Assembly (NCBI GenBank): GCA_964352335.1
Contig: CAYGRO010000002.1
Span: 77,138 to 141,137 of the forward strand
Source of the DNA: an uncultured Gammaproteobacteria bacterium
GTDB lineage: Bacteria; Patescibacteriota; Patescibacteriia; VMEV01; CAYQCH01
Direction: 5' to 3'
Length of the DNA stretch: 64,000 nt
The translations under genes were made by a program, and so were the position numbers. Position 1 is the first letter of the stretch. Each line of letters begins with the position of its first letter. Under the pieces are notes generated by a model. The model had not been told where the DNA came from and did no database searches. It worked only from the letters and a program-made list of their open reading frames with translations. Shown one piece after another: positions 1-64,000 of this stretch.

Positions 1-360
1 AAGAGGAATCAACCAATCCGCAAGTAAAAAAACAAAGCCAGATAGAAGAAATAAAGAAATCAATAATAAAAATAAAACCGATTCAGCCAATTTCCAGGCC
101 TCTTCTTTATTTCGTTTTAAATATTCCGAAAAGACTGGAATAAATCCAGCAGAAAGTGCACCTAAAACAAGTAAACTAAAAACAAAATCAGGAATTCTAA
201 ATGCAGCATAATAAATATCTAATGATTCCCCCGCTCCAAATGTTGTCGCAAGTAAACGATCTCTATATACCCCAAGTAACCGACTAAATAAACCAGCAAA
301 ACCTAAAACAACTGCACCTGAGGCAATTGATCGAGAAGCTTGATTAAAAAGTCTATGCAT
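1..360 (-). CDS. murJ: Lipid II flippase MurJ (MviN), N-terminal part; gene continues beyond window start
   Basis: Minus-strand translation from the ATG at 358-360 gives MHRLFNQASRSIASGAVVLGFAGLFSRLLGVYRDRLLATTFGAGESLDIYYAAFRIPDFVFSLLVLGALSAGFIPVF. The RxxLGxxRDxLxAxxFGAGxxxDAFxxAFRIPN pattern is diagnostic of MurJ N-termini. Confidence 0.6.
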   Translation of the reverse strand, partial: MHRLFNQASRSIASGAVVLGFAGLFSRLLGVYRDRLLATTFGAGESLDIYYAAFRIPDFVFSLLVLGALSAGFIPVFSEYLKRNKEEAWKLAESVLFLLLISLFLLSGFVFLLADWLIPL

Positions 361-416
361 CACATTGTTAAAGTCTAAATACTAAAAGCATTTCTTTTGA
401 TTTGGGAGTTGTTTTT

Positions 417-1577
417 TTATCTTTTTTGTAATCGATAAATAATATCTTCTTTATCATCGCTAATCAAAATTGATTCGTCTGATAAAACAAGAATTCCAGC
501 AGGTCTGCCAATAGAATTACCATCTTCTAAAAGGAAACCAGATAAAAGAGATTCACGAACCTGAAAATCGCTTTCAGAAGTTAAACGTATAACCTCATAC
601 CCCGATGGTTCTTTTCTATTCCATGAACCATGTAAAGCAATAATGGCGTCTCCCTCCAAAAAGTCAATCCCTAATGGTGCTTCATGGGCAATGAAATCAT
701 AAAAACTAGGTTCTGCAGATAAACACTCAGTTGATTGATTATATTCTGGGTCAATTATATTTTTCCCATAACAATAAGGAAAACCATAATCTTTTCCTTC
801 TTTGACAAGATTTAATTCATCTGGTGGCAAGTCATCTCCTAACCAATCTCTTCCCATTTCAGTAGCAAATAATTGTCCTTCATCATTCCAGTTAAAAAAC
901 ACAGCATTTCTCAAACCCGTTGCATAGGTCACAAGCTCTTGAGTAGAAAGTGTGTATCTAAGAATAGTTGTTCTTCGTTCATCATCTTCAATACAAATAT
1001 TACAGCTACTTCCAACGGAAATATATAATTCGTCCGTATCAGGAGCGAAAGCGATTGTTCTTGTCCAATGTCTCCCATCTGCAGGCAAATCTAAAATTGT
1101 CCGCGGATTAGTCGCCTTCTGATTTTTATAATCGTATTCAATTACTTGACCAGTTTCCGCAATATACAATTTTGCATCTTTAATAGCCAAACCATGAGGC
1201 CTATTCAAATTATCGACGAGCACTTCTTGTTCCCCTTTTTCATTCAAAAGTGAAACTCTTGATTGACTTGGCTCACTTACAAGTATGGCACCACTTTCAT
1301 CTTCTATCATGACACGAGGATTAATAATAGCGTCAGAATAAATAGATAACCGAAAGTCTGGATGAACAATAAAGGGCCCATTATCTACATCATTTTCATT
1401 ATCTTGGTTTTTCAGATTTTGTATAAATGTTGAAGTATCATTGCCAGAATCGCCTATTACAGGTTTCAGCGCATTCCAATAGGGTTTTAGATAAACCCCC
1501 GTAATAATAGCAATAATAGTAATAATAAGGGCTGTTCCCAACCAAATCGATTTATTTTTCAACATAATAGTAGACAT
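417..1577 (-). CDS. PQQ-dependent sugar dehydrogenase-like beta-propeller protein (soluble aldose/sorbosone dehydrogenase family), N-terminal membrane anchor
   Basis: 386 aa ORF with an N-terminal TM helix. Propeller-like repeats and motifs (NRPHGLA, GRHWTRTIAFAPD, LYISVGSSCN, EMGRDWLGDD) resemble the YliI/SGDH family. Confidence 0.55.
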   Translation of the reverse strand: MSTIMLKNKSIWLGTALIITIIAIITGVYLKPYWNALKPVIGDSGNDTSTFIQNLKNQDNENDVDNGPFIVHPDFRLSIYSDAIINPRVMIEDESGAILVSEPSQSRVSLLNEKGEQEVLVDNLNRPHGLAIKDAKLYIAETGQVIEYDYKNQKATNPRTILDLPADGRHWTRTIAFAPDTDELYISVGSSCNICIEDDERRTTILRYTLSTQELVTYATGLRNAVFFNWNDEGQLFATEMGRDWLGDDLPPDELNLVKEGKDYGFPYCYGKNIIDPEYNQSTECLSAEPSFYDFIAHEAPLGIDFLEGDAIIALHGSWNRKEPSGYEVIRLTSESDFQVRESLLSGFLLEDGNSIGRPAGILVLSDESILISDDKEDIIYRLQKR

Positions 1578-1606
1578 TTGACAATAAGATACTTCTATTG
1601 TACTAT
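1578..1606 (+). promoter_or_regulatory. sigma70-like promoter TTGACA-17-TACTAT
   Basis: TTGACA at 1578-1583, 17-nt spacer, TACTAT at 1601-1606. No ORF follows; the downstream region is GC-enriched and hairpin-rich. Confidence 0.45.
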
Positions 1607-1612
1607 AGATCA

Positions 1613-2085
1613 GTCATACAGAGATATCCACCGTAGGATGTCAATGTACCAACTATGAGGCTGGGTGCTCAGTAGTGGCTCGTAGTCGCTGCTGAGTATA
1701 TAACCCGTCCGAGTCTCGTCGATAATACGAGATACCTACGACGAAATCCTTTCGCGTTAACGGTATGAGTTGATCACTGCTCGATTCAACTCCTCGGACG
1801 GGTCACTACCAGTATCAAACATGGACTTTGTGTCGCTTCGGCTTCCGGAGGGCAAGACCACAGGCTTAAGCAAAAAGTCGCTCGCGTAAGTGAGGGACCA
1901 TGTTCGTAGAACAGCCAAACTCGGTCAAGTCGTCTAGTTCCGCAGTTGCGGCACAAGTCCCCCTTCTTTCCCCCGAGGGGTCATTCGGTAGCTCCCCCCT
2001 TGCTACTGGATGGCCCCTCTTCTTTTTTCAAAATCTTCAATATCACAAAAATCGCTGTCAGATATTTCTGACAGCGATTTTAAAA
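1613..2085 (+). ncRNA. Candidate structured ncRNA 1 (~470 nt), class unknown
   Basis: Bounded by the promoter at 1578-1606 and a strong intrinsic terminator (14-bp perfect stem 2048-2061/2067-2080 followed by TTTTAAAA). GC is enriched relative to flanking genes. Nested helices include 1704-1713 pairing 1793-1802, enclosing hairpins 1714-1732 and 1767-1792, and a UUCG-loop hairpin at 1835-1842. No credible ORF. Confidence 0.4.
2048..2085. terminator. Bidirectional intrinsic terminator
   Basis: Perfect inverted repeat aaatcgctgtcaga/tctgacagcgattt with a 4-nt loop. T-runs follow it on both strands. Confidence 0.6.
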
Positions 2086-2176
2086 CCACCTGATTATTTG
2101 TCAATAAAAATAGTGATAAATAGTGGTTAGATTTTTTGTCAAAAAAAGTTTTCAACATTTTACCCCAAATAACCTC

Positions 2177-2205
2177 TTGACCTAGCTCACTGCCACTGAT
2201 ATTAT
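2177..2205 (+). promoter_or_regulatory. sigma70-like promoter TTGACC-17-TATTAT
   Basis: TTGACC at 2177-2182, 17-nt spacer, TATTAT at 2200-2205. Confidence 0.4.
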
Positions 2206-2211
2206 TCATAG

Positions 2212-3125
2212 CACCAATACAGAGGACTTGTTCTCTGAAGCGGAAAAAATCCTCCCTTGAAATACAGGAAGGTATGTCAGAATCCTTGGTTACTAAGCTG
2301 AGCAATCAGTAAAAGTGAATAAGGAATACTGGGCATTTGCACTTCACCCGCAAGGTGAAATGATCGTTCAAACTCAAGTATGCTCGTTATGCGAGAGCAG
2401 AGGCAAGGCATTGCCTATTCCCTGCTCACGTAGTAGGGATATACTTGAACAAGAACATCAATTCAGTCTCATCGTCTTGGTTCACTCCTCGGCGCTAACA
2501 ACTGAAATACAAATGACTCACCAATTCAGGAAAACTTATTTCGCTCTCGTAGTGAAAATCGTGATCAAGCCTAAGATAAGCAAACTAACTCTTCTGAGCT
2601 AGCGAGCAAATCGATACCGCAAGACCACGAATAGACCAAAGGAACAAGCCAACACTTGCACCTAGATCTAAAAGTCATCTTTCTGAAATACTGATATGGA
2701 CTCGGAGCAGATCAACTTATACGCCCCTAAACAAGGCGGAGTGAACCGAATCACTAGTTGATCTAAGTAAGGCCTTAAAACCTGAATCATTGCTCCACTC
2801 GCGACCCCTTGCTGAATGAACAGCAATCTGGCAACAGAAAAAGGGAAACGAAAAAACGCGCATCCTGAAAACGTACGCATACGGATGTGAGAGCCGACTA
2901 TTCCAAGGAAGCTCAAGGTCCTCGACGACAAATCACCAGCAGATGGTAACATCGTCAAACGTAGAGACTCTGCAATGTGTGACTGCTAGCAGTCATCTCG
3001 ATTCAAACCGAGTACGAAGCTTTTCGGAGCTCTGTAACAAACGGTCAATACGAGGGCATCCATGAAGCCTGGCACGAGAAACGTTCTTCGGAACTAACTT
3101 GTGCCAGGCTTCTCCCATTTCAGAC
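2212..3125 (+). ncRNA. Candidate structured ncRNA 2 (~900 nt), class unknown (ORF-less group II intron-like or other large ncRNA not excluded)
   Basis: GC-enriched and ORF-free; only short overlapping ORFs on both strands. Many stable hairpins: a GCAA-type loop at 2343-2359; a 12-bp stem 3064-3075/3101-3112 enclosing a UUCG hairpin at 3083-3094; catcc/ggatg and ttgctg/cagcaa hairpins around 2800-2910. Promoter at 2177-2205. The terminal hairpin is followed by a T-rich tract. Confidence 0.35.
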
Positions 3126-3132
3126 CTGTTTT

Positions 3133-4614
3133 TCAAAAAATACTTAAATCCGTTAATAACTCTAAAGGTGCTTTATCATCCGTAAATAATTTCACAGAAG
3201 TATCTGTGATTTTTTTGATCGAAAAATAAGGTGGGAATGGCATTTCAGAATCTTCATAGATTTGATTAAGATCATCAAAATCAATTTCAGTATCGCTCGC
3301 AAAAATGAGTGAATTAGATCCTATTTCTGTATGTAATAAATACACATTTGCAAACACCTTATTGGTCGTTGCAATTAATCTCTCTGCTAATTCTGTTTCA
3401 TGTCCTAATGCGATATTGAATGCAAGTATCCCCTCTGGATTCAATCTTGATTGTGCTAATTGAAAAAACTCAATAGTTGCCATATGAAAAGGGATTTGAA
3501 ACTCATTGGCATATGCATCAACCAAAAGTAAATCATAGGTTGAATCTGTGCTTGCTAAAAATTGCCGTCCATCTGCAATAACCGGATTCACATTAAAAAG
3601 ATCTTCATCAAAATAGTTTTTCACTAAATCAAATACAGCTGGATCAATATCTACCCCATCTATTTCGCTTACAAATTGAGCAGCAGGTGTTTCTCTCCAT
3701 ATCCTAGGAATAGTCCCACCAGCAAAGCCTAGTACTGCAGTATTCAGGTTTTCACCACCATGAATAAATGGCAAAATAGCTAGCCAGTCCCAATACCTCC
3801 CCGTCCATGGAGTTCCTTTTTGATGCACAGACTGGACTCCTAAACCTTCATTAAAGATAATACTAAATTTTTCTTCATCCTCAATTAAACGAATTGTTTG
3901 ATACGGTGTCTCTTTTCCAAAAACAATCCCAGGCCCTTTCAATGGATTTGGTTTAAGTCCAAAACCAATAAGAATTAGTAGAAGAATAAGAATAACTTTT
4001 TTCCATCTATTAGATTTTTCTACAACTATTGAGAGCAACATCACAATAAGAGCAACAGAAATAAATGTAATATGAGTCCCAATAATAGGATAAAAAACAA
4101 TTGGCGTTAAAATAGAGCCAATAATACTACCAATAGTCGAAATTGCGAACACTTTCCCAGATATTGTTCCAGGATGATGCCCATCTCTGCCTAAGAGCTC
4201 GATGATAAGCGGACTAACAAAACCATAAAAGATACAAGCTGGCATTAAAACTATAAGCGATGCAGAAAATATCAGAAAAAAAGCTCCCCCAGATGGAATA
4301 TTCCCTCTATAGATTACAGGCAATATATTCCCTATAACATAAACAAAGTATGGGATGAGAAATGTACAAATCGATGCGAAAAAAAATGCATTCGAAAGCT
4401 CTTTTTTAATATCTTCTCTTTTTGAGATAGTCGCTCCAATAAAATACCCTATTGCCAATGCTGCTAAAGTAACACTAATGGCGCTTGTCCAAATAAAAAC
4501 TGAGGCGCCAAAAAACGGAGTCAGTAACCGTGCACCTGCTATTTCTACGATAAGAACACAAGCACCACTTATTCCAGCAATAAAGTAAAAGAATTTGAGC
4601 GAGTTATTTTTCAT
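3133..4614 (-). CDS. Fused polytopic membrane domain / spermidine synthase-like (polyamine aminopropyltransferase fold) protein
   Basis: 493 aa. The N-terminal ~200 aa contain multiple TM helices. The C-terminal part has the spermidine synthase-like signature (LLLVDAYANEFQIPFHMATIEFFQLAQSRLNPEGILAFN). Confidence 0.55.
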   Translation of the reverse strand: MKNNSLKFFYFIAGISGACVLIVEIAGARLLTPFFGASVFIWTSAISVTLAALAIGYFIGATISKREDIKKELSNAFFFASICTFLIPYFVYVIGNILPVIYRGNIPSGGAFFLIFSASLIVLMPACIFYGFVSPLIIELLGRDGHHPGTISGKVFAISTIGSIIGSILTPIVFYPIIGTHITFISVALIVMLLSIVVEKSNRWKKVILILLLILIGFGLKPNPLKGPGIVFGKETPYQTIRLIEDEEKFSIIFNEGLGVQSVHQKGTPWTGRYWDWLAILPFIHGGENLNTAVLGFAGGTIPRIWRETPAAQFVSEIDGVDIDPAVFDLVKNYFDEDLFNVNPVIADGRQFLASTDSTYDLLLVDAYANEFQIPFHMATIEFFQLAQSRLNPEGILAFNIALGHETELAERLIATTNKVFANVYLLHTEIGSNSLIFASDTEIDFDDLNQIYEDSEMPFPPYFSIKKITDTSVKLFTDDKAPLELLTDLSIF

Positions 4615-4653
4615 ATAATAAAAAAGCTAGTGCAGAATCACTAGCTTAATTTT

Positions 4654-4881
4654 TTATTTTGCTAATTCCTGTTTGATTAATTCTGTCAATTCTGCAATAT
4701 GCTCTTCTTTATCTGACACCATTTTTTTCCAAAATGATTCGCTTTCTACTGCTTGAGCGTCATTAATATAATGCTCTTTGATTTTCCATAAACTTTTATG
4801 TTCTTGAACGCATTGATTCATGAGATTATAAAGGTTATTGTCGTACATCATAAATATAGTTTGACGAATTAATAACCTCAT
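4654..4881 (-). CDS. Small hypothetical protein (75 aa)
   Basis: ORF only. A bidirectional hairpin terminator follows at ~4624-4652. Confidence 0.3.
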   Translation of the reverse strand: MRLLIRQTIFMMYDNNLYNLMNQCVQEHKSLWKIKEHYINDAQAVESESFWKKMVSDKEEHIAELTELIKQELAK

Positions 4882-5117
4882 TATAGCATAAAGCTAGCAA
4901 AACAGACTTCAAGAAAGGAAGTGAAGCTTGCTTATCAACCCATTCGATTATCATTTTAGTTTCGACCAAAAAAAAGGTCGTAAACATTTAACCAACAAAA
5001 TACGCGTCAGAGGCTATCCGCTTCGTGCACGTACCCGAGTGGACCAGTTCCAACGGTATATCACGGGCCATAAGCTCGGTCTCTGAGGAACCAAGAGACT
5101 TAGGAGGGAATCCGCCA

Positions 5118-5151
5118 TGTCGTTCACAAACGACATGGCGTTTTTCATTCA
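5118..5151 (+). terminator. Intrinsic terminator on plus strand (possible 3' end of a small RNA)
   Basis: Perfect 11-bp inverted repeat gccatgtcgtt/aacgacatggc followed by GTTTTTC. No plus-strand CDS lies upstream; the upstream ~130 nt are GC-rich. Confidence 0.4.
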
Positions 5152-5205
5152 CAAATGAAAGCAGAGTAGGTTCAGCGCTGGGCTTACTACTACTCTGCGG
5201 GCGAC

Positions 5206-6081
5206 TTACGCCAGAACGGACTTGTGCATCAAGCTGGTTTTCATTTGCTTGAGGATTTTGGCGAGGTTTTCGGCAGTGCCGATCTCCACCCTCTCCTTTG
5301 ACTTGACCGCCGAAAGATCAAGCATTCTGTCAGAAGCATTACCAGGAGCAACACCAATGACCATCTTTCCCGTCTGCTCGCGAATGGTTTTGAGGAAGGT
5401 CACATCGCTCTCTGAGTCACCGAAGACATAGGAGCGCCTCCAGTCAATGGAAGTACCTCGTGAGTCAGCCCACTTAGTGAGCCGACGAAAGGCCCACTCG
5501 GCTGCAAGGTGCTTGCCGTAGCCCTCAGGAGAGATATCAGCAAGATTGCCTTCTTCCCCATGACTCACTTGAACCCGATGGCCACGGTTGAAGGTCTCAA
5601 CCGCCTCGCGAACCCTCTGAGAGAATTCAGGTGCGGCCTTCCCTGAACTAATCCCTGGGTTGACCAGGATGATGTTCACAACCTGATTCCCGCTTTCGAA
5701 TAGCGTGAGATCGTAGCGGCGAAGATGCTGCAGCAATTGCAGGCGATCCACATTGCACCAGAACGAGTCGTGGTACTGTTTATGGACGGTATGGCTATAG
5801 GACTTGAGGTCCACACAGACCGCCCCGGACTCGGCAAAATGCCAATTCCACGCAGAGCGACCGAGGACCGTATGCGCGATGTCATGAACTCGCCCCGCGG
5901 GCTTATTCGTAACGATCACCACGACAAAGTTGTGCTTGTCGTGCAATTCATCGAGCATCAGCCCGATCTGGTTCATGGACGCACGGTCCAATACCCGAGG
6001 CTTTGGCCAAGGGATAGGCTCGATCAACGTGCGATCGAGATCCATGAAAATGACTTTAACTGGTTTCATTTCACTCTTCAC
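5206..6081 (-). CDS. HAD-superfamily hydrolase, subfamily IIB (Cof-like sugar-phosphate phosphatase)
   Basis: Motif I FMDLDRTL, motif IV GDSESD...GVAPGNASD. GC content is distinctly higher than in neighbouring genes; the opposite-strand shadow ORFs are typical of a GC-rich insert. Confidence 0.55.
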   Translation of the reverse strand: MKSEMKPVKVIFMDLDRTLIEPIPWPKPRVLDRASMNQIGLMLDELHDKHNFVVVIVTNKPAGRVHDIAHTVLGRSAWNWHFAESGAVCVDLKSYSHTVHKQYHDSFWCNVDRLQLLQHLRRYDLTLFESGNQVVNIILVNPGISSGKAAPEFSQRVREAVETFNRGHRVQVSHGEEGNLADISPEGYGKHLAAEWAFRRLTKWADSRGTSIDWRRSYVFGDSESDVTFLKTIREQTGKMVIGVAPGNASDRMLDLSAVKSKERVEIGTAENLAKILKQMKTSLMHKSVLA

Positions 6082-6170
6082 GACGATCCCCTCAGGATGT
6101 AGGTATTATAACCGGAAAGCACCGGTCATCATTTTTGACGAGAATCAAAATGATGACAAGTCCTTTATCG

Positions 6171-6995
6171 TTACCAATCCTTCAATGCTTTTTCATAATC
6201 TTCTGGAGAACCTATATCAAACCACTTCCCAGAAAAATGGTAACCATATAATTTTTTTTGTTCAATAAGCTTAGGTAAAATATCTATTTCAAAACTCTTA
6301 TCGTCTTTTCCTATATGAGATAATACTTGTGGATTTACCACAAAGAGTCCGCTATTAATCATATGTGAACTCATATCGGAATCTGTTTTTTCTTTTACTT
6401 GAACAACTTTATTTCCTTCCATTTTTATCATTCCCCAACTATCCGTATCTTGAACCGTTGTAACAGCCATTGTTACATGAGATGACTGTGACTGATGAAA
6501 ATCAATAAAATCAAGCCAATCAATATCAGCAAGGACATCTCCATAGATAAGCAAGAACGGATCATTATCTAACTTTTTTTGAGCAATCTTAATTGCTTGA
6601 GCAGTCCCTGTTTCTTGCGTATCAGAACAGTAATCAATATTGACACCATAATTTTGCCCATCACTAAAAACTTCTTCAACTTTATTCCCTAAATGACCGG
6701 TTACTAATACAATGTCTTTAAAACCAACTTTTGATAATGACTCAATGGTATGAGCCAATAAAGGTTTATCGTGAACAGGTAAAAGGGCTTTTGGTAATTC
6801 ATACGTAAGTGGTCGCAAACTCATCCCTTTACCAGCTACGAGTATCACTACTTTCGTTATACGTGAAACAATATGCTCACTTAAAATACTCTCGATTGCA
6901 TGTGATCGATTTCGAATCGTTTTTTTGTCAACGAGCTTATCAATTTTTTCTAAAATACTACCCGCTAAGGTAATGGTAATTCGTTCTTTTGGCAC
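6171..6995 (-). CDS. Ribbon-helix-helix (CopG-like) domain fused to sugar-phosphate nucleotidyltransferase
   Basis: The N-terminus (ITITLAGSILEKIDKLVDKKTIRNRSHAIESIL) matches the RHH pattern. The remainder (VVILVAGKGMSLRPLTYELPKALLPV ... GDVLADID ... WFDIGSPEDY) matches the NTP_transferase (G1P thymidylyl/guanylyltransferase-like) fold. Confidence 0.55.
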   Translation of the reverse strand: MPKERITITLAGSILEKIDKLVDKKTIRNRSHAIESILSEHIVSRITKVVILVAGKGMSLRPLTYELPKALLPVHDKPLLAHTIESLSKVGFKDIVLVTGHLGNKVEEVFSDGQNYGVNIDYCSDTQETGTAQAIKIAQKKLDNDPFLLIYGDVLADIDWLDFIDFHQSQSSHVTMAVTTVQDTDSWGMIKMEGNKVVQVKEKTDSDMSSHMINSGLFVVNPQVLSHIGKDDKSFEIDILPKLIEQKKLYGYHFSGKWFDIGSPEDYEKALKDW

Positions 6996-7073
6996 AATTC
7001 AACAGATGATTATTTACTCAAATGAGATTATCATACTCTTTCATACTTGTCATAATAGACTATCCACAGCCAC

Positions 7074-8024
7074 TTATTCAACAAGAGTTTCTGCTAAATA
7101 GACTCCATCACCACCCACAATAGGATTAGCTGTAGGCATGATTAAGACATAATCTTTCTCATAAACATGATTCTGACCATTTTCTATTGCAAGCACCTCC
7201 CCCTTAGGAAGCAACTGAAAAGAACTCCAATCTTGTGCCCAAGTAAAATCAGAAAATTTTGGTAATATATTCGCAATAACTTTATATTTTGACATTGTAA
7301 AATCTGTTGTATTTTTTTCAATATAGCCTTCAATTGAATTCATTGCAGCTAAAAACCTTATAGCTGTTTGCTCGGCGCAATACTTACTATTTTCATCAAA
7401 ATGAGAACCACATTCAACGCCAATAGACACTGTTTTTCCTTTTACTCTCCCGTGCGTATTAGAATACGTTGTCAACGTTGTCCCTGGTATAAATTCTAAT
7501 AAGTCATAAATATGTCGATAAAAAAATAATTTATCAGCAATCGCCATGTCCTCTTTTTCATATGAACTTAATAAGAATGGATCTGAAGGCTTACTTGTTG
7601 AGTGTAAATCTAAGGTTGCATCAAATTCAGGAATAATTGAGGCAATTTGCTTTGCTCTTTGGATTTCATAATAAGACTGATATTCAGGATTATTCAAGGA
7701 ATCCTCCTCATAAATTCGATTTAAATTGATATCTAAAAATCTAAATTCTGTATCAGCTACCTTTCTTTTGGAAATTGCTTCTCTATACCCTTGATAAGCT
7801 TTTATATTATGAACAATGAGAAAAATTTTCCCATGAATTTTTCGATTCAAAAGATCATGATCATCTATCAATTTGACTAGTGCATGAAAACCCGCGATTT
7901 CATTTCCATGAGTCACTCCAAAAATAGCCACTGAAGGACCTGGATTACCTTGATCAAGACAAAGAACACCTGGGATAGTTTTATAGGTTGATTCAAATAA
8001 GAGTTGTTCCGTTTTTGTATACAT
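7074..8024 (-). CDS. AstE/AspA-family zinc deacylase (succinylglutamate desuccinylase/aspartoacylase-like)
   Basis: Signature GVTHGNEIAG near the N-terminus; length 316 aa. Confidence 0.5.
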   Translation of the reverse strand: MYTKTEQLLFESTYKTIPGVLCLDQGNPGPSVAIFGVTHGNEIAGFHALVKLIDDHDLLNRKIHGKIFLIVHNIKAYQGYREAISKRKVADTEFRFLDINLNRIYEEDSLNNPEYQSYYEIQRAKQIASIIPEFDATLDLHSTSKPSDPFLLSSYEKEDMAIADKLFFYRHIYDLLEFIPGTTLTTYSNTHGRVKGKTVSIGVECGSHFDENSKYCAEQTAIRFLAAMNSIEGYIEKNTTDFTMSKYKVIANILPKFSDFTWAQDWSSFQLLPKGEVLAIENGQNHVYEKDYVLIMPTANPIVGGDGVYLAETLVE

Positions 8025-8073
8025 AAAATGTTGTCAGGGAGGGGTCAAAAGACCGCCTCCCCGATTACCACCG

Positions 8074-9399
8074 CTAGGCCTTGGTAGGCAATGCGATGCG
8101 CCCTCTATAGGCAGTGGGAACCACTCCCTTTTCACAGGACATTCGCTCCCACACGGATTGCATGAGAGCTTGGTATTGCTGAACCGTTGGCGCCACCAGT
8201 TGAAAGTGGCACTGCTTCGGAAGCAGGGTCGTCACGAGAGGAATGACACCGTAAGGAGCATCCCCTCTGTAGATGAGGTCACCCAGAACGTTGATAACGC
8301 GCTCAAATGAGTGTACCACATCGGTCGTCGGCTTAAAGATGTTCAGCCCAGTACAGACTTCAGCGCCGAAGATGTTCTCGATCTGAGTCTTCACATGGTA
8401 GGCGTACCAACCATTAGTCAACCGGATATTCGCCTCCGTGATATGGACACATCCATCCGGCAGAATGAGCATGTCAACAGAAAGGCAGCCTTGAACCCCC
8501 TTGAGCATCAGAAGGTCCCCCAACCGAAGCGCCTTATCCCGAATACACGAGAAGACCTTTTCAGTCATGCACGAGCCCTCAGTTGGCCTGCTAAAGACCA
8601 GGTTGCCATAGGAGAGCGGCTTGCCATCCGCACCAGACCTGACCAGAAGCTGGTCAGAAGCACCGAGGAAGTGAACGTGTTGTCCCTCGATTTTTAGAAG
8701 AGCACCTACGGCGACATGGTCACCGAAGAAAGGCTCGACGAGAAGAGAGTTCTTTTCTCCATTCAGCTCGAGCCAGATCTCCTCTAGCCCTTGCTTGGGG
8801 TGAATGCACTGGCCGTCTGACGAAGCCTCGCCATCGATTCGGACCATGCACTCTTCGTGATCTTGGAGGATCACTTCGGCCTGGGACGCGAGCTCCGTGA
8901 ACGATCTAACGATGCAGTGAGGAGTGAAAAGATCATACTCCCCAGCTTCCTTAGCAAGCGCACGTTGGGTGATCTTGGAACCCAGCCCCCAAAGTGAGGG
9001 ATGGTTACTGACCACGTATTGAGCCCAAAACTCATCTTCAGTTGTCAGGCCGAGAAGCTCCGAGAGCAGATGAGCGATGCGAATTTCCCCATCGTTCTTA
9101 CCCGCCTCGAAGAATTCGACCTTGTAGCCGCGCTTGATGTACTCAGCGATCCTTCTCAAGGTCTTTTGACCTGGTTCACTGATCAAGGATTCCACAGGAT
9201 GATCACCACCGACCACCCAAATGTCTGTAGCACCAAGGTTCACAGACTTGAGCCAAGCAACTTGTGCTGCTGAACCACATTCTCCAGTCGATGTGACGAG
9301 AATTCCCGGAACAGCAATTGCCCGAAAGCTCAAACCACGAACCTTGGTTGACTCCAACCCAAGCCAAGAGCTCAGATCTGCAATTGTAATAACTTTCAC
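8074..9399 (-). CDS. ATP-grasp family ligase (pre-ATP-grasp N-domain + ATP-grasp), substrate unknown
   Basis: 441 aa, GC-rich. Assigned on an ATP-grasp-like overall pattern; I did not identify a named motif. A hairpin terminator lies downstream at ~8040-8070. Confidence 0.4.
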   Translation of the reverse strand: MKVITIADLSSWLGLESTKVRGLSFRAIAVPGILVTSTGECGSAAQVAWLKSVNLGATDIWVVGGDHPVESLISEPGQKTLRRIAEYIKRGYKVEFFEAGKNDGEIRIAHLLSELLGLTTEDEFWAQYVVSNHPSLWGLGSKITQRALAKEAGEYDLFTPHCIVRSFTELASQAEVILQDHEECMVRIDGEASSDGQCIHPKQGLEEIWLELNGEKNSLLVEPFFGDHVAVGALLKIEGQHVHFLGASDQLLVRSGADGKPLSYGNLVFSRPTEGSCMTEKVFSCIRDKALRLGDLLMLKGVQGCLSVDMLILPDGCVHITEANIRLTNGWYAYHVKTQIENIFGAEVCTGLNIFKPTTDVVHSFERVINVLGDLIYRGDAPYGVIPLVTTLLPKQCHFQLVAPTVQQYQALMQSVWERMSCEKGVVPTAYRGRIALPTKA

Positions 9400-9439
9400 C
9401 GTTACCTCTTTGTTTGTTACTATTTGTTTTAACTGTCAC

Positions 9440-9478
9440 GAAGGACAAAAAAAACCCGCTTTTTTAAGCGGGCAAAAT
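9440..9478 (-). terminator. Intrinsic terminator (minus strand)
   Basis: cccgctt...aagcggg hairpin followed on the minus strand by a T8 run. Confidence 0.5.
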
Positions 9479-9686
9479 ATGTAGATGTTTATGGAATTTA
9501 CATACTTAGCCCGTTTGAAAAACAAGCAATAATAAGGAAAGACATACTAATATGTCGTTGTTCAATAGCAATAGTATTCAATTGTTGTCGTTGCTCCTTT
9601 TTCATAAAAATCAGTATAAATCAATCAATTATGTTTTGTCAAAAAAAATTAACAAAGAAAAAACACCTCAAATGAGATGCTTTTTC

Positions 9687-9701
9687 TGGTTCCCAGACAG
9701 G
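9687..9701 (-). repeat. Direct repeat of the tRNA-Gln 3' end (last 15 nt: T-stem 3' strand + acceptor + CCA)
   Basis: tggttcccagacagg is identical to 9832-9846. It is immediately followed by the palindrome cctgcctatcggcagg (9702-9717). Confidence 0.7.
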
Positions 9702-10182
9702 CCTGCCTATCGGCAGGTAAAGATTCGCCGTCACCACAAAAAGGGTTAGGATCGATGAGCTTCTCATCCCTTATCGACAGATCTATTTTTAGACAAAGTA
9801 AAACGCTCATCAGATTGATGAACGCTTTACTTGGTTCCCAGACAGGGATTCGAACCCCGATTCCATGGACCAAAACCATGTGTCCTACCTTTAGACGATC
9901 TGGGAATAGATAATCTTCTTTTTTTCTTCGCGTCCGATACCGGACTTTAAATATAGTTCACGAGCACGCGCTTCATCTACAGTAGCAAACTCTTCTGTAT
10001 GAACTAGTTTTAAAGGACGGCATCCTTTTGTTGACCTCACTTTGCCATATGTATGATTTTTAAATCGTTTTTCTATATCGGATGTGCTACCAACATATGA
10101 CCAATTAGCTCTATTTTGTGATACTAAATATAGATAAAAGCCATAACAATTGTTAATGGACCCCTGCCTGCCGGCAGGCAGG
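9702..10182 (-). mobile_element. Candidate inserted element interrupting a second tRNA-Gln copy; carries an intact tRNA-Gln and a GIY-YIG ORF
   Basis: Bounded by hairpin-forming imperfect inverted termini: CCTGCCTGCCGGCAGGCAGG (10163-10182) and CCTGCCTATCGGCAGG (9702-9717). Flanked by the 5' (10183-10237) and 3' (9687-9701) fragments of a tRNA-Gln. No integrase or transposase is seen. Confidence 0.3.
9832..9905 (-). tRNA. tRNA-Gln (anticodon UUG), CCA encoded
   Basis: Manual fold: acceptor TCCCAGA/TCTGGGA (U1-A72), D-arm GTCT-AAAGGTA-GGAC, anticodon arm CATGG-TTTTGGT-CCATG (anticodon TTG), variable loop GAAT, T-arm CGGGG-TTCGAAT-CCCTG, discriminator A, CCA. Confidence 0.85.
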
Positions 10183-10190
10183 AAAACCAT
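9891..10190 (-). CDS. Small GIY-YIG nuclease family protein (YhbQ/YazA/UPF0213-like, ~99 aa)
   Basis: Motifs GFYLYLV...WSYVGSTSDIEKRFKNH...KLVHTEEF...EARARELYLK match the GIY-YIG catalytic domain. The N-terminal 11 codons (start codon included) are encoded by the tRNA 5' fragment plus palindrome; the 3' end overlaps the intact tRNA-Gln by 15 nt. Confidence 0.55.
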   Translation of the reverse strand: MVFLPAGRQGSINNCYGFYLYLVSQNRANWSYVGSTSDIEKRFKNHTYGKVRSTKGCRPLKLVHTEEFATVDEARARELYLKSGIGREEKKKIIYSQIV

Positions 10191-10237
10191 GTGTCCTACC
10201 CTTAGGGCTCACCTTACTCTGGGGAGACGATCTGGGA
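10183..10237 (-). pseudogene. 5' fragment of a second tRNA-Gln copy (positions 1-35) with a 24-nt replacement in the D-loop
   Basis: TCCCAGATCGTCT[CCCCAGAGTAAGGTGAGCCCTAAG]GGTAGGACACATGGTTTT is identical to the intact gene except that the D-loop AAA is replaced. It breaks after anticodon-loop position 35 into a 20-nt perfect palindrome. Confidence 0.55.
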
Positions 10238-10385
10238 ATATCTTCAGTGTCTCAGTGATAGATTATTTCAGTGATACTGAAATAGTGTAGCATTGAATCA
10301 ATGAACCTGAGACTAAACAAAAGCTGGCAAAGAATGCCGAGCTTTTGTGTAGTAATACTAGCGTATTTTCAGGTTTTTCGTCAAG

Positions 10386-11267
10386 CTAGTTTCGTACTGG
10401 AATAACTGAATTATCCCCATCATTTAGAACGATTGTAGGAGTAATTCCTTTTTCTGTTAAGACGATTTTAGCATTTCTGCTTAAACTTTCTTGAGTTACT
10501 TCTAATGCTTTGAATTTTTGTGAATTAGCTTTAAATGTTTCTTCTACAGCTTTATTCACCTCACGTACAGCTTGCGCTTTGGCAATAGCTTCTAATCGAA
10601 TAGATTCTGCTCTACCAGTCGCTCGTTCAATTTGAGATGTTTTATCTGCTTCAGCTTCAATAATACGTGATTCAGAAATTTGTCTTACAGATTCTTTTTC
10701 AGCTTGTGCTGCTGTAATTTTTGCTTCCTTTTCACGCTCAGCAGTTACAACTTGATCCATAGCATGTTGCACAGATTGAGATGGGTGAACATCTTGTAAT
10801 TCAACACGTAAAATATCAATTCCCCATTCTTCTGTTTGTGAGTCTAATTCCGCTTCAATTCTTTGGTTAATTGTATGACGTTGAGCATTTACTTCAACGA
10901 ATTGTAATTCACCAATAATAGATCGAAGTGTTGTTTGTGCTAATGAAGGAATAGCTGAGAAAAAGCTATCAATATTATAAACAGCTTTCATTGCATCTTT
11001 AATTCTATAGTAAACAACGGCATCAATTTGCAAATTTAAGTTATCTTTTGTGATAACAGATTGTTTTGGTACATCTTGCCGAATTTCAGTCATTGGCACA
11101 CTTCGAGCCTTGTCGATAAATGGAATAATCCATTTTAAACCTTGGTCAATTGTTCGATGGTACTTCCCTAATCGTTCAACCAATCGAACTTCGATCGGAC
11201 GAACAACACGAAAACCGAGAACTGTAATAAAAAGAACCACGAGTAATAAGAAAACTAAACCACCCAT
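10386..11267 (-). CDS. SPFH/band-7 (stomatin/prohibitin-like) membrane protein
   Basis: N-terminal TM, SPFH-like core, C-terminal coiled-coil region rich in A/E/K. A terminator hairpin lies downstream at ~10318-10350. Confidence 0.65.
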   Translation of the reverse strand: MGGLVFLLLVVLFITVLGFRVVRPIEVRLVERLGKYHRTIDQGLKWIIPFIDKARSVPMTEIRQDVPKQSVITKDNLNLQIDAVVYYRIKDAMKAVYNIDSFFSAIPSLAQTTLRSIIGELQFVEVNAQRHTINQRIEAELDSQTEEWGIDILRVELQDVHPSQSVQHAMDQVVTAEREKEAKITAAQAEKESVRQISESRIIEAEADKTSQIERATGRAESIRLEAIAKAQAVREVNKAVEETFKANSQKFKALEVTQESLSRNAKIVLTEKGITPTIVLNDGDNSVIPVRN

Positions 11268-11333
11268 ATTGTTTTGGTAAACATTAAAGAAAGCTAAAAT
11301 TAGCAGAAAAAACTAGTTTTGTCAAGCAAAAGA

Positions 11334-12317
11334 TTATACCTTTGAATATTTACTTGTAGCCAAAATACTAGCAATACTTAAAAGTAAGACGAGACCAAGA
11401 AACTGTAAGCCAAAAAGGAATAAAAAGTTTACATTAAAGAATGTAATCAAATTTATCGCAGATCCATCAATAAATAATTCATTCACAAATGGCTGAACAA
11501 AGCTTAGTAAAGGATACCAGATCAAAAGAAAAATCATCATAGATAAAACGGCATACAGTATACTTTCCCAAATGTACGGCATTCGAATAAACCAATTAGT
11601 TGCTCCGACCAATCTCATTATGGCGATTTCTTCACGATGTGTATAAATGATAATCCGTAAAGTATTATAGACGACAATCAGCGCCATCAAACTAAACAGA
11701 ATACTTACGATCGACGCAATGCTTCTAATCCGTTTACTCACCCCAGAGACTCGCTCGATAATAAGCGTATGTTCATCAAAATTCTTATCGGCTATCACGG
11801 CATCATATCGTGGCTCATTTAGTAGGGCAACAATTGGTTGATAATCCTCAGTACTTTGTGCTTGGACAATCAATTGTGAACCAAGCGGGTTTCCACCGAG
11901 CTCTTGAAGTGAATCAATGATAGCTTGATCACCTTCATGTCGATTTAACATCGCAGATAATGCTTCATCTGCAGAAATATAAATAACTTCTTTTACTTGA
12001 TTAAGACCCAGTAAATGAGCTCGTAAATCTAATACAGTCGTTTCGTCGACTCCTGAATTGATAAAAACACTGACATCAATTTTCTTTTCAATCGTCTGAA
12101 GCGTATAGTCACTCACTGTTTTCACTAAAACAAGCGAATTGAAGCTGAATAATGCAAGTAAAATAACCGTAATGGTAATAAGTGACAACCAAATATTTCT
12201 CCAAAAATCTTTAATGGCGTATTTAGCTGTTCTAGATAAAAATGTAAACATAATTTTAGAGTGAATATTTACCACCTTCTTGATCACGAACAATTTGGCC
12301 ATTCTCCATAACAACAA
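11334..12317 (-). CDS. ftsX: Cell division ABC transporter permease FtsX
   Basis: N-terminal TM + periplasmic domain + C-terminal 3 TM (FtsX fold); immediately downstream of ftsE. Confidence 0.7.
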   Translation of the reverse strand: MLLWRMAKLFVIKKVVNIHSKIMFTFLSRTAKYAIKDFWRNIWLSLITITVILLALFSFNSLVLVKTVSDYTLQTIEKKIDVSVFINSGVDETTVLDLRAHLLGLNQVKEVIYISADEALSAMLNRHEGDQAIIDSLQELGGNPLGSQLIVQAQSTEDYQPIVALLNEPRYDAVIADKNFDEHTLIIERVSGVSKRIRSIASIVSILFSLMALIVVYNTLRIIIYTHREEIAIMRLVGATNWFIRMPYIWESILYAVLSMMIFLLIWYPLLSFVQPFVNELFIDGSAINLITFFNVNFLFLFGLQFLGLVLLLSIASILATSKYSKV

Positions 12318-12933
12318 CTCTTCGTCTTAATGAATTTACAATATCCTTGTCATGAGTCATTAAAATAACAGTTGTACCAAATTCGTTAATCTTTTTAAGT
12401 AAATCTAAAATTTCTTGAGCATTAATCGTATCTAAGTTACCGGTGGGCTCATCCGCGATAAGAATTTTAGGTCGATGCGCCAAAGCACGAGCAATTGCTA
12501 CACGCTGAGACTCTCCTCCAGAAATTTGCTTTGGGTATCTTTCTCCTTTACCTTCTAGTCCAACAATACTTAATAATGGCTCAGTTACTTTTTGAATTTT
12601 CTTTTTTGGCACCCCAGCTACTTCAAGTGAATAAGCAATATTTTCATTGACAGTTTTTCCTTCTAGTAGACTGAAATCTTGGTAGACAACTCCAATTTGC
12701 CTTCTTAAATACGGAATTTCATAATTTTTAATACCCGTAATATCCCAACCACCAACAATAATAGAACCTCGTGTTGGATATTCTTGTGCAATGAGTAATT
12801 TTGAAAAAGTTGTTTTCCCTGCACCACTTTGCCCAATAACGGAAATGAATTCTTTCGGCTTAATATGTAGATTGATGTCATGCAAAGCAGATACCCCTTT
12901 GTATTCTTTACTAACATTTTTAAAGTGAATCAT
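12256..12933 (-). CDS. ftsE: Cell division ATP-binding protein FtsE
   Basis: Walker A GQSGAGKTT, ABC signature LSGGESQRVAIARA, Walker B ILIADEPTGNLD; 225 aa. Confidence 0.85.
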   Translation of the reverse strand: MIHFKNVSKEYKGVSALHDINLHIKPKEFISVIGQSGAGKTTFSKLLIAQEYPTRGSIIVGGWDITGIKNYEIPYLRRQIGVVYQDFSLLEGKTVNENIAYSLEVAGVPKKKIQKVTEPLLSIVGLEGKGERYPKQISGGESQRVAIARALAHRPKILIADEPTGNLDTINAQEILDLLKKINEFGTTVILMTHDKDIVNSLRRRVVVMENGQIVRDQEGGKYSL

Positions 12934-12941
12934 AGGTTTTA

Positions 12942-13856
12942 TTAAAACAATTCAGGAAGACCATCATTTAGAAAATCTTCTTCCGAGATTAGATATGGCT
13001 CTACTTTTACATGAGTTAGTCCTCTCCATTTCTCTGTTAATTGCTCAAAAGCAGTAACATCTAAGTCAATAATTCTCCCTGTCCATAACTCTGGCCCATA
13101 ATCATTCACTTCTACAATAACTGACTTTTGAGTCGTGAGATCTGTTACTTTCAATAAAGTACCGGATGGATAGTCTCGAGAAGCAGCACAATTACAATCT
13201 CTATAGGCATACCAACTAGCTTCTCCTTCTTGAGCGATAACATCTGAAAAAATCGCCATCGGAGCATAGGTTAAATGAATAGCAGCTCGTAGAGACTTTG
13301 ATTTCAAATCATTTTGTGTAGGGATAGGAATCCATGCTTTATGTCCTTTATCATAGAAGTATACACCTAGATTTGATTGTGTTTCCGCTAAATAATGAAA
13401 ACGCAACCATAAAGGTTTTTCAGGATCATACAGATCTGCAGCTCCTTTGATATCAAATTCATAAACAGGGCTTACTATTTCTTTCCCTTCTGGTAAGGCC
13501 CAATCAACAACTAATCTTGTTTCTGTTTGTATTTCTTTTGACCCTGTTGTTTCTTGTTCATCAACAACTGAAGTGCTTTCGATTTCTAATGCAGATGGAC
13601 CTACTCTATACAATTCTCGGTGCACATATTCAGAATGATCAAAAACTTTTATTGTCACATCAGTCTCCCCTCTTAAAACATTAGGAAGAACACCAACATG
13701 AAATTGATCATCTGGTGTAGAAACGGTATATCCCTTTTCAATTGTAATGGCATCGAAAGCCCACTTGTATAACTCTTCTGTCGTTTCCGCATGTGCGATT
13801 AAACCAGATGCAGAAAAAAGTAATATAAGAGATACAATAAGATTTTGTTTCTTCAT
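12942..13856 (-). CDS. Secreted RlpA-like double-psi beta-barrel (DPBB) domain protein
   Basis: Signal peptide. The C-terminal part (ASWYAYRDCNCAASRDYPSGTLLKVTDLTTQKSVIVEVNDYGPELWTGRIIDLDVTAFEQL) fits the RlpA DPBB consensus (ASWYG...VRVTNLDNGKSVVVRINDRGP...IIDLS). Confidence 0.6.
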   Translation of the reverse strand: MKKQNLIVSLILLFSASGLIAHAETTEELYKWAFDAITIEKGYTVSTPDDQFHVGVLPNVLRGETDVTIKVFDHSEYVHRELYRVGPSALEIESTSVVDEQETTGSKEIQTETRLVVDWALPEGKEIVSPVYEFDIKGAADLYDPEKPLWLRFHYLAETQSNLGVYFYDKGHKAWIPIPTQNDLKSKSLRAAIHLTYAPMAIFSDVIAQEGEASWYAYRDCNCAASRDYPSGTLLKVTDLTTQKSVIVEVNDYGPELWTGRIIDLDVTAFEQLTEKWRGLTHVKVEPYLISEEDFLNDGLPELF

Positions 13857-13889
13857 AGAATGTTGTATAATTATAGCATACTCTGATCT

Positions 13890-14426
13890 GTGGATAAGAT
13901 ATTCAAAATGGCGCTAGCAAAAACGAAAACAAAAACAATTCGTTCAAAAAGAAAAGTAAAATGGACAGAAGAGCATTTTGCTATTCGCAAACTTTTAGAA
14001 GAAGAATTGCATGGACTTTTAGCTTATATACGGTCTATCCATAATATAGCTATTTTATTAATCCTAACTTCTGTTATCGCCTTACTTTATTCGTTAAATT
14101 CCCTATTTCAAAATGATCATAAAGCAGTTATTGGTTTTTTAATCATTATCCTTACATCATTAGCTGTTGCATCTACCTCTACTTGGGTATTAAGACCTTG
14201 GATTATGCCAAGATTCTTACTTCCAATGGATATGAATAAGTTGAATTTACCTGAATTAAAACTGCTCTTTAAAGACCCAGATGAATACTTGATGCTATTA
14301 AAAACTCATACACAAATCCTAACAGATCAATTTTTGCTCCCAAAACTTTCTCGACTACGAAATGCCATTGCCCTATTCGTTTTTGGAGTCTCCATTGCAA
14401 TTTTATTATCTATTGCTTTACCCTAA
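13890..14426 (+). CDS. Hypothetical membrane protein (one of the few plus-strand genes)
   Basis: 178 aa with a basic N-terminus and 3 predicted TM helices. Confidence 0.4.
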   Translation: MDKIFKMALAKTKTKTIRSKRKVKWTEEHFAIRKLLEEELHGLLAYIRSIHNIAILLILTSVIALLYSLNSLFQNDHKAVIGFLIIILTSLAVASTSTWVLRPWIMPRFLLPMDMNKLNLPELKLLFKDPDEYLMLLKTHTQILTDQFLLPKLSRLRNAIALFVFGVSIAILLSIALP

Positions 14427-14427
14427 A

Positions 14428-14862
14428 TTACTGTTCAATTCGCCAAAAATAGCTCAACCATTTTGAGCTATTTTTTTGTTTTCTTAATTCAACTTGTACT
14501 CCATCACTTGTAAACTTCTTTTCTCCACCTAATTCTTGTGCTGAATCTGAATTAGATTCTTTTAATACAACCACTTTTTCACCAGGAGCTTTCATTCCAA
14601 GTTTAATCCTTGCTTGCTCTTCTAAGTAGACATCCGTTTTTAAGAACTCAACAAATTCAGAGAAATCACTATTCTTTCCTTCTAATTCTTTTATTTCGTC
14701 TTGCAATTGCGCTATCTCTTTATTGATTTGATGACTCCTAAAAAATTCTTTTCCAAGAGCAATACCTATAAGAACAAAAACAATCAATACCAATACCAAA
14801 AACCACTTTGAAGTAAACCAAGATCTATTACGTACAGGATTACGTTTAAGGTTCATAGGCAA
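14428..14862 (-). CDS. FtsB/DivIC-like septum formation initiator (TM + coiled coil)
   Basis: Single N-terminal TM followed by a heptad-like coiled coil (INKEIAQLQDEIKELEGKN); typical size and architecture. Confidence 0.5.
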   Translation of the reverse strand: MPMNLKRNPVRNRSWFTSKWFLVLVLIVFVLIGIALGKEFFRSHQINKEIAQLQDEIKELEGKNSDFSEFVEFLKTDVYLEEQARIKLGMKAPGEKVVVLKESNSDSAQELGGEKKFTSDGVQVELRKQKNSSKWLSYFWRIEQ

Positions 14863-14865
14863 AAA

Positions 14866-16518
14866 CTAACTCAAAGCTAATTCATCATCAATAGTGATCT
14901 GAGTTGATTGAATATTAGATAAATCTACATTTGAAGCAAAATTAATCTTTGGGCCAAATGTATAATTAAACAATAATGATTCTTGTAAATCATGGATTTG
15001 TTTATTCCATGTTGAGCCAAATAAATCTTTGGCAACTTGTTCCGTACCAATATGTTTTAATATTTGCCCTCTATCTACAAAATACACTTCATTAATACTA
15101 GGAGCTGTTAGCATACTTCCGGGTCTAAACCCAACATTTTTCCCCAAAGGAATACTTGCAAGCTCTGCATCTGTAATTGTTTTAACGGTAGAAAAGTCTC
15201 CTTTGTACCAAGTATCATAGACAGCCTGAGTAACAAATACATGTCTTGTGCCAGCTGAACTATAGTAATAAACAGCATCTAAGCTTCCTTTAATTAAGTC
15301 TCCAGCTTTAAATGAAGTTGTTGGTGACACTGGTGTTGGGTTTGGATTAGGTACTGGTTGAGAAGATCCAATTTCAACGGAAAATGTTGAAAATACATCT
15401 CCATCATACATAATTTCTAAGGTATATTTTGTATTTGAGTTCAGTGTTGTGAGTAGGTCTAATTTACCAAAATCATCTGTAAGCCCAGAAAGTGTAGAAA
15501 CAATTTGCCCCCCAGTTTTGATTGTTACTAGTAATTCTCTTAATGGCAATAATTCTCCTTCTTCACTACGCAATGTAATAACAGCCATTAATTCATTTCC
15601 ATCAACAGAAGATTCAACGAATGATTTATCTAAAGATGGCTGACGCAAATCAACATAGACATCATAATTTGGGCTAATCCATGTATTATTATCTCCATCC
15701 ATTGTTGTTAAAAACAATTCTCCGTTAATGAACTTGACTTCTGGATCAATTGATGCAGACCAAGTAGAAAAATTTGTTCCTGTATTTGTTGCAATATACT
15801 GCTTGCCATTTAAATTAACGATGACATTTTTTGTAATACCAAGCCCTCTATCTCTTGCTTGCCCTGTAAGAATAATAGGCTGATCCGGATTAATGAGGGT
15901 ATTATTTTCTCCATAAACAAAACCGTTTACAAAAGCGAGTGGACCTTGCTGATCAATTTTACTTTCTTTGAAAAAGATCGTTGTAGAAGTTTCTAATGGA
16001 ACTGTGGTTGCAATTCCAGAAGAAAAAAAGACACCTTTGTCATTTGTTTGGAAAACACCATCATTACCAGCGTCTTGTGGCTGACTTAATGCAACTTGAA
16101 AAATTTTATCACTAATAAAGGCATTTGATTCTAAACTGACAAAAAATCTTTGTGTAGAAGCCGTAAATATATGACTAATATTTTTAAATTCCCATACATT
16201 TGTAAATTGTCCTTCTGCTAATAGTTTATCATACCCCCACCCTTGAAAACCAGCATCACCAGTATCTAACCATAAGCGCATTTTGGCTACTTCAATACCA
16301 TTTCTTGCAGTTCCAGAAGATGTCAAAGTAAGCGTATTTAAGACTTCTCCTATATTTGTTGATATATCAAAATCAAGAGCCAAAACATTAAAATCACCAC
16401 CATAAACTCGTGGTTCAGTTATATGACGAATAGTAAAAGTTGCATCAGAAGCAGCCTGTGCAGGAAGAACCGGTAATAATGATAGTAATAACGCACCAAG
16501 TAAAAATAGATATCTCAT
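14866..16518 (-). CDS. Secreted protein with the C-terminal ~120-aa shared domain described in findings
   Basis: Signal peptide (LLSLLPVLPAQAAS). The C-terminal segment GDLIKGSLDAVYYYSSAGTRHVF...YKGDFSTVKTITDAELASIPLGKNVGFRPGS...VYFVD is homologous to the N-terminal domains of the 17419-21021 and 38121-39299 proteins. Confidence 0.5.
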   Translation of the reverse strand: MRYLFLLGALLLSLLPVLPAQAASDATFTIRHITEPRVYGGDFNVLALDFDISTNIGEVLNTLTLTSSGTARNGIEVAKMRLWLDTGDAGFQGWGYDKLLAEGQFTNVWEFKNISHIFTASTQRFFVSLESNAFISDKIFQVALSQPQDAGNDGVFQTNDKGVFFSSGIATTVPLETSTTIFFKESKIDQQGPLAFVNGFVYGENNTLINPDQPIILTGQARDRGLGITKNVIVNLNGKQYIATNTGTNFSTWSASIDPEVKFINGELFLTTMDGDNNTWISPNYDVYVDLRQPSLDKSFVESSVDGNELMAVITLRSEEGELLPLRELLVTIKTGGQIVSTLSGLTDDFGKLDLLTTLNSNTKYTLEIMYDGDVFSTFSVEIGSSQPVPNPNPTPVSPTTSFKAGDLIKGSLDAVYYYSSAGTRHVFVTQAVYDTWYKGDFSTVKTITDAELASIPLGKNVGFRPGSMLTAPSINEVYFVDRGQILKHIGTEQVAKDLFGSTWNKQIHDLQESLLFNYTFGPKINFASNVDLSNIQSTQITIDDELALS

Positions 16519-16547
16519 AAAATTATTGTTAACTTACCAAATGTAAA

Positions 16548-17264
16548 TTATTTATTATATTTTGATTTTAATTCAGCAATTCGTTGATCCAATAACGGCT
16601 GAGGATTAATACTGTTAATAACTTCATAATAAGGAATAGTCTCGCTTTCTCTATCTGTTTTTTCTAACCAGTCGATAAAGGCTTCATACAATTCATATTG
16701 CCCAGGGATTTCATTTAAACCTTGTCTATAGACATCATCAACAACATATTGTGGTGTGCCAGGAATTTGCATATAGGCTTTTGCTTGACCGAGATACAAT
16801 TCATAAATAGATGGAAATTCTATTTTTGCAAATTCATATGTTTTAGCAGCTAGTTCTGGTTGTCCCAGTTCTAAATACAAATCTCCTTTATCAGCTAATA
16901 ATAAATAATCCTCTGAATTTAATTCTTCGGCAATTTCATACATTACAAGAGCTTTTTGATTGTCGTTTAGATCATCTAAAATCCTAGCTATCTCTAATGC
17001 CTGTTCATCTGTAATTGTAGCCCCTTGTTTAAATTCTTGAACAGATACACGGATTTCCTCTTCAAAACCTCTATTTTCTCCCGTTGTAAAAAGCGAATGC
17101 GAGGTATCAATCCCCTCTTGTAATAGAAGGATTGTTTTTTGCGTAGGTGTTTTTTCGGTTAAAAAGCCATCACCATAAGTCAAAAAAAATGGTACAGCGA
17201 TAGCAAGAATAACTGCAATAACAGCTAATAAAACTAGTTTCTTATTTGTTGTCGTATTTTTCAT
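16548..17264 (-). CDS. Membrane-anchored TPR-like repeat protein
   Basis: N-terminal TM followed by helical repeat-like sequence; no enzymatic motif. Confidence 0.35.
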   Translation of the reverse strand: MKNTTTNKKLVLLAVIAVILAIAVPFFLTYGDGFLTEKTPTQKTILLLQEGIDTSHSLFTTGENRGFEEEIRVSVQEFKQGATITDEQALEIARILDDLNDNQKALVMYEIAEELNSEDYLLLADKGDLYLELGQPELAAKTYEFAKIEFPSIYELYLGQAKAYMQIPGTPQYVVDDVYRQGLNEIPGQYELYEAFIDWLEKTDRESETIPYYEVINSINPQPLLDQRIAELKSKYNK

Positions 17265-17418
17265 ATATGCTTACTTTACTATAAAAACAAAGACCAAATC
17301 AATAATTCTATTTTACCATTAATACCTGTTTCCACGCTATTTTCTCCTAATAAAAGAACCCCGCCAATTGGCGGGGTCTTTTAACTCGATGAGTAATCTT
17401 ACGCGCTAGGCGAAAAGA

Positions 17419-20400
17419 TTATCCACAAAGGTTAGACTCGAAAGTCATATTGTTCGCAGCGAATGTATTAAGATCAGCTAATCGAGCAGCAAGCGTAGTA
17501 TACGCAACACCACCGATAGTGAAATCATATTGATTCATTGTTAATTGGATGTTGTCATTTGTAGAACATCCAGTAGCATCAACACGTAATTCGTAGTCAT
17601 GTGTTCCTGAAGTGTTAAGCAATGTTAACCCTGGGAATACATAAGCTGAAGCAGCGATAGCTACAGTAGCTTGAACTGTTCCATCGATAACAAGATCAAT
17701 GTTATCAGTACCAAGACAAACAGCAGCAGCATCGTTAGTGTTACAGTTCCCACCAAGAGCATTTAACTGAATATTTGAACCAGAACCAACGATCAAGTCG
17801 AAGTTTCCAATAGGCATATCAGTTTGACCTGGTAAGATGCTTGCAGCACCAGTAGCTTTAGATACAACACGTAATTGTCCATTTAATGGAGTTAATACAC
17901 GCCCTGTGAATGTTGTTAGACCAGCAGCGTCATTTACAGTAATACCTGAATCAAGTCCTTTCATTGTAATACCAGTTTGGTTTACAACGTCAACAGACAA
18001 TGTGTCATTTGTTGGATCTGGTTGATTTGAATCACCAGCATTAGGACCAGTCGCTTCTACAGTAATAACCGCATTAGAACCAGCGGCCACTTTAATTTGA
18101 CCAGGGTTGAAAGTACAGTTAGGAGTAACATTTGTTACAGTACGAGAACAAATTTCTGTAGCAGCAGAGGCATATGTACCAGCAACTGTAGCTCCTTCGA
18201 TGAAGAATTTAACAGTTTTGATATTTTGCAATGCAGCAGCAGAGTTTTGTGTAATTGTTGCAGCAACATTTGTTAATGAAGCACCTTCAGCATTTGTCAA
18301 TTGAACAGAAACTTTATTACCAGTTAATGTTTCATTTTGACCAAGGAATTGTTGTGGAGGAAGTGTAGACTGAGCAGTTGTAATTACAACAGCAGCAGAG
18401 AAGATCACAGATCCACCAGCAGTAACAGTTGTAAAGTTAAGTGCTTGTCCAGAACTAGCTCCAGAACCAGAAAGTGCATTCAAAGTAGTAGCAGCTACTA
18501 CAGTACCTGGAGTTACAGTTCCAGCTTGTGTACATTCAACAACTAATGTTCGTTCACTATTAGATTGTACAGTGAAGTTCATTGAGAATGTTAATGTTTG
18601 GATTGCTGCAGCACCACTTAAAGCTTGTGATTGACTTTGGTTTTCACCGTCCTTTGTTTTCACTCGAACAGTTGTACATGAACCATTGTTTACACCAGCA
18701 GCGAAAGCGATTGTTACAGAAGTAATCAATACATTTTCAGTTGATGGACCAAGGATTACATATTCACCCATTGCTTTATTAGAAGCATTAGATACAACGT
18801 TCAAAGATGTAGAGTCAGCTTGTACGCTGATTCCAGAAAGAAGAACCACAGTTACAAGTGTTCCTTGAACTGTCCCAGATGGGAAGTTTACAGAACCACC
18901 AATATCAAATGAGATATTGCTTGAACCAGCAGTTAATTGAAGACCAACGATATCATTAGCTTCATATGTAGTATCTACTCCAGATGGGTTAGCATCACAT
19001 TCAACGATGATAACATAGTCACCAACGTTCAATACTTTAGAGAAGTTTACAGTTACAATAGTAGCTAAATTAGGGCTTACTGTAGAACCAACTTGTGATC
19101 GGTTCATAGCACCTAAGTCTACATTTGATTCGTCAATTTCAGCAGCACCTGGAAGGTTAGAAATGTAAGTTTCACAATTCGTTAAACCTTCAGCAGTACC
19201 AGTTTGAGCTTGAATCATTTGTAAGTTCAAAGAGTTTAATGTAGCTCGAGAACCTCGAATTTCTACTAAGAATACAGCAACAGTAGCGTTAGATGTACCA
19301 TTAGAGATTTGGTCACCAGATCCAGAAGATTGGTTAAGACCAGTTACAGAAGTAGCTAAGTTTACATTAGTAACAGTTGCAGATGAACCATTAATTGTGA
19401 AAGTAGCAGATAATGTAAGTGTTGTTACTGTAGGCGCAACAAATACATTCCGTTGAGCATCAATGAAGATGAACATTGGAGCTGGGTATTCAACATCGAT
19501 ACCGATAGTTTGTCCAGCTTGACCCCAAACGTCACACCATAATTCAATAGTGTAAGATTGGTCGTTAAAGAATTGGTCAGATTCGTTCACCATGAATACC
19601 ATGAATGAACCAACCCACATCCAATCACCAGTAATTACATTACCATTTCGAGTAGCGAAACAGTTTGTAACATCAAGAGTTCCAGAAGTATCGAAAACTA
19701 AATGTGGAACATTAGCTTCGTTTCCAGAAACGCTTAATTGGTATTGGAATAATCGAACTTGTTCTCCTGGTTCTACTGTACCTGGACCAACTGGAGAGTT
19801 GAAAGAGATTACAGAGATATCAGAAGAAAGAATAGTAACAGCTGAACGGTTCATTAATTCAATAGCAGAGCTAAGAACTACAGCAGAACCATTTACAGTC
19901 ATTCCTGTTAAATCAAGAATGAATAGACCAGAAGTAGATGTAGTACCACCCATTACCATTACTTCATTACATTCACCTGTTCCGAAAGTAAGACCATTTC
20001 CTTCAATTACTTCAGCAACACCTTTAGTGTCGTCAGATGAAGTAAGTTTAGCGAAGAAACCGTCACCTTCTACGTGAACTGTTGCATTAGAGTTGAAACT
20101 TACTGTCCCTCGACCAGAGTCGAAAGTCCAAGCATCAACAGTAACTGAACCAGAACCGTTGTAACAGATGTTTAATTCAACATGACCTAATGTGAACACT
20201 GTTCCGTTAGAAGCATTAGCAGTTTTATCTACTCCACTTGTAACAGTAAGTGACCAGTCAGCACCAGAAGTTGGAGGAGGAGTTCCTGAACCACCTTCTA
20301 AAGTACCTTTTCGATCTGGAGTTGTAACACCAGCGAAAGGCATAGCTGATCCCATTGTGCTACCAAACCATGTGTTTAAAGCAGCTTGGTCAGAGAACAT

Positions 20401-21021
20401 GATTACAGCAGCTAATACAGCTGAGTTTACTCCAGTTAACATAGAGTGTCCTGCAGAAGTAGCAACGTAGTAATCAGAACCTAACATACCAATAGTACCA
20501 ATTGGAGCCATAGCAGCACCAATAGCATTAGCATTTACATTTCCAGAAGCTACAGTGTAGTTTGTGAAAAATGCGTCAGGTACGTCTTGAATTTTTGTTG
20601 CCCAGTTAGATCCGAAAAGAGCCAAAGCAGTAGCTTCGTCAGCAATTGAATGTAATTGAGCATTAGCACCTACCATATAAACTTTAGGGTCAGTAGTGAT
20701 TTTCACTAATTGAGCACCTGGACGGTAAGTAACATTTCCTCCGATAGCAACAGCAGCTAATTCAGAATCAGTAATAGTTTTTACTGTGCTGAAATCAGAC
20801 CACCAAGTTTTGTAAGTTTTTTCATTAGGGAAAACATATCGTTTACCGTCATTACCAACGTAGTAAAGAGCGGCTAAACTAGCTTTCACTAATTCACCTG
20901 GAGCTACAGCAGCTTCAGAAGCAGCAGCAGATAGAGGTGCAAATGCTGCGATTCCGATAGACCATGTAATAGTCATCACAGAAACAGCGATTGTGAATCC
21001 TTTTTTAAGAGTTTTTTTCAT
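17419..21021 (-). CDS. Giant secreted surface protein (1200 aa), Thr/Ser/Gly/Asn/Val-rich beta-repeat body, N-terminal shared domain
   Basis: Signal peptide. Residues ~40-160 carry the shared domain (ALYYVGNDGKRYVFPNEKTYKTWWSDFSTVKTITDSELAAVAIGGNVTYRPG...). The remainder is low-complexity and adhesin-like; no LPXTG motif. Confidence 0.6.
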   Translation of the reverse strand: MKKTLKKGFTIAVSVMTITWSIGIAAFAPLSAAASEAAVAPGELVKASLAALYYVGNDGKRYVFPNEKTYKTWWSDFSTVKTITDSELAAVAIGGNVTYRPGAQLVKITTDPKVYMVGANAQLHSIADEATALALFGSNWATKIQDVPDAFFTNYTVASGNVNANAIGAAMAPIGTIGMLGSDYYVATSAGHSMLTGVNSAVLAAVIMFSDQAALNTWFGSTMGSAMPFAGVTTPDRKGTLEGGSGTPPPTSGADWSLTVTSGVDKTANASNGTVFTLGHVELNICYNGSGSVTVDAWTFDSGRGTVSFNSNATVHVEGDGFFAKLTSSDDTKGVAEVIEGNGLTFGTGECNEVMVMGGTTSTSGLFILDLTGMTVNGSAVVLSSAIELMNRSAVTILSSDISVISFNSPVGPGTVEPGEQVRLFQYQLSVSGNEANVPHLVFDTSGTLDVTNCFATRNGNVITGDWMWVGSFMVFMVNESDQFFNDQSYTIELWCDVWGQAGQTIGIDVEYPAPMFIFIDAQRNVFVAPTVTTLTLSATFTINGSSATVTNVNLATSVTGLNQSSGSGDQISNGTSNATVAVFLVEIRGSRATLNSLNLQMIQAQTGTAEGLTNCETYISNLPGAAEIDESNVDLGAMNRSQVGSTVSPNLATIVTVNFSKVLNVGDYVIIVECDANPSGVDTTYEANDIVGLQLTAGSSNISFDIGGSVNFPSGTVQGTLVTVVLLSGISVQADSTSLNVVSNASNKAMGEYVILGPSTENVLITSVTIAFAAGVNNGSCTTVRVKTKDGENQSQSQALSGAAAIQTLTFSMNFTVQSNSERTLVVECTQAGTVTPGTVVAATTLNALSGSGASSGQALNFTTVTAGGSVIFSAAVVITTAQSTLPPQQFLGQNETLTGNKVSVQLTNAEGASLTNVAATITQNSAAALQNIKTVKFFIEGATVAGTYASAATEICSRTVTNVTPNCTFNPGQIKVAAGSNAVITVEATGPNAGDSNQPDPTNDTLSVDVVNQTGITMKGLDSGITVNDAAGLTTFTGRVLTPLNGQLRVVSKATGAASILPGQTDMPIGNFDLIVGSGSNIQLNALGGNCNTNDAAAVCLGTDNIDLVIDGTVQATVAIAASAYVFPGLTLLNTSGTHDYELRVDATGCSTNDNIQLTMNQYDFTIGGVAYTTLAARLADLNTFAANNMTFESNLCG

Positions 21022-21367
21022 AGAGAATCTTTAAGTGACTAACAGTCGACATCTCCATATTTTGAAAACGTTTTTGCCATTACCTATTTCTATCACCAAT
21101 GAAGGTGTCTACCTTTCTATAGAGATAACTAATGCGTTTTGCGAAAATATGATTGAGAAGCAATCAATTAACCACTAGTAATTCCTGAACTCCTTCAACT
21201 ACCACGAATTAAAATTTTGGTAGTATAGGGACAGGGTTATGAGGGTGAGAGGTTCTCCTCCCCCATGAACCCTGCCTTGAAGGGCTCAGATTATTTTTCT
21301 AGCTACAAAAGTAGCAAACGGGATACAAATCAAAATGATTTGAACCTTGTTTACTACTCTTCAATAT

Positions 21368-21395
21368 ATTGTAAATGAGCGAACCGAACTGTCAA
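21368..21395 (-). promoter_or_regulatory. sigma70-like promoter TTGACA-16-TACAAT (minus strand) driving a ~340-nt leader of the giant surface protein gene
   Basis: On the minus strand, TTGACA at 21395-21390 and TACAAT at 21373-21368. The downstream leader contains a 7-bp stem cagggtt/aaccctg enclosing a G/C-rich element at ~21222-21266. Confidence 0.4.
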
Positions 21396-21406
21396 TGTGG
21401 ATAGAA

Positions 21407-22765
21407 TTATTCTTTCTTCACTTCTATCAGCTCCTCTAGTACCTTTTCTGTAGAATTTGAGTCATCCTCTTCTTGCATCTCCTCTTTTGGTTCTTCTTGG
21501 TCTACTTTTTCTGAAGCTTCTTTTTTATTTAATTCAATGAGTGCATCTAATTTTGCTTGACGATTTTTTCGCTCAAGTCTTAGATTTTGACTAAGGACAT
21601 CAATTTCAGTTTTTGTTTCCGAAAGACGATCTAAAGCAGTTTTAAACTCACCTAATTCAATCAATTCTTCGATAAAACTGATTTGCTCTTGTATCTTCGT
21701 CTCTAAAGAACCACGCATTGTTACCAAGAGGTCTTGTTCTTTCGTAGTTGAAGGTTCTTCTGTTGAATCTGAATCATTAGAAGAATCATCTTCAGTAGTA
21801 TCGTCATCTTTAGATTCTTCAACAAGAGTTGCTTCGATTGAAACAAGTGAATTTTCTTCGATTTGTTTTGTAATAAGCTCAACATCCTCTAATCGTTTTG
21901 TAAAACCATTTACTTGTTCTTTTACAGTAGCTAATTGTGCTTGAACGGATTTTTTAAGATCTTCTTTACTAACTTCTTCCCCACCGTCTTCATGATTTAC
22001 CGCAATAATATTAAGCGCATTAATAGCGACTTCTTGAACAGCGCTTAAAGCTAATTGAATATCTTCAGAATCTTGTGCTACTTCATGCCCTAATTGCTCA
22101 ACGGATGTTTTTAAATCCTGTTTATATGAAGCTGTTTTTTCTTCAATAATTCTTGCAATTTCAAGAGCATCATCAGATGAATTATCTGAAGTATTTTCTT
22201 CTTTTGTTGAATCTAAACGTTTTTTAACCGTATCTGTATTCTTTTTAAGCTCTTCTAAAGCTAAAACAATTTTTTGTTGTCTTTCTGGACTTGGAGTTTG
22301 TTCTTGAGTAATACGATTTAACTCTGTTAAACGATTGGCAATTTGACCAACCTCTTTCGTTGCTTTTTTCTTTTCTGTAAAAGCAAATGAAAGCTCTACC
22401 GTTTCTAAGCTTCGTTTTAACGGATAAAGTGTGTCTCCTGGTAAACTAGAACGAGCCGCACTTACCGTAGCGATACCAGGCCCAACGATAATACCAGCAA
22501 CTAAAATAACCATTCCTAATGGCTTAAGAGAGATTCGACGAATTGCTTCTTGAAAATATAAAGCGAGAATTGCAAAAAATGAAGCCGAAGAATTGTTTTT
22601 AGAAACACCAAAATCCAACTCTGAAAGAAGTTGTTGTTTAAGAAGATTCTTTGAGTCTTCACTCAATTGAATATCTTTAAGATCTTTAAACTGATTTTGA
22701 ATTGTTTTCGGAAACTTTTTCATATTCGCGCTGTAATGCTTTTTGTGCTCTATGGAGAAGAACAC
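21407..22765 (-). CDS. Putative anti-sigma factor (TM + DUF5667-like LYPLKR motif + long acidic coiled-coil extracytoplasmic region)
   Basis: Immediately downstream of an ECF sigma gene. Contains a TM helix and the motif DTLYPLKRSLE. The annotated start overlaps the sigma gene by 80 nt; Met15 at ~22723 is the more likely start. Confidence 0.45.
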   Translation of the reverse strand: MFFSIEHKKHYSANMKKFPKTIQNQFKDLKDIQLSEDSKNLLKQQLLSELDFGVSKNNSSASFFAILALYFQEAIRRISLKPLGMVILVAGIIVGPGIATVSAARSSLPGDTLYPLKRSLETVELSFAFTEKKKATKEVGQIANRLTELNRITQEQTPSPERQQKIVLALEELKKNTDTVKKRLDSTKEENTSDNSSDDALEIARIIEEKTASYKQDLKTSVEQLGHEVAQDSEDIQLALSAVQEVAINALNIIAVNHEDGGEEVSKEDLKKSVQAQLATVKEQVNGFTKRLEDVELITKQIEENSLVSIEATLVEESKDDDTTEDDSSNDSDSTEEPSTTKEQDLLVTMRGSLETKIQEQISFIEELIELGEFKTALDRLSETKTEIDVLSQNLRLERKNRQAKLDALIELNKKEASEKVDQEEPKEEMQEEDDSNSTEKVLEELIEVKKE

Positions 22766-23267
22766 GAGTAGCTACAGGAGTTTTTTCAATGACTTGAGCA
22801 ATTTCACGTAAGCTCAATTCATCTACATGTCGTAATAAAATAATTTCTTTGTACGAATCTTTCAGTCTTTGTGTAAGTGATAATAGTTGTTCTGCATCTA
22901 TACTGATTTCAACTTTTTTATGAGAGTTATCTTCTTGTTGTTGTGCAGAATAATGTTCTAAAGGAACATCTTTTTGCCTTGCAGATTTTCTGTAATGGTC
23001 TATTACACGATTTCTGGCAATAATATAGATGAAGGCCTTTAAGTGCTTAACCTGAGAACTATTCTCATTTGTAAGCTCTTTCCAACTTTTGAGGAAAATA
23101 TCAGCAGTTAAGTCTTTCGCAATTTCTACATCACTGACCTTAAAATAGACAAACCTATAAATAGGATCAGCTAAATGGTCATAAAGTTGAGAAAATGCTT
23201 CTGCATCTTTTCCCTTCTGGATACGAACCAGCAATAATTGTTCTTTTACTTTATTCACAGGCTTCAT
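22686..23267 (-). CDS. ECF-subfamily RNA polymerase sigma-70 factor
   Basis: Region 2 (IYRFVYFKV...DLTADIFLKSW) and region 4 HTH (LREIAQVIEKTPVATRVLLHRAQKAL); 193 aa. Confidence 0.75.
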   Translation of the reverse strand: MKPVNKVKEQLLLVRIQKGKDAEAFSQLYDHLADPIYRFVYFKVSDVEIAKDLTADIFLKSWKELTNENSSQVKHLKAFIYIIARNRVIDHYRKSARQKDVPLEHYSAQQQEDNSHKKVEISIDAEQLLSLTQRLKDSYKEIILLRHVDELSLREIAQVIEKTPVATRVLLHRAQKALQREYEKVSENNSKSV

Positions 23268-23431
23268 TTAATAAGACGCTGAGGAATTTAAAATGTTACA
23301 CTAAGAAATTTTTAGAGAAAGAAAAAAGACAAATACTCTTTGAAATTAGGGTTATTTGCCTCTTTTATAGTGAGAGTACTATAACAAAAATAGATAAATT
23401 TGACTAGCTTTTAGGGTAGATTAAATCAATA

Positions 23432-23473
23432 TTGACAAGACATTCATATTTGTCTACACTATTCTAGACAAAT
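23432..23473 (+). promoter_or_regulatory. Promoter TTGACA-17-TACACT with overlapping palindromic operator ATTTGTCTA-N8-TAGACAAAT
   Basis: -35 at 23432-23437, -10 at 23455-23460. The inverted repeat 23448-23456/23465-23473 overlaps the -10 and lies upstream of the HTH gene. Confidence 0.45.
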
Positions 23474-23484
23474 AACGGAATTAT

Positions 23485-23757
23485 ATGGAATTTGAAGATA
23501 TTCGACTCAATGTCTCAGAGGCAGCCAAAATCTTTGGTATTAGTCAAAAAACGGTACGAAGAGCGCTGAATCAAGGCTCTCTCTCTTATATTGTTGTAAG
23601 AGGAAGATATAAGCTTTCCTTTAAAAGCCTTCTCGAATGGTCACAAAAATCAATAACAGTGAACAAAAAGCTTTCGACGAAAGGAATTGGTCAATATGTA
23701 AACCAATGGAAGATTTCAAATAAGCTATATAGCCCCCATCCTAAAAATATAAAGTAA
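23485..23757 (+). CDS. Small helix-turn-helix DNA-binding protein (excisionase/MerR-like HTH)
   Basis: N-terminal HTH (NVSEAAKIFGISQKTVRRALNQGSLSYIVVRGRYKL); 90 aa. Followed by a bidirectional terminator at ~23762-23792. Confidence 0.5.
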   Translation: MEFEDIRLNVSEAAKIFGISQKTVRRALNQGSLSYIVVRGRYKLSFKSLLEWSQKSITVNKKLSTKGIGQYVNQWKISNKLYSPHPKNIK

Positions 23758-23789
23758 AAAAGAACGTCCACTTAATGGACGTTCTTTTT

Positions 23790-24821
23790 TTATTTAAGTA
23801 ATACTCTCGCAGTAAGTGGGTCCCCTCTTCGAACGATCCCCAGCTCTATAGATTGCCCTGGCTGAGCTTTCTGTATAAGGTCAGATAAAGTAACTTGATG
23901 ATTTAATAAGTTGCCATCAACACTTACAATAAGATCATTGAGCTGAATTTGGTTTGAAACAATTGTTCTATCAATGGCCATAACAAGTGCACCTGATGAT
24001 GGTTGATTCACTATTGGGCTTTGTGCTAAATCAACATAGGTAATACCAAGACTTCCTCTTGTCAATTCATCGCTCTTCAATAACAAATCTAAACTTGAGC
24101 GAAGTGATAGGGCGTGAATCATCAGAGTTGTATCTGATTGTTCATCAGGAAGAACAAGACCAACCAGCTCGCTTTTTAAATTGTAGATCATTCCAGAAGA
24201 ATACTTACCAGAAAATTTGTGAAATGAGTTTTGCTGATCTGAATCGTACTCATTTGTCATTCGCTTTGCAGTACCAATATATTCCGTTCTTGCAATCAGT
24301 CCATCAAAATCTGTAACTAAGAGTGAATCAAATACTTCTAAATTGTCTTCTCTGGTTAAGGTTGCTGCTGTTAGATTTGATGATTCTACTTGGACATAGA
24401 CGAGCTCGACAGAAGGATCTTCAACAAATTCAATAACAGGAAGTAATTCACCTGAATTGAATCGTACATAATCCCATTGTTCTGCTTCAATAGTAGAATC
24501 GCTTACAGCAACGATCCATCCGTCATTTGTTAAAACAATACCTTGTGCAACAAAAACCAAACCTGAATCTGATGTATAGATTTCAACAATGCTAGGAGTT
24601 TCCGTTTTTTGTAGAGAGAGTAAGGCTGATTTCACTTTATCTAATTGATCACTACTATCTGTAATAATAAATGGTTGAGACAAGTCTAATGATGGACGAG
24701 TATTTAGTGAAGTGATAAGAACTTGTCCTAGAAATGCAGCTAAAAAAGCCGCAATACTAACAATGATTACTAGTAATACTCTAGATTGAAGAGAGAATGT
24801 TTTTTTACGATTAGATGCCAT
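23790..24821 (-). CDS. Membrane-anchored HtrA-like protein with C-terminal PDZ domain; protease triad apparently degenerate
   Basis: N-terminal TM and a trypsin-like middle region without a recognizable His or GNSGGP serine motif. C-terminal PDZ (GSLGITYVDL...GALVMAIDRT...DLIVSVDGNLL...GQSIELGIVRRG). Confidence 0.5.
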   Translation of the reverse strand: MASNRKKTFSLQSRVLLVIIVSIAAFLAAFLGQVLITSLNTRPSLDLSQPFIITDSSDQLDKVKSALLSLQKTETPSIVEIYTSDSGLVFVAQGIVLTNDGWIVAVSDSTIEAEQWDYVRFNSGELLPVIEFVEDPSVELVYVQVESSNLTAATLTREDNLEVFDSLLVTDFDGLIARTEYIGTAKRMTNEYDSDQQNSFHKFSGKYSSGMIYNLKSELVGLVLPDEQSDTTLMIHALSLRSSLDLLLKSDELTRGSLGITYVDLAQSPIVNQPSSGALVMAIDRTIVSNQIQLNDLIVSVDGNLLNHQVTLSDLIQKAQPGQSIELGIVRRGDPLTARVLLK

Positions 24822-24829
24822 ATGAGAAA

Positions 24830-25633
24830 TTACTGAATAAAGTAAGTTGAAAAAAAGATAATTGAAGCACTTAAACCCGCAATTACAAGCGGAATTGTTA
24901 ATTTAAGTTCTCCTTGTTGCCTCTTTTTAAGTAATTGTATTACTAATTCATTATAAATATAGTAGAACAACATTATAATCAAACCATACAGGAAAAAGTG
25001 GGTTGGAAGCAAGTTAAGAACAAGTAATAATTGTACCCCCAATAGTGTTCCAAAAGCTGAAAATATGAGTGTATGTTTTAATGCAATCTTATGTATTGAA
25101 TAAAGATCAAATTGAATGAAAAAATATACGAGAGCTGAAACAGAAATGCTAATACCAAATGGCACTTGAATGAAGGTCTGAAGCCCCACAATAGCCGTTG
25201 TAAAAAGCATTAGTGATAAAAGGTAGAGATAATTACTTAACTTCTCCAATGTATAAGCTTGATAGGAAATAGGTCGTTGCCAAAACAAAAATAGAGATTC
25301 TAACCATATCCATGTACAAAGAGGAAGCAAAACAAGTAACCCCCATAAAAGAAAAATGTTTTCCGAAAAAAAGAAGACTGTTAAACCAGATGCCCAAAGC
25401 AAAAAGAGAAATGGATAAAATCTTAGTCGAGAAATAAACGGATGCCCAGCGCCGATAAAAATAAGAATCAATAAGACAGAAAGAAGAATGATTCCACTAA
25501 TAACTCCGATGATAGGAAGAGTAATAGGCCCGAGTACTGTTGCAATCCATTGTGGATACGAATGCAATAATAACAATAACAAAAAGAGCACTGTACTAGA
25601 TAGAAACGGACTGAATCTCAGAAGAAAATACAT
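24830..25633 (-). CDS. Polytopic integral membrane protein, unknown function
   Basis: 267 aa with ~8 hydrophobic helices. Confidence 0.4.
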   Translation of the reverse strand: MYFLLRFSPFLSSTVLFLLLLLLHSYPQWIATVLGPITLPIIGVISGIILLSVLLILIFIGAGHPFISRLRFYPFLFLLWASGLTVFFFSENIFLLWGLLVLLPLCTWIWLESLFLFWQRPISYQAYTLEKLSNYLYLLSLMLFTTAIVGLQTFIQVPFGISISVSALVYFFIQFDLYSIHKIALKHTLIFSAFGTLLGVQLLLVLNLLPTHFFLYGLIIMLFYYIYNELVIQLLKKRQQGELKLTIPLVIAGLSASIIFFSTYFIQ

Positions 25634-25651
25634 GTGAAATAAGTGAGTAAT

Positions 25652-26776
25652 TTATTTTGTTTGGTCGATATACTTTAACAATTGTTCTTTGAACTGTTTT
25701 GTTGAAAATATTTGTGCATGTTCACAAAGGACTTTTGGATCATAATCTTGATCTTTGAAGCGAATAATTGTGTCTGAAATCTCTTCCCAAGTTTGTTCAT
25801 GAAAGAATAAACCTGTTTTTCCATCAATAACCGTTTCTTTTGCGCCACCTTGTGAATAAGCAATCACAGGAGTCCCAGAAGCCATTGCCTCAATAGGCGT
25901 AATACCAAAGTCTTCTACTTGAGGGTTAATAAAAGCTCTTGCATTTCTATACAATTGCGCTCTTTCCTCATCTGTAACATACCCTAATAATTCAATATGA
26001 TCTCTCGCTAGTTTTTTTAAAGCCTGAAACTCTGGACCAGTTCCAAAAATTTTTAACTTCATTCCTAATCGGTTAAAGGCTTTAACTATTAGATCAAAAC
26101 GTTTATAGGCGACTAATCTTCCACCGGCTAAGAAATACTCTCCACCTGGTTCCGATTTAGGAGTGAATGCTTCTAAATCAACAGGAGGATATAAAACGGT
26201 AGAATCTTTTTTATAATATTTTTGAATCCGTTCTTGAACGGTTTTAGAATTCGCTAAAAAATAATCAACTCGATCTGCGGCAAGTCGATCCCAGATTCTT
26301 AATTTCGTTAAAACAAGCGGAAGTAATTTTTTGATTAAAAATGGATACCGTAATTCTTTTATGTAAGAATGTGTATCTGTCCAAAGATATCTTGTTGGTG
26401 AATGACAATAACAAATATGCTTTGTTGTTGGTAATGTTAATACTCCTTTTGCAAATGCGGAACTGCTTGAGATAACAAGATCATATTCAGTTAAATCATA
26501 AGCTTCTGTAGCTGTTGGCATTAATGGTAAATACCATTGATATTTACTTATACTGAAAGGAAGTTTTTGCAAAAAGGACGTTCGAATATCCTTACCTTTA
26601 AATATCCTATTTGCATTTTTTTTATCATAAAGCAACGTAAAGGTAGGAGCATCTGGAAAAATATCCTGAAGCACCTTTAGTACTTTTTCTGCTCCGCCAT
26701 CTTGGACAAGATGATCATGGATTAATGCTACTTTCATGTATAATTCCCCTTTATTTATGTCGTTTAAGTACTGCAA
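25652..26776 (-). CDS. Glycosyltransferase family 4 (GT-B, group 1)
   Basis: GT1/GT4 C-terminal domain with an EX7E-like region (ITPIEAMASGTPVIAYSQGGAKETV). Confidence 0.7.
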   Translation of the reverse strand: MQYLNDINKGELYMKVALIHDHLVQDGGAEKVLKVLQDIFPDAPTFTLLYDKKNANRIFKGKDIRTSFLQKLPFSISKYQWYLPLMPTATEAYDLTEYDLVISSSSAFAKGVLTLPTTKHICYCHSPTRYLWTDTHSYIKELRYPFLIKKLLPLVLTKLRIWDRLAADRVDYFLANSKTVQERIQKYYKKDSTVLYPPVDLEAFTPKSEPGGEYFLAGGRLVAYKRFDLIVKAFNRLGMKLKIFGTGPEFQALKKLARDHIELLGYVTDEERAQLYRNARAFINPQVEDFGITPIEAMASGTPVIAYSQGGAKETVIDGKTGLFFHEQTWEEISDTIIRFKDQDYDPKVLCEHAQIFSTKQFKEQLLKYIDQTK

Positions 26777-28172
26777 TTGGCGTTTTCAGCAGAATAGCAA
26801 TATCTGCACGTAAACTCCAGTTTTCGATATAAAATACGTCTAAACGAGCTTCTTCATCATAATTAAGGTCTGATCTTCCAGAGATTTGAGCTAAACCAGT
26901 AATCCCTGGTTTGGCAACGAAAACTCGCTTGTGCTCGCGCTTATATCCTTCTACTTCTCGTGGTTGATGCGGACGCGGACCAACAAGGCTCATATCACCA
27001 CGTAATACATTGAAAAATTGTGGTAATTCATCTAGGCTCCATTTTTCTAAATAAGAACCAATTTTTGTATTTCGAGGGTCATTAAGTACTTTATAAATTG
27101 GCCCATCTCGCTCACTTTGTTTTTGAATAAGCTCTTTTTCATATGTTTCTGCATTTCCTTTTGTATCGTAACCAGGTCCGGTATTAAATTCAGATTTAAA
27201 TCGTCTAAATTTATAGAGCGAAAATTGATCACCTGATTTCCCTACTCGCAAATTTTTATAAAATACGGCTCCCCGACTTTCTATTTTGATGAGTATTGCG
27301 ATAACTAACATCACTGGTGAAGCTATGATTAATGAGAGCGACGCGACGATAATATCAAAAATACGTTTTACAATTCTTCCCCATCCATCAAGTGGTGTTT
27401 GTTTAATTTCAACAATCGGAATATCTCCAACAGCTGTGATCTCTGTATTTGAAACTTTGGTATTAAAAAGATCTGCAACATAAGCAAATTGAAGATGATG
27501 ATCTCTTGCAAAATCTAAAACAAGTTCTGTTGATTTTCGACTTGTATTTACAGAAGCAATTAAAATACTATCTGCATGAAGATTTGGAAGAGCAGCTGTT
27601 AATTGCTCTAAAGAATCTTTATTCACCAGATGAAGCCTCTTTACCACCATTAAACCATGGCGATAATTAGCCTTAATTGTTTTTAGCACACCTTGAGTAT
27701 GTTTATCGTCACCAACGAGAATAACACGTCTAACTCCAATTTTACGCTTATAAAATCGAAATTTAATTAATCGAACTATTGATCTAGCTGCAATTACATA
27801 AAATATCGCTAAAGCAGATCCTGCTAAAACAATAAAACGTGAATTAAATAATTCTCCGCGTAAAAAGATGAGAATAGTGATGGCAGCAAAACCAAGTAAG
27901 CTTGCTGCAATAATTTTTTTCCACTCTGTTAATATTTTTCTTGGATGCCCAATCGAATACAAGCCAGAAAGTGCAAATAAAAAAATCCACAAAAGAATAA
28001 GTGGAATCGCAATCTTAATATAACTAAGAAAATCAAATTCAAAAATAGCTGGACGATACTTAGTCACAACGCTCTCAAACCGCAATGAATAAGCAGTTAC
28101 AGTCGCAGCAAAAAGCATTAGAAAATCTAATGGTATTAAAAGAAATCCAACAATGAGCTCAAACTTTTTCAT
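26751..28172 (-). CDS. Polyprenyl-phosphate hexose-1-phosphate transferase (WbaP/CpsE/WcaJ-like priming sugar transferase)
   Basis: Bacterial sugar transferase C-domain (IFDIIVASLSLIIASPVMLVIAILIKIESRGAVFYKNLRVGKSG...LDELPQFFNVLRGDMSLVGPRP) with N-terminal TM helices. Confidence 0.75.
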   Translation of the reverse strand: MKKFELIVGFLLIPLDFLMLFAATVTAYSLRFESVVTKYRPAIFEFDFLSYIKIAIPLILLWIFLFALSGLYSIGHPRKILTEWKKIIAASLLGFAAITILIFLRGELFNSRFIVLAGSALAIFYVIAARSIVRLIKFRFYKRKIGVRRVILVGDDKHTQGVLKTIKANYRHGLMVVKRLHLVNKDSLEQLTAALPNLHADSILIASVNTSRKSTELVLDFARDHHLQFAYVADLFNTKVSNTEITAVGDIPIVEIKQTPLDGWGRIVKRIFDIIVASLSLIIASPVMLVIAILIKIESRGAVFYKNLRVGKSGDQFSLYKFRRFKSEFNTGPGYDTKGNAETYEKELIQKQSERDGPIYKVLNDPRNTKIGSYLEKWSLDELPQFFNVLRGDMSLVGPRPHQPREVEGYKREHKRVFVAKPGITGLAQISGRSDLNYDEEARLDVFYIENWSLRADIAILLKTPIAVLKRHK

Positions 28173-28301
28173 AAATCGTATTCACGAGAATAAATACAAG
28201 ACCAATGCAGGTTTCATTCAGACAAGTACAAACGAATTATACCATTGTCTGTCGTCGTCTGAAACTAATCTGTAATCGTCTGTATATGTCTCCGCCAAAG
28301 C

Positions 28302-28758
28302 GGCTCAGGTTGGCAATAAGCCGAATTTTGTCCCCATCTTCGCATGAAGCTTAGATGGGTGATGATTATCTATCTAGCCCTGCAATTGCTTGCAGGATCG
28401 AGCGCACTACCAAATTTGCACTTGCACCAGGTAGGGTTTACCACCAATACCGCTCACACGGCATGGACAGATGTAGCAGTCAACGCATTAGCTTTTAGGG
28501 CTAAAAAGATGTTAAAGACATCATCTGACTTTTCACGTTTCAATTTGCGCAGCAAATCAATCCCGAGCTTTGCCGAGGGATACCCTTCGACAAGCTCAGG
28601 GTAGCTTTGCTACGCAAACCTAGTATAGTCTCTGTGGCACTGGCCCTAGGTTACCCTTGGTTCCATTTCGGAACTACCTTTTTTATGGTGTTCGGACTTT
28701 CCTCCTGTTTTGAGCTAAAAATAGCAAAAAAACAGGCAATCATCTAGCTAACCTGAGA
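28302..28758 (-). ncRNA. rnpB: RNase P RNA (rnpB), bacterial type A-like
   Basis: The minus-strand reading contains P4 5' strand GGAGGAAAGTCCGAACACC (cf. AGGAAAGTCCGGGCUCC) and 3' P4 GGGGACAAAATTCGGCTTATTGCC (cf. ACAGAACCCGGCUUA). GTAAACCCTACCTGGTGCAAG matches the GGUAAACNCCACCYGGAGCAAG region. P1 pairing CTCAGGTT/AACCTGAG; P3 hairpin CCTGTTTT...AAAACAGG. Confidence 0.8.
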
Positions 28759-28763
28759 GCAGA

Positions 28764-28792
28764 AATATAACATATTTTAAGGTATTCGTCAA
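28764..28792 (-). promoter_or_regulatory. sigma70 promoter TTGACG-17-TATATT for rnpB
   Basis: On the minus strand, -35 at 28792-28787 and -10 at 28769-28764, placing the TSS ~7 nt upstream of the P1 helix. Confidence 0.55.
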
Positions 28793-28809
28793 ACACCCTT
28801 TTTTCTTCT

Positions 28810-31800
28810 TTATTTGTCGTCAAATGCCTTCAAAATAGCAGAAATTTGCTCTATATGACTCAATGTATCATTTACTGGGTAAATGACCTTATTATCCCCC
28901 ACAATCTTAAAATCAGGGATATAGGGAATCAGTAAATCTACATATTGTGGTCTCAATTTTGTAAATGTTAATTCAATTTGTTTTTTCACCATTCCATCTG
29001 GAAGCAAGACCTGTTGATAGTCTACCCCAATAATTGGTGTAGAACGTGCAAGGAATTTTAATCCCAAAAGCGATTTTAAATTATTTAATTGCTCACGATC
29101 CTCAATTGGTAGTTGATCGATTTGATCTTGATATTCATCTAAACTTTCGTCGAGATCAGTTACCGATATGGCTTGAGATAAAAGTCGATACAATTTCAAT
29201 CTTTCTGAAGGCTCTGAAATTAAGGCATTAGGTAAACCATAATTAATCGGTAAATTGATATTTACAGGAGTATCTTGTTTTTGTATCTCCCCTGTTTCTA
29301 ATTCTTCAACGGCTTGTCGTAGTAATTTTCCATAGAGAGATAATCCAACTTTTTGAATTTGACCATGCTGTTGCTTACCAAGCATTTGTCCCATACCACG
29401 CATTTCTAAATCACGCATTGCCAGTTGAAAACCAGAACCGAGTTCTTTTGCTTCTTCTAAAATTTGTAATCTAGTTGCAGCAACCCCACTAATCCCCGCT
29501 TCTGGATACAGGAATAAAGCATGCGCCTTTACTGTTCCTCGACCAATACGACCACGAATTTGGTATAACTGACCAATTCCATATCTCGTTGCATTATGCA
29601 CAATAAGCGTATTTACATTTGGTAAATCAAGACCATTTTCTACAATGGTGGTACAGACAAGAACATCAATTTTACCAGCTCCAAACTCAGAAGCAACACG
29701 TGCCATTTCTGAGGGAGGCATTTGACCATGTACAATATCAATTTTCACTTTAGCCCCCAATAATTCCTGCAGTTTTCTCTTCATGGTTGTAATTGTTTGT
29801 ACACGATTATACAAATAAAATGCTTGTCCACCTCGTTTAAGTTCATCAGAAATAGACTTCTTAACAATGTCTTGATCATATTCATGAATCTTCGTGATAA
29901 TTGGCTGTCTCCCTTTTGGTGGAGTTTGAATTGTAGAAATATCGCGTAACCCTGAAATAGAAAAATACAATGTCCGAGGAATTGGTGTAGCACTTAACGT
30001 GAGAATATGCGCATGAGACCTTAATGATTTTAATTTTTCCTTATGGCGAACTCCAAATCGTTGTTCTTCATCTACAATTACAAGCCCCATATTATCAAAA
30101 TTGACATCTTTAGATAATAATCGATGTGTGCCAATCACAATATCAATAGATCCATTTTTCACACCTTCGACCACTTTTGTAATAGATGTATTCTCGCTAT
30201 CTTTGCCTACTTTTCCTGTAAAGCGTGAAAGCATTTCAATATTGACCCCCAAGCCTTTTAATCTTTTTGAAAATGTATCGTAATGTTGTTGAGCAAGTAA
30301 TGTAGTTGGACAAAGGACTGCAACTTGTTTGTGATTGAGCACGGCTTGATAGGTAGCACGTATTGCTACTTCGGTTTTCCCAAAACCAACATCTCCAACA
30401 ACAAGCCGGTCCATTGGTGTCGGTTTTTGCAAATCTGTATAGACATCATTAATGGCCTGTTCTTGATCTGGAGTTTCTTGATAAGGAAAGGATTCATGAA
30501 GTTGTTTATCTGCATCTAAATAGACTTGCCATGAAGGAACAGAAATAAGTGAACGCTGTGCATAGAGTTTTAACAAATCTCGTGCAAATTCTTGCGATTC
30601 CTGACTTGCTTTTCTCGATAAACGAATCCAACTAGTACCAGAAAGTCTTTGTAACTTAGGTTTCGCTTCCCCAATATATTTATCAACTTTATAGGCGAGT
30701 TCTACAGGAACATAGAGTTTATCTCCGTTTGCATATTCTAAAATCAAATTTTCACGTTTATAGCCTTCGATTTCTGTTTCAGTCAAACCTAAATAACGAC
30801 CAATCCCATGATCTTCATGCACGATATAATCATTGATTTGTAATTTTGTAACAAAGGCGGCATTATCTCTTCTTTTTTGTTTCTTTACTTCTTTGCGACC
30901 AAATATTTCTGAATGAGTAAGCAAAACATATTTTTCTTTTCGGTCAATAAAACCTTCTAATGGAATAAATTGCTCGATGAATGTAATATCATCAAACTCG
31001 ACTTCTGCTTCATGTAAAGCTGTTTTAATGACTTGTTCATCAATAGTTGCAATAACAATTGCATATCCATGATCCATAAACTGATTGAGATCCATCGCTA
31101 ATTTCCCAAAATCTCTTTTATACTTTGCAACATGATGTAAATCAAACTTCTCTAATTCTTCATCTGTTGTATTTTCAAATGTTTGAAAAATGAAATTCTT
31201 TTCCTTTTGGTCCGATTTATAACCTAATTGATCTGAATAAACCTCACTGCCTGGATATTTTTTGATATCTAAAGCAGATAATTCTTCTAAGTTAATTTCT
31301 GCTGGTAAAATTTCTAATGCTGACTGAGCACTTTTTGAAGAAAGCGAGACAATAGACTCAATTTTATCAATAGCAAATACAATTCGAGTTTCATCATCTT
31401 TTTCTCTAAGAATGAGTGATTCTCCTTTTACAGAAAATGAAAAAGAATCTTCTTCATGATTTGTATATCCTAATGCTAGTAATCTCTTTTTAAAATTTTG
31501 TGGAGTCATCGATTGACCAACTGAAACGGAAATACTTTTTTCAGAAATAAGTGATAAAGCACGATTTAAAACAGCGTAGGTTTCAACCGTCATGACATAA
31601 ACACCAGAAGTTTTGTCTAAAAGAGCTTTTAAAGATGCCCCAAAATGAGCATGCGTAGGATCTAAATAAAACGCACCAATTTTATGATTTAAATGTTTTG
31701 CTAGTACTAATACCGTTTCAGTTGCCACTTGAGCCAAATGATCCGACTCAACCAACCAATAATAAATTTCACCCTCTTTATGGGAGGATGTTATGGTTTT

Positions 31801-31851
31801 CAGCAAAGCATAGGCTTGCTGTGAAAGAGATTTAGCTCCGTAAATTTGCAT
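28810..31851 (-). CDS. mfd: Transcription-repair coupling factor Mfd
   Basis: SF2 helicase motifs (GDVGFGKTEVA, DEEQRFG, LTLSATPIPRT) plus a C-terminal TRCF-like region; 1013 aa. Confidence 0.8.
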   Translation of the reverse strand: MQIYGAKSLSQQAYALLKTITSSHKEGEIYYWLVESDHLAQVATETVLVLAKHLNHKIGAFYLDPTHAHFGASLKALLDKTSGVYVMTVETYAVLNRALSLISEKSISVSVGQSMTPQNFKKRLLALGYTNHEEDSFSFSVKGESLILREKDDETRIVFAIDKIESIVSLSSKSAQSALEILPAEINLEELSALDIKKYPGSEVYSDQLGYKSDQKEKNFIFQTFENTTDEELEKFDLHHVAKYKRDFGKLAMDLNQFMDHGYAIVIATIDEQVIKTALHEAEVEFDDITFIEQFIPLEGFIDRKEKYVLLTHSEIFGRKEVKKQKRRDNAAFVTKLQINDYIVHEDHGIGRYLGLTETEIEGYKRENLILEYANGDKLYVPVELAYKVDKYIGEAKPKLQRLSGTSWIRLSRKASQESQEFARDLLKLYAQRSLISVPSWQVYLDADKQLHESFPYQETPDQEQAINDVYTDLQKPTPMDRLVVGDVGFGKTEVAIRATYQAVLNHKQVAVLCPTTLLAQQHYDTFSKRLKGLGVNIEMLSRFTGKVGKDSENTSITKVVEGVKNGSIDIVIGTHRLLSKDVNFDNMGLVIVDEEQRFGVRHKEKLKSLRSHAHILTLSATPIPRTLYFSISGLRDISTIQTPPKGRQPIITKIHEYDQDIVKKSISDELKRGGQAFYLYNRVQTITTMKRKLQELLGAKVKIDIVHGQMPPSEMARVASEFGAGKIDVLVCTTIVENGLDLPNVNTLIVHNATRYGIGQLYQIRGRIGRGTVKAHALFLYPEAGISGVAATRLQILEEAKELGSGFQLAMRDLEMRGMGQMLGKQQHGQIQKVGLSLYGKLLRQAVEELETGEIQKQDTPVNINLPINYGLPNALISEPSERLKLYRLLSQAISVTDLDESLDEYQDQIDQLPIEDREQLNNLKSLLGLKFLARSTPIIGVDYQQVLLPDGMVKKQIELTFTKLRPQYVDLLIPYIPDFKIVGDNKVIYPVNDTLSHIEQISAILKAFDDK

Positions 31852-31858
31852 AAACTAC

Positions 31859-32269
31859 CTATTGTTTATTTCTATCCATTGCATCATTTGCTAATTGGTC
31901 AGCTACTTTATTTTTTTCCCTCCGAACATGCTCAAAAGTAACATCAACAAATTGTTGTCTCAAATTCCAAATCTGTACAAATAACTTTGCAAGATGCTCG
32001 TTTTTTACTCTATATTCACCCGACATTTGCTTAACAATCAACTCTGAATCTAAACGACAATGAACACGCTCAGCTTCTAATTCCTTAGCTTTTTGCAATG
32101 CCAAAAGCAAGGCAGTGTATTCTGCCACATTATTAGTTTGTTTGCCAAGATACTCAGAAATTTCAGCAAGAACCTCATTTGTTTCCTTATCATATAAAAC
32201 AGCACCAGCGCCCGATGGACCTGGATTACCGCGTGAACCTCCGTCTGTGTAGATGAGAATATTTAACAT
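31859..32269 (-). CDS. rnhA: Ribonuclease HI
   Basis: IYTDGGSRGNPGPSGAGAVL...EYTALLLAL...DSELIVKQM motifs. Start placed at Met28 (32269) because the longer ORF would overlap the recJ stop; the 32270-32352 interval is full of short palindromes. Confidence 0.7.
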   Translation of the reverse strand: MLNILIYTDGGSRGNPGPSGAGAVLYDKETNEVLAEISEYLGKQTNNVAEYTALLLALQKAKELEAERVHCRLDSELIVKQMSGEYRVKNEHLAKLFVQIWNLRQQFVDVTFEHVRREKNKVADQLANDAMDRNKQ

Positions 32270-32339
32270 GTGACTTGTCACAATTGACTTGAAAGTCAGT
32301 TGCCTCAGCCAAAGGCTGATCCGCCTTTGGCGGAAATGG

Positions 32340-34088
32340 TTAATTGTCAATTGTAGATGTGTCTCTTAATTCTTTTATCATTAATTGAATTTCACGATTT
32401 CCGTTCCATTCGTTTATCTCTAAAGAATAAACTAAATCAATCTTATCGCCAACTTGTAATTTTTCAACCCATTCCTTTTTACTAAAAGCAATCCCTTTTC
32501 GTAAGATTTTTCCATCATGTGTCACGACAAGACTTAAATGTTTGCCTTCTTGCCCAACGCCTCTACATTCAACGACCTCAACATTTTTAGAAACAAATAG
32601 TGGTTCTGGATTTCCTTGCCCAAATGGCTTTAATTCATCTAAGGCATCTGAAAAATCCCAGTCAAGATCTGAAATAGATAATTCCGCATCAATTTCTAAT
32701 TTTGGGACAAGATCTTCTGTCTTTAAACACTCCCTTGCATATTCATTAAATTGTGAAATCAACTGATCGAAATTATTATTATCTGCAATGGTAAATCCAC
32801 ATGCACGAGGATGCCCTCCAAATTTCAATAATAAATCTTTCGATCTGGCTAATGCTTCTGTACAATCAAAACCTTCGATACTTCTTCCAGATCCAGCAAT
32901 TTTCCCATCGAATTCACCAAGAATAAAAACAGGGCGGTGATATTTTTCCATGACTCTCCCAGCAATAAGCCCAACCACACCCATTGGCCATTCACGATTA
33001 TGAGCAACAAGCACAGAAGGCTCTTCTGGAATTTCGCCAATTTGTTCAAGCACTTCTTCAAAGATAGCGGTCGTTAATGTTCTCCTTTCGCGATTTGTTA
33101 TTTCTAATTCTTCTGCAAGGCGTATTGCATCAATTTCATTATCTGCCATTAATGTTGCATAGGCGGCATTTGCATGAGCCATGCGACCAGCCGCATTCAT
33201 GCGAGGGCCAATCACAAAACCTATTTGATAAGTCGACATTGGTGGGATCACACCATTTTTAATGACTCCGGCTTGTTGTAAGATCGCTTTCATTCCTATT
33301 CGATTCACTTTTTCGAGCACGAGAAGGCCATACTTAACTAAGGTTCGGTTTTCCCCAATCAATGGCACCATATCAGCCACTGAAGCAATTGCTACCATGT
33401 CTAATAACCATTTTTCAAAAGCTTCGTATTCTTTTGCCTTTGTTGGATCTTCTTTTAGCTTGGTTCGCAATAAGCCTTGTGCCAGTTTAAAAGCCACACC
33501 ACCACCAGCTAAATGCTTAAAAGGATAGGTTTCTCCCGGTACTTTTGGATGCAAAATAATACATGGAGGTAATTCTGGCTTAGATTCATGATGATCGGTC
33601 ACAATAACATCTATCCCTAATGCTTTGGCTTCTTTGATTTCTTCGACATTACTAATTCCGCAGTCACAGGTGATAATCAATTTTGTTTCTTGTTCATGAA
33701 GCAAATTTATTGTATTTGTATTAATTCCATATCCATCTTTTTCTCGATGAGGTAAAAAAACATCAATATCTTCTGCTCCGAGTTTTTTTAATGTTGTTGA
33801 GAGAATAACAGCCCCCGATAAACCATCCGCATCATAATCACCGTGGATAACGATTCGTTCCTTGGCTGCGATGGCATCAAAAACGCGTTTCACAGCTATT
33901 TCCATTTGATCAAAAAGAAATGGATCTAAAACATCATCTTCATAACGAGGATGTAGAAACTGTTCCATTTCTTCCTCGGTACGAATTTCGCGATCATAAA
34001 GTAAATCTGCAATAACCGGGTGCAACTCTGGGAATTCTTTTTTAAATTCAGCAGGAGCAGATTCGTTTATAATCCATTGTTTTTGCAT
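32340..34088 (-). CDS. recJ: Single-stranded-DNA-specific exonuclease RecJ
   Basis: DHH motifs (IVIHGDYDADGLSGAVIL, VIVTDHHE) and the DHHA1 region; 582 aa. Confidence 0.8.
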   Translation of the reverse strand: MQKQWIINESAPAEFKKEFPELHPVIADLLYDREIRTEEEMEQFLHPRYEDDVLDPFLFDQMEIAVKRVFDAIAAKERIVIHGDYDADGLSGAVILSTTLKKLGAEDIDVFLPHREKDGYGINTNTINLLHEQETKLIITCDCGISNVEEIKEAKALGIDVIVTDHHESKPELPPCIILHPKVPGETYPFKHLAGGGVAFKLAQGLLRTKLKEDPTKAKEYEAFEKWLLDMVAIASVADMVPLIGENRTLVKYGLLVLEKVNRIGMKAILQQAGVIKNGVIPPMSTYQIGFVIGPRMNAAGRMAHANAAYATLMADNEIDAIRLAEELEITNRERRTLTTAIFEEVLEQIGEIPEEPSVLVAHNREWPMGVVGLIAGRVMEKYHRPVFILGEFDGKIAGSGRSIEGFDCTEALARSKDLLLKFGGHPRACGFTIADNNNFDQLISQFNEYARECLKTEDLVPKLEIDAELSISDLDWDFSDALDELKPFGQGNPEPLFVSKNVEVVECRGVGQEGKHLSLVVTHDGKILRKGIAFSKKEWVEKLQVGDKIDLVYSLEINEWNGNREIQLMIKELRDTSTIDN

Positions 34089-34310
34089 AAATCTGAATGA
34101 AATTTAATGAGGATCTATTATAGCACACCAAACAAAAAGGCTTATAGATACTATTATCTACAAGCCCTTTCGCACTTCCTTTTGATTTAAAATATTCCTA
34201 CAGCAGGTGCAATAAGAATAAAGATCATAGAAAAGATGACCATGATACTTACAACCAGCCAAAAGGCTTTAAAAACGGTTTTTTTCTTCATAGAGTAAAT
34301 CAATAAGCAA

Positions 34311-36098
34311 TTATCGTTTTAAAACGGCTAAATAGGCTTCTGAACTAATATCAACTTTTCCATGCCCCATAGCTTCCATTTTCTTCTTTCCTTTCTTTTG
34401 TTTTTCAAGCACTTTACGTTTTCGAGTAACATCTCCACCATATAATCCAGCAGTAACATCTTTTCTAAATGCAGTTATTTGTTCACCCGCAACGACTTTC
34501 CCCCCAATAGCAGCCTGAATTTTAATCTTGAACATTTGTCTTGGTAAAACATCCTTTAATGTTCGTACAATTTTCTTACCAACTTCATGTGCATCATCTC
34601 GATAAACAATTGATGACAAAGCTTCTACTTTTTCTTCAGCAACCAAAATATCCATTTTCACTACATCTGCTTTTTGAAAACCATCAAATTCGTAGTTAAG
34701 TGAAGCATAACCAGAAGTTATTGACTTTAGTTTATCATAAAAATCGACAAGCATTACAGAGAGTGGTAAACGATAATGCAAAATAGCTCGAGTTTCATCA
34801 ATATATTCTGTATTGTCATAATCTCCTCTTCTCTCTTGAATCAATTGCATTAGAGCCCCCACATATTCAACAGGAGTAACAACATCTACTTTCATCATTG
34901 GTTCAAACAATTCAGCGATTTTTGTTGGATCTGGTAATTCTTCTGGACTTTTAATCACTCGTTTTTCGTCAGAATCTGTAGTCACAAGTTCATAAGCCAC
35001 ACTTGGTACGGTTACGATGATGTCCAAATCAAATTCTCGCTTGATCCGTTCTTGAATAATTTCTAAATGAAGCATTCCTAAAAACCCGCAACGGAAACCA
35101 AATCCTAAGGCTGGTGAATTCTCTTTTTCAAAAGAAAGCGATGCATCAGAAAGCTTTAAACGCTCCATAGCATCTGCAAGTGTAGGATAATCATCACCAG
35201 ATTTACAAAAAATCCCAGCAAAAACCATTGGTTTCATTTCTTTATACCCTGGCAATGCCTTTGTCACCTCTAAATCAGCTATTGTATCCCCTACGCGAAC
35301 ATCAGAAACATCTTTTAAACCTGTTACAATATAACCAATTTCCCCAGCTTCTAGCTTATCTGCTTTTACAAGATTTGGTTTGAAATACCCAACTTCAGAA
35401 ATAAGTAATTCTCGCCCAGAAGCCATGAATCGTATTTTTTGACCAGCTTTGACCTGACCATCAACAACACGGACATAAGCGATAGCTCCTCGATAATCAT
35501 CAAAAACTGAATCAAAAATCAATGCGCGCAAATTTTCATTTGCTTGTTTTAGCTTGGGTTCAGGAACAAGTCTTACTACTTCCTCAAGAATTTCTGAAAC
35601 ACCTAAGCCAGTTTTTCCAGAAGCTGGCATTACTTTTACATCTTTCCCTAATAATTGATGAATAGCTCTTTCTGTTGCTGGTAAATCAGCACTTGGTAAA
35701 TCAGCTTTATTGGCAACTGGAATAATCACAAGTTCTTGGTCAAATGCTAAATAGAGATTAGCCAATGTTTGTGCTTGAATCCCTTGTGAAGCATCTACGA
35801 GCAATACAGCACCTTCAACCGCTTGTAATGACCGAGACACTTCATAACTAAAATCTACATGCCCTGGTGTATCGATTAAATTCAAAATATATTCTTGACC
35901 ATCCAAAGCAGTATAGTTCATTCTTACTGGTTGTAATTTGATTGTGATACCACGTTCGCGTTCTAAATCCATTTGATCTAGTAATTGAGCTTTCATATCT
36001 CGCTTATCAATGGTCCCAGTCACCTCTAAAAAACGGTCAGCCAAAGTGGACTTCCCGTGATCAATATGTGCAATGATACAAAAATTTCTTATCTTCAT
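34311..36098 (-). CDS. lepA: Elongation factor 4 (LepA)
   Basis: IRNFCIIAHIDHGKSTLADR and GTPase G1-G5; LepA-specific C-terminal domain; 595 aa. Confidence 0.9.
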   Translation of the reverse strand: MKIRNFCIIAHIDHGKSTLADRFLEVTGTIDKRDMKAQLLDQMDLERERGITIKLQPVRMNYTALDGQEYILNLIDTPGHVDFSYEVSRSLQAVEGAVLLVDASQGIQAQTLANLYLAFDQELVIIPVANKADLPSADLPATERAIHQLLGKDVKVMPASGKTGLGVSEILEEVVRLVPEPKLKQANENLRALIFDSVFDDYRGAIAYVRVVDGQVKAGQKIRFMASGRELLISEVGYFKPNLVKADKLEAGEIGYIVTGLKDVSDVRVGDTIADLEVTKALPGYKEMKPMVFAGIFCKSGDDYPTLADAMERLKLSDASLSFEKENSPALGFGFRCGFLGMLHLEIIQERIKREFDLDIIVTVPSVAYELVTTDSDEKRVIKSPEELPDPTKIAELFEPMMKVDVVTPVEYVGALMQLIQERRGDYDNTEYIDETRAILHYRLPLSVMLVDFYDKLKSITSGYASLNYEFDGFQKADVVKMDILVAEEKVEALSSIVYRDDAHEVGKKIVRTLKDVLPRQMFKIKIQAAIGGKVVAGEQITAFRKDVTAGLYGGDVTRKRKVLEKQKKGKKKMEAMGHGKVDISSEAYLAVLKR

Positions 36099-36208
36099 AG
36101 TTGTGATACTAATCTACTAATTCATTCGAATCTACAAATAATTTACAAATAGACTTGTTATTTAAAAAGGACGACGATTTTTGCGCCGTCCTTTTCCCTT
36201 GTTCTTTT

Positions 36209-36517
36209 TTATTCAGAATCTGTAGCATCCGCTAATGACTCATCAATTGCTTTATCTATATGATCAACAATTTCATCATCCTGCATTTCTTCGTCGTCCC
36301 AATCCTCGTCTGAGAGTGCTGTACCATCTTCTTGTAATTCTTTAAGCCGTTTCCCTGCAATAGCGGCAGCATCATCGCTAGAATCATCCCAGTGTTTTTC
36401 TGTGGCCAATTGCTCACCACGTTCATCATGATCACTTAGGTCAGAAGGAACTGCTTTATTTGTTGTTTTGTCATCATTCATATGTGGATATATTAGCATT
36501 ATTGAGCTAATTGTCAA
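36209..36517 (-). CDS. Small acidic hypothetical protein
   Basis: 102 aa, highly acidic (D/E-rich). Followed by a hairpin terminator at ~36165-36200. Confidence 0.3.
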   Translation of the reverse strand: MTISSIMLIYPHMNDDKTTNKAVPSDLSDHDERGEQLATEKHWDDSSDDAAAIAGKRLKELQEDGTALSDEDWDDEEMQDDEIVDHIDKAIDESLADATDSE

Positions 36518-38115
36518 TCAATAAAATTAGTTGTTTCGCTAAAAATAGCTGTGATTTCTACTTCTTCAACCATTGTTTGCGTATAGACTTTATTAGGAGC
36601 ATTTGCAAGAATTGTAGCAATAATTGACCAGAAGATTAAATAGCCAATGCCAAGTGGATGATTAATATAGGGACTAAATACATGCGTTGCTAGTAATACG
36701 ACACCACCCAAGACCATTCCTAACATCAAAAGATCACCAGCTTCAAACTCTTGTTTTCTTCTTACCCATAAATACAGAAAAGATTGTTTAAACAAAATAG
36801 CGACAAAGAAAACATACAGCAATACACCAACCAAACCGAATTTAATGACTAATTCTAAATACCCCCATTCAAAGGCACTTGTTGTATATTCACCAGTTGG
36901 GTTTTCCGCCAATATTCTTGGGTCTTTCGTTATATACGTTAGCGTTTTTCCAAATCCATGCCCAAATATTGGCTTCTCTTGAATCGCTTCTAACATCGGA
37001 GGTAATAACCCAAAACGACTATCAACAGCAGCTTCTCCGCCAGTAAAACTAGTTAATCTTCCACCAAAGATATCGCGAGCGGAAAAACCGTCTCCTGGAA
37101 GCGGTAATGGAAAGAGAATGGTGCCAATGATAACAATAAAACTCACGCAAGTAATAGCAATCGTTAAAGCAATAGAAGTAAAAATTTTTTTGAATGGATT
37201 TTTAAATAACAGAAAAAAAGAAAGTAGTAAAACAATCGCAGAACAAATAAGACCAACCCAATTGCTCCTAGATAGACTTATTAACGTAGAAGTAAACAAT
37301 AATGATGTCAAAAGAAATAACCCCCAAAATGTTTTTTCTTTAATCATCTCCACCAATCTTTTTCCTTTGATAAAAAATAGTAAAAAAACGAAAATAATGA
37401 CAAATGCTATTGCAGCATAAATCTGACTCGCAAAAAAGATTCTCCAAAAAGACCCAAGTATTTCTGTAACTTCCCCTACCCTTGTATCACGGATCCATTT
37501 ATAGGTTTCTGGCATCATCCACCAAAATTTATGAGAAAACGTATAAAGAATAAATAGTACTTTTCCAATAGAAGCAAGAAGCCCTGCAACCCCCATTTGC
37601 AGAAGAACGGTAAGATCATTTCTTTCTTTAAAAGCTTGCCAAACAGGAATGATTAAGAGAAAAAATAGATATCCATTTCCATCTAAAAACGCTTGGCCAA
37701 ATCCATTTTTTACCACACCAAGTAAAAAAGCCAATACCAGTGAAAGTGCAAATAGCACTAATGGCCAAAAATAAGAAGAGCTGTAAATTCTTAATTCCCT
37801 TTTTTTTACAGCATCTAATATACCTAGAATAAATAAACAGAGAAAGAGACCAATCCGCAATGAAATTGATCCCCCATCATATTGAAAAGAAAAAAGATAT
37901 CCATGTGATGAAATAAGTAAATCAACAAGTGCAATACCAACTCCAATCCTCAAATCTTTTAATCCGATGACGACCACACCAATGAGAATCAAAAAAAATG
38001 AGACATTTCCTAAACTTGGATACACCCAAGAAGCAAATGAAAGCAATTCTAAACAAATAACACCAACGAGCGTTAATTGAAATAATTTAGTTGTTAGAAT
38101 CTTTGGCAATTGCAT
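36514..38115 (-). CDS. O-antigen ligase/polymerase-like (Wzy_C-type) polytopic membrane protein
   Basis: ~12 TM helices with a large loop; part of a glycosyltransferase/Wzx cluster. Confidence 0.45.
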   Translation of the reverse strand: MQLPKILTTKLFQLTLVGVICLELLSFASWVYPSLGNVSFFLILIGVVVIGLKDLRIGVGIALVDLLISSHGYLFSFQYDGGSISLRIGLFLCLFILGILDAVKKRELRIYSSSYFWPLVLFALSLVLAFLLGVVKNGFGQAFLDGNGYLFFLLIIPVWQAFKERNDLTVLLQMGVAGLLASIGKVLFILYTFSHKFWWMMPETYKWIRDTRVGEVTEILGSFWRIFFASQIYAAIAFVIIFVFLLFFIKGKRLVEMIKEKTFWGLFLLTSLLFTSTLISLSRSNWVGLICSAIVLLLSFFLLFKNPFKKIFTSIALTIAITCVSFIVIIGTILFPLPLPGDGFSARDIFGGRLTSFTGGEAAVDSRFGLLPPMLEAIQEKPIFGHGFGKTLTYITKDPRILAENPTGEYTTSAFEWGYLELVIKFGLVGVLLYVFFVAILFKQSFLYLWVRRKQEFEAGDLLMLGMVLGGVVLLATHVFSPYINHPLGIGYLIFWSIIATILANAPNKVYTQTMVEEVEITAIFSETTNFID

Positions 38116-38120
38116 AGGTA

Positions 38121-39299
38121 CTAGGAAACAGGAAACATCAATGAATCTATCATGACATCTATAACATCTAAGTATGAATCAATCCCATATTCAACACTGG
38201 TAAATTGCGCCTCATAAAAATAAGGCCCCATATCAAAAATGACATATCTAAAAATTACGCCATCATTTTGTGAGGTCACGAGTTCATATGCATTCGGATA
38301 TTGTAAACTTGGTCCACTATAAAACACTCTATCAGACAGATCTTTTCTAATTTCTAAAATCTGATTTATATCGTCTCCAAATTGTTGCTTAAACCAACGT
38401 ATCACAAGTAAGTTCTCAGCAAATTCATCACCTGGTTCAAATTTTGACTCAATCGATATCAACGGTGAATCAAATAATTCAGTACTCGTATCTGTGAATT
38501 CAACAGAGAAATAGGTTGGGACTTCCAGAATATGCCCAGCCTCTGTATATGTTTGGGTAGATTGTACTGATTTTTTTTCAAAATGTTCTTTTGAACAAGA
38601 AACACATGAATAAGCAGCCTCTGGTGTAAGTACACTGGGACCTTTTGTAATATGAGCTGGTAATGTGGCAGATCTAAAAGTGAGTTTTTCTAAAGACTCA
38701 AAACGGTTCCAAATCCAAGCTAAACCAGAAATAGGACGAATTTGCCATAAACCATCCGTTCTTTGCTCTGAAAGGTATCTTTGCCCAGCAAAATCAAAAA
38801 CACTTCCTATCGGATGAATTGCTTGGCCATCGATAATCTCAACCGTACCACCAATTGTATAGTCGAAGAAAAAAGAAATATCTACATCATCCACTTTTTT
38901 AGACCAGTCATTTCCATACAGCTCCTCAGCAACAGCTTCTGATGGTAAATTTCTCAATACACCAAAAGGTTCTACAGCATAAACTTCTGGAACAGAAGGA
39001 ATTTTAATTAATCGGCTCCCAGGTCTATAAAGAACATTTTTCCCAAGTGAATAAGAAGCCAGTTCTTCTGGAGTAACTACTTGTACTTGAAGGAAGTTGT
39101 CATACCATGAAAAATAAATTTTCTCATTTGGAAAAGCATGTCTAAAATTATCTGGCCCTACCCAATAGACTGCAGTAGACTGTGTCGATTTAATTAGCTT
39201 CCCATCTAATAAATTAAACGATTCTTGAGCATGCGCAAAACCACCAACAAAAAAGCTTGCCGAAACAAAGAGGATGAGTTTTAAAGTAAGTGATTTCAT
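38121..39299 (-). CDS. Secreted protein with N-terminal shared ~120-aa domain
   Basis: Signal peptide; residues ~35-150 (LIKSTQSTAVYWVGPDNFRHAFPNEKIYFSWYDNFLQVQVVTPEELASYSLGKNVLYRPGSRLIKIP...) are homologous to the domains in the 14866-16518 and 17419-21021 proteins. Confidence 0.45.
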   Translation of the reverse strand: MKSLTLKLILFVSASFFVGGFAHAQESFNLLDGKLIKSTQSTAVYWVGPDNFRHAFPNEKIYFSWYDNFLQVQVVTPEELASYSLGKNVLYRPGSRLIKIPSVPEVYAVEPFGVLRNLPSEAVAEELYGNDWSKKVDDVDISFFFDYTIGGTVEIIDGQAIHPIGSVFDFAGQRYLSEQRTDGLWQIRPISGLAWIWNRFESLEKLTFRSATLPAHITKGPSVLTPEAAYSCVSCSKEHFEKKSVQSTQTYTEAGHILEVPTYFSVEFTDTSTELFDSPLISIESKFEPGDEFAENLLVIRWFKQQFGDDINQILEIRKDLSDRVFYSGPSLQYPNAYELVTSQNDGVIFRYVIFDMGPYFYEAQFTSVEYGIDSYLDVIDVMIDSLMFPVS

Positions 39300-39304
39300 A
39301 CGAA

Positions 39305-40228
39305 CTAGGCTTTTTTAAACTGGTCTTTAGATTTATTTTCAAGCTGTTTTCCTTTTGATGATTTTTTAAACAATCCCCCAAACCAAGCTAATACAATACT
39401 AAGGGGGGTGAAAAAGGAAATCACTAAATAGGACCACCAATGCTTGTGCTTCTTAAAATAATACCGCAAACTCTTCAAATATATTCTCTGTTTTTTCATT
39501 GAACGCAATTTATCGAAACTATCTCCTCCTGCATGGATCAAATGAGAGTGCGCATTATAGTAAATTTTATAGGATGAACGTTCATAGACACGCCGACAAA
39601 AATCTACTTCATCAAACCAGAGAAAAAAAGTTTCATCAAAAATCCCAACCTGTTCAAATACTTCTTTTCTAACAAGCATGCAAGCCCCCATTATTTGCTC
39701 CACTTCTTGCGTAGATTGATAGTTAAAATCACGCCAAAGATATGACTGCATTGCTTTGGAATCCGGAAATAACAGATGTAGTTTTAAGATGATTCGCAAT
39801 TGATCACGTAATCTTGGTCTTCTTCGAATAGAACGCTGAGTTGATTCATCTGTATTAATTAAATGAGGTCCAACTACGCCAACTCGAGGGTATTCTTCTA
39901 AAAACGCTACTAATTGCTCTAATGTTCTATCTACAAATTGAGTATCTGGGTTGAGCACACAAATGTACTTTCCTTGTGAAACCTCTATCCCCTGATTAAC
40001 TCCAGTTGCCCACCCTTTATTTAAGGTATTTTCAATAACTTTTACATTTGCAAATTCATTCATTGCAACCTTAACACTTTGATCCGAAGATGCATTATCA
40101 ATAACAATAACCTCAAAAGTTATTTCTGAAGTTTGTTTGAAAATTGATGCTAAACATTTTCTTAGCCAATCTTCTGAATTCCATGAAACAATTACAATAG
40201 ATACATCCATAAAGCTTTCTTCAATCAA
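39305..40228 (-). CDS. Glycosyltransferase family 2
   Basis: VSIVIVSWNSEDWLRKCLASI...VIVIDNASSDQS...DxD-like DTQF; GT-A fold. Confidence 0.7.
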   Translation of the reverse strand: MIEESFMDVSIVIVSWNSEDWLRKCLASIFKQTSEITFEVIVIDNASSDQSVKVAMNEFANVKVIENTLNKGWATGVNQGIEVSQGKYICVLNPDTQFVDRTLEQLVAFLEEYPRVGVVGPHLINTDESTQRSIRRRPRLRDQLRIILKLHLLFPDSKAMQSYLWRDFNYQSTQEVEQIMGACMLVRKEVFEQVGIFDETFFLWFDEVDFCRRVYERSSYKIYYNAHSHLIHAGGDSFDKLRSMKKQRIYLKSLRYYFKKHKHWWSYLVISFFTPLSIVLAWFGGLFKKSSKGKQLENKSKDQFKKA

Positions 40229-40235
40229 GTGTTAT

Positions 40236-41432
40236 TTATTCTGAAATGCGATCAATAATCTCCAACATTTCTTTTACCCTTTCGTTCCATATATGTAGTT
40301 TAACACGTTTTCTTCGCTTAATCATCATTTCCGGGGAGTCTTCTAAAATCGCATTATTTATTGCCTGTGAAAACCCTTCAACTGAATCAGCAATCGAAAG
40401 AACATCTTTAAAATCCTGTGTCCCAGCACCAGGAGTAGTGACAACCGGTTTTCCTGCAGCTAAATAATCATACATTTTCATTGGATTAGTACTTGCTAAA
40501 AAATCATCTAACTTATGTGGAATAATCGTAATATCTATATCTGCTAATACTAAGGGCAATTCTCTATAGCTAACCCTTCCGTGAAAAACCAGATTCTTAT
40601 TTTTTTTAGCTAATTCATCTACAAGTGACTGAACCCCAGACCAAATAGGCCCGTAAAAATGGAACTCTTTTTTTGGATGAAGTTCACAAAGCTTAGTGAT
40701 CAAATCAAAATCTACACGTTCTTGAATCGTGCCAATATAACCAATTTTTATTTTTTCTGTATGCTGTTTATATGGTATTGCTGAAAACAAATCAAAATCT
40801 ACACCATTTGGTATCCAGTGAATATTTTTATGATCAAATAGATTTAATAACCCCTCTGAAACAGTAAAAATAAGATCAGCTGTATTTGCAATTTCCTCAT
40901 AATTCGAAGTTAGCAAACCTGCTTCCTTAATATAACTTGCATGATGCGCCCAATTATCGACAGTATCAAAAACAGTAAGTTTCGCAGGCAATTCATGAAC
41001 CTGAGGCAAAAAAGCATTATAATTCCAAATGACTGTATCATTTAAATCTACATTGATCTGACCTAAATACAATTGAATTTGGTCTAATCGTTTTGAAGCA
41101 GTTGTGAATAGCCCCATCCCTGCAATATGATGAATTTCTTTTTCGCTCTCAAAGAGCTCTTTATATGATTGCTTATGAACCCCAATTCCCCCACCTAAAG
41201 AAGAATAGGATTGCGAATAAAACCATTTTCCATATTTATAGGTTCGCTGTTTCCCAAAAATCTTTTTTGATGATTGGATTGCTAAAAAATCTACAAGAAT
41301 AATTTCTTCAAATTTATTTGATTGAATCAGTTTTTGCAAAATAAAATAATTTCGATTAACAATACCATGTTGCCAATCGATTAAGTTGGACATATTAAAA
41401 ACCAGCAAATGCATAATACAAAGAATGTTCAA
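40236..41432 (-). CDS. Glycosyltransferase (GT-B, group 1-like)
   Basis: C-terminal GT1-like domain (AGKPVVTTPGAG); weaker N-terminal similarity. Confidence 0.55.
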   Translation of the reverse strand: MNILCIMHLLVFNMSNLIDWQHGIVNRNYFILQKLIQSNKFEEIILVDFLAIQSSKKIFGKQRTYKYGKWFYSQSYSSLGGGIGVHKQSYKELFESEKEIHHIAGMGLFTTASKRLDQIQLYLGQINVDLNDTVIWNYNAFLPQVHELPAKLTVFDTVDNWAHHASYIKEAGLLTSNYEEIANTADLIFTVSEGLLNLFDHKNIHWIPNGVDFDLFSAIPYKQHTEKIKIGYIGTIQERVDFDLITKLCELHPKKEFHFYGPIWSGVQSLVDELAKKNKNLVFHGRVSYRELPLVLADIDITIIPHKLDDFLASTNPMKMYDYLAAGKPVVTTPGAGTQDFKDVLSIADSVEGFSQAINNAILEDSPEMMIKRRKRVKLHIWNERVKEMLEIIDRISE

Positions 41433-41458
41433 ACCGAAATATATTTTAAATACTTAAC

Positions 41459-42559
41459 TTATGCTAATACCTTTTCTAGGATATCTGACTGTCTTTTCCA
41501 CGTAAGATCACTGCTAAGACGCTCTTGACCATTTTGACCTAATTTCTCAGCTAGCTTAGGATCTTCAATCAATCTTAGCAAAGCTTTTGCTATTTCATCA
41601 ATATCGTCAGGATTTACTAAAAGACCAGTCTTTTCGTGAATAATAGCTTCTTTTGGGCCACCTTGATCCCCTGCAATCACAGCTTTTCCTGCCGCATTCG
41701 CTTCTAAATAAACAATACCATACCCTTCAATATCATCTTCATACTGTTTTGCCGGCATACAGAAGAGATCAGCCAAGTGAAACCATGCATCTCGCTCTTC
41801 ATTTGATACTTGCCCAGTAAAAATAACTTGCTCCCTATGAGGTAATGCCATTTTTTCTAATCGACTTCTATCAGGCCCATCTCCAACAATGACATAAACA
41901 CATTCCGGATGCATTTGCCAAAGATGAGTCATTGCTCCCAAAACAGAATCTTGTCCTTTTCGTTTCACCAATCTTCCAACAGTTAGAATTATCTTTTTAT
42001 TCATTAGCTGATACTTTTTTTCTAATTCTGCTTCAACACGCTTATTGGATTTCGGAAATGCTTTTGGAATAGGATAAATGACCTCTATTTTGGAAGCATC
42101 ATCAGAAAAATCTCTTGCTATGTCTCGAACAGCTTGGCTATTTACTAGAAGAAATTTTGATCTATGTAAAATTGCCTTAACCAGTTTTTGTTTTCTTTTA
42201 GATTCTTTCGTTTGAAGCAAGTCCATTCCATAGATTTGAACAATATACGGAATCTTGAAAAAAAGATGTAATACCCAAACCATCGACCCAACTGGTAAAA
42301 CTTGTCCAACTAAAATTTGTTCACAATTTTGCTGTTTATATACTTTATAAATTTCATAAACCCCTTTTAACCATTTTGGCCAAATCCATGCGAAAAAAAG
42401 TTTTTTTCTAATAACTTGATCAGTATCCGGCTGTTCCCCTTTCAATGTAAGGACAATCATTTTTTCTGCTGGAAATGATTGAACCACCTGTTCTAAATAG
42501 GTGGCAACTCCGCCCACTGAAGGCGGATAATCAATTGTAACTAAAAGAGTTTTTTTCAT
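41459..42559 (-). CDS. Glycosyltransferase family 4
   Basis: GT4 signature EGYGIVYLEANAAGKAVIAGDQGGPKEAIIHEKTGLLV. Confidence 0.7.
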   Translation of the reverse strand: MKKTLLVTIDYPPSVGGVATYLEQVVQSFPAEKMIVLTLKGEQPDTDQVIRKKLFFAWIWPKWLKGVYEIYKVYKQQNCEQILVGQVLPVGSMVWVLHLFFKIPYIVQIYGMDLLQTKESKRKQKLVKAILHRSKFLLVNSQAVRDIARDFSDDASKIEVIYPIPKAFPKSNKRVEAELEKKYQLMNKKIILTVGRLVKRKGQDSVLGAMTHLWQMHPECVYVIVGDGPDRSRLEKMALPHREQVIFTGQVSNEERDAWFHLADLFCMPAKQYEDDIEGYGIVYLEANAAGKAVIAGDQGGPKEAIIHEKTGLLVNPDDIDEIAKALLRLIEDPKLAEKLGQNGQERLSSDLTWKRQSDILEKVLA

Positions 42560-44001
42560 ACTGTTTTCTTCCGGAAAGTTTTAAATAACGCTTGTATCTC
42601 AGAAAAAGTAATAACACGCAATACAATGATGAAAAAGGTAAAGACAATAGCTCCAACAAGAGTAATTAAAGTGAAGTGCAGGTATGGGAGTAATACCCAA
42701 ACAATTAGCCCCATAAGGGAAGCAGAAAGAGCCGTTTTCATAAATGAAACAAATAAATGACCCCATCCAATTTCCTCATAACGTGACACCCAATAAATCC
42801 CCATACAAGTAAGCAAAGCATAGCTAATGACCGCTGCTATCGCAGCTCCTACAAATGAATAGAGCGGAATTAAGATAATATTTAAGATAATATTCAATGT
42901 CATAACTATTCCGCGAGTAATCATATTTTTTCTCTGTTGCCCAATCGCTGACAAAAGAGAACCTAATGGAAATTCTACAAAACCAAATACGACACCCCAA
43001 ACTAATATATACATAGCAGGAATAGAAGCAGCAAAATCAGCAGTATAAAGCTCTGTAATAATCACGGGGGTTAATACAAAAATCCCTACGGCAATTGGCA
43101 ATGAAAGAATAAAAAGAAAGAGTATCGATTGCTCAAAAACTTCAACCATCTTTTTTCTATCAGTTTTATATAAACTACTCATTGCTGGATAAATAGAAGC
43201 AGCAAAAGCAGCTGGAATAAACTGTAATGCAAAAACAATTTTATTGGGCACTGCATAATACCCCACAGCTCCCTGACCAATAAATTGTTTTAGTAATACC
43301 GTATCAATCGCAGAAAAGACCCTTGTAAATGCTCCAGAAAAACCAAACGGAATCGATTCTTTTAAAAATGTTTTATCAAAGGTTAAAGCATAATTTGGCT
43401 TTGGCCAAAAGTTTAATTTTATTTTTAATAAGATCGAAGCAAAAATACTTGTAAATAAGCTTCCTAATAAGAGCGCGATAATCAAAATTTCTAATGGAGC
43501 TCCCATTACTAAACCTGTTAAGCCGATTGCCAAAGTTATTCCTTGACTAAGGATAACGGCAAATGCTTCATACTGTAATTTATGATGCCCCCTAAAAACA
43601 CTCCAGATAGATAAATTTAAAGAATCAAATAGCATTAATGCTAACGCTATCCATATCATATTTTGAATAGAACCCGTAAGCCCCATTGCATAACTAACAA
43701 GAGTGGCCAATGCAATAGTACCTATTGCATAATAAGACTTGATCGCCAAAGTTTTACCTAGAATTTTTTCTGCCCATTTAGGTTTTCTTGCAATTTCTCT
43801 TTGAATTAACGGAGCTAAACCAAAGTCAACAAAAACCGAAAAGATTGTTGTAAACGACAATGCAAAAACATAGGCGCCAGTATCTACCACCCCAACCAAA
43901 CGAGCAATCATTGTAAAATAAATAAACGACAAAATTTTCTGCCCAATAAAAGCAGAACTAAGGTATGCAGTATTTTTTACAATATTTTTAGATCCACTCA
44001 T
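42556..44001 (-). CDS. Polysaccharide biosynthesis flippase (Wzx/MOP superfamily)
   Basis: 481 aa with ~12-14 TM helices; position at the head of the GT cluster. Confidence 0.6.
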   Translation of the reverse strand: MSGSKNIVKNTAYLSSAFIGQKILSFIYFTMIARLVGVVDTGAYVFALSFTTIFSVFVDFGLAPLIQREIARKPKWAEKILGKTLAIKSYYAIGTIALATLVSYAMGLTGSIQNMIWIALALMLFDSLNLSIWSVFRGHHKLQYEAFAVILSQGITLAIGLTGLVMGAPLEILIIALLLGSLFTSIFASILLKIKLNFWPKPNYALTFDKTFLKESIPFGFSGAFTRVFSAIDTVLLKQFIGQGAVGYYAVPNKIVFALQFIPAAFAASIYPAMSSLYKTDRKKMVEVFEQSILFLFILSLPIAVGIFVLTPVIITELYTADFAASIPAMYILVWGVVFGFVEFPLGSLLSAIGQQRKNMITRGIVMTLNIILNIILIPLYSFVGAAIAAVISYALLTCMGIYWVSRYEEIGWGHLFVSFMKTALSASLMGLIVWVLLPYLHFTLITLVGAIVFTFFIIVLRVITFSEIQALFKTFRKKTV

Positions 44002-44100
44002 ATGATTCGAATCTACGAATTATTGCTAATCTACAAATAACTCATTTGTAGATTAGTTCAAATTTGTAGATTGGTGATAATTTGTAGATTCGAGCTAATC
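44002..44100. promoter_or_regulatory. Array of TTTGTAGATT-type repeats (three direct copies, one inverted, forming a 14-bp-arm palindrome) abutting the wzx start codon
   Basis: ctaatctacaaata-actc-atttgtagattag is a perfect palindrome; further copies aaatttgtagattgg, aatttgtagattcg and ttcgtagattcgaat lie immediately 5' of the wzx ATG. The same motif recurs at 36109-36150 upstream of lepA. Confidence 0.5.
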
Positions 44101-44223
44101 ACAACAACCTTCTTTAAAACCACAATGTGGACAATGATCCTCTACCGTTCCAATAATAAAATCACGTCTTTCCTTGTGACATTTTATGCATTTAACAAGT
44201 TCTCTTTCTTCTATTCGAGCCAT
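44095..44223 (-). CDS. Possible 42-aa zinc-ribbon miniprotein (CxxC...CxxC), not in the ORF track
   Basis: Minus-strand ATG at 44223 gives MARIEERELVKCIKCHKERRDFIIGTVEDHCPHCGFKEGCCD. Two CxxC/CxxH pairs; located just upstream of the repeat array. Confidence 0.25.
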   Translation of the reverse strand: MARIEERELVKCIKCHKERRDFIIGTVEDHCPHCGFKEGCCD

Positions 44224-44321
44224 AAATTACCTGAATTATAGCATGCGCCAAAAGAGCACACCTATTGACAAATGAACAATAATATGATATAGTTGAAAAA
44301 GCTAAAAAAGGGGCAAAACAG

Positions 44322-44603
44322 ATGAATAGCTTAGTTATTGAGTTTATAAGGACGGTCAAGCAAGATGAGAAACTGCCTCAGTTCGTGAGAGTGGGATTCC
44401 CAGCGATCGTTCCACTCTTCTTCATTGTCGCAGGATTCCTGCTGGGCATTGGAGAAGCATTCTACCTTCAACAGATGTGGGGATTCACTCCCCCGTTTCT
44501 GCCGACGATCCTCATCGGGATCGCCGGAGCGTGCGCCTTGGCTGAAGCCATACTGCGCTTGACGGACGTCGTCATTCGCGCGAAGCACCAACAATCGAAC
44601 TGA
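44322..44603 (+). CDS. Small (93 aa) two-TM membrane protein in a GC-rich (~55% GC) island
   Basis: Good RBS (AAGGGG 7 nt upstream of the ATG) and a shared hairpin terminator downstream (aaaagccccatgaggggcttt at ~44670-44695). The strong GC contrast with flanks suggests horizontal acquisition. Confidence 0.45.
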   Translation: MNSLVIEFIRTVKQDEKLPQFVRVGFPAIVPLFFIVAGFLLGIGEAFYLQQMWGFTPPFLPTILIGIAGACALAEAILRLTDVVIRAKHQQSN

Positions 44604-44711
44604 ACCTTCATCGCAGAAGGGGCCTACCGAAAGGCTTCCGACATGCGTTGGGGGTTCTTTCTATTTGCTAAAAACAAAAAAGCCCCATGAGGGGCTTTGG
44701 ATGAAGTGATT

Positions 44712-45134
44712 TTAACGTTTTGACCATTGTGGTGCACGACGAGCTCCTCGTAAACCATATTTCTTTCGTTCTTTCACACGAGCATCTCGTTTTAAAAGAC
44801 CAAATTTCTTGATTTGAGTTCGTAATGTTTCGTCATGCATAATGAGTGCACGAGCAATACCTAATTGAATAGCATCAGCTTGACCAGCTTTACCACCACC
44901 TTTTACATGAATTGTTGCATCAAAAGCGTCTAATTGATTTTGTGATCGTAAGGCTTCGAATGCTTTTTGTTCATTTAATGGATTTTGTAAATAATCTTTT
45001 GCTGATTTATCGTTAATCAAAAAGATACCAGTTCCTTTTGGATAAAGACGAACTTGCGCAGAGGCCTCTTTGCGACGGCCAATTGTGTAAATATATTTAC
45101 GATTTCCTGGTTTGAATTCTGGTTGGTCTGCCAT
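44712..45134 (-). CDS. rpsI: 30S ribosomal protein S9
   Basis: C-terminal GGGKAGQADAIQLGIARAL...GLRGARRAPQWSKR. Confidence 0.9.
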   Translation of the reverse strand: MADQPEFKPGNRKYIYTIGRRKEASAQVRLYPKGTGIFLINDKSAKDYLQNPLNEQKAFEALRSQNQLDAFDATIHVKGGGKAGQADAIQLGIARALIMHDETLRTQIKKFGLLKRDARVKERKKYGLRGARRAPQWSKR

Positions 45135-45135
45135 A

Positions 45136-45525
45136 TTATTGAGAACGTTTAAACGTTAGACGTTTCATCATATGCTGACGTAAACGTGTACTAGGTAACA
45201 TATTAAATACTGCATCAGAAAGAACTGCTTCATAACCACCATCTTTAGACACGCGTTCTTTAAACGTAGCTTCTTTTAATCCACCTGGGTATTCACTATG
45301 TCGGTAATAAACTTTATCTTCAGATTTATTCCCAGTAATTTTAAGTAAATCAACATTTTCAATTTCAACAAAATCACCAGCATCAATATGTGGTTCAAAG
45401 CTTGGTTTATGTTTCCCACGCAATAAAACAGCTACATCACTAGCAATACGACCTAATGATTTATTAGTAGCGTCAATTACATGATTTTCTCGTTGGATAG
45501 TTGGTTGTGACATATTATTTAACAA
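45136..45525 (-). CDS. rplM: 50S ribosomal protein L13
   Basis: Sequence and size typical of L13; adjacent to rpsI. Confidence 0.9.
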   Translation of the reverse strand: MLNNMSQPTIQRENHVIDATNKSLGRIASDVAVLLRGKHKPSFEPHIDAGDFVEIENVDLLKITGNKSEDKVYYRHSEYPGGLKEATFKERVSKDGGYEAVLSDAVFNMLPSTRLRQHMMKRLTFKRSQ

Positions 45526-45868
45526 ATTCTAATTGAACAACAGGAGCTCCATCACCCACACGACGACCAAGCTTGGTGATACGCATGTATCCACCTGGAC
45601 GTTTTTCGTAACGAGGACCAAGATCTTCTAACATTTTTTTAACTGCGTTTTCATCATAAAAGAAACTAATGAGTTTTCTTTTAGTATGTAAATCATTTTT
45701 ACGACTTGCAGTAACAAGTTTTTCTACAAGAGGTTTTACCGCTTTCGCCTTTGCTTCTGTTGTTTTTACTGATTCATATAAAACAACACTCGTTGCTAAA
45801 TTTCTAAGCAGAGCTTCTCTTGGAGCTTTTTTTCGTCCTAATGATTTTCCTTTTTTACGATGACGCAT
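45515..45868 (-). CDS. rplQ: 50S ribosomal protein L17
   Basis: MRHRKKGKSLGRKKAPREALLRNLATSVVLYESVKTT. Confidence 0.9.
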   Translation of the reverse strand: MRHRKKGKSLGRKKAPREALLRNLATSVVLYESVKTTEAKAKAVKPLVEKLVTASRKNDLHTKRKLISFFYDENAVKKMLEDLGPRYEKRPGGYMRITKLGRRVGDGAPVVQLEFVK

Positions 45869-45914
45869 ATATTTTGCTAGTAGCTTCTAACCAGTAGTTA
45901 GTGCTAGGTAGGGA

Positions 45915-46739
45915 TTATTCTTCTGATTCTTCTTTTTTAGGTCTTCCACGTTTCTTAGGTGCTGGTGCTTCTACTTCAGAGTCAGACATCATTTCATCTT
46001 CAGGCTCTTCTTCTAGAACAACAGGTTCTTCCGTTCGTACTGTTTGTGATTCTAAATCACTTTCTAATAGAACGCTAAAGTGATCTACGATAATTTGAGA
46101 TGCAATAGCAACGGCTTCTTTAATACCAAGAGTTCCATCTGTTTCGATATCTAATTGTACTTGTTCGAAGTTAGTTACTTGTCCTACACGTACATTATCT
46201 ACTTGCATTGCAACATTTTTGATTGGCGTATAAATAGAATCAATAGCCATCATTCCAATTTCTTTCTTTTCTTCAGATCGAGTTTCTGTTGGAACATACC
46301 CTCTTCCTTTAGAGGCAATTAATTCCATTTCAAACTCAGTAGATTCATTTGTTAATGTAGCAATGTGTAAATCAGGGCTTGTGATTTCAGCATCAGCATT
46401 TGCTTCAATATCTGCAGCAGTAATAGGACCTTTTCCTTTTTTCTTCAATGTTAAACGAACTTCTTCATCTGAATGAAGTTTCAATTTAAGTTGTTTCAGG
46501 TTTAAGATAATATCTACTACATCTTCTTTTACTCCATCTAATGTAGAAAATTCATGGTCAACACCTTTGATTTTTACAGAAATAATTGCAGCACCTGGAA
46601 TAGATGAAAGTAATACACGTCTTAATGCATTACCGATAGTAATTCCATACCCTGCGAATAAAGGCTCGATAGTCAAAACTCCACGATTCGTGTCGATTTC
46701 TTTGAGCTCAAACTTGTTTGGTAAAGGGATCTTTTCCAT
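45915..46739 (-). CDS. rpoA: DNA-directed RNA polymerase alpha subunit, N-terminal domain only; canonical alpha-CTD replaced by a short acidic tail with a KKRGRPKK AT-hook-like motif
   Basis: alpha-NTD motifs (GYGITIGNALRRVLLSSIPGAAI); 274 aa versus ~330 in typical bacteria. C-terminus EEEPEDEMMSDSEVEAPAPKKRGRPKKEESEE. Confidence 0.85.
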   Translation of the reverse strand: MEKIPLPNKFELKEIDTNRGVLTIEPLFAGYGITIGNALRRVLLSSIPGAAIISVKIKGVDHEFSTLDGVKEDVVDIILNLKQLKLKLHSDEEVRLTLKKKGKGPITAADIEANADAEITSPDLHIATLTNESTEFEMELIASKGRGYVPTETRSEEKKEIGMMAIDSIYTPIKNVAMQVDNVRVGQVTNFEQVQLDIETDGTLGIKEAVAIASQIIVDHFSVLLESDLESQTVRTEEPVVLEEEPEDEMMSDSEVEAPAPKKRGRPKKEESEE

Positions 46740-46774
46740 AGGTCTTATATTAAAATAGATGATTTATTTTTATT

Positions 46775-47410
46775 TTAGAATCTAGAGTAAAACTCAATGA
46801 TTTGGTTAGCTTCAATAGTATCTTTAAGATCATTGCTATCTGGGAAGCTTACAATTTTTCCTTCTAATGAACCAGCATCTAATGAAAGCCATGAAGGTAA
46901 TTGTAATTGTTTCAGTTTTTCAGAAAGATCTCTAAACATTGGTTTTTGTTTACTTGCATCTTTGATAGAGATAACATCTCCCATTACCACTTGGTAAGAA
47001 GGAATATCCATTTTCTTTCCATTCACAAGTAAATGACCATGAGTAACCATTTGACGAGCTTGTGTTCTAGAACCAGCTAATCCAAGTCTGTAAACAACAT
47101 TGTCGAATCTTCGTTCCAAAATTCGTTTAAGATCTAAAGCAGAATCTTCGTGAGTTGTTGCTTTTTTATAGTAATTCACGAATTGTTTTTCCATAACACC
47201 ATACATTCGTTTTGCTTTTTGCTTTGCACGTAATTGTTGTCCATATTCAGACATACGTGGTTGACGCTTAACACCATGCACACCTGGCATGTAGTTACGC
47301 TTAACAATTGCACATTTTGATGTATAACAACGATCCCCCTTTAAAAAGAGTTTTTCACCTTCGCGTCTGCAAAGTTTACATGAAGCTTGTAATGTAGTAG
47401 TTCGTGCCAT
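46775..47410 (-). CDS. rpsD: 30S ribosomal protein S4
   Basis: MARTTTLQASCKLCRREGEKLFLKGDRCYTSKC zinc-binding N-terminus and S4 domain. Confidence 0.9.
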   Translation of the reverse strand: MARTTTLQASCKLCRREGEKLFLKGDRCYTSKCAIVKRNYMPGVHGVKRQPRMSEYGQQLRAKQKAKRMYGVMEKQFVNYYKKATTHEDSALDLKRILERRFDNVVYRLGLAGSRTQARQMVTHGHLLVNGKKMDIPSYQVVMGDVISIKDASKQKPMFRDLSEKLKQLQLPSWLSLDAGSLEGKIVSFPDSNDLKDTIEANQIIEFYSRF

Positions 47411-47425
47411 AGGTATTCAATTCGA

Positions 47426-47815
47426 TTATACTCGACGTGGTTTTTTAGGTCGACATCCATTATGAGGAATAGGAGTTAAGTCTCTGATAGAAGTTACTTG
47501 CATTCCATTTGCATTAAGTGATCGAACAGCAGCTTCTCTTCCAGAACCGATTCCTTTTACAAATACATCTACTTCTTTGATCCCAGCTTCGTTTGCTCGT
47601 TCAACACAGTCTTTTACAATAACACCTGCAGCATAAGCTGTTGCCTTTTTAGGACCTCTAAATCCCATTTTACCAGCACTAGACCAAGAAACAGCATTTC
47701 CATTCTGATCAGTAATAGTAACAATAGTATTATTATAAGAAGCCTTAACATGCGCTTGTCCTCGTGGACCAACGTTATTTTTTACTTTTTTCTTTTTTAC
47801 AGGTTTAGCTGCCAT
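47426..47815 (-). CDS. rpsK: 30S ribosomal protein S11
   Basis: Typical S11 sequence (...[26 protein letters not shown]). Confidence 0.9.
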
Positions 47816-47844
47816 AGTAAGAGATATTAGATGTAGATGCTAGT

Positions 47845-48228
47845 TTAAGTTTTTGAAACAGCGATTTTACCACTTCCCATAGTTCGACGCACATTTCCTC
47901 GAACAGTACGATTATTGGTTTTTGTTCGTTGTCCACGCGCAGGAAGTCTTTTTGCATGACGTGATCCTCTATATGTTCCAATTGCTTTATAACGACGGAT
48001 ATTTGTTAAAACTTCACGTTTAAGATCACCTTCTGTTGTGTATTCACCTAATGCTTCACGAATTTTGTCTAAATCAGTTTCTGCTAGATCTTTTGTACGG
48101 ATAGATTCATCAATTCCAGCAACTTTTAATACAGCTTCTGAAGTTGTTCTACCAATTCCGAAAATATACGTTAAAGAAATAACGATTCGTTTTTCATTAG
48201 GAATGTTTACACCAGCAACACGTGCCAT
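47845..48228 (-). CDS. rpsM: 30S ribosomal protein S13
   Basis: MARVAGVNIPNEKRIVISLTYIFGIGRTTS. Confidence 0.9.
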   Translation of the reverse strand: MARVAGVNIPNEKRIVISLTYIFGIGRTTSEAVLKVAGIDESIRTKDLAETDLDKIREALGEYTTEGDLKREVLTNIRRYKAIGTYRGSRHAKRLPARGQRTKTNNRTVRGNVRRTMGSGKIAVSKT

Positions 48229-48320
48229 ATTGGTACAACTGACAATTAACCTCTGACCACTGACATGTTCTAAATCATGTCGCTCGTCAGGTGTTAGTTG
48301 TGAGTGGTTAGTTGTTTAAA

Positions 48321-48434
48321 TTATCCTTGTCTTTGTTTATGTCTTGGATTTTTACAAATTACAACAACACGTCCTTTTCGTCGGGTTGTACTGCAATCTT
48401 TACATCGTTTTTTTACAGAAGCCTGAACTTTCAT
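48321..48434 (-). CDS. rpmJ: 50S ribosomal protein L36 (37 aa; below ORF-track cutoff)
   Basis: Minus-strand translation [37 protein letters not shown] matches the L36 consensus (MKVRASVKKICRNCK..RRGRV.VIC.NPKHKQRQG). Confidence 0.8.
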
Positions 48435-48446
48435 AGTGTTGATAAA

Positions 48447-48734
48447 TTAGTAACGGAAGACAATTCGTCCTTTTGTTAAGTCGTATGGAGTCATTTCTAC
48501 TTTAACTTTATCTCCAGGGGTAATACGGATGCGAAACATACGCATTTTTCCACCAAGATGAGCCAAAATTTCATGTCCATTGTCTAATTCTACTTTAAAT
48601 GTTCCCGCTGGAAGTGACTCAAGAACTTCACCATCAACATGGAGAAAGTCACCGTCTTTTTTCCCAGCAGCCGCTGCTCGTTCTTCTTTACTTCGACGAA
48701 CAGGTTGCTGACCCTTCTTATTTTTTTTTGCCAT
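48447..48734 (-). CDS. infA: Translation initiation factor IF-1 with ~25-aa Lys/Arg/Ala-rich N-terminal extension
   Basis: The C-terminal 70 aa ([61 protein letters not shown]) are a canonical S1-like IF-1. Start chosen at Met47 of the longer ORF (48734) because the upstream ORF part is hydrophobic and improbable. Confidence 0.7.
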
Positions 48735-49020
48735 AAGGTCAAGAACCGAAAAATGAAGTAGAAACAAATAAACCACAAGACCTGCTAAGCAAGTGATAGA
48801 GGTCTTCTGGCACATTTTATGCTTAAAAAAAATGGGATTTCCCATTCCTTTTAGGTTGCTGACAGTATACAATATCTCTTGGGATTGTCAACATTTGAGT
48901 GTTCATCTAATCCATTTTTCTAAATCTTAGTCAATTCCCCTATTTTAGGGGCTTTTTACAGAGTTATCCACACCCAATTCCGAAAGCCTCAAAAGACACA
49001 TCCACCTTGAATTCTTATAT

Positions 49021-49659
49021 TTAATTATGAAATTCGAGGGAATTAATGAGACTTTTCAAGGTTTCATTCTCTTCTGGATATGAAATGATATAGTTTAAAC
49101 CTTTATGCCCTACAAAAAGGAAGACCATTTTTTGATCAAAATGACGCTCACCTCTTGGGCTTTTAAAGGTTTCAGTAATAGTAAACTGGTAAGAATTTTT
49201 ACCAGCAAATTCTGTTCTTTCAATGGTGCTAACTAATTTTGTATCTGAATTTAAACTATTATCTTCAGTATTTACTCGCCAAATCTCATTTGCAAAATCA
49301 ATTAGCGGCAATTCCATCTGGTCTTTAAGATGTTGCAAAGTCAATGATTCTGGGTCTTGGACTTCTACACTCGCAATTTCTCGAGAATCCATTTCTATGA
49401 AACGTAATGAATTTGATTGATTTGGCTCTTTTAAGTAATCCAAGCTTAACGGTTTATCTAAATCATCAGATAATTCAACAGAATAGAAAAAAACTTCATT
49501 TACTAAACGACCATCTTCTTTAGCTTGATCAAGAGATCGAAAGTTCGTTACCTTGCCTGAATCTGGATTATCATTCGTAAAATTAATCTTATTCGGTTGA
49601 GTAGCACACCCAGCGCCGAGTAAAATCAACCCAAGTGTTACTGATAGAAGTTTTTTCAT
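49021..49659 (-). CDS. Lipoprotein, unknown function
   Basis: Signal peptide with a lipobox (LLGAGC); 212 aa. Confidence 0.45.
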   Translation of the reverse strand: MKKLLSVTLGLILLGAGCATQPNKINFTNDNPDSGKVTNFRSLDQAKEDGRLVNEVFFYSVELSDDLDKPLSLDYLKEPNQSNSLRFIEMDSREIASVEVQDPESLTLQHLKDQMELPLIDFANEIWRVNTEDNSLNSDTKLVSTIERTEFAGKNSYQFTITETFKSPRGERHFDQKMVFLFVGHKGLNYIISYPEENETLKSLINSLEFHN

Positions 49660-50519
49660 AAAATTTTATTTATCAATGTATTAACAGGATTCATATCTCC
49701 ATCACCAGTAATAATTGCATCAAAGGATGCTTGATAGAGTTTTAGCTCATCATTTACTTGGTAATCTGTATTATAAAAACCAATTGTGAGTAGCTCATTA
49801 GAGTCAAAACCGTCAATCATACCAAGATCACCTAAACCATCCCTCATAAGTAGTACATTTTTTCTCTCTTTTACTTCCTCATACACGGGTAACCCTTTGA
49901 TAATCACTTCATATTTGTTTAAAGAATGTACGATAGGCTTTTTAACGCCAGTTACTTTCCCATCAGTATCAAATTCAAACAAATTTGTGACTAAATGAAT
50001 ATTTGGATAATTTCTTCCCGTTTTTTCTAGATACAAACGAATCATATCTCCTAAACTAGCAGACATGATCACAACAGGTATTTCTTTTTCATGCATGAGG
50101 TCTAAAAACTCTAGGGCACCTTCTCTAAACATTCTTGGATATTGATCTACAACTTCTTGTAAAACATCTAATGTTAATCCACTTTTAGCCAGAAGATCAA
50201 AATGCGCTTGCCACCAATCGTCCATCTCTTTCACTCGCTCTGCAAGTGGAATGGTTTGGTCTACTTCTATTGGTTGATAATGATTGTATAAACGATGCGC
50301 TTCTGCGGCATATTCTTCTGAAAGATAATTTCCAGAACGAAGCCGAGAAATAATAGAAGGCGTTTTTTCTCCATCAATCATTCCTTGGGTAAGGGTTCGA
50401 TCAAAGTCGGTTAACACATGTAACTTTTCTGGACCAGCTTCTTTGAGTTTTTGAAGCTTGGCATCGAAAGCTTCTTTATTTTGGATAAGGAATTCTTGGT
50501 TCTGGGGAAGTTTTTCCAT
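49656..50519 (-). CDS. HAD-superfamily 5'-nucleotidase-like (UMPH-1/cN-III-type) hydrolase
   Basis: Motif I HVLTDFDRTLT and a downstream DGLGDLGM (motif IV-like); overall length and cap consistent with the pyrimidine 5'-nucleotidase family. Confidence 0.45.
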   Translation of the reverse strand: MEKLPQNQEFLIQNKEAFDAKLQKLKEAGPEKLHVLTDFDRTLTQGMIDGEKTPSIISRLRSGNYLSEEYAAEAHRLYNHYQPIEVDQTIPLAERVKEMDDWWQAHFDLLAKSGLTLDVLQEVVDQYPRMFREGALEFLDLMHEKEIPVVIMSASLGDMIRLYLEKTGRNYPNIHLVTNLFEFDTDGKVTGVKKPIVHSLNKYEVIIKGLPVYEEVKERKNVLLMRDGLGDLGMIDGFDSNELLTIGFYNTDYQVNDELKLYQASFDAIITGDGDMNPVNTLINKIL

Positions 50520-50627
50520 AGTAGAAAGTTTGTGAAACTTTAGTTACAGGTTGCAAGGTTGAAACTCTAATGCTTTACAACTTTACTCCCATACGATTCT
50601 ATGCCTTTACACTTTACGCTCTACGCT

Positions 50628-52481
50628 TTACTCAATAACAGCCTTAATTCGCCTCACACCTGCAGAACTCGCTTCTTCTTTTTTAATTTTGAAGCTACCA
50701 AGTTCTTTAGTGTTTTTTACATGAGGGCCACCGCAAATTTCGTAGGAGAAATCTCCCATTTTGTAGACTTTTACATTATTCCCGTATTTATCTTCAAAAA
50801 GTCCAATAGCCCCATTCTTACGAGCCTCTTCGATATCTAATTCTTCAAAGCTCACTTCTAATTCACGATTAATTTGTTCATTCACAATAGCTTCTACTTG
50901 TTGCTTTTCTTCTGGTGTCAATTTTCTGTCGAAATTAAAATCAAATCGTAAACGTTCCGGTGTAATATTACTTCCCTTTTGTTCAACCTCTTCTCCTAAA
51001 ACATTCTTTAAAGCTTGGTGAAGTAAATGGGTTGCGGTATGTAAACGAGTAGAAGCTTCTGAATGATCGGCTAAACCACCAGCAAATTTTTGTTTTGCCC
51101 CTTCTCGCGAAAGATTTTGATGTTGTTCCATTTCTACAGTAAAAGCAGGCATATCTACTTCTAGTCCTTTTTCAGCAGCAAGCTCTTGGGTCATTTCTAC
51201 CGGGAAACCATAAGTAGCAAATAATTGAAAAGCTTGTGGACCTGTAATAGCAGCTTGATGTTCTAGTTTCTCAAATTCTTTAAGTCCTTTTTGTAGGGTT
51301 TTTTTGAATTTTTCTTCTTCATTTGTAACAGCTTCTAAAACAAACCCCTTCTTTGTTTCTAACTCTGGATAAGCTTGTTTGTATTGCTCAATAAATCCTT
51401 CAATAATTTCACCACAGAATTTTTCTTCAATTTCTAGTACATGACCAAATCGAACAGCACGACGAATTAAACGACGTGTAAAGTAACCTTGATCTTTATT
51501 ACTTGGTACAGCTCCATCTGCAATCAAGAATGTTGCTGCTCGTAAATGATCCAGTATCACACGATAAGCAGATGTAATGTCCTTTGAATCCGTATAGCTT
51601 TTCCCTGAAACAGCTTGTATTGCTTCTCGAGCTTTATCAAAAATTGTAAGTAAGAAAACATCTGCAACATCTTGATTGGCAGCCGCTAAACGTTCTACCC
51701 CACCACCAAAATCAATGTTTTTATTTGGCAAAGTGTTAAACCCATCATTCGTTTTAACATATTGCATGAATACATTATTCCCAATTTCAAAGAAGCGACC
51801 ACAATCGCAAGCGACATGACAGGGCTGATCATTCCATTCTGAATTTTCATGGAATTGTAAATCAGCTCCAAAATCCCAAAACATTTCTGAATCTGGACCA
51901 CCAGGTTCTCCTACTGGCATTTTTTCTGGGACACCAACTCGAGACCACCAGTTTTCTGATTCTGGATAGTAAAAAATTTTACCATCTTGCATTCCGTCTC
52001 GTTCAGCAAAATCTACAATACCTGCTTCAATACCAACACTCGCGAATTGTTTTTTCCACAATTCTGCTGCTTCTGTATCTTTTTCTAAACCTAATCCCTC
52101 ATTTCCACGATAGACAGAGATATAAAGTCGACTGGGATCTAAATTGATTTCGTTTACTAAAAAATCAAAAATCCATTCAATTTGTTCATTTTTAAAATAA
52201 TCACCTAAAGACCAATTCCCAAGCATTTCAAAGAATGTTGTATGACGGTTGTCTCCAATTTCTTCGATATCACCAGAACGAAAACATTTTTGAGAATCTG
52301 TTAAGCGAGTCCCTTCTGGGTGTGATTCTCCTAAGAGATAAGGGACCATTGGTTGCATTCCAGACCCTGTGAATAAAGTTGTTGGGTCATTTTCTGGGAT
52401 TAACGAAGCTGAAGCAAGCCGTTTATGCCCCTTTTGTTCAAAATAAGATAGATATTTTTCTCTAATTTCATTGATATTCAT
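50628..52481 (-). CDS. alaS: Alanine--tRNA ligase, short form (catalytic + tRNA-binding + editing HxxxH, lacking the C-terminal C-Ala/DHHA1 region)
   Basis: N-terminal class II AlaRS motifs (FTGSGMQPMVPYLLG...RHTTFFEMLGNWSLGDYFK) and editing-site HTATHLLHQAL; 617 aa versus ~870 in typical bacteria. Confidence 0.8.
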   Translation of the reverse strand: MNINEIREKYLSYFEQKGHKRLASASLIPENDPTTLFTGSGMQPMVPYLLGESHPEGTRLTDSQKCFRSGDIEEIGDNRHTTFFEMLGNWSLGDYFKNEQIEWIFDFLVNEINLDPSRLYISVYRGNEGLGLEKDTEAAELWKKQFASVGIEAGIVDFAERDGMQDGKIFYYPESENWWSRVGVPEKMPVGEPGGPDSEMFWDFGADLQFHENSEWNDQPCHVACDCGRFFEIGNNVFMQYVKTNDGFNTLPNKNIDFGGGVERLAAANQDVADVFLLTIFDKAREAIQAVSGKSYTDSKDITSAYRVILDHLRAATFLIADGAVPSNKDQGYFTRRLIRRAVRFGHVLEIEEKFCGEIIEGFIEQYKQAYPELETKKGFVLEAVTNEEEKFKKTLQKGLKEFEKLEHQAAITGPQAFQLFATYGFPVEMTQELAAEKGLEVDMPAFTVEMEQHQNLSREGAKQKFAGGLADHSEASTRLHTATHLLHQALKNVLGEEVEQKGSNITPERLRFDFNFDRKLTPEEKQQVEAIVNEQINRELEVSFEELDIEEARKNGAIGLFEDKYGNNVKVYKMGDFSYEICGGPHVKNTKELGSFKIKKEEASSAGVRRIKAVIE

Positions 52482-52529
52482 AGGATTTCTCTATTTTCAT
52501 TGATCTTTGTAGATTCCTAGTTTAACGAA

Positions 52530-53417
52530 CTATTTCACATCTTTCAATGCCCATTCATGGCCATGATGCTTCATTCTAGTTAGAAGTAACTTGTCGATCG
52601 TGTCGGCCTCTTCTTCAGAAGAAGTATATCGATATCCCGATAATTCTTCGAAAGCTTGCTTCAAATCTTCCGGCATATTTACTAAGAGATTGCCAGAAGG
52701 AAGATCGTGGGTGCGTAAGAATGAGTTAGCCAGAGATTCATAGGCTGTAGCAGGATGAATATCTCTTGTGAGACTACTATCAACAGGATCCAAATATTGT
52801 AGAATGACACCTACAGAATCTAAAAGCCCCAGTGCATACTTTGAATCCGAATCCTGAGGCATAAAATCTCCCTCTCCATTCGCAATTCGATTCTCATATT
52901 CAATTTGCCGTACTCGATTATACTCAGTGTTTAGATCAACAGTAAGAATTAATCGTTCATCCTCTGATAATTCTTTCCCATCTAAAATCTCGCCTATCAA
53001 AGTGATTGCGTCATCGAATTCGTCTATAGGGTGAGAACCCAGCTGCTGAACATATCCTACATAAAAAGATCGGAAATCAGAAAAAACACTCTTGAAAAGA
53101 GATAATACTGCAAGTTTCCCAAATTCATTTTCGATAAAGTCAAAAAATTTTTTTCGATCTTCAAGCTCCATCGTCGAACTAAAATCAGGTGATTTGTATT
53201 CAGACTCAGGAATGATCAATCTCGATACCTCATCACCTAAAAACGCCATGAAAGCAACTTTCTCTCTTTCTAACTCAACAGAGCGCATCAATTCAGCTAA
53301 ATGCTGTGCTTGTTGCTCAATATCATTTTCTGCATTCCCTCGTCCTAATTCCCGTTTTCTTTGGTCCATAGTATTTATCAAAAGCTGATAGTTAAGATAG
53401 AGAAATTTTGTTAACAA
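52530..53417 (-). CDS. Hypothetical cytoplasmic protein
   Basis: 295 aa ORF, no recognisable motif. Confidence 0.3.
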   Translation of the reverse strand: MLTKFLYLNYQLLINTMDQRKRELGRGNAENDIEQQAQHLAELMRSVELEREKVAFMAFLGDEVSRLIIPESEYKSPDFSSTMELEDRKKFFDFIENEFGKLAVLSLFKSVFSDFRSFYVGYVQQLGSHPIDEFDDAITLIGEILDGKELSEDERLILTVDLNTEYNRVRQIEYENRIANGEGDFMPQDSDSKYALGLLDSVGVILQYLDPVDSSLTRDIHPATAYESLANSFLRTHDLPSGNLLVNMPEDLKQAFEELSGYRYTSSEEEADTIDKLLLTRMKHHGHEWALKDVK

Positions 53418-54646
53418 GCACCCTCACTAGTTTCTGTCACCCCAGCATTTCCTGCTAAACAACTATTTCCATAGGTTCGCCCATTGCTTCCACAAACAGG
53501 GTTAAAGTCAGCTGGACATTCTTCTTGTGGGTAGAGAGATGAAATATCTCGGCCTGAAATTAATGTGTCTGCTAATAGTGTGTAAACTCCTTTTGGATAA
53601 AATTCCGTATCTGCTTTAATAGAAAAAACAAGAGCATAATCATTACCTGTAGAGAAATAGCGTAAATCAAGCAAATCTTGTGGAAGATCAATTTCATGAT
53701 AAACAATAGGGTCTTTTAATGTCCCGAAAAAACCATTTGGATTGGTTAAAATCATTCTTCCTGGTTTCCCAATAACATCCCCCTCTAATTGACTCAGTGG
53801 ATAGCCGTTTATATCTGAATAATAAAAACCTAATGCGGTTTGCAATTCGAGCATTTCATTGATCACTGCTAAAGCATCGTCTGATGCTTCTAACAACTGA
53901 TATTGCTTTGACGTCAAATATTCACTGCGACGCATTAACTTACCACCAACATGCCAATAATATTTATCTCGCGCTAAATAACCAAAATGCTCTAAAGACA
54001 ATGGACTTGTTAATTCAAAGGTGATGAGAACTGTCCCCTCTTTTTCTAATCGACGAATAACGCCTTCATTTAATGCTTCTGTAACTCCACGGTCAGATTG
54101 ACCTGTAATTTCGGCATTTACAGCGCGAGTAGCAATATCAATTTCTGTTAAAGAATGATAATAAGCATTGGACAATTGTAAACGAGAAAACTCTTTAGGA
54201 TCTACACCAATGGCCAAATCTTTAAAGACGCGTTCAGCATCTGCTGGCTGACCAATGAAATAGCGTTGATTATTTTCTGGCCATACATACCAAGCCTGAT
54301 TATTTTCTTCTGTTTGTAATAAAATTCTTCCAGAAAACTGTTCTGCTAATTCCGTATCAACTTGACTTGAATGAACACCTTCTCCTTTTAACTTTTGCAA
54401 ATTTTCATTACTAATCCCAAGACCAAGTTGTTGCATTAAAGCTAGTGCATCCTCTGGTTTGCCTAAATAATGAATTTTTCCTGTGGTTCGATCGGCATAC
54501 CATGCTTCATCAGGTTTATCTGTTTGAATAAGAAAATGCCCTTTTAGCTCTTCTGTTAAACCAGAATTGATATTGCCTGAACTAGACGGTATTGCTAATA
54601 CGGCAAATAGTCCAAAAAATAGAGCTGTATATCTTAAAGCTTTCAT
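53411..54646 (-). CDS. Secreted protein with two N-terminal repeats and a C-terminal Kazal-type inhibitor-like domain
   Basis: Signal peptide; internal duplication (FLIQTDKPDEAWYADRTTGKIHYLGKPEDA / ILLQTEENNQAWYVWPENNQRYFIGQPADA). The C-terminus CPADFNPVCGSNGRTYGNSCLAGNAG fits the Kazal C-x6-PVCG-x2-G-x-TY-x-N-x-C spacing. Confidence 0.5.
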   Translation of the reverse strand: MKALRYTALFFGLFAVLAIPSSSGNINSGLTEELKGHFLIQTDKPDEAWYADRTTGKIHYLGKPEDALALMQQLGLGISNENLQKLKGEGVHSSQVDTELAEQFSGRILLQTEENNQAWYVWPENNQRYFIGQPADAERVFKDLAIGVDPKEFSRLQLSNAYYHSLTEIDIATRAVNAEITGQSDRGVTEALNEGVIRRLEKEGTVLITFELTSPLSLEHFGYLARDKYYWHVGGKLMRRSEYLTSKQYQLLEASDDALAVINEMLELQTALGFYYSDINGYPLSQLEGDVIGKPGRMILTNPNGFFGTLKDPIVYHEIDLPQDLLDLRYFSTGNDYALVFSIKADTEFYPKGVYTLLADTLISGRDISSLYPQEECPADFNPVCGSNGRTYGNSCLAGNAGVTETSEGAC

Positions 54647-54649
54647 AAT

Positions 54650-55753
54650 TTAGCTAATAATTGCATTTCCTAATAATTCATCACCTTGATAAAAAACAAT
54701 TACTTGACCAGGTGTAATTGCTCTTTGTGATTGCATAAACCGAACAAAAAGCTTTGATTCATCTTCATGTGGACGAAAAGAAAGCTCAACATCTTGTAGG
54801 TCTTGATTATACCTAATTTTTGCTTTGCATTCCATTGGAAGTTTTTTGATTTTTCCATCTACCCAATAAAGCTCTTCACAAATAAGTGAGTCTTCTAATA
54901 AATCTTGTTCATTATTACTCACGATCAAAGTATTTGATTTCGCATCTTTTTTCACAACAAAGTATGGTTTTGTCTCTTCTGACTGAACTTTGATATGCAA
55001 ACCTTTTCTCTGACCAATTGTATAAAAAGCAACTCCATCATGCTCCCCTATTTGATTACCATTTTTATCTTGGATTACTCCCTTATCTTGTATTGTATAT
55101 TGTTCTAAAAATTTTTTTAATTTCACATCACCAACAAAACAAATACCTTTTGTTGATGGTTTATCTGCAACAAGATCTAAACCTAATGCTTTTGCTTTTT
55201 CTCTTACTTGTGCTTTTGTAAAAACCCCAATTGGAAAAAGAGAATGACGTAATTGGTGTTGATTCAAACTCGCGAGAAAATACGATTGATCTTTTTCAGA
55301 ATCAATACCTCTCAAAATTTTATACCCATCTCTTTGTTCTTTTCCTGATTGAGGAAAACGTCGAATATGGTGACCCGTTGCAATATAGTCTGCTCCATTC
55401 TCTAAGGCCCAATCTAAAAAGGATCCAAATTTAATTACCTGATTACACAAAATATCTGGATTTGGCGTTCTCCCAGCGGTATATTCTTGTACAAAATAGG
55501 AGAAAACATACTCTTTATATTCTTTTTCAAAATTAACCGTTTCAATCGGAATATTTAACTGAGCCGCAATTGCAATTGCATCTCGACGATCTTCTACCCA
55601 TGGGCAGTATCCAGCATCTTCTAAGTCATCTGACCATATTTTTAAGAAGACCCCCCTTACATCGTATCCTTGCTCCAATAACAAAGCCCCTGCAAGTGCT
55701 GAATCAACACCTCCAGAAAGACCTAAATAAACAATGGGCTTTTGATTAGTCAT
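54650..55753 (-). CDS. mnmA: tRNA-specific 2-thiouridylase MnmA
   Basis: PP-loop YLGLSGGVDSALAG and a catalytic Cys region; 367 aa. Confidence 0.85.
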   Translation of the reverse strand: MTNQKPIVYLGLSGGVDSALAGALLLEQGYDVRGVFLKIWSDDLEDAGYCPWVEDRRDAIAIAAQLNIPIETVNFEKEYKEYVFSYFVQEYTAGRTPNPDILCNQVIKFGSFLDWALENGADYIATGHHIRRFPQSGKEQRDGYKILRGIDSEKDQSYFLASLNQHQLRHSLFPIGVFTKAQVREKAKALGLDLVADKPSTKGICFVGDVKLKKFLEQYTIQDKGVIQDKNGNQIGEHDGVAFYTIGQRKGLHIKVQSEETKPYFVVKKDAKSNTLIVSNNEQDLLEDSLICEELYWVDGKIKKLPMECKAKIRYNQDLQDVELSFRPHEDESKLFVRFMQSQRAITPGQVIVFYQGDELLGNAIIS

Positions 55754-55842
55754 AGTCCAATATTAAATCACAGAAACTAGGATTAGTCAAGATTCTAGCA
55801 ACTTGGGTAGTCGCTACTTTCCTACTCTCCTACAGGCTATTT

Positions 55843-56391
55843 TTAAGCTTTACACAATATTTGAATCAATTGTTGATCTGCTCGTGAAACTTCTCTCCAG
55901 GCATCAATGATTTCGAACCCTACCGTTTCTAACAATGAAGCTAATTGCTCAGGTTGATAATAGACAATGGTCTGTTTTTCTTGTGAGAATGGCATTTGTT
56001 GATGAATTTCTTTTTTCCCTTCTCCCTCAATAAATGAAAGTGAAAATAAGCCATCTTGAACAAGCCAATCGATCATATGCTCAAAATAAGATTGCAATTG
56101 TTCAATTTCATAATGAATAAAAGATTGATGTGCCCAGATACCAGAAAAAGTTCTAAATGGAAATAATAGTTTATCGATACTATTGTAATACGTTTCTTTT
56201 GCAAAAGGATTTTGAATCTGTACCGCTGAGGGGTGTAGCTCTGCAACAATTAACTCGTGTCCGGTTTCGATGATTTCCTTTGAATATTGTGCACTGCCAG
56301 AATTCAATTCTAAAATAAGCCCCTCCTCTGGAAGCGCTTTTAAAAACTTTCGTAAAGCTTGTTCATATTTTAAAGGTGGGTTTTCATTCAT
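55843..56391 (-). CDS. Putative class I SAM-dependent methyltransferase-like protein
   Basis: Motif I-like ILELNSGSAQYS; 182 aa; weak. Confidence 0.35.
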   Translation of the reverse strand: MNENPPLKYEQALRKFLKALPEEGLILELNSGSAQYSKEIIETGHELIVAELHPSAVQIQNPFAKETYYNSIDKLLFPFRTFSGIWAHQSFIHYEIEQLQSYFEHMIDWLVQDGLFSLSFIEGEGKKEIHQQMPFSQEKQTIVYYQPEQLASLLETVGFEIIDAWREVSRADQQLIQILCKA

Positions 56392-57180
56392 TTAAAAAAT
56401 GGAAACGAGTAGAAGTGCTAAGAGAATACGATAAGCCCCAAAATAATACAAGGCATTTTTTTCAATAACACGTTCTAGTAAATGAATGGCGATTAACCCA
56501 CTTAAAAATGAGCCTATTAATCCGATAAAAATAGGAGTATATGCGACCTCCCCAGCATTAGATTGATAAAGATCTAGAAAACTTAATAATCCTGCCCCCA
56601 AAATAACTGGTAATCCCATAAGAAAGGAAAATTTGATCGCATCTTTTCTTTCTATATTTAAAAAGTAACCAGCAGTAAGCGTAATTCCTGAGCGAGAAGT
56701 ACCAGGAATTAGTGCAAGTGCCTGCGCTAATCCAATCAGTAATCCTTGTTTTATTGTAATATCGGAAAAAGCAATTTTTTTCTTTTGTCGTTTTGCGTAG
56801 TATTCAGCAAGAATAAGAACAATTCCCCATGCAATAAGAGAGAAAAGAACAATTTTAAAAGACCTGCCATCAGTTGCAATATAGTCTCTTAAAAAGAACC
56901 CAGCAAAAATAGCAGGAAGAGTTGAAATAAGCAGTGCCCAGACAATTGTTTTTTTACCTTGTTTTTGAAAAAAATCCAGTATGATTTTTTTAAGATCAGA
57001 AAAAAAGTAGACCAGTACTGCTAATGATGTACCTAAATGAACAACAGCATCAAATGCAAGTCCTTGGTCTGGCCAATGAAAAAACTTTGGAATCAAAATC
57101 AAATGTCCAGAACTTGAAATAGGTAAAAACTCTGTAATCCCTTGAACAAGGCTTAAAACAATTGCATGAATTATTGTCAT
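56392..57180 (-). CDS. uppP: Undecaprenyl-diphosphatase (UppP/BacA)
   Basis: VQGITEFLPISSSGHLIL and the C-terminal PGTSRSGITLTAGY motif; 8 TM. Confidence 0.85.
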   Translation of the reverse strand: MTIIHAIVLSLVQGITEFLPISSSGHLILIPKFFHWPDQGLAFDAVVHLGTSLAVLVYFFSDLKKIILDFFQKQGKKTIVWALLISTLPAIFAGFFLRDYIATDGRSFKIVLFSLIAWGIVLILAEYYAKRQKKKIAFSDITIKQGLLIGLAQALALIPGTSRSGITLTAGYFLNIERKDAIKFSFLMGLPVILGAGLLSFLDLYQSNAGEVAYTPIFIGLIGSFLSGLIAIHLLERVIEKNALYYFGAYRILLALLLVSIF

Positions 57181-57182
57181 AA

Positions 57183-58175
57183 TTATTTATCTGAAAACCG
57201 AACAACCACAGTTGATTTTGGCAAAAGATCTGGTGTTAATTTTAAGTCATACAAAACACCAGCTTGAGCAAGATTTGGAATAGAAGATAAAAAAAGTGTC
57301 ATTGGAAAAGGAGCGTCATTCACGAGGTCTTTCCCATTTACATCTGGCTCTATAGATATCATAACTTCTGCACCAGCCAAATCTAATGGAAATGCTAAGT
57401 CAGAGAAGATACCAATTGGTGGGTCTTGTAAAAAATCTTCTCCAGGAAAACTTGGAGATGCGGAATCATTGGAACTAAACCTAGAAAAATTATCTGCGGT
57501 AGTTGAACTTCTAAAGCGACCAGTCGTTAATGTTTTTTCATCAATAATAGCCCAACCTTCGTAGATCCAACCTTGAGGTAATTGTGGTAATTGTAATTTA
57601 GAGTTATTTGAAATAACATCTCCAAACCAAATCCCGCTTCTTTCATTTACTAAAGCATTATTATCCGTTGGGGTCGCTAAAGAATACTGACCACTTGCTT
57701 CATCTAATCCTGCTCCCACATAAGCTAAAACTGTTCTATCATTTTTTATCTCCCCTTCTAAAAATGGGATAATAATAGGCTGTTGGATAATACGATCATC
57801 AAAAAGTGATAAACGAACGGATACTATATCTGTAATATCTGGAGGAAGCTGGATAACCCCATCTTTTATAACCTGACCAGAACTAAAAACCAATTCACCA
57901 GGCGCTCTATGTAAAATTTTTGAAAAACTATGTCTTTGCCCTTTCGCGTTTTCTACCTCTAGTAGATACCCTACATTATCTAAAATGGGTAATGATTGAG
58001 GGAAAAATTGAATACCTGTGGCAATAGGCACCGTTCTTCTGACAACACCATCTAGGTTAGGTCTCTGATTAATATAGAGCTGATACCCCAAAGCAAGAAT
58101 AGCGACAACAGCCAAAGTGACTGTTCCCGAAGTTAAACGACCATAACCAGATTGTGATCTCAATAATTTGAACAT
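57183..58175 (-). CDS. Membrane-anchored hypothetical protein
   Basis: N-terminal TM followed by a 300-aa extracytoplasmic region with no motif. Confidence 0.35.
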   Translation of the reverse strand: MFKLLRSQSGYGRLTSGTVTLAVVAILALGYQLYINQRPNLDGVVRRTVPIATGIQFFPQSLPILDNVGYLLEVENAKGQRHSFSKILHRAPGELVFSSGQVIKDGVIQLPPDITDIVSVRLSLFDDRIIQQPIIIPFLEGEIKNDRTVLAYVGAGLDEASGQYSLATPTDNNALVNERSGIWFGDVISNNSKLQLPQLPQGWIYEGWAIIDEKTLTTGRFRSSTTADNFSRFSSNDSASPSFPGEDFLQDPPIGIFSDLAFPLDLAGAEVMISIEPDVNGKDLVNDAPFPMTLFLSSIPNLAQAGVLYDLKLTPDLLPKSTVVVRFSDK

Positions 58176-58183
58176 TTTTTTAT

Positions 58184-58474
58184 TTATGGATAGATTTGTA
58201 TTCCTTCTTCATCATATAAAATAACAGCTGCTACTGGGCAAGCTTGAGCTGATTCAAGCAATGTTTCAAAATCGACATCTAGAGCCCCTTCTTTAACAAC
58301 GGCTATATTTTCATCATCCATATAATAAGCATCTGGCGCAACAACAACACAACTTTCTGCACCAATACAAAGATCACGATCGACCTCTACTTTGCCAATT
58401 TTTTTTGAACTCGAAGCAGCTGTTGAATCAGTTTTTTGTGGAATAGATGGGTTTTGTACGAGGTCTAGTGACAT
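58184..58474 (-). CDS. Small ferredoxin-like iron-sulfur protein
   Basis: CIGAESC...ACP cysteine pattern compatible with a single [3Fe/4Fe-4S] cluster ferredoxin; 96 aa. Confidence 0.5.
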   Translation of the reverse strand: MSLDLVQNPSIPQKTDSTAASSSKKIGKVEVDRDLCIGAESCVVVAPDAYYMDDENIAVVKEGALDVDFETLLESAQACPVAAVILYDEEGIQIYP

Positions 58475-58480
58475 AATATG

Positions 58481-58945
58481 TTAACTTAATTTTTCAGAAA
58501 TAGATTTCCACATCCCTTTAAATTCTTTTGATAGCTTGTTCAATTTTGGTTGCATTTTTTTACTTCTTGTTGCTTTTTTGACAGCAGAGTCAACAATTTC
58601 TTCGAATCGTTTTTTTGTCATTTCTCCTTTGTATTTAGAAACACGAGCAAGAATATCTGCTTTTGCTTTTGTAAAAATACGTAAAGTTTCTGGCGAGACT
58701 TCACCAAGAGTTTTTTCAATCATTGCATCAGCTTGCTTTTTTGTTATTTTCAATTGTTTCCAAAGCTTATGTGACTCACGCATTAAATCATCTTGCAATT
58801 CTTTTCCTTTTTTCGGAGCTTTTAATAAACCAACAGTCACACCAATAATTCCACCAAGTGCTAATGCAACTGTTGCAATAGAAGCTGACTTTTTGGCTCT
58901 GCTTACTGCAGATGGCTGTTTTTTCTCTTTTTTGTTTTTTGTCAT
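58481..58945 (-). CDS. Lys-rich membrane-anchored helical protein (YtxH-like), unknown function
   Basis: N-terminal TM and a predicted amphipathic helical remainder. Confidence 0.35.
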   Translation of the reverse strand: MTKNKKEKKQPSAVSRAKKSASIATVALALGGIIGVTVGLLKAPKKGKELQDDLMRESHKLWKQLKITKKQADAMIEKTLGEVSPETLRIFTKAKADILARVSKYKGEMTKKRFEEIVDSAVKKATRSKKMQPKLNKLSKEFKGMWKSISEKLS

Positions 58946-59007
58946 ATTAGTATTTTATCTTGCCTTAAAATATGGCATTAATAGGTAAAAATATAAATTA
59001 TCTACGC

Positions 59008-61086
59008 TCATAATTTCACAGTTTGACCAGGTTGTAAAGATTGTGATTCTTCTTTATTATCACCTTCTTTTTCTTTTACTTGACCATGCTGTAATGTGAC
59101 AGTTTTATTTGTAAGCTCGTTCAATTTCATTTCTTTTGATGGAATTTCGTTTTGAGCCTCTTCTGGAGAAGATATGCCATCACGTGGTGATAAAACCTTT
59201 TTTTCTTGTTTTTCAGGTTTTACTGAGTTTGAATTATTCTCAGGTTTCTTTTCAATAACTTTTGATTTCTTTCCTTCTTTTTGTTTATCCCTTCTTTTTT
59301 TTAAACAATCAGAACAATAAATGGGTTTATTTGGATCTGGATCGAAAGGAACACTGTCTTTTTTCCCACAATCGTCACAGGTAATTTCAAATTGCTTTAA
59401 TTGTTTTTTAGGCTTTGTCGTCTCCGACTTTGGTTTTGGTATTGGAGCAGAAGTTGTTTTTTTTGCCACCTCCTTCTTTGGTTCTGATTCTGTTTTTTTA
59501 ATGACGGGAGGTGTTTTAGGCCCTGAACTTGCCACCTCTTTTTGATCTTCCGCATCATCTGCATCGTAGTCTTCATCATCAGCATCTCTTCCAACAATAT
59601 CCCCAATATCCACATCAATATTTTCACTTAAGTCTACCATTGCCTGAGTTAACTGACGCACAATTTCAACTGCATCTGCATTTCCCATTTTTGCAAGTTG
59701 TTCGTATTCTGGTAACAGTTTTTCAATTTTTTTAATTTTCTTTTTATTACGCTTCTTTTTTCGCTTTTCTTCATCTTTAACGCCTTCTTCATCTGGCGTT
59801 GCCATACCTGACCATTCAAGAATTTCTCTTTCAACATCTTCTCTGCTATTTGAATATTTTTCTCGTGTCCTGTCGATAACTTTTTGTGCATTCCCAGTAT
59901 TTCCTGAAAACGGAGCCAATCCGACAGCACTAAAAGGTTCAGAAGCAATCCCATTTATCATTAACTTTAAATAACAATTATACTTTGGGATATTCACCAA
60001 ATCTTCTTCTATATACCTTGGTGTAAATTCTTTCACTAATTCATCTGCATCTGCGGCCCCAATCCTAAAGAGAATCATTGTTCCAACGTTTCCAAATACA
60101 GCAGCTTTTACAACATCCCCTAATTGTTCAACATATTGATGAGCAATAATAAGATTTAATCGGTACTTTCGGGCTTCAGACAAAATATTCGCGAAACTTT
60201 CTGTTGCAAAGTTTTGAAACTCATCTACATAAAGATAAAAATCCTTTCGTGTTTCTTCATCGATATCTACACGACTCATCGCAGCTAATTGGATTTTTGT
60301 AATCATCATAGCCCCTAAAAGCGCCGCATTATCTTCTCCAATTCGCCCTTTAGACAGATTGAACAAAATGATTTTTTCATTATCCATTGCTTCTCGAATA
60401 TTTATTGAAGAAGATGTTTGTCCAATAACGTTCCTGATTAATGAACTAGATAAAAATTGTCCAACTTTATTTTGAATAGGAGAAATTGCTTCCGTTAAGA
60501 ACTGTTGATTATATTTAGAAAATTCATCTACCCAAAATGATTTAACAACAGGATCTTGAATTTTTGCAATCACTTTTTTTCTAAAATTATTGTCAACAAA
60601 CATTCGAGGAATCCCTAGTAATGTTGCATCTTGATAATCGAGTAAAGCTAAAATTACGTTTCTCAATAAATATTCAAGCCGAGGCCCCCAACTATCTGCC
60701 CAAATCTTTTTAAACACCCCGACAAGCCCAGAAGCAACTAAATGACGATATTGAGGCTCCACCTTTTCAACCACATTAAAAGCAATAGGAAAATCCATAT
60801 CTGAAGGATTGAAATAAATCACATCATCTATACGATTGTCTGGAATAAGTTTGATCACTTTTTCTACTAAATCTCCATGCGGATCTACAAGCGCTAAACC
60901 TTTGTTATTATAAATATCTTGAATAACAAGATTTTCAATCATGGTAGATTTACCCATCCCTGTTTTTCCAATCAAATACATATGACGGCGGCGATCGTCT
61001 CTCATAATACCAAATCGCTGACGAGCATTTCTAAAATTTGTTTCGCCAACAAAGGTAATTTCAGGATGAATTGGTATCAAGCCCAT
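59008..61086 (-). CDS. VirD4/TraG/TraD-family (T4SS coupling-protein-like) P-loop ATPase, cytoplasmic, with Lys-rich disordered tail and C-terminal CxxC-x17-CxxC zinc ribbon
   Basis: Walker A LIGKTGMGKST. Walker B/coupling-protein signature YVDEFQNF...EARKYRLNLIIAHQYVEQL. No N-terminal TM. C-terminal KKRKKKRNKKKIKK run, acidic stretch, and zinc ribbon ITCDDCGKKDSVPFDPDPNKPIYCSDCLKK. Confidence 0.5.
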   Translation of the reverse strand: MGLIPIHPEITFVGETNFRNARQRFGIMRDDRRRHMYLIGKTGMGKSTMIENLVIQDIYNNKGLALVDPHGDLVEKVIKLIPDNRIDDVIYFNPSDMDFPIAFNVVEKVEPQYRHLVASGLVGVFKKIWADSWGPRLEYLLRNVILALLDYQDATLLGIPRMFVDNNFRKKVIAKIQDPVVKSFWVDEFSKYNQQFLTEAISPIQNKVGQFLSSSLIRNVIGQTSSSINIREAMDNEKIILFNLSKGRIGEDNAALLGAMMITKIQLAAMSRVDIDEETRKDFYLYVDEFQNFATESFANILSEARKYRLNLIIAHQYVEQLGDVVKAAVFGNVGTMILFRIGAADADELVKEFTPRYIEEDLVNIPKYNCYLKLMINGIASEPFSAVGLAPFSGNTGNAQKVIDRTREKYSNSREDVEREILEWSGMATPDEEGVKDEEKRKKKRNKKKIKKIEKLLPEYEQLAKMGNADAVEIVRQLTQAMVDLSENIDVDIGDIVGRDADDEDYDADDAEDQKEVASSGPKTPPVIKKTESEPKKEVAKKTTSAPIPKPKSETTKPKKQLKQFEITCDDCGKKDSVPFDPDPNKPIYCSDCLKKRRDKQKEGKKSKVIEKKPENNSNSVKPEKQEKKVLSPRDGISSPEEAQNEIPSKEMKLNELTNKTVTLQHGQVKEKEGDNKEESQSLQPGQTVKL

Positions 61087-61115
61087 AGGATGTAAAAGGA
61101 TAATGTGTAAAGGAT

Positions 61116-62666
61116 TTAGCTATTGTCTGTATCGTCTGGAATTTGAATATATTTAACTTGTGAATCATCTGGCATAATAGGATCCGACATAGGTGCTTCT
61201 GGTTGAGCTGGAATATTTTTGAGTAATTCATTGGCAACAGGAATATTAGCTACAGTACCTGAAAGCGGGCTAAAAGGAATTTGTAATTCTGGGGGTTCTG
61301 GCGCGGTATCAGGTAATGGCATACTAATTCCACCAATATCTCCTGTTGGTAATGTAGTTGGTGGCTCACTCTTTTTAGCACCAGTACGTTTTACCAATGG
61401 AGCTTTCACACTCATCATTGGGAAATGATAAATGGTTGCAAGCTCTTCTGAATTTAAGACGAACTTACCAGGAGTATCACCAGCATAGGTACTTCTCCCT
61501 GAAATAGCTGCATAAAAAGAATTTTGTCTTTGATAAATACGTGCTTTTTTAAACCAATAATTTGCTTTAGTCCAAGATCTTTTTTCTACTTTTAATCGAT
61601 TCTTGCTGGCATCTTCAAATTGTTTAATCGCTCCAACAACAGGACCTACTCCTCTTGCTTTACTGTAAACTGAATGTTTTGCAAAATAGGCAATCCTAAT
61701 ACGACATTTATACGCGAGCTTTCCTGTTTTTCTTTCCATATCTTCTAAAACAGTTCTTTCCCCTGGCGTTAATTTAAACATGGGACTTTTACCAATTTCA
61801 TCCGTATTATCGTCACCACTACTAGATACGGTTAATTCAGTTCCCGTTGTAGCATCTAATGTTTTAACAAGTAAATGTGGAATATCTAAAAGAAATCCAA
61901 GAATACCACCTCGCTTTTTTAATTTTAAAGGTCTATCAATCATCTTATTAATTTCATTTTGCGCATCCGGAACCCAATCAGGTTCTACAATTGGAATTGC
62001 AAGTATTTGATACCAAATTTGTTCACCTTTTCCAATTTTACTCATGATTTCTAATAATGCTCCCATTGGATCAATAAGTTCTCCACGAAGCTTATCTTCG
62101 AATTCATTATAGGTTTTGATAGGATAGGCATTTGGTTTATCTAGAGCATATCCTGTTCCAAAAAACTCCCAATCTTTATTTGGCCAAACTGATGGAACAT
62201 CTTTTGTATAATCTTTTACTTCACTAACTTCAGCGTCTGGATATTGTGCATAAACAGCCGCTTCAACAAGATCCCTCCAAGATTCTGGACAACGAATAAT
62301 ATATTGCACATATCCTTCTAAACTCACGATTTCAAAAGAGAACCAATCTTGAAACTCACCACCAATTTTTTCTTCTACCCAAGTCGATGTACCATGAGCA
62401 CCTGCTAATTGATTAAAAATAGCTTCCATTGCTGCTGGTGATTGTTCTGTTATCGCTGGAACATCAACAGCAAGAAAGATAAACCTTCTTGACCGTGCTG
62501 AATAAATACCCGAGGTCCAAAACTGAAAAGCTTCCCAAACCTCGTCTAAAAACCATTTAAAAAAAATAAGCCAGACACCATTTACAAATAACAAAGCAAC
62601 CAACTTCCATGTCGGCTGAGTAATCCAATTAAAGATCCAATCAATGGATGTAAATGAAATCGGCAT
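61116..62666 (-). CDS. Membrane protein (2 N-terminal TM) with Pro-rich C-terminus; probable partner of the adjacent ATPase
   Basis: 516 aa, no recognisable catalytic motif; tightly linked (29-nt gap) upstream of the ATPase gene. Confidence 0.35.
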   Translation of the reverse strand: MPISFTSIDWIFNWITQPTWKLVALLFVNGVWLIFFKWFLDEVWEAFQFWTSGIYSARSRRFIFLAVDVPAITEQSPAAMEAIFNQLAGAHGTSTWVEEKIGGEFQDWFSFEIVSLEGYVQYIIRCPESWRDLVEAAVYAQYPDAEVSEVKDYTKDVPSVWPNKDWEFFGTGYALDKPNAYPIKTYNEFEDKLRGELIDPMGALLEIMSKIGKGEQIWYQILAIPIVEPDWVPDAQNEINKMIDRPLKLKKRGGILGFLLDIPHLLVKTLDATTGTELTVSSSGDDNTDEIGKSPMFKLTPGERTVLEDMERKTGKLAYKCRIRIAYFAKHSVYSKARGVGPVVGAIKQFEDASKNRLKVEKRSWTKANYWFKKARIYQRQNSFYAAISGRSTYAGDTPGKFVLNSEELATIYHFPMMSVKAPLVKRTGAKKSEPPTTLPTGDIGGISMPLPDTAPEPPELQIPFSPLSGTVANIPVANELLKNIPAQPEAPMSDPIMPDDSQVKYIQIPDDTDNS

Positions 62667-62779
62667 AATTGTATTTTAGCATGAATCTTCTTTTCTCGAG
62701 AAGTCTTCTTTCTATTTTTTAATAACAAAAAGCAGGGTATAAAACCCCGCTTGTAAATTGTTTATGATAGTTATAGTTA

Positions 62780-63880
62780 TTATGCACTTGCCAAACTATA
62801 TTTACCACCATCTACTTTATTGAATCGATTTTTATTCATCAAAGCTAAGTGAATTGTACTTTTTCCAACAATTCGTTGATTTAATACACGTTCAACAATT
62901 TCATCTCGTGATAATGGTTTTTCAGCTTCACCTAAGACTCGTTGAATAACATCTGCAACAACACCAGGTTCATATCCCCATTCAGATAAGGCATAAATAC
63001 CTCGTCCAACAAGAACATATTTATCATCTAAGATCAGTTCATTATGAACAGTCGCTGGATATGCTGTTTTGTGATCAAATTGCAATTTATTAATCTGTTC
63101 AGCAATATCTGTGAAATGTAACGGCTTTTTAAGATGTTTTAAGACAAGATGAATTTTATCATTCATTCGTTTTGGAGTAATACTATTCCAATCTGATTTA
63201 CCCCAATGTCCAAAAATATTTTGCTTTAATCTCTTTGAAATCCTTAAATGACCTCTCACTTTTGCTTCTGAATGACCAGTTAATGATTCAAGCAATGCTT
63301 TAATTAAAGCATCTTCTTCAATTGGTTCTGAATGAGAGTCAATATACTTAATGAGCTCTTTAATAAGATCATTAATATGTTGCTCTTCTACGATCGATAA
63401 TTTCCATGAACGTTGAAAATGATCAGCTTTATGAAAAAGATCAAATTGTTCATGCAATAATTTATCCATGAAGAATAATAAAATTGAACGATGAACAGTG
63501 CTTTCTTCATTTCTAGACAAAGCTAAGTCTAAAAGATGATTCTCTTCTAAAACTCCACCATGTTGTTCTAAAACTTGAAATAAAACAGTTTGAACTTGTT
63601 TTAATAAATCTGATAATTCTTCTAATTTTCGAAGCTTTTTAATACTTCCAGTCTCGATTTGACGAACACGTTCTCGTGTAACACCAAAATGTTTTCCAAT
63701 CACTTCTAATGTTTGTGGATCATTTCCTGTTAAACCAAATCGGCGACTTAAAACCTCTTGTTCTCTCTCATTTAATTCTTGAAACAAAGTTAATAATACC
63801 GCTTGAGGATCAAACTGGTTCAAGTCTTCGGCTTGTTTATTCTCCATCACCTTATCTAGAATAGATTCCTTGAAATCCAT
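62780..63880 (-). CDS. Protein with N-terminal sigma-70 region-4-like HTH followed by ~280 aa of unknown function
   Basis: Residues ~30-85 (LNEREQEVLSRRFGLTGNDPQTLEVIGKHFGVTRERVRQIETGSIKKLR) are a textbook sigma region 4.2 HTH, but placed at the N-terminus; no region 2. 366 aa. Confidence 0.45.
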   Translation of the reverse strand: MDFKESILDKVMENKQAEDLNQFDPQAVLLTLFQELNEREQEVLSRRFGLTGNDPQTLEVIGKHFGVTRERVRQIETGSIKKLRKLEELSDLLKQVQTVLFQVLEQHGGVLEENHLLDLALSRNEESTVHRSILLFFMDKLLHEQFDLFHKADHFQRSWKLSIVEEQHINDLIKELIKYIDSHSEPIEEDALIKALLESLTGHSEAKVRGHLRISKRLKQNIFGHWGKSDWNSITPKRMNDKIHLVLKHLKKPLHFTDIAEQINKLQFDHKTAYPATVHNELILDDKYVLVGRGIYALSEWGYEPGVVADVIQRVLGEAEKPLSRDEIVERVLNQRIVGKSTIHLALMNKNRFNKVDGGKYSLASA

Positions 63881-64000
63881 ATCGGTACTTATTAATTACA
63901 ATAGACTGAGAAACAACTAAACTGTCTAGCTGTTTTATAGACATGATTCATAAAAATTAGTCTAATATGCTCAACGGGACTAATATAGCATAAATAAACT

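Follow-up and report, generated by a model that had tools for sequence, protein, structure and literature searches.

What does a gene-free interval of ~1.55 kb hold in a bacterial lineage that can afford little non-coding sequence? Patescibacteria have genomes of ~1 Mb with little spare DNA, and few bacterial RNAs combine a length above ~400 nt with a complex conserved fold. Those that are understood serve as core cellular machinery (rRNA, RNase P, tmRNA, group I and II introns), and the orphans OLE, ROOL, GOLLD and raiA form unusual membrane-associated or cage-like assemblies. We analysed a 64,000-nucleotide stretch of DNA (the window) in which the interval 1578-3132 lies between a spermidine-synthase-like gene and a GSDH-like gene. 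It had been predicted from the sequence to hold two promoter-to-terminator units resembling large structured ncRNAs, and all of the features listed in that original prediction are present where it had placed them. Our analysis supports this reading through fold stability, covariation and conserved signals: the interval probably comprises two separate genes for stable, highly structured ncRNAs, both on the + strand and of an undescribed class. Its features are as follows.

1578..1606, + strand: unit 1 promoter; -35 TTGACA at 1578-1583, 17-nt spacer, -10 TACTAT at 1601-1606 (10 of 12 consensus positions)
1613..2029, + strand: predicted unit 1 RNA, ~420 nt; ends placed by the promoter (5′) and by terminator T1 (3′)
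1703..1803, + strand: unit 1 four-way junction; 11-bp closing stem (1703-1713/1793-1803) around three hairpins
1823..1960, + strand: unit 1 second domain; long irregular stem with a UUCG-capped branch (helices 10-15)
1959..2029, + strand: unit 1 C-rich 3′ region and terminator T1; single-stranded stretch, stem-loop and U-tract
2047..2085, no strand assigned: T2 palindromic hairpin, AAAAA-TCGCTGTCAGA-TATT-TCTGACAGCGA-TTTT-AAAA; second, tandem, bidirectional terminator-like element
2132..2157, + strand: upstream box TTTTTTGTCAAAAAAAGTTTTCAACA, 26 nt, ending 19 nt upstream of the unit 2 -35
2177..2205, + strand: unit 2 promoter; -35 TTGACC, 17-nt spacer, extended -10 TGATATTAT (TG present)
about 2212..3134, + strand: predicted unit 2 RNA, ~920 nt; from fold stability (z = -6.95), nhmmer homologues and a consensus structure
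2220..2237, + strand: unit 2 P1 hairpin, followed by a conserved A-rich linker CGGAAAAAAUCC, a P2 hairpin with a AUGAAAUA-type loop and a conserved GUAUGUCA
2360..2461, + strand: unit 2 motif B; three-hairpin domain with conserved GAGGYAAGG and UAUUCCC
2798..2917, + strand: unit 2 central helices; conserved GAMAACGUACGC, helices 22-27, 100% paired in three sequences
2913..3060, + strand: unit 2 multi-branched 3′ domain with conserved blocks CAAGGUCC, GGUAANAUCGUCNAAC and GGGCAUCC
3064..3134, + strand: unit 2 terminal hairpin and pyrimidine tail UCUCCCAUUUCAGACCUGUUUUUC; probable intrinsic terminator

An insert is found at the same site in related uncultured Patescibacteria (loci L002, L024, L029 and L027, the last a JGI contig), and an analogous RNA is present in L032. 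In more distant relatives (L009, L010, L030 and the P0007 contig) the two flanking genes are adjacent, overlapping or 383 nt apart. The best named homologues of LepA and GSDH come from Parcubacteria, Uhrbacteria, Patescibacteria, Gottesmanbacteria and Nomurabacteria. We propose that the RNA pair was inserted between two previously adjacent or overlapping genes in the ancestor of one Parcubacteria-type sub-lineage of Patescibacteria. The insert persists even where the flanking proteins share just 54-77% identity, and is single-copy in the window and in the related loci, which is not what a mobile element or MITE would show. Units 1 and 2 are tandem and co-oriented in four of five lineages, L029 having no unit 1. 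The unit 2 of L024 and the unit 1 bodies of L002, L024 and L032 were assigned by position, promoter and architecture only; neither nhmmer nor our covariance models detected them (R1 extends to L029 only, and R2 and R3 do not go beyond the sequences used to build them), so that these are putative homologues. MAFFT alignments including L024 or L029 were poor outside motif B and were excluded from counting. An alignment-based scan of GTDB genomes for relatives returned two loci (L030 and L031), both lacking the insert, and a single-protein peptide pattern found no close relative among GTDB genomes. An exact-motif scan of JGI metagenomes with the 3′-end motif GGGCATCCATGA...TCTCCCATT gave 13 matches, all chance occurrences in coding sequence with no hairpin between the blocks; because its strictness excluded even the true homologue L027, it says little about how rare the family is. 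In the orthologous loci a third unclassified candidate RNA of ~0.8 kb is seen next to MurJ, at a position that would fall just past the left edge of the window.

The interval had been singled out by a GC content above that of its coding flanks, which is borne out (0.45-0.555 over 1601-3100, compared with 0.31-0.39 in the flanks). Its GC equals that of the proven RNA genes of this genome (0.45-0.52), coding DNA being at 0.36; by feature the values are 0.518 for unit 1, 0.451 for unit 2, 0.458 for the RNase P RNA, 0.514 for the tRNA and 0.36 for ORFs. The RNase P RNA gene (rnpB, 28302-28755, 167.9 bits in the Rfam scan) and a tRNA-Gln gene are located elsewhere in the window, as had been noted, and like nearly all of its other genes lie on the - strand. 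A second GC-rich island close by, at 5000-6100, is coding.

The interval itself holds no credible ORF, in agreement with the original prediction: only mechanical ORFs of ≤ 100 amino acids are present, and a Pfam search of these gave no match. Substitutions between the window and L027 are spread evenly over the three codon phases of the insert (p = 0.55-0.93), whereas the flanking GSDH gene, used as a coding control, gave p = 1.4e-15. A conserved protein frame in relatives, which would have counted against non-coding RNAs, is thus absent. Identity to L027 is higher in the insert (73.6%) than in the GSDH-like gene (68.1%). That the interval is a decayed coding remnant, or horizontally acquired DNA of higher GC with no RNA function, might be argued from its lineage-specific occurrence and from the coding island at 5000-6100, a sign that GC-rich acquired DNA exists here. 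Such an origin is extremely improbable given the lack of codon periodicity, the conservation above that of the adjacent gene and the lack of a protein-family match, together with compensatory changes in helices, conserved promoters and terminators and persistence across the diverged lineages described above. The coding remnant was rejected on substitution periodicity and the Pfam result.

Both near-consensus sigma70 promoters that had been predicted are present and are kept in orthologous loci. The unit 1 promoter directly adjoins, and points away from, the GSDH-like gene, which starts with an ATG at 1577 on the - strand; it recurs as TTGACA-17-TAYTRT at the orthologous position in L027, L002 and L032, while TTGACC-N14-TGATA is found at the orthologous position of the unit 2 promoter in L027, L002, L029 and L024. 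The raw number of promoter matches in the region (10 against 5.1 +/- 2.4 expected) is insignificant alone, and it is this conservation that supports the two promoters.

From its sigma-70 type promoter unit 1 would be transcribed through the four-way junction and the long second domain into the C-rich stretch, ending at T1 and then T2. The predicted fold is exceptionally stable (MFE -198.6 kcal/mol; z = -12.2 on the + strand and -3.8 on the - strand relative to shuffled sequence). The window and L027 share 125 consensus pairs with 100% of cells paired, and 24 of these pairs are changed on both sides, where shuffles give 12.2 +/- 2.5 and slid controls 1-3, a contrast inflated by prediction of the structure from the same two sequences. 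A nested helix had been predicted between 1704-1713 and 1793-1802 around two local hairpins; the pairing is present as the closing stem of the junction but encloses three hairpins. A covariance model of the junction (R3) scored 121 bits in the window and 124 bits in L027 and found no match in L002, L024, L029 or L032. The best-conserved part of unit 1 between the window and L027 is the second domain. Downstream of it the C-rich single-stranded CCCCCUUCUUUCCCCC (1959-1974) leads into T1, an 18-bp stem (1977-1992/2002-2017) with the loop UCCCCCCUU (1993-2001) followed by UCUUCUUUUUUC (2018-2029). UCCCCC-type motifs recur in L027 and L002. Unit 1 had been thought to end at the hairpin at 2048-2085. 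That hairpin exists, but the end of unit 1 is most likely T1 (1977-2029), which had gone unmentioned and is the stronger of the two. Of the two units, unit 1 is by far the faster-evolving, and one lineage (L029) does without it.

The hairpin at 2048-2085, here T2, was correctly described as a bidirectional element with a perfect stem; its arms are of 15 nt (2048-2062/2067-2081) and contain TGTCA...TGACA. T2 is kept in L027 with 4 compensatory changes (helix 18), and equivalent hairpins occur in L002 and in L029, although the latter has no unit 1. Beyond T2 lies the upstream box, which is invariant between the window and L002, carries 1-3 changes in L027 and L029, and keeps a constant spacing to the -35. 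A search of the 64-kb window that allowed 3 mismatches finds it a single time (0 expected), and it is absent from the viral contigs searched. From its sequence and placement it is a candidate UP-element-like or operator-like site, and with the unit 2 promoter it forms the most conserved DNA of the whole region.

This arrangement bears on whether the two units might belong to a single operon, in which unit 1 would act in cis as a leader or attenuator, its C-rich stretch competing with the 3′ arm of T1 for GGGG and so setting the read-through into unit 2, or might be parts of one processed precursor. The tandem arrangement in most lineages would suit such a model, as would the alternative CCCC-GA-GGGG pairing with the 5′ arm of T1, which is possible in the window and in L002, and an nhmmer alignment in which the segment from the C-rich stretch through T1 and T2 (from window position 1967) is the only part of unit 1 that aligns with L002. 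Unit 2 however has its own promoter and box, two consecutive terminators separate it from unit 1, and L029 retains unit 2, box and promoter without any unit 1, so that we regard a common transcript as unlikely and favour two separate genes. Intermolecular pairing between the two RNAs, examined with duplexfold, gave only meaningless whole-length duplexes.

Transcription of unit 2 would start from the extended -10 promoter behind the 26-nt box and yield an RNA of ~35 helices in several domains, closed by a long hairpin with a pyrimidine-rich tail. Homologues vary in length (~930 nt in L027, 960 nt in L002, 1200 nt in L029 and ~700 nt in L024), and nhmmer recovered those of L027 (810 bits), L002 (E = 3e-53) and L029 (E = 7e-13). 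A three-sequence consensus contains 37 helices made up of 212 pairs, and 90.5% of its cells are paired. Both-side changes affect 67 of the 212 pairs, compared with 27.3 +/- 3.9 in shuffles (0 of 500 reaching the observed value) and 3-13 in slid controls; the count comes from three alignable sequences (four for motif B) from which the structures were also predicted, inflating the contrast with controls. The covariation on which the predicted helices depend was thus found in both units.

Within unit 2 the order P1, linker, P2 reads by eye as common to five lineages with differing stem sequences. Motif B, as covariance model R1, scored 121 bits in the window, 119 in L027, 92 in L002 and 30.9 in L029 (E = 6e-6) with compensatory changes; L024 gave no match, and the search found it a single time in the window. 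Within the region, substitutions relative to L027 are fewest in the 3′ domain, at 36-45 per 300 nt, and the covariance model of this domain (R2) scored 165 bits in the window, 172 in L027 and 118 in L002, with no match in L029 or L024. The terminal stem predicted at 3064-3112 is present with 15-nt arms (3064-3078/3098-3112, 93% complementary) around the predicted UUCG hairpin, GUUC-UUCG-GAAC at 3083-3094, and it covaries between lineages (AGCCUGGCAC / GAGCCGGGUAGG / ...). In all five lineages a hairpin leads into a UUCUCYYWUU tail, forming a canonical terminator in L029 and L024, and in the window the terminator runs directly up to the end of the convergent gene (stop codon 3133-3135). Both halves of an 11-nt GAAA-tetraloop receptor (CCUAAG/UAUGG) occur in unit 2; their flanks are unpaired by eye and the candidate was rejected.

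We considered whether the conserved structure might instead belong to - strand RNA, either a 3′ UTR or read-through of the spermidine-synthase-like gene over unit 2, a 5′ leader of GSDH-MurJ over unit 1, or both. The neighbouring genes all lie on the - strand and were probably once co-transcribed. Unit 2 folds with similar z scores on the two strands (-6.95 on + and -6.74 on -), with the lower MFE on the - strand, and its G-U to A-C count is only 54 to 40; the U-run beside the T2 hairpin is marginally better on the - strand. A TTGACA-16-TAAAAT match at 2104-2077 (-) would provide a promoter; it is unconserved in L027 and was treated as a chance match. Unit 1 in contrast clearly favours the + strand in its z scores, in its alifold energy (-155.6 on + and -129.9 on -) and in G-U versus A-C at helix ends (21 to 7). 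The GNRA/UUCG-type loops that had been predicted are present, and those closed by ≥ 3 bp number 7 on the + strand and 1 on the - strand in the window, and for unit 2 over five homologues 32 and 7 respectively. The + strand also carries the conserved promoter, box and terminators, and the hairpin at 3064-3112 is not followed by U's on the - strand. Such - strand transcripts are a distinctly improbable source of the structure, and the + strand units remain the favoured reading.

Comparison with known families gave no assignment. At gathering score, Rfam 15 detected nothing in the insert across the window and the L002, L024, L027 and L029 loci, and only tRNA and RNase P elsewhere. Permissive searches (E ≤ 10 or E ≤ 5) returned scattered chance matches, mostly on terminator hairpins, including a 6C match of 24.3 bits (E = 1.8, gathering 47) at 1960-2018, which is at chance level, and a weak RsaE match of 18.1 bits (gathering 79) at the unit 2 terminator. 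OLE, GOLLD, ROOL, HEARO and raiA were unlisted in the window and homologues even at these thresholds, Intron_gpII and group-II-D1D4 likewise gave no match, the tmRNA, 6S, SRP RNA and RNase P models gave none in the insert and ARAGORN found no tmRNA. No match was found by blastn against phage and plasmid collections or in the viral contigs searched, and a literature search on large ncRNAs in Patescibacteria found nothing relevant. The proposed relation to OLE/GOLLD/ROOL-like or group II-like RNAs is therefore unsupported, there being no Rfam 15 match, domain V, intron-encoded ORF or flanking exons, and the alternative suggestion of an undescribed class is strengthened.

Covariance models are less sensitive on divergent lineages, and a known class might have escaped them as an ORF-less or fragmented group I or II intron, a permuted ribozyme or an unusual tmRNA, 6S or SRP RNA. 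Unusual introns and divergent RNAs are a known trait of Patescibacteria (PMC13011429), and the AGCC at the start of the terminal stem superficially resembles the start of domain V. Yet five homologous sequences gave no match at E ≤ 10 in a scan that readily finds RNase P RNA and tRNA, and the sizes do not fit 6S, SRP or tmRNA. Both units have their own promoters and terminators and no intron-encoded protein. Exons are lacking too, as the insert is flanked by two complete genes, adjacent to one another in relatives; the terminal hairpin, at 49 nt and with UUCG inside, does not match a domain V of about 34 nt. We consider descent from a known class very unlikely.

For the undescribed RNAs that we favour, we infer that both would be abundant and act in trans through their fold, as part of an RNP, as a scaffold or as a ribozyme; an antisense or cis-regulatory role is less likely. 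The preference for a trans role follows from the lack of a co-oriented gene downstream of the units, from conservation located in junctions and internal loops while stems covary, from the frequency of GNRA tetraloops and from peripheral modules that vary by lineage around a conserved 5′ region, motif B and 3′ hairpin. GNRA tetraloops are often engaged in tertiary contacts. The next genes in the direction of the units are on the - strand and convergent, an arrangement unlike that of a riboswitch or other cis-acting leader. Both units are head-on to nearly all other genes of the window, an orientation unusual for highly expressed genes.

A 1.5-kb non-coding insert under stronger constraint than a neighbouring enzyme gene implies a function that repays its cost. 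We tentatively advance a more specific possibility, that unit 2 is the first representative of a new class of multi-domain RNAs, 0.7-1.2 kb long and specific to a Parcubacteria-type lineage of Patescibacteria, acting as a ribozyme or the core or scaffold of an RNP, within a cluster of three lineage-specific large RNAs that all run against the gene direction. If so, symbionts with reduced genomes would spend several kb on RNA machinery without a known bacterial counterpart. With alignments, domain boundaries, promoter and box now available, several direct tests become possible.

ORF-less group II introns share with the units their size range, multi-domain fold, A-rich unpaired regions and many GNRA loops; the units differ in having no domain V, exons or reverse transcriptase and in possessing their own promoter and terminator at a fixed single-copy site. 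The 3′ end of unit 1 resembles 6C RNA and RsaE/RoxS in its unpaired UCCCCC-type motifs beside a terminator hairpin. In those sRNAs C-rich loops pair with G-rich mRNA sites. Unit 1 is however four to five times longer and scores far under gathering. Targeting of Shine-Dalgarno sites by its C-rich motifs is weakened as a candidate role, since such G-rich sites lie upstream of 3 of 50 ORFs in the window and the usual type of 6C/RsaE target is thus missing.

A closer likeness of form is to the large 'ornate' bacterial ncRNAs OLE, ROOL and GOLLD, which have been studied by cryo-EM (PMC12286853). These too are independent multi-helix RNAs of 0.6-0.8 kb and above, have conserved nucleotides in junctions and loops and no adjacent gene for cis control, and were discovered as GC-rich or conserved intergenic regions. 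The units described here differ from them in lacking covariance-model similarity, in their Patescibacteria host and very narrow known distribution, in the absence of oap genes (OLE) or of a tRNA or prophage context (ROOL and GOLLD), in the pairing with a second, fast-evolving structured RNA and in the dedicated conserved upstream box. RNase P RNA, taken here as a model for the evolution of a large functional RNA, shares none of its conserved regions with unit 1 or unit 2 but resembles them in its overall organisation: a conserved core and covarying helices, turnover of peripheral modules between lineages, a promoter and terminator of its own and a GC content above the genome average.

The interval at 1578-3132 holds two independently promoted, terminated, non-coding and structurally constrained units on the plus strand. 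The original prediction had described two promoters, two long inverted repeats, a nested helix and tetraloops, and all of these were found in the interval. The region is organized as follows:

417-1577, minus strand: GSDH-like (glucose/sorbosone dehydrogenase family) gene
1578-3132: gene-free interval between two minus-strand genes
1578-1606, plus strand: promoter of unit 1
1613-2029, plus strand: unit 1, its 5′ part variable and containing a 16-bp hairpin
1703-1803: four-way junction of unit 1
1823-1960: conserved second domain of unit 1
1959-1974: unpaired CCCCCUUCUUUCCCCC of unit 1
1977-2017: stem-loop of terminator T1, loop UCCCCCCUU, then a U-tract to 2029
2047-2085: T2, a perfect palindromic hairpin in the spacer, kept with compensatory changes
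2132-2157: upstream box of unit 2, TTTTTTGTCAAAAAAAGTTTTCAACA, occurring once in the window
2177-2205, plus strand: promoter of unit 2
2212-3134, plus strand: unit 2, with 5′ elements (P1 hairpin, A-rich linker, P2 hairpin, conserved GUAUGUCA), then motif B (three hairpins), a middle part that varies, and central helices that are conserved
2913-3060: conserved multi-branched 3′ domain of unit 2
3064-3112: terminal hairpin of unit 2, then its tail
3133-4614, minus strand: fused membrane/spermidine-synthase-like gene

As had been proposed, the interval is non-coding. Its ORFs are mechanical only, at most 100 amino acids long and without a Pfam match, and there is no codon periodicity against L027, the orthologous locus of a related uncultured lineage: over 1561 aligned positions (73.6 % identity) substitutions were even across the three phases in each 300-nt segment (p = 0.55-0.93), whereas the same analysis of the flanking GSDH-like gene gave 112/63/191 substitutions at codon positions 1/2/3 (p = 1.4e-15). 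That gene is 68.1 % identical between the two, and the insert is thus more constrained than its neighbour, although not as a reading frame. The most conserved part of the region is the 3′ third of unit 2.

GC content is 0.45-0.555 in the interval versus 0.31-0.39 in the flanks, and units 1 and 2 (0.518 and 0.451) match the proven RNA genes of this genome (rnpB 0.458, tRNA 0.514) rather than its ORFs (0.36). The plus strand of unit 2 is rich in A (AT skew up to +0.33), which fits an RNA in which many adenosines are unpaired. As an oddity, both units run counter to almost everything else in the window, the minus strand carrying nearly all other ORFs of at least 120 amino acids, the RNase P RNA and the sole tRNA. 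This RNase P RNA (class A; 28302-28755, minus) is 454 nt long for a model of 367 positions and so contains lineage-specific insertions. The tRNA-Gln (9832-9905, minus) shares a 986-nt gap between large ORFs (9400-10385) with a 99-aa ORF (9891-10190, minus) that looks, from its sequence, like a GIY-YIG nuclease; a GIY-YIG gene beside a tRNA is also present in the orthologous locus L002. The alanine-tRNA ligase (50628-52481, minus) is of the short 617-aa form (NCBIfam PRK01584 type), which lacks the long C-terminal domain. A GC-rich island at 5000-6100 (0.50-0.575 in a 36 % GC window), coinciding with a HAD-like hydrolase ORF (5206-6081, minus) and the preceding 324-nt spacer (GC 0.457), may be recently acquired DNA.

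The best named homologs of the LepA and GSDH-like proteins of the window come from Parcubacteria, Uhrbacteria, Buchananbacteria, Gottesmanbacteria, Nomurabacteria and ‘Patescibacteria group’ MAGs, which places the host in Patescibacteria (candidate phyla radiation). Two GTDB records titled ‘uncultured Gammaproteobacteria bacterium’, L030 (CAZDCG010000001.1) and L031 (CAYHTI010000083.1), have the spermidine-synthase-like, GSDH and MurJ genes in the string seen in these Patescibacteria, with flank proteins 45-48 % identical, and are probably mislabelled MAGs. We gathered orthologous loci as contigs encoding relatives of both flanking proteins. The gene order, with a gene-free gap at the same place, recurred in four further lineages: L027 (JGI; 1595 nt), L002 (Logan, with L003-L008 from the same species; 1578 nt), L029 (Logan; 1452 nt) and L024 (Logan; 1115 nt). 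In the truncated contig L032 a TTGACA-17-TACTAT promoter points away from the GSDH gene, and downstream of it come 550 nt or more of hairpin-rich RNA region with UUCG and GNRA loops. The known distribution of the RNA region is five to six related uncultured lineages. In more distant relatives (L009, L010, L030 and the P0007 contig) the flanking genes overlap, adjoin or sit 383 nt apart; the RNA region is therefore an insertion within one sub-lineage, kept since.

Searched with nhmmer from the window, L027 aligned across the whole 1.58 kb (810 bits), L002 from window position 1967 to the end (E = 3e-53) and L029 over the unit 2 promoter, 5′ region and motif B (E = 7e-13). Sequence-level similarity to the window was not found in L024, which has in common with it the TTGACC-N14-TGATA promoter, the order of the 5′ elements and a terminal hairpin with a UUCUCAUU tail; its units 1 and 2 measure ~300 and ~700 nt. 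L029 lacks unit 1 and has a unit 2 of ~1200 nt. A further oddity is that the divergence of unit 1 is much faster than that of unit 2. Analogs of unit 1 in L002, L024 and L032 are very stable (L002 z = -8.6), with the same place and promoter type; homology of their bodies was not demonstrable.

Covariation was assessed in alignments of two to four sequences, the structures being predicted from those same sequences. For unit 2 (window, L027, L002) the RNAalifold consensus has 212 pairs in 37 helices, with standard pairs in 90.5 % of cells. Both sides had changed in 67 pairs, versus 27.3 +/- 3.9 when 3′ partners were shuffled (reached in 0/500) and 3-13 when partners were slid by 1-3 columns; several helices (8, 9 and 22-27) are 100 % paired, each with 2-3 compensatory pairs. 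A covariance model of motif B (2360-2461) reached L029 (30.9 bits, E = 6e-6) and revealed more compensatory changes. Corresponding models for the 3′ domain of unit 2 and for the four-way junction of unit 1 had no match beyond their training sequences. All 125 consensus pairs of unit 1 (window, L027) form in both sequences, and 24 of them have changed on both sides; shuffling gave 12.2 +/- 2.5 such pairs and sliding gave 1-3.

Unit 1 is clearly a plus-strand RNA, given its fold (z = -12.2, -198.6 kcal/mol, versus -3.8 on the minus strand, against shuffled controls), its alifold energy (-155.6 versus -129.9), its helix ends, where G-U outnumbers A-C by 21 to 7, and the U-tract terminator on plus. 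The strand of unit 2 is undecided by thermodynamics (z = -6.95 on plus, -6.74 on minus, against shuffled controls), and four other lines of evidence decide for plus. Its TTGACC-N14-TGATA promoter stands at the orthologous position in 5/5 lineages, with the 26-nt upstream box in 4; on plus the five homologs have 7, 9, 7, 7 and 2 GNRA and UUCG tetraloops with a closing stem of at least 3 bp, versus 1, 1, 2, 2 and 1 on minus; the consensus fold favours plus (-173.2, covariation bonus 10.1, versus -165.8, bonus 0.7); and a pyrimidine/U tail follows the terminal hairpin on plus only, with a canonical terminator in L029 and L024.

Strong or regulated transcription of unit 2 is suggested by its near-consensus extended -10 promoter and the conserved upstream element dedicated to it. 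One of the very few plus-strand genes of the window (44265-44603), encoding a 93-aa predicted membrane protein (44322-44603), has a promoter of the same style, TTGACA-N14-TGATATAGT. At unit 1 the -10 box TACTAT (1601-1606, plus) overlaps a -10-like TATAGT on the minus strand (promoter match 1630-1602; region 1595-1635), which could serve the GSDH-like gene; the two would then be back-to-back divergent promoters with one AT-rich core in common. T2 is present even in L029 and contains TGTCA...TGACA; its half-site TTGTCAAAA recurs in the upstream box. T2 may act as a further terminator, an arrangement known from strongly expressed RNA operons, or as a palindrome that binds a protein, or in both ways.

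We infer that both RNAs would be stable and act in trans by way of their three-dimensional shape, probably with proteins as partners. For unit 2 this reading draws on the concentration of conserved sequence in junctions and internal loops, with stems that covary, the common GNRA loops, the modular build (5′ region, motif B and 3′ end kept, with lineage-specific gain and loss elsewhere), the promoter with its upstream element and the absence of a cis target. The fast-evolving, extremely stable helices of unit 1, with conserved unpaired C-rich motifs beside the terminator, suggest an accessory RNA, protein-binding or regulatory. Alternatively, its C-run might compete with T1, making unit 1 an attenuator ahead of unit 2; however, unit 2 has its own promoter, and in L029 it exists without unit 1. 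Unit 1 is unlikely to mask Shine-Dalgarno sites, since the window ORFs are almost never preceded by one: GGAG, GAGG or AGGA precede 3 of the 50 longest in a rough count with mechanical ORF starts, which suggests that initiation in the host is largely SD-independent.

The orthologous loci contain a third promoter-to-terminator unit of ~0.8 kb between MurJ and a pseudouridine-synthase gene (L002:13886-14760; L027:5099-5758), in the same orientation as units 1 and 2. Its position corresponds to ~1.3 kb left of window position 1, past the MurJ gene, which is cut by the window edge (1-360). The unit has a TTGACA-N14-TGATAT promoter, a length of ~790 nt in L002, a fold z-score of -3.5, a strong terminal hairpin at its end, long blocks conserved between L002 and L027 (e.g. 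GCGGTACCAAGTAGGCTGCAAAATTACAGCCTGGTCATCAGT and GAGCTGTATAAGTACCTTAA) and no Rfam match, and is possibly another unclassified large RNA of the same neighbourhood.

None of the 4227 families of Rfam 15 reached its gathering score, whether in this region of the window or in the four homologous loci, leaving the suggested kinship with OLE, GOLLD, ROOL or group II RNAs unsupported; at E <= 10 there were scattered matches only, mostly on the terminators (rli38, SurC, 6C, RsaE), all far below threshold. No tmRNA was detected by ARAGORN, direct repeats and second copies were absent, and neither phage genomes, plasmids nor viral contigs gave a match. No reverse transcriptase, transposase or cas gene adjoins the region, and a leader or riboswitch would have no co-oriented gene downstream to control. 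The general interpretation as large structured RNA of an undescribed class is supported, and the finding is real. Units 1 and 2 count among the orphan large structured RNAs of bacteria, a general category already known, and belong to none of its families; their new features are the tandem pair, the dedicated upstream box, the Patescibacteria host and the insertion into a former operon.

Follow-up and report, generated by a model that had tools for sequence, protein, structure and literature searches.

Two GC-rich genes in an AT-rich operon region: apparent vertical inheritance and possible selection on transcript structure

Genes and noncoding elements at the locus

The window analyzed here is a 64-kb stretch of DNA from an AT-rich, small-genome bacterium, probably of the candidate phyla radiation. 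Its features of interest, all on the minus strand, are as follows.

3133 to 4614, minus: membrane protein with a spermidine-synthase-like (SpmSyn-like) domain (PF01564, E of 5e-9)
4654 to 4821, minus: small conserved protein of about 54 aa (MNQCVQEHKSLW...), preceding the SpmSyn-like gene in the window lineage (W), L004, and L006
5030 to 5205, minus: GC-rich noncoding element immediately 3' of the HAD stop codon, conserved by interlineage identity
5206 to 6081, minus: GC-rich HAD-superfamily phosphatase (motifs; PF12710, 26.9 bits against a cutoff of 27)
6171 to 6995, minus: AT-rich sugar-1-phosphate nucleotidylyltransferase (NTase) with an N-terminal ribbon-helix-helix (RHH)-like segment (PF00483, NTP_transferase, E of 5e-43)
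7074 to 8024, minus: AT-rich AstE/AspA-family zinc amidohydrolase, conserved partner of the ligase (PF24827, 54 bits against a cutoff of 25)
8031 to 8073, minus: GC-rich stem-loop (GGGGAGG...CCTCCC), read from the sequence, past the ATP-grasp stop and ahead of the AstE start
8074 to 9399, minus: GC-rich gene encoding an amide/peptide ligase of the ATP-grasp type (441 aa), with a predicted PGM1/BesA/L-amino-acid-ligase-like fold
9454 to 9473, minus: intrinsic-terminator-like hairpin and T-run; the ATP-grasp start lies 55 nt downstream
9832 to 9905, minus: tRNA-Gln(UUG), a conserved neighbor

The 441-aa protein, whose gene begins with GTG behind the Shine-Dalgarno sequence AGAGG, matches nothing in Pfam, NCBIfam, or the PDB at the sequence level. 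Its AlphaFold (AF2) model is confident (pLDDT 91.8), with 8ynd, 3wvq/3wvr, and 8yi6 as the best Foldseek matches (E of 1e-21 to 1e-18). By this predicted fold the protein is an ATP-grasp enzyme, as a previous sequence-only reading had proposed. Over nearly its full length, the model has the three-domain architecture (TM 0.70 to 0.75) of the pheganomycin peptide ligase PGM1 (PDB 3wvq/3wvr), of a Streptomyces peptide ligase of the ATP-grasp type (8ynd), of BesA (8yi6), and of SAOUHSC_02373, an L-amino-acid ligase from staphylococci (7r8q; PMC9486568). However, identity to the PGM1/8ynd/BesA-type ligases is just 15 to 18%, and, unlike them, the close clade has an arginine ("RVDGEAS") at what is presumably the usual lysine of the central beta-strand. 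Five residues are invariant among 18 homologues; this conserved nucleotide/Mg-binding signature (K141, R145, and E321-x-N323-x-R325), together with the shared fold, implies ATP-dependent carboxylate-amine ligation. The family is very small, with 22 relatives in an exhaustive search of 1.84 billion representatives, and a member always has an amidohydrolase beside it, with any of four different folds (AstE, M20, FGase, or Peptidase_C26), rather than natural-product genes. Distant homologues adjoin a Mur ligase, Ddl, and a D-amino-acid aminotransferase.

The AstE/AspA protein has aspartoacylase matches in the PDB (E of 4e-4), and metal-binding motifs HGNE and LDLHS can be read by eye in its translation. 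Its family label and that of the NTase are clear from the profile matches. The RHH part of the NTase is borderline (RHH_1, 20.4 bits against a cutoff of 20.5), and its top NCBIfam matches, Arch_glmU, ManC-like, and MurU, all fall under their cutoffs; identity to the L004 and L006 orthologues is 70 to 73%. The phosphatase had been called HAD-IIB. The superfamily assignment stands on its motifs, DxDxT (FMDLDRT), K190, and GDSESD, conserved in three orthologues, although the Pfam score falls just short of its cutoff; the IIB subclass is not supported (14.2 bits against 41.8). Between motifs II and III sits a large insert, at about residues 59 to 189. AF2 models the protein poorly (pLDDT 48), and translation may begin either with the GTG at 6081 or with an ATG that follows 12 nt later (residue 5). 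A word-index search of 5.8 billion proteins found three such HAD proteins.

Beyond the four genes, the 54-aa protein has no Pfam family and is 61 to 72% identical among lineages. The SpmSyn-like gene is a conserved downstream neighbor of the cluster, present in L004, L006, and L021, and in L021 it directly abuts AstE. The four genes had been described as lacking obvious pathway partners; the conserved neighbors found here (the SpmSyn-like membrane protein, the 54-aa protein, GSDH, and MurJ) speak against that.

The noncoding elements are conserved as well. The stem-loop at 8031 to 8073, which is followed by no clear T-run, has an equivalent GGGAGG...CCTCCC hairpin at the matching position in L001 and may act as a 3' stabilizer or processing site. 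The element at 5030 to 5205 has three predicted hairpins, including a perfect 12-bp stem at 5113 to 5140, and is 72% identical over 162 nt in L004 and 78% over 45 nt in L006. RNAalifold, on only three sequences, gave 35 pairs, 7 of them changed on both sides; an Rfam search of the element returned nothing at E of 1 or below. The terminator-like arrangement upstream of the ATP-grasp gene recurs in L004 and L001; farther upstream lie a promoter-like TTGACA-18-TATACT at 9642 to 9613 and a 35-codon ORF.

Two GC-rich genes in an AT-rich window

The GC mosaic noted previously was borne out by sliding windows, bins, and per-gene values. In 400-nt windows, GC is 0.50 to 0.56 over about 5000 to 6100 and 8000 to 9400 and 0.30 to 0.37 around them; in the whole 64 kb, the only 1-kb bins above 0.43 are 5001 to 6000 (0.539) and 8001 to 9000 (0.537). 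GC and GC3 are 0.532 and 0.634 for the HAD-like gene and 0.528 and 0.584 for the ATP-grasp ORF. The NTase and AstE genes between them are AT-rich, as had been claimed (GC3 of 0.229 and 0.215), and outside the two GC-rich genes every one of the 45 ORFs of 150 aa or longer has a GC3 of 0.17 to 0.32. The spacer at 4990 to 5205 is likewise GC-rich (0.42 to 0.52), and the opposite-strand shadow ORFs reported in the GC-rich genes are present. Composition changes abruptly, inside the 49-nt spacer that separates ATP-grasp from AstE and where the ATP-grasp reading frame starts. A further GC-rich patch lies at 44301 to 44800.

Synteny and inheritance

ATP-grasp and AstE are syntenic in six lineages (W, L004, L021, L024, L025, and L026), with AstE following the ligase in all five relatives, FtsX/Band7 or BipA on one side, and SpmSyn, GSDH, or MurJ on the other. 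NTase and HAD are syntenic in three (W, L004, and L006). Pairwise identities of ATP-grasp and AstE order the lineages alike, with W-L004 and L024-L025 the closest pairs among five taxa for both. At 4-fold sites, where divergence estimates are close to saturation, identity above chance in the GC-rich genes versus their neighbors is 9% versus 14% for W-L004 and 13% versus 16% for L024-L025. At the protein level, the GC-rich genes are 47% identical, compared with 78% for neighbors, and their dN is 0.35 to 0.52 versus 0.14 to 0.19, about 2 to 3.5 times as high. No integrase is present at the cluster, and neither the exhaustive ATP-grasp search nor the word-index HAD search found a plausible donor-like sequence.

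These data bear directly on the proposal that the cluster is a horizontally acquired islet at a rearranged tRNA gene. As in tRNA-linked genomic islands, DNA of atypical GC lies within 300 to 430 bp of a tRNA with a duplicated 3' end: the tRNA-Gln 3'-end 15-mer TGGTTCCCAGACAGG occurs exactly twice, at 9832 to 9846 and 9687 to 9701 (0.04 expected by chance). The duplication thus stands as described, but both copies lie on the same side of the cluster and no third copy that would delimit an island occurs within the 64-kb window. Also unlike such islands, the window has no integrase, its GC-rich DNA consists of two single genes separated by native AT-rich genes, and instead of a patchy distribution the genes are syntenic and codiverge in relatives. 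The tRNA-Gln, also upstream in L021, is a conserved neighbor and not an island attachment site. Synteny in relatives with no link to tRNA genes, which the sequence-only reading itself had named as evidence against an islet, is largely what we see. With congruent identities and neighborlike synonymous divergence added, a tRNA-linked islet is not supported; the locus is best read as a vertically inherited, clade-specific operon region.

Persistence of the GC offset

The offset is not confined to the window. ATP-grasp is clearly GC elevated in five of six close lineages, with GC3 against background of 0.58/0.22 in W, 0.48/0.23 in L004, 0.54/0.25 in L025, 0.64/0.39 in L026, and 0.78/0.53 in L021; HAD is elevated in all three carriers (0.63/0.22 in W, 0.53/0.23 in L004, and 0.70/0.28 in L006). 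A 25% identical ATP-grasp homologue in a different context (L027) has a GC3 of 0.70 against 0.39. The ATP-grasp family members in L024 and L030 show no offset. At synonymous sites, the offset amounts to about 1.0 to 1.8 logit units.

In the amelioration model attributed to Lawrence and Ochman, foreign composition is said to decay to that of the host at the synonymous substitution rate. The two genes have kept their place on the chromosome in distant relatives for so long that imported DNA should have shed its foreign composition. At 4-fold sites, residual identity has dropped to 14% between W and L004 and to 3.6% between W and L006, a turnover of 86 to 96%, yet the expected decay is absent, and so the neutral assumption of that model does not hold here. 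High GC in the ligase and phosphatase genes is best read as a gene-specific trait rather than a residue of recent import.

Transcript folding

We compared mean 150-nt folding energies with those of synonymous, dinucleotide-preserving shuffles. For ten GC-elevated genes, predicted folding gave z of -1.3 to -5.2 (mean, -2.95), compared with a mean of -0.39 for 24 nonelevated genes (Mann-Whitney p = 2.8e-5); z was -3.6 to -4.4 for ATP-grasp and -2.7 to -3.7 for HAD. The excess persists when shuffles are limited to 40-codon blocks, and the operon neighbors of the two genes lack it. In eight of eight genes, more structure is predicted for the sense strand than for the antisense (p = 0.004). Such predictions suggest an excess of moderate size: low z was also found for one AT-rich control, the L006 racemase (-3.4), and for rpoA (-2.7), and over eight family members offset size relates weakly to z (Spearman rho of -0.54, p = 0.17). 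In the GC-rich genes, third-position A falls from 0.36 to 0.11 to 0.14 and T from 0.42 to only 0.26 to 0.28. The first 12 codons are less GC-rich than the whole gene (GC3 of 0.33 versus 0.58 for ATP-grasp and 0.42 versus 0.63 for HAD), and conserved hairpins lie 3' of both.

Katz and Burge reportedly used a dicodon-shuffle test in 2003 to detect selection on local mRNA structure, a weak, genome-wide effect. Our test is similar and points in the same direction, native mRNAs folding more stably than their shuffles, whereas the signal here centers on two genes, in which GC3 is also raised by 0.25 to 0.4. We know of no precedent for mRNA-structure selection raising GC3 by that much across a whole gene.

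On these predictions, selection on mRNA structure or stability is probably the cause of the GC-richness. We imagine a synonymous-site push toward G/C of about 1.0 to 1.8 logit units that would actively maintain GC and mRNA structure in both genes against the AT-biased mutation of the genome. The likeliest target would be the transcript, A-poor and stably folded mainly on the sense strand; AT-rich first codons and conserved GC-rich 3' hairpins would fit a compact, nuclease-resistant, or slowly translated message. As a whole, a vertically inherited operon region in which both genes are so maintained is a reading to which we give about an even chance. The faster protein evolution of the GC-rich genes is left unexplained by the mRNA-structure hypothesis.

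Alternative explanations

Repeated horizontal replacement, in which the slots are refilled from an unsampled GC-rich reservoir (a lineage, plasmid, or phage) so that each copy is fairly young and unameliorated, is unlikely. Atypical composition with sharp boundaries is a classic sign of import, and the slots are plastic: in L006, another GC-rich 445-aa ORF and an Asp/Glu racemase replace ATP-grasp and AstE, and NTase and HAD are missing from L021, L024, and L025. The marked divergence of the GC-rich proteins, and a gene GC (0.48 to 0.62) steadier than genome GC (0.35 to 0.50), also fit. However, young imports would not share AstE's closest pairs and the neighbors' synonymous divergence, and exact swaps of single genes lying between AT-rich neighbors, repeated across five or more lineages, would require a GC-rich donor with homologous flanks. 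Donor-like sequences turned up neither in the exhaustive ATP-grasp search nor in the word-index HAD searches. Nor does replacement predict a sense-strand folding excess over synonymous shuffles.

Rather less probable is GC-biased gene conversion at a recombination hot spot, with frequent exchange of the two genes among strains, for instance under diversifying selection, and biased repair that would raise GC at every position and speed protein change. This would accommodate the elevation at all three codon positions and in the noncoding flank next to the genes, the elevated dN, and a logit offset that is roughly constant over backgrounds, as a constant conversion bias predicts. In bacteria, such conversion is usually credited with a few GC3 points. 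The effect here is far above that, its boundaries fall at gene ends with no gradual fading, and cytosolic enzymes are improbable hot spots; strand-specific RNA folding excess and stronger depletion of A than of T are not predicted either.

A single ancient import from a GC-rich donor with amelioration still under way, in essence the islet moved back in time, we consider quite improbable. Besides the atypical composition, it can point to Streptomyces enzymes as the closest structural relatives and to L024 as a sign that amelioration can finish; against it, identity to those enzymes is only 15 to 18%, and the offset also appears in the L027 homologue, in another context. The decay calculation disfavors it: offsets of 0.25 to 0.42 remain after 86 to 96% synonymous-site turnover since the lineages split, and by a two-state estimate neutral decay leaves at most about 37% (W-L004) or 19% (W-L006) of an ancestral excess, so that an ancestral donor GC3 above 1 would be needed.

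That GC-rich foreign pieces were joined to an AT-rich contig in assembly or binning can practically be dismissed, since, although this is a metagenome-derived contig with abrupt composition changes, the junctions recur in two further sequencing runs assembled separately in Logan (L002 and L003), as well as in five or more additional lineages that come from different samples, with reading frames and operon spacing intact.

Possible product of the operon region

The genes themselves form two modules, one of ATP-grasp amide ligase and AstE/AspA amidohydrolase and the other of RHH-like sugar-1-phosphate nucleotidylyltransferase and HAD phosphatase. An amino-acylated or cell-wall product had been suggested; an amide-linked or cell-wall-related product is still plausible. 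Our guess is an amide-linked small molecule or cell-wall peptide, possibly containing gamma-glutamyl or D-amino-acid units, that is cleaved by the partner hydrolase. We found no literature linking ATP-grasp, succinylglutamate desuccinylase, and RimK.

Ligase/hydrolase-type pairs, which attach amino acids and take them off again, include the D-aspartate ligase Aslfm and its racemase in Enterococcus faecium peptidoglycan and the tubulin glutamylases with M14 carboxypeptidases. The window likewise couples an ATP-grasp ligase to a zinc amidohydrolase; the likeness is one of arrangement, from which a comparable function may only be suggested by analogy. In L006, the neighboring position holds an Asp/Glu racemase, reminiscent of the Aslfm-racemase pair.

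Two GC-rich genes in an AT-rich window

The window has a mean GC content of ~36%. In 400-nt windows this rises to 0.50 to 0.56 over ~4990-6100 and ~8030-9400, and across the 64 kb these two blocks are the only ones with 1-kb bins above 0.43. Each corresponds to a single gene of a four-gene cluster on the minus strand:

5206-6081, minus strand, HAD-like protein
6171-6995, minus strand, nucleotidyltransferase (NTase)
7074-8024, minus strand, AstE/AspA protein
8074-9399, minus strand, ATP-grasp ligase (441 aa)
9832-9905, minus strand, tRNA-Gln(UUG), upstream of the cluster

Third-position GC (GC3) is 0.634 in the HAD-like ORF and 0.584 in the 441-aa ORF; it is 0.229 in the NTase gene and 0.215 in the AstE/AspA gene between them, and 0.17 to 0.32 in the remaining 45 ORFs of at least 150 aa. 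Composition switches sharply within the 49 nt that separate the ATP-grasp stop from the start of AstE, and again at the ATP-grasp start codon. The mosaic described in the sequence-only reading is therefore borne out by sliding-window GC and per-gene GC3, with two of the four genes atypical; the antisense "shadow" ORFs are treated here as by-products of GC-rich codon usage. Both G-ending and C-ending codons are increased in the GC-rich genes, with the largest drop in third-position A (from 0.36 to 0.11-0.14) and a smaller one in T (from 0.42 to 0.26-0.28). GC3 over the first 12 codons is 0.33 for the ATP-grasp gene (0.58 for the gene) and 0.42 for HAD (0.63 for the gene). Beyond short hairpins, no long repeats were found within the GC-rich genes.

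Products of the cluster genes

The 441-aa protein has no match to a curated model in Pfam or NCBIfam (E≤0.01-0.1) and none below E 0.25 in a sequence search of the PDB, so that its label as an ATP-grasp enzyme is upheld by predicted fold, without any sequence-family match. The alignment-based AF2 model (pLDDT 91.8, pTM 0.90) has the three-domain ATP-grasp fold; Foldseek returned 587 PDB matches at E≤1e-3, the best of them all ATP-grasp enzymes. Full-length matches are to ATP-grasp peptide ligases (8ynd, PGM1 3wvq/3wvr, and BesA 8yi6; TM 0.70-0.75), followed by the staphylococcal L-amino-acid ligase 7r8q (PMC9486568). K141, R145, E321, N323, and R325 are unchanged in 18 of 18 homologues and supply the expected ATP/Mg2+ ligands, a K...R pair opening the central domain and an E-x-N motif in the C-domain; in the close clade, the position assigned to the central-strand lysine carries arginine. 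The family is very rare. Among 1.84 billion representative proteins, exhaustive searching with HMMER recovered only 22 relatives, 6 of them full length at 34-48% identity. A scan of metagenomes with the alignment of close ATP-grasp proteins gave no further loci, and a second one added a single partial locus, L029, whose GC offset was small.

Assignment of the 5206-6081 product to the HAD superfamily is supported by its sequence motifs. The protein carries FMDLDRT, VTNK, K190, and GDSESD, corresponding to core motifs I to IV (DxDxT, S/T, K, and GDxxxD); T58, K190, D222, and D226 are unchanged in all three orthologues, and the score of 26.9 bits falls just below the Pfam HAD cut-off of 27, so the superfamily label stands. 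For the putative subclass, IIB (TIGR01484), the score is far lower than required, 14.2 bits against a cut-off of 41.8. An insert of ~130 aa occupies the C2 position between motifs II and III, with pLDDT of 23-41; at an overall pLDDT of 48, the AF2 model was too poor for a structure search. A word-index search of 5.8 billion sequences, profile query included, yields 3 family members. The public record of the HAD protein (P0003, 279 aa) begins at a Met within the conserved VIFMDLD motif, losing the first beta-strand; orthologues back the longer ORF, starting at GTG 6081 or at the ATG 12 nt downstream.

The AstE/AspA label was confirmed by a PF24827 score of 54 bits (cut-off 25), by matches to aspartoacylase chains in the PDB (E 4e-4), and by intact zinc-site motifs, HGNE and LDLHS, in the H-x-x-E...H arrangement; all AstE/AspA equivalog models were well under their cut-offs. 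The label of RHH-nucleotidyltransferase broadly held. The enzyme is clearly a sugar-1-phosphate nucleotidylyltransferase (PF00483, E 5e-43, 147.8 bits), and the N-terminal ribbon-helix-helix is borderline (RHH_1, 20.4 versus 20.5 bits). No NTase equivalog model reached its cut-off, and in a scan of genome contigs with the NTase no match exceeded 42% identity. PADLOC detected no defense system among the four cluster proteins; its sole match was the neighboring SpmSyn-like protein, through a generic methyltransferase fold.

A conserved neighborhood rather than an island

The sequence-only reading found the cluster to fit a horizontally acquired islet beside tRNA-Gln. Against this, the ATP-grasp/AstE pair occupies the same neighborhood in relatives L004, L021, L024, L025, and L026, which make six syntenic lineages with the window's own locus (W), and also on the contig encoding protein P0008; FtsX/Band7 or BipA lie upstream of the pair and SpmSyn-like, GSDH, MurJ, and RluA genes downstream. 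The NTase and HAD module is found in three lineages (W, L004, and L006). In place of ligase and AstE, L006 has another GC-rich ORF, of 445 aa (371-1708, plus strand, GC 0.60), ahead of an AT-rich Asp/Glu racemase gene; the public gene call there chose the antisense frame (GC1 0.80), and the 445-aa protein, which may resemble glutathionylspermidine synthase, has no match in Pfam or, by sequence, in the PDB. The ligase slot of L006 is once more occupied by a GC-rich gene.

No integrase or recombinase was found among the ORFs of 3000-12000. A 15-nt copy of the tRNA-Gln 3′ end lies at 9687-9701, and the search for a further copy that might delimit an island, with up to 2 mismatches, returned only these two known copies, 145 bp apart and both upstream of the cluster. 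In L021 a tRNA-Gln also lies upstream, with BipA between. The tRNA gene is a conserved neighbor rather than an integration site. Neither patchy presence nor a phylogeny or age at odds with the flanks was found, and atypical composition extends to two of the four genes; lacking an integrase and flanking tRNA repeats, and being syntenic and as old as its flanks, the cluster does not behave as a tRNA islet.

The tRNA region has features of its own. The tRNA gene shares 15 nt with the 3′ end of an upstream GIY-YIG endonuclease ORF (9891-10190, minus strand). Upstream of the ORF, at ~10176-10240, the 5′ half of the tRNA is repeated as far as the anticodon loop, with a D-arm insertion. CCTGCC...GGCAGG hairpins sit beside both tRNA fragments (the 5′-half and 3′-end copies), and a GIY-YIG gene likewise precedes the ligase in L004 and in L001, another homologous locus. 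To judge from this layout, 9687-10240 resembles a homing-endonuclease element by which the tRNA gene was split and then regenerated.

Persistence of the GC offset

The elevation of GC3 over local background recurs at most of the loci compared.

GC3 of ATP-grasp and HAD genes and of their local background
Gene, locus: GC3; background
ATP-grasp, W: 0.58; 0.22
ATP-grasp, L004: 0.48; 0.23
ATP-grasp, L025: 0.54; 0.25
ATP-grasp, L026: 0.64; 0.39
ATP-grasp, L021: 0.78; 0.53
ATP-grasp, L024: 0.33; 0.31
ATP-grasp, L027 (25% identical, different context): 0.70; ~0.39
ATP-grasp, L030 (distant): 0.53; ~0.51
HAD, W: 0.63; 0.22
HAD, L004: 0.53; 0.23
HAD, L006: 0.70; 0.28

On a logit scale the offset is 1.0-1.8 units in the 9 elevated cases and ~0.1 in L024 and L030. 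A literature search on genes that stay GC-rich in AT-rich genomes, or in those of Patescibacteria, found nothing directly relevant.

The GC-rich genes are also predicted to fold more than expected. Mean predicted energy in 150-nt windows was compared with that of synonymous shuffles preserving protein, codon usage, and dinucleotides. For ten GC-elevated genes z ranged from -1.3 to -5.2 (mean, -2.95), versus a mean of -0.39 in 24 non-elevated genes, which comprised operon neighbors, other window genes, and two non-elevated ATP-grasp family members (Mann-Whitney p = 2.8e-5). Because the signal persists with dinucleotide-preserving shuffles and with shuffling confined to 40-codon blocks, dinucleotide bias and local GC heterogeneity were rejected as its source. 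Conserved GC-rich hairpins also lie 3′ of both GC-rich genes: a stem-loop at 8031-8073, 3′ of the ATP-grasp gene, with an equivalent in L001, and a ~175-nt element at 5030-5205, 3′ of HAD, kept in L004 and L006 with compensatory changes.

Origin and maintenance of the GC-rich genes

The reading that we favor, and to which we give about half of our confidence, is that these genes were inherited vertically and that their GC content and mRNA structure are actively maintained; the predicted folding suggests that the target of selection would be the transcript. If so, strong gene-specific constraint would be possible on the synonymous sites of tiny AT-rich genomes, and composition-based calls of transfer in such genomes would require a divergence check.

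We think it unlikely that the slots have instead been refilled repeatedly from an unsampled GC-rich pool, an idea that draws on the plasticity of the slots and on the 2- to 3.5-fold-higher dN of the GC-rich genes. Standing against it, synonymous age equals that of the flanks and the closest pairs match; nor was a candidate donor lineage visible in the exhaustive ligase search (1.84 billion) or the word-index HAD search (5.8 billion). Among five taxa, the ATP-grasp and AstE matrices rank lineages alike and share their closest pairs, W-L004 (47% and 78%, respectively) and L024-L025 (45% and 69%). Age was measured as above-chance identity at 4-fold sites in shared codon families, at divergences close to saturation; values for AT-rich neighbors and GC-rich genes were 14% and 9% for W-L004, 16% and 13% for L024-L025, and 3.6% and ~6% for W-L006 (HAD only, 68 sites). 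Given this similarity, the GC-rich genes are as old as their flanks.

GC-biased gene conversion is improbable. A near-constant logit shift is what either constant selection or a constant conversion coefficient favoring G/C would produce; the folding signal is strand-biased, with the sense strand exceeding the antisense in each of the 8 genes compared (p = 0.004), and this excess points to RNA, not DNA, as far as predicted folding can tell.

A single ancient import is more doubtful again. If sites are approximated as two-state, the decay of excess identity between a pair of lineages is the square of the decay that a compositional excess undergoes along one of them. By that relation, at most ~37% of an ancestral GC excess would remain after W and L004 diverged, and ~19% after W and L006 did. 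The GC3 excesses actually seen, 0.25-0.42, would then need a donor GC3 above 1, and neutral amelioration of an ancestral import was therefore rejected. An assembly chimera is next to negligible, since the same arrangement recurs in separate Logan assemblies of two other sequencing runs (L002 and L003).

Atypical GC and codon usage are routine evidence for horizontal transfer, also in island-finding programs. This locus is a counterexample, in which a GC anomaly as old as its flanks recurs in a 25%-identical homologue elsewhere, with excess predicted mRNA folding. One can envision, tentatively and with more doubt than conviction, that a few genes in AT-rich reduced genomes hold a heritable, gene-specific "GC set-point" over very long periods through selection on the transcript's physical state; the mRNA might be compact, A-poor, nuclease resistant, or slowly translated. 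Atypical GC would then be a sign of a mode of post-transcriptional control, not of foreign origin, with the ATP-grasp/amidohydrolase family as the first known case, and the same logic might also account for the GC-rich patches at 1580-3130 and 44301-44800.

A ligase coupled to an amidohydrolase

The ATP-grasp family defined here is always coupled to an amidohydrolase. The amidohydrolase adjoins the ligase-family gene in every case but belongs to one of four folds: the close clade has AstE/AspA, L027 has peptidase M20, L030 has Peptidase_C26, and the contig encoding protein P0019 has FGase. Next to the L027 pair are Ddl, a Mur ligase, and a class-IV aminotransferase; the racemase takes the neighboring slot in L006, and MurJ is close by in every close lineage. 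With low confidence, we infer that ligase and hydrolase make and break an amide-linked metabolite or a modification of the peptidoglycan peptide, with the NTase/HAD module possibly supplying or recycling an activated sugar. In bacteria resembling the candidate phyla radiation, such coupling points to an uncharacterized cell-wall modification or amide metabolite that would be both made and broken. The literature held nothing directly relevant on ATP-grasp/AstE pairing.

Other GC-rich patches and candidate RNAs

At the gathering threshold, Rfam found only RNase P and tRNA in the whole window; at E≤1, over 1400-10300 and 43900-46000, it gave only weak, implausible matches. A known RNA beneath the GC-rich DNA was rejected on these results. 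The following stretches lie outside the cluster genes:

1580-3130, ~1.5 kb between the SpmSyn-like gene and GSDH, GC 0.44-0.57, no ORF above 100 aa
44301-44800, downstream of rpsI, the third of the GC-rich patches, GC up to 0.58
44322-44603, plus strand, 93-aa membrane-like ORF, GC3 0.63
9642-9613, minus strand, strong promoter-like TTGACA-18-TATACT
9473-9454, minus strand, intrinsic terminator

The first has no Rfam match even at E≤1. In 200-nt windows, the plus strand of 1500-2200 is predicted to be far more stably folded than its dinucleotide-shuffled versions (z -3.1 to -7.2); for the minus strand of 2500-2800, z is ~-3.5. GC-rich uncalled stretches occupy the matching position in L006 (6600-8100) and L025 (4050-4650), with sequence matches of just 26-28 nt. 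By predicted folding, 1580-3130 is a candidate for one or more uncharacterized structured RNAs. GC-elevated stretches without a called gene also lie between MurJ and the RluA-like gene in L025 (7450-8100) and L021 (15000-15600); the W equivalent is beyond the left end of the window.

The 93-aa ORF is the only sizeable one in the 44301-44800 patch and runs against the strand of nearly all other genes; neither patch nor ORF received an assignment from Pfam or Rfam.

Ahead of the ligase, a 35-codon ORF lies between the promoter-like sequence and the terminator, which is just 55 nt before the ATP-grasp start. The layout of promoter, ORF, and terminator is identical in L004, but the 35-codon ORF is unrelated. 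The layout is also overlain by a Trp_leader match, weak and below threshold (E 0.012). The region, 9400-9650, may be a small gene, an sRNA, or a leader governing read-through into the ligase.

Follow-up and report, generated by a model that had tools for sequence, protein, structure and literature searches.

In the window analysed here, a stretch of 64 kb of patescibacterial DNA, a native tRNA-Gln gene appears, on balance, to have been invaded by a very small homing-like selfish element whose mechanism we infer. The element, about 300 bp in all, would have two parts. One would be a gene for a nuclease of about 84 amino acids that runs directly into the 5' end of a tRNA gene, where its stop codon lies; the other, across the ORF from that tRNA, would be an incomplete duplicate of it, inactivated by the palindrome CCTGCCTGCCGGCAGGCAGG. 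Comparison of loci shows, at the level of sequence, that this arrangement is repeated at tRNA genes of many isotypes in two phyla. As a unit of nuclease and palindrome at tRNA genes it is apparently undescribed: the arrangement was not found in the literature searched in full text, with the palindrome string included, and it is absent from PMC1564403 and PMC13011429.

The rearranged tRNA-Gln locus and its empty site

The features of the locus, all on the minus strand except for the strandless palindromes, are listed in Table 1. The initial annotation had described a rearrangement in which an intact tRNA-Gln and a GIY-YIG ORF are nested between two fragments of a second tRNA-Gln, and this locus is real and far beyond chance: the intact tRNA is recognised by both ARAGORN and Rfam, its last 15 nt are duplicated in the 3' remnant, and HP20 and HP16 are the sole matches to CCTGCC-N(0-12)-GGCAGG in the 64 kb, with 0 expected from 100 shuffles. 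The intact tRNA-Gln(UUG) is the working copy. HP20, whose halves read (CCTG)2CC and GG(CAGG)2, had been taken for the point at which the upstream fragment breaks off after position 35; seven tRNA bases follow it, so that HP20 does not end the fragment but is inserted precisely between U35 and G36. The homology of repeat D2 runs on, in weaker form, into the terminator beyond the 3' remnant (87% over 23 nt), and the 21-nt D-loop insert of the 5' remnant is unique, the search for homologues elsewhere having given no close copy. Together the two remnants lack tRNA nt 43-61. It is therefore right that the fragments do not sum to a tRNA, as had been noted, but the cause lies in later deletions, since relatives keep longer displaced copies, up to full length (L010, L069; L-numbers denote loci), and L059 has a deletion.

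Table 1. Features of the tRNA-Gln locus, with positions numbered along the window
Feature	Position	Strand	Remarks
Promoter-like TTGACG-18-TAGTAT	10355..10384	(-)	upstream of native tRNA-Gln position; consensus scan
5' remnant, native tRNA-Gln	10183..10237	(-)	repeats D5 (100%) and D1 (96%)
5' remnant: tRNA nt 1-13	10237..10225	(-)	
5' remnant: 21-nt D-loop insert	10224..10204	(-)	
5' remnant: tRNA nt 14-35	10203..10183	(-)	
HP20, perfect 20-bp palindrome CCTGCCTGCCGGCAGGCAGG	10182..10163	strandless	between tRNA positions 35 and 36
tRNA-Gln nt 36-42 (GGTCCAT)	10162..10156	(-)	displaced copy resumes after HP20; read from sequence
GIY-YIG nuclease gene, UPF0213/Slx1-like	9891..10144	(-)	canonical ATG at 10144
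Intact CCA-encoding tRNA-Gln(UUG)	9905..9832	(-)	ARAGORN; Rfam tRNA, 59 bits
Terminator-like hairpin	9793..9835	(-)	inverted repeat I3; immediately 3' of intact tRNA
75-nt spacer	9718..9792	(-)	between imported terminator and HP16
HP16 CCTGCCGATAGGCAGG, degenerate palindrome copy	9717..9702	strandless	T-loop/T-stem junction of native 3' remnant
3' remnant, native tRNA-Gln nt 62-76 incl. CCA	9701..9687	(-)	repeat D2, last 15 nt
Native tRNA-Gln terminator	9656..9687	(-)	terminator scan

An empty site, which the initial annotation had proposed to look for in related genomes as a single tRNA-Gln, exists in the closest relative found, L123. Its single intact tRNA-Gln starts where the 5' fragment of the window starts, the spacers upstream are homologous (86% over 95 nt), and the intact tRNA of the window differs from it by one D-loop base. 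A second relative, L119, carries a different insertion at the same tRNA, and the terminator after its intact tRNA-Gln shares 91% identity with the native terminator of the window over 34 nt. Thanks to the empty site of L123 and the terminator match of L119, the outer fragments can be recognised as the original gene, still at its native site. The hairpin immediately 3' of the intact tRNA has no counterpart in L119 or L123, while the next terminator downstream has one; not being native, this hairpin came in with the insert. As judged by sequence, the comparison shows the DNA from palindrome to palindrome (10182..9702), about 480 bp with the working tRNA and its foreign terminator included, to be the insert, in agreement with the original view of inserted DNA carrying a UPF0213-type GIY-YIG gene and a working tRNA-Gln between old remnants. 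Presence and absence at a defined target thus vary between close relatives, L123 being empty and the window and L119 filled. The promoter-like sequence is also kept in L119 and L123, and it probably drives a transcript spanning the fragment, the ORF and the tRNA. A search of the fetched loci gave no homologue of the 75-nt spacer; the mirror-image units of L064, L073 and L034 suggest, by analogy, that it may be the leftover of an older ORF-bearing unit. The two palindromes had been regarded as the termini of the unit, which does not hold in general, the palindrome of the family sitting inside the displaced tRNA copy. The window would look hairpin-ended because an upstream unit, with its palindrome at 35/36, is joined to the relic of a mirror-image downstream unit, with its palindrome in the T-loop.

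Three other readings are already refuted and have next to no probability: an artefact of assembly, a group I intron in the anticodon loop, and a split tRNA of the archaeal type. Repeats of 15-35 nt can mislead assemblers, but a contig from a separate assembly (Logan ERR3534985, whose reads may be the same) matches the locus over 2300 bases with 0 mismatches, which argues against misassembly, and the architecture is seen in dozens of genomes, with isolates among the carriers. The position of the palindrome in the anticodon loop, where bacterial tRNA introns occur, would suit an intron, and the mutual complementarity of the two palindromes resembles that of split-tRNA leaders; however, the intact tRNA is complete alone and the fragments do not add up to one. 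Moreover, the P1-P9 core of a group I intron is absent, and Rfam searches at E up to 10 over 9300-10500 gave tRNA only, with no intron or ribozyme among the matches. An archaeal split tRNA or BHB intron was rejected for a bacterial (patescibacterial) locus whose halves do not sum and whose insert lies at 35/36 instead of 37/38. Finally, a 15-nt 3'-end repeat of the kind left by an integrase-mediated tRNA island does exist, but the insert is far from such an island in its length, and its flanks hold an SPFH gene on one side and a 441-aa protein of no assigned family on the other. The earlier statement that neither an integrase insertion nor an intron is involved is thus borne out.

The nuclease and its gene

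The window ORF 10190..9891 matches PF01541 with E values of 1e-12 to 1e-13. Its last codons, TCC CAG ATC GTC TAA, are nt 1-15 of the intact tRNA, so that the stop codon (TAA, nt 13-15) lies within the tRNA, as first noted. The start codon had been ascribed to the old tRNA fragment, and this proved to be an artefact of a frameshift. The frame from the canonical ATG reads MAFIYI and then meets a stop; the T-run at 10128..10126 is one T short, which leaves the nuclease of the window frameshifted by 1 nt, and the 99-aa ORF is therefore a fortuitous upstream extension through the palindrome in another frame. The missing T is treated here as a mutation or a homopolymer error; programmed frameshifting was dropped, a slippery heptamer being absent by inspection.

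Homologues are 81-119 aa long, typically about 84-86 aa, and comprise the catalytic domain alone, with no C-terminal DNA-binding domain of the I-TevI or Seg kind. They end in S-x-I-V, encoded by the tRNA, and Y, YVG, R42, H46 and E78 are invariant in their alignment. The AlphaFold model has the order of secondary structures expected for GIY-YIG (beta-beta-alpha-alpha-beta-alpha core), and the nuclease belongs to the GIY-YIG superfamily PF01541. Profile and model both place it in a minimal UPF0213/Slx1-like clade and not with UvrC or I-TevI: the profile matches the PDB entries 1ZG2 (7e-10), 1YWL (7.5e-9), SLX1 (4e-4) and I-TevI (0.52), and Foldseek gives the model a probability of 1.00 with 1ZG2 and Slx1, at an rmsd of about 2 A, and E values of about 1 or worse with I-TevI and UvrC. 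The score against NCBIfam TIGR01453, 21 bits, is below the cut-off of 56. With dN/dS estimates of 0.11-0.30, codon comparison shows the nuclease to be under purifying selection, though the window copy carries a fresh frameshift. Intact homologues exist, for example in L004, L119 and Algoriphagus pacificus. To our knowledge, neither a cleavage activity nor a target has been established for this clade, and we know of no function for the UPF0213 proteins.

Purifying selection, the tight and conserved overlap of ORF and tRNA, and one published case in which a nuclease of this clade is fused to a TrmH-like tRNA methyltransferase (PMC1564403) would all suit a domesticated host factor, co-transcribed with the tRNA and serving its maintenance, its processing or defence, with the duplications as by-products. 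Such a function is nevertheless very improbable. The gene comes and goes in close relatives, two of which differ in their insertion at the same tRNA; tandem arrays, frameshifted copies and ORF-less or decayed relics occur in the family; the phylogeny follows the type of tRNA across phyla; and the PADLOC defence library gave no match. No copies of the nuclease family were found in INPHARED, PLSDB or PHROGs either, so that carriage by phages or plasmids, like a role in defence, was dropped.

The family and its palindrome

In species-representative genomes, 322 relatives were confirmed, and 80 of their loci were read. In 81 loci, a GIY-YIG gene of about 86 aa adjoins a tRNA gene (Gln, Leu, Arg, Lys, Asn or Phe, with Ser elsewhere), and at least ten isotypes are involved, which does away with a specificity for tRNA-Gln; further copies of palindrome and nuclease, which the initial annotation had suggested searching for, do sit at other tRNA genes. 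Among 95 copies of the ORF, 79 have a same-strand tRNA at most 400 nt downstream, the stop codon lies inside the tRNA in 45 and 0-30 nt before it in 24, and 75 have a palindrome at most 200 nt upstream. On the opposite side of the ORF stands a partial tRNA copy, broken at unpaired positions by CCTGCCTGCCGGCAGGCAGG, and the two sequences that flank the palindrome join up without a gap in the neighbouring tRNA, most loci showing 0 mismatches. One to three copies of the 20-bp palindrome lie inside this displaced copy, whichever side of the ORF it occupies: besides the mirror-image units mentioned above, T-loop palindromes are found in the 3' tRNA remnants of L034, L073, L078, L082 and L158. The displaced tRNA-Gln copy reaches about nt 45 in L001, nt 53 in L002 and nt 65 in L010, and L069 has a full-length displaced copy with three palindromes, up to three occurring in one displaced tRNA of 72 nt. 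In a neighbour-joining tree of about 80 residues, the nuclease clades track the tRNA isotype and not the host phylum (Patescibacteria and Bacteroidota), and import is indicated in some loci (for instance L038 and L040), where the displaced fragment and the resident tRNA differ in sequence.

That HP20 and HP16 flank the insert of the window also recalls a cassette bounded by palindromes, in which a dimeric nuclease would cut their CCGG centres and the cassettes would be re-ligated into other cut palindromes. Dimeric GIY-YIG restriction enzymes that cleave short palindromes are well established, L002 has a palindrome nested in a palindrome and split near its centre, and the deletion in L059 runs exactly between two palindromes. 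This scheme is quite unlikely all the same: in most loci the palindrome is on one side of the ORF only, half-palindromes never border the ORF, tRNA sequence runs on at both sides of each palindrome, and a native single-copy tRNA could not have borne two palindromes before the replacement copy came.

In the tRNA-Gln relatives L003, L004, L005, L009 and L011, the identical 20-mer has the same anticodon position as in the window, and it is found in other loops of other tRNAs and across phyla; it is identical at 20/20 positions while the nuclease has dS>1, and such identity beside synonymously saturated coding sequence is an unusual constraint that wants explanation. The 53 distinct tRNA insertion contexts fall in loops (21), at loop/stem junctions (30) and in stems (2), where 34%, 16.5% and 49%, respectively, are expected; insertion points were observed at tRNA positions 8/9, 13-15, 20-23, 32-35 and 54-61. 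Regulatory roles in the nuclease gene, as terminator, operator or 5'-UTR element, were rejected because the palindrome tracks the side of the displaced copy and a T-run follows it on neither strand. Elsewhere, it occurs in intergenic DNA, in a terminator loop (L002 1732-1751), in frame within long ORFs and in a phage tRNA-Met, and the 'LPAGRQG' N-termini of several database proteins are translated palindrome. Among 53 low-GC palindrome sites, 46 are intergenic and 6 in frame within ORFs; the notion of a frame-breaker that is restored by splicing fits 1 of the 53 and was rejected.

Metagenome contigs gave 85 exact copies of the palindrome, of which 78 (about 92%) lie more than 450 nt from any tRNA or nuclease of this family. 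Flanking stems are in no excess at the solo copies (p=0.30 for 121 sites against 4696 random positions), where target-site duplications were not found in general either. The rule that the palindrome always inserts in hairpin loops was therefore given up: it is true for the tRNA contexts and a few solo cases and fails at the solo sites, so that the preference for loops may be confined to tRNA contexts, and nuclease and palindrome may be linked indirectly. Another mobilising gene family was sought by all-against-all clustering of 2003 ORFs near solo palindromes from a DNA-first search, which returned the GIY-YIG family alone, apart from grouping phage structural genes common to related contigs.

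The distance of most palindromes from any GIY-YIG gene, their presence in the diverse places listed above and the survival of some ORFs with decayed palindromes (L013, L014) are what one would expect of two independent parasites, namely a nuclease cassette that spreads via tRNA homology and a separate repeat, moved otherwise, which is seen in displaced tRNA copies since these are dispensable and hence tolerate it. Such independence is unlikely, because three quarters and more of the nuclease copies (75/95) have the palindrome just upstream, as many as three palindromes are packed into one displaced tRNA, the GIY-YIG genes are the sole family recurring near palindrome sites, and mere tolerance predicts that stem insertions should be common, while stems account for 2/53 contexts.

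A proposed homing-like mechanism and its relation to known systems

In the favoured reading, that of a homing-like element, a structure-specific nuclease would be made by read-through from the tRNA promoter and would break tRNA genes where a cloverleaf, extruded or in an R-loop, leaves bases unpaired. Repair would then proceed by copying the element-bearing allele, the tRNA sequence on both sides serving as homology arms; such repair would copy the palindrome and the ORF and leave a tandem partial duplication in which one tRNA is kept intact. The process would amount to homing without an intron, in which the tRNA segments of the element determine the gene it targets. The palindrome would be a sequence-constrained companion module copied into the breaks, and it may also interrupt direct repeats that would otherwise delete the ORF.

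Some observations sit uneasily with homing. The domain of about 84 aa has no DNA-binding module, the nuclease gene of the window itself is frameshifted, and simple homing does not account for the duplication of the new target that has to arise each time the isotype is switched. In addition, a homing endonuclease gene usually protects its own allele from cutting, whereas here the presumed target persists in the intact tRNA beside the nuclease gene. A more far-reaching proposal, a tentative possibility that we rather doubt, is a two-part, structure-directed mobile system of an undescribed kind, in which a minimal Slx1-like nuclease residing at tRNA genes would cut unpaired positions of cloverleaves or cruciforms and the 20-bp palindrome would be copied into the breaks without target duplication, spreading unchanged across phyla and phage genomes, with the tRNA duplication sparing the host.

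Among known systems, the free-standing GIY-YIG homing endonucleases of phage T4 (Seg, with SegB in a tRNA gene cluster) offer a likeness, as intronless genes among tRNA genes that are present or absent between relatives and are thought to spread with their flanks by break-induced gene conversion (PMC2330249). Seg proteins are nonetheless phage-borne, have 200-250 aa with DNA-binding domains and come without target duplication or an associated palindrome, whereas the present family has a bare catalytic domain of about 84 aa. Integrase islands and prophages likewise integrate into tRNA genes, whose function is preserved by a replacement segment that they bring, and part of the tRNA remains as a direct repeat. 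Here, in contrast, there is no integrase, the unit has about 300 bp instead of kilobases, the duplicate is usually the 5' part and not the 3' end, the displaced copy has a loop palindrome, and the ORF reads into the tRNA.

Another comparison concerns REP/REPIN-RAYT systems, which share a dispersed short palindrome and a small nuclease-type gene beside palindrome copies. Membership was rejected, although palindromes do stand beside the gene, since RAYT is an HUH/Y1 enzyme and the adjacent gene here is GIY-YIG, its link to the palindrome being presumptive; furthermore, REPs are lineage-specific, whereas the present 20-mer is identical across phyla, and the connection with tRNA is new. Rickettsia palindromic elements and the GC clusters of yeast mitochondria are short GC-rich palindromes in AT-rich genomes that also enter RNA genes and, in frame, proteins; they differ in being longer or lineage-restricted and in having no dedicated adjacent nuclease, as opposed to one 20-mer found across phyla. 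Finally, the Slx1/UPF0213 proteins (YhbQ-type; PDB 1ZG2, 1YWL, 7CQ3, 6SEH) are the best matches of the nuclease, with the same fold and catalytic motifs, and the cutting of branched DNA by Slx1 is consistent with insertion at unpaired positions. Slx1, however, needs Slx4 and has a RING domain, and a C-terminal LKSGIGRE motif and a tRNA-encoded tail are peculiar to the present subfamily.

Since there are cultivable carriers (Algoriphagus, Lutimonas, Ekhidna, Aureibaculum and Daejeonella), the mechanism is directly testable. If the homing-like reading is true, the tRNA genes of two large phyla would host one of the smallest autonomous selfish elements, at about 300 bp: a bare nuclease domain and a 20-bp palindrome that survive by rebuilding the essential gene that they disrupt. 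If the two-part system is true, the 20-bp palindrome would be the smallest known mobile DNA. The finding would also place the large and so far uncharacterised UPF0213/YhbQ branch of GIY-YIG proteins in a biological context for the first time, account for many of the tRNA fragments and peculiar small ORFs that are wrongly labelled in automated annotation, and indicate gene flow between Patescibacteria and Bacteroidota.

The tRNA-Gln locus and its empty site

The features of the tRNA-Gln locus, all of them on the minus strand, were read from the sequence and cross-checked with ARAGORN, Rfam, repeat finding and a pattern search. The latter finds no further occurrence of the palindrome motif in the 64 kb, where chance would produce none; therefore, the rearrangement described in the initial annotation is confirmed. 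The 5' fragment had been taken to end at the palindrome, which is indeed present, but seven further tRNA bases follow it: the 20-bp palindrome HP20 is an insert between U35 and G36 of a tRNA-Gln copy. The locus is reproduced base for base in a separate assembly, the source reads of which may be the same.

Features of the tRNA-Gln locus in the window, and GC-rich inserts in loci of other genomes
Feature	Position	Strand	Method
Promoter-like site	10384..10355	-	consensus scan
tRNA-Gln nt 1-13	10237..10225	-	repeat finding
Unique 21-nt insert, start of D-loop	10224..10204	-	
tRNA-Gln nt 14-35	10203..10183	-	
HP20, perfect palindrome CCTGCCTGCCGGCAGGCAGG	10182..10163		
tRNA-Gln nt 36-42	10162..10156	-	
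GIY-YIG ORF	end at 9891	-	
Intact CCA-encoding tRNA-Gln(UUG)	9905..9832	-	ARAGORN, Rfam
Terminator-like hairpin	9835..9793	-	
75-nt spacer, between terminator-like hairpin and HP16		-	
HP16, degenerate palindrome CCTGCCGATAGGCAGG	9717..9702		
tRNA-Gln nt 62-76	9701..9687	-	
Second terminator	9687..9656	-	terminator scan
CCCGCC...GGCGGG inserts	L002 2860-2930; L003 2455-2495; L004 2465-2485; L005 2400-2450		

Close relatives were found through the neighbouring SPFH protein, and their contigs were fetched. In one of them (L123, SPFH 95% identical), the order FtsX, SPFH and spacer is as in the window and leads to one intact tRNA-Gln, which begins at the exact start point of the window's 5' fragment; the upstream spacers share 86% identity over 95 nt. 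In three others (L119, L120 and L122, SPFH 86% identical to the window's), the tRNA-Gln carries a different insertion: a palindrome variant separates nt 1-10 from nt 11-19, then come a divergent GIY-YIG gene (68% identical to that of the window at the nucleotide level) and an intact tRNA, followed by a terminator 91% identical to that after the window's 3' fragment. Because this tRNA start coincides with that of the window's 5' fragment and this terminator matches the one after its 3' fragment, the outer fragments are the native tRNA gene in its native place, and the whole HP20-to-HP16 interval is inserted DNA, with the working tRNA and a foreign terminator inside it. Both the proposed inserted unit carrying a complete tRNA and the expected empty site, a single intact tRNA-Gln at the position of the 5' fragment, are thereby borne out, and the window locus is an insertion polymorphism. 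At the nucleotide level, the window ORF is closest to a gene of another lineage (L004, 76%), which points to independent acquisitions.

Several further observations concern the surroundings. At 10312-10353 (-), the stretch that separates the promoter-like site from the start of the native tRNA holds a hairpin, ACAAAAGCT...AGCTTTTGT, which L119 and L123 conserve and which may be either a leader structure or the terminator of SPFH. Just downstream of the locus, a 441-aa gene without a match in Pfam or NCBIfam is preceded by a sub-threshold Trp-leader-like hairpin and terminator (9446-9540). This gene, at 8074-9399 (-), and a second one at 5206-6081 (-), both of ~54% GC in a 35% GC genome, may have been horizontally acquired. 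The bacterial class A RNase P RNA at 28302-28755 (-) (168 bits) probably carries inserts, since it spans 454 nt against a model of 367 positions.

The nuclease and its reading frame

The window ORF matches PF01541 (Pfam). A profile of its relatives finds its best matches in the UPF0213 proteins BH0048 and EF2693 and then in SLX1, with I-TevI only marginal, and the AlphaFold model (mean pLDDT 76.5) superposes on Slx1 at ~2 A over roughly 75 columns, with UPF0213 also matched and I-TevI and UvrC as weak structural matches. The predicted fold is that of structure-specific nucleases acting on branched DNA. The product lies below the cut-off of the NCBIfam group I intron endonuclease family, and neither PHROGs nor PADLOC matches it. 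A 2006 GIY-YIG survey (PMC1564403) describes the fusion of a prokaryotic Slx1-like domain with a TrmH-like tRNA Gm18 methyltransferase, which independently hints at an involvement of the clade with the tRNA D-loop, the site of most palindrome insertions.

Homologues are 81-119 aa long and begin with M-x-x-x-V-Y-I-L, a few codons past the palindrome. The corresponding start in the window is the ATG at 10144, whose frame reads MAFIYI and then meets a stop, one T being absent from the run at 10128..10126; when this T is put back, the sequence reads MAFIYILVSQNRANWSYVGS..., agrees with the family and gains slightly in Pfam score. The 99-aa annotated ORF, which starts in the tRNA fragment and has 'LPAGRQG' where it runs through the palindrome, is therefore a by-product, and the earlier idea that the tRNA fragment and palindrome supply the gene's first codons does not hold. 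The translated palindrome is also N-terminal in three database homologues. At the other end, the last four codons and the stop codon are the first 15 nt of the intact tRNA-Gln.

A family of elements at tRNA genes

Scanning one genome per species gave 322 confirmed relatives, of which 80 loci were read, making 81 with that of the window. Carriers belong to the Patescibacteria and Bacteroidota, plus a few MAGs with other labels, and include isolates of Algoriphagus, Ekhidna, Lutimonas, Aureibaculum and Daejeonella. The suggested check of whether palindrome and nuclease also sit at other tRNA genes came out positive: among the 95 ORF copies in the 81 loci, a tRNA on the same strand follows within 400 nt in 79, and the palindrome precedes the ORF by less than 200 nt in 75. 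In 45 of the 95, the ORF terminates within the tRNA, typically at U8-A9-G10 or in the D-loop, and in 24 it ends 0-30 nt ahead of it. The tRNAs are of Gln, Leu, Arg, Lys, Asn and Phe isotypes, with Ser, Ala, Val and Met added by loci found via the palindrome.

The palindrome precisely interrupts a copy of the neighbouring tRNA: the 12 nt to its left and the 8 nt to its right adjoin each other in that tRNA, mostly with zero mismatches. The 53 distinct insertion contexts, which share ancestry and include at least ten separate positions, fall inside loops (21), at loop/stem junctions (30, most frequently at the 3' end of the D-loop) and inside stems (2), against 34%, 16.5% and 49% expected under a uniform model. 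The displaced copy may be full-length with three palindromes (L069), truncated on its ORF-facing side, or lacking the segment between two palindromes (L059); units often stand in tandem, two or three in an array, and relics without an ORF are likewise common. Six loci show the mirror image, an intact tRNA followed by the ORF and a 5'-truncated copy with palindrome and native 3' flank, which fits the window's downstream relic. Duplication keeps the essential tRNA intact, and palindromes accumulate at unpaired positions of the displaced copy, which subsequently erodes through deletions.

Neighbour joining sorts the nucleases by tRNA isotype and not by host, with one Leu clade mixing Bacteroidota and Patescibacteria, one Gln clade, several Arg clades and one Lys/Asn clade. 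In some loci (for instance L038 and L040), the displaced fragment differs from the isotype's resident tRNA, as though it had arrived together with the ORF. Pairwise dN/dS of the nuclease genes is 0.11-0.30, and the palindrome stays 20/20 identical even at dS >1; the form (CCTG)2CCGG(CAGG)2 accounts for 70 of 78 copies in protein-first loci, and a few copies differ by one CCTG unit. The family is widespread, under selection and follows tRNA isotype.

Individual loci add variations. Downstream of the intact tRNA, 3' tRNA fragments that each bear a T-loop palindrome form arrays in L003 (2900-3260, with an additional inverted T-arm copy), L078 (3310-3400) and L082 (2840-2990). In several genomes, displaced tRNA-Gln copies contain a second kind of GC-rich palindromic insert, CCCGCC...GGCGGG, in the D-loop region, where the window has its unique 21-nt insert. 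The tRNA-Gln unit of L017 (2229-2839) has its palindrome in the D-arm, a protein outside the Gln clade, a second, divergent GIY-YIG copy directly upstream, and an in-frame TGA at a variable position, which its host may read as a sense codon. In L114 (380-900), a unit on tRNA-Asn, the downstream tRNA copy is interrupted just after the anticodon by GC-rich sequence that looks like the 35/36 group I intron reported in Patescibacteria (PMC13011429); a single tRNA gene may therefore host two different invaders.

The exact 20-mer CCTGCCTGCCGGCAGGCAGG also occurs, far above chance, in 35 IMG/VR stretches and at least 120 metagenome stretches, with GC contents from 0.24 to 0.72. In the metagenome sample, 78 of 85 copies (~92%) have neither a GIY-YIG nuclease nor a tRNA nearby; on low-GC contigs, 46 of 53 palindromes are intergenic and 6 lie in frame within long ORFs. 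Some solo copies sit in a terminator loop, a tRNA-like D-loop, another palindrome or the variable region of a phage tRNA-Met, and solo sites have overall neither an excess of flanking stems nor a target-site duplication. The GIY-YIG family is the only non-structural gene family recurring near palindrome sites. Since most copies lack a nuclease or tRNA nearby and solo sites lack a stem excess, the link between nuclease and palindrome is strong at tRNA genes and not proven in general. The phage-contig tRNA-Met(CAT) (L107 2239-2330, 92 nt), with no second copy within 700 nt, may tolerate its 20-bp palindrome as an extra arm.

Proposed mechanism and known systems

The nuclease would break tRNA genes at unpaired positions of their folded, non-duplex form, in agreement with heavy transcription and with the Slx1-type fold. 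An allele that already carries the element would then serve as repair template, the tRNA sequence on either side providing the homology; palindrome and ORF would be copied and a tandem partial duplication left behind, repeated rounds giving arrays. For the palindrome itself, a speculative route is that each 3' end of the break receives a copy of one and the same 12-nt tail and that the two are joined via the self-complementary CCGG, in keeping with the spacer-less form and with variants differing by one unit. Co-transcribed from the native promoter, the nuclease mRNA would be the leader of the tRNA precursor, and RNase P cleavage would strip the stop codon where it lies inside the tRNA, a possible brake on expression. 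The palindromes, interrupting the direct repeats, may shield the ORF from recombinational deletion.

The locus is neither an intron nor a split tRNA. Its closest working likeness is the intron-less homing of free-standing GIY-YIG genes of the T4 SegB type (PMC2330249), although the protein here has no DNA-binding domain. It shares with tRNA-targeting islands the repair of its own target, but has no integrase, and it resembles REP/RAYT pairs but lacks an HUH enzyme. The arrangement is described neither in the 2006 survey, nor in a 2026 paper on tRNA introns in Patescibacteria (PMC13011429), nor in the full-text literature covered, which leaves out most subscription journals and was also searched for the palindrome as a string. 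The locus is rated a selfish nuclease element, and there is a real chance that its palindrome part is something categorically new. The tRNA segments carried by the element would determine its target, and this would account for the fidelity to isotype across phyla.
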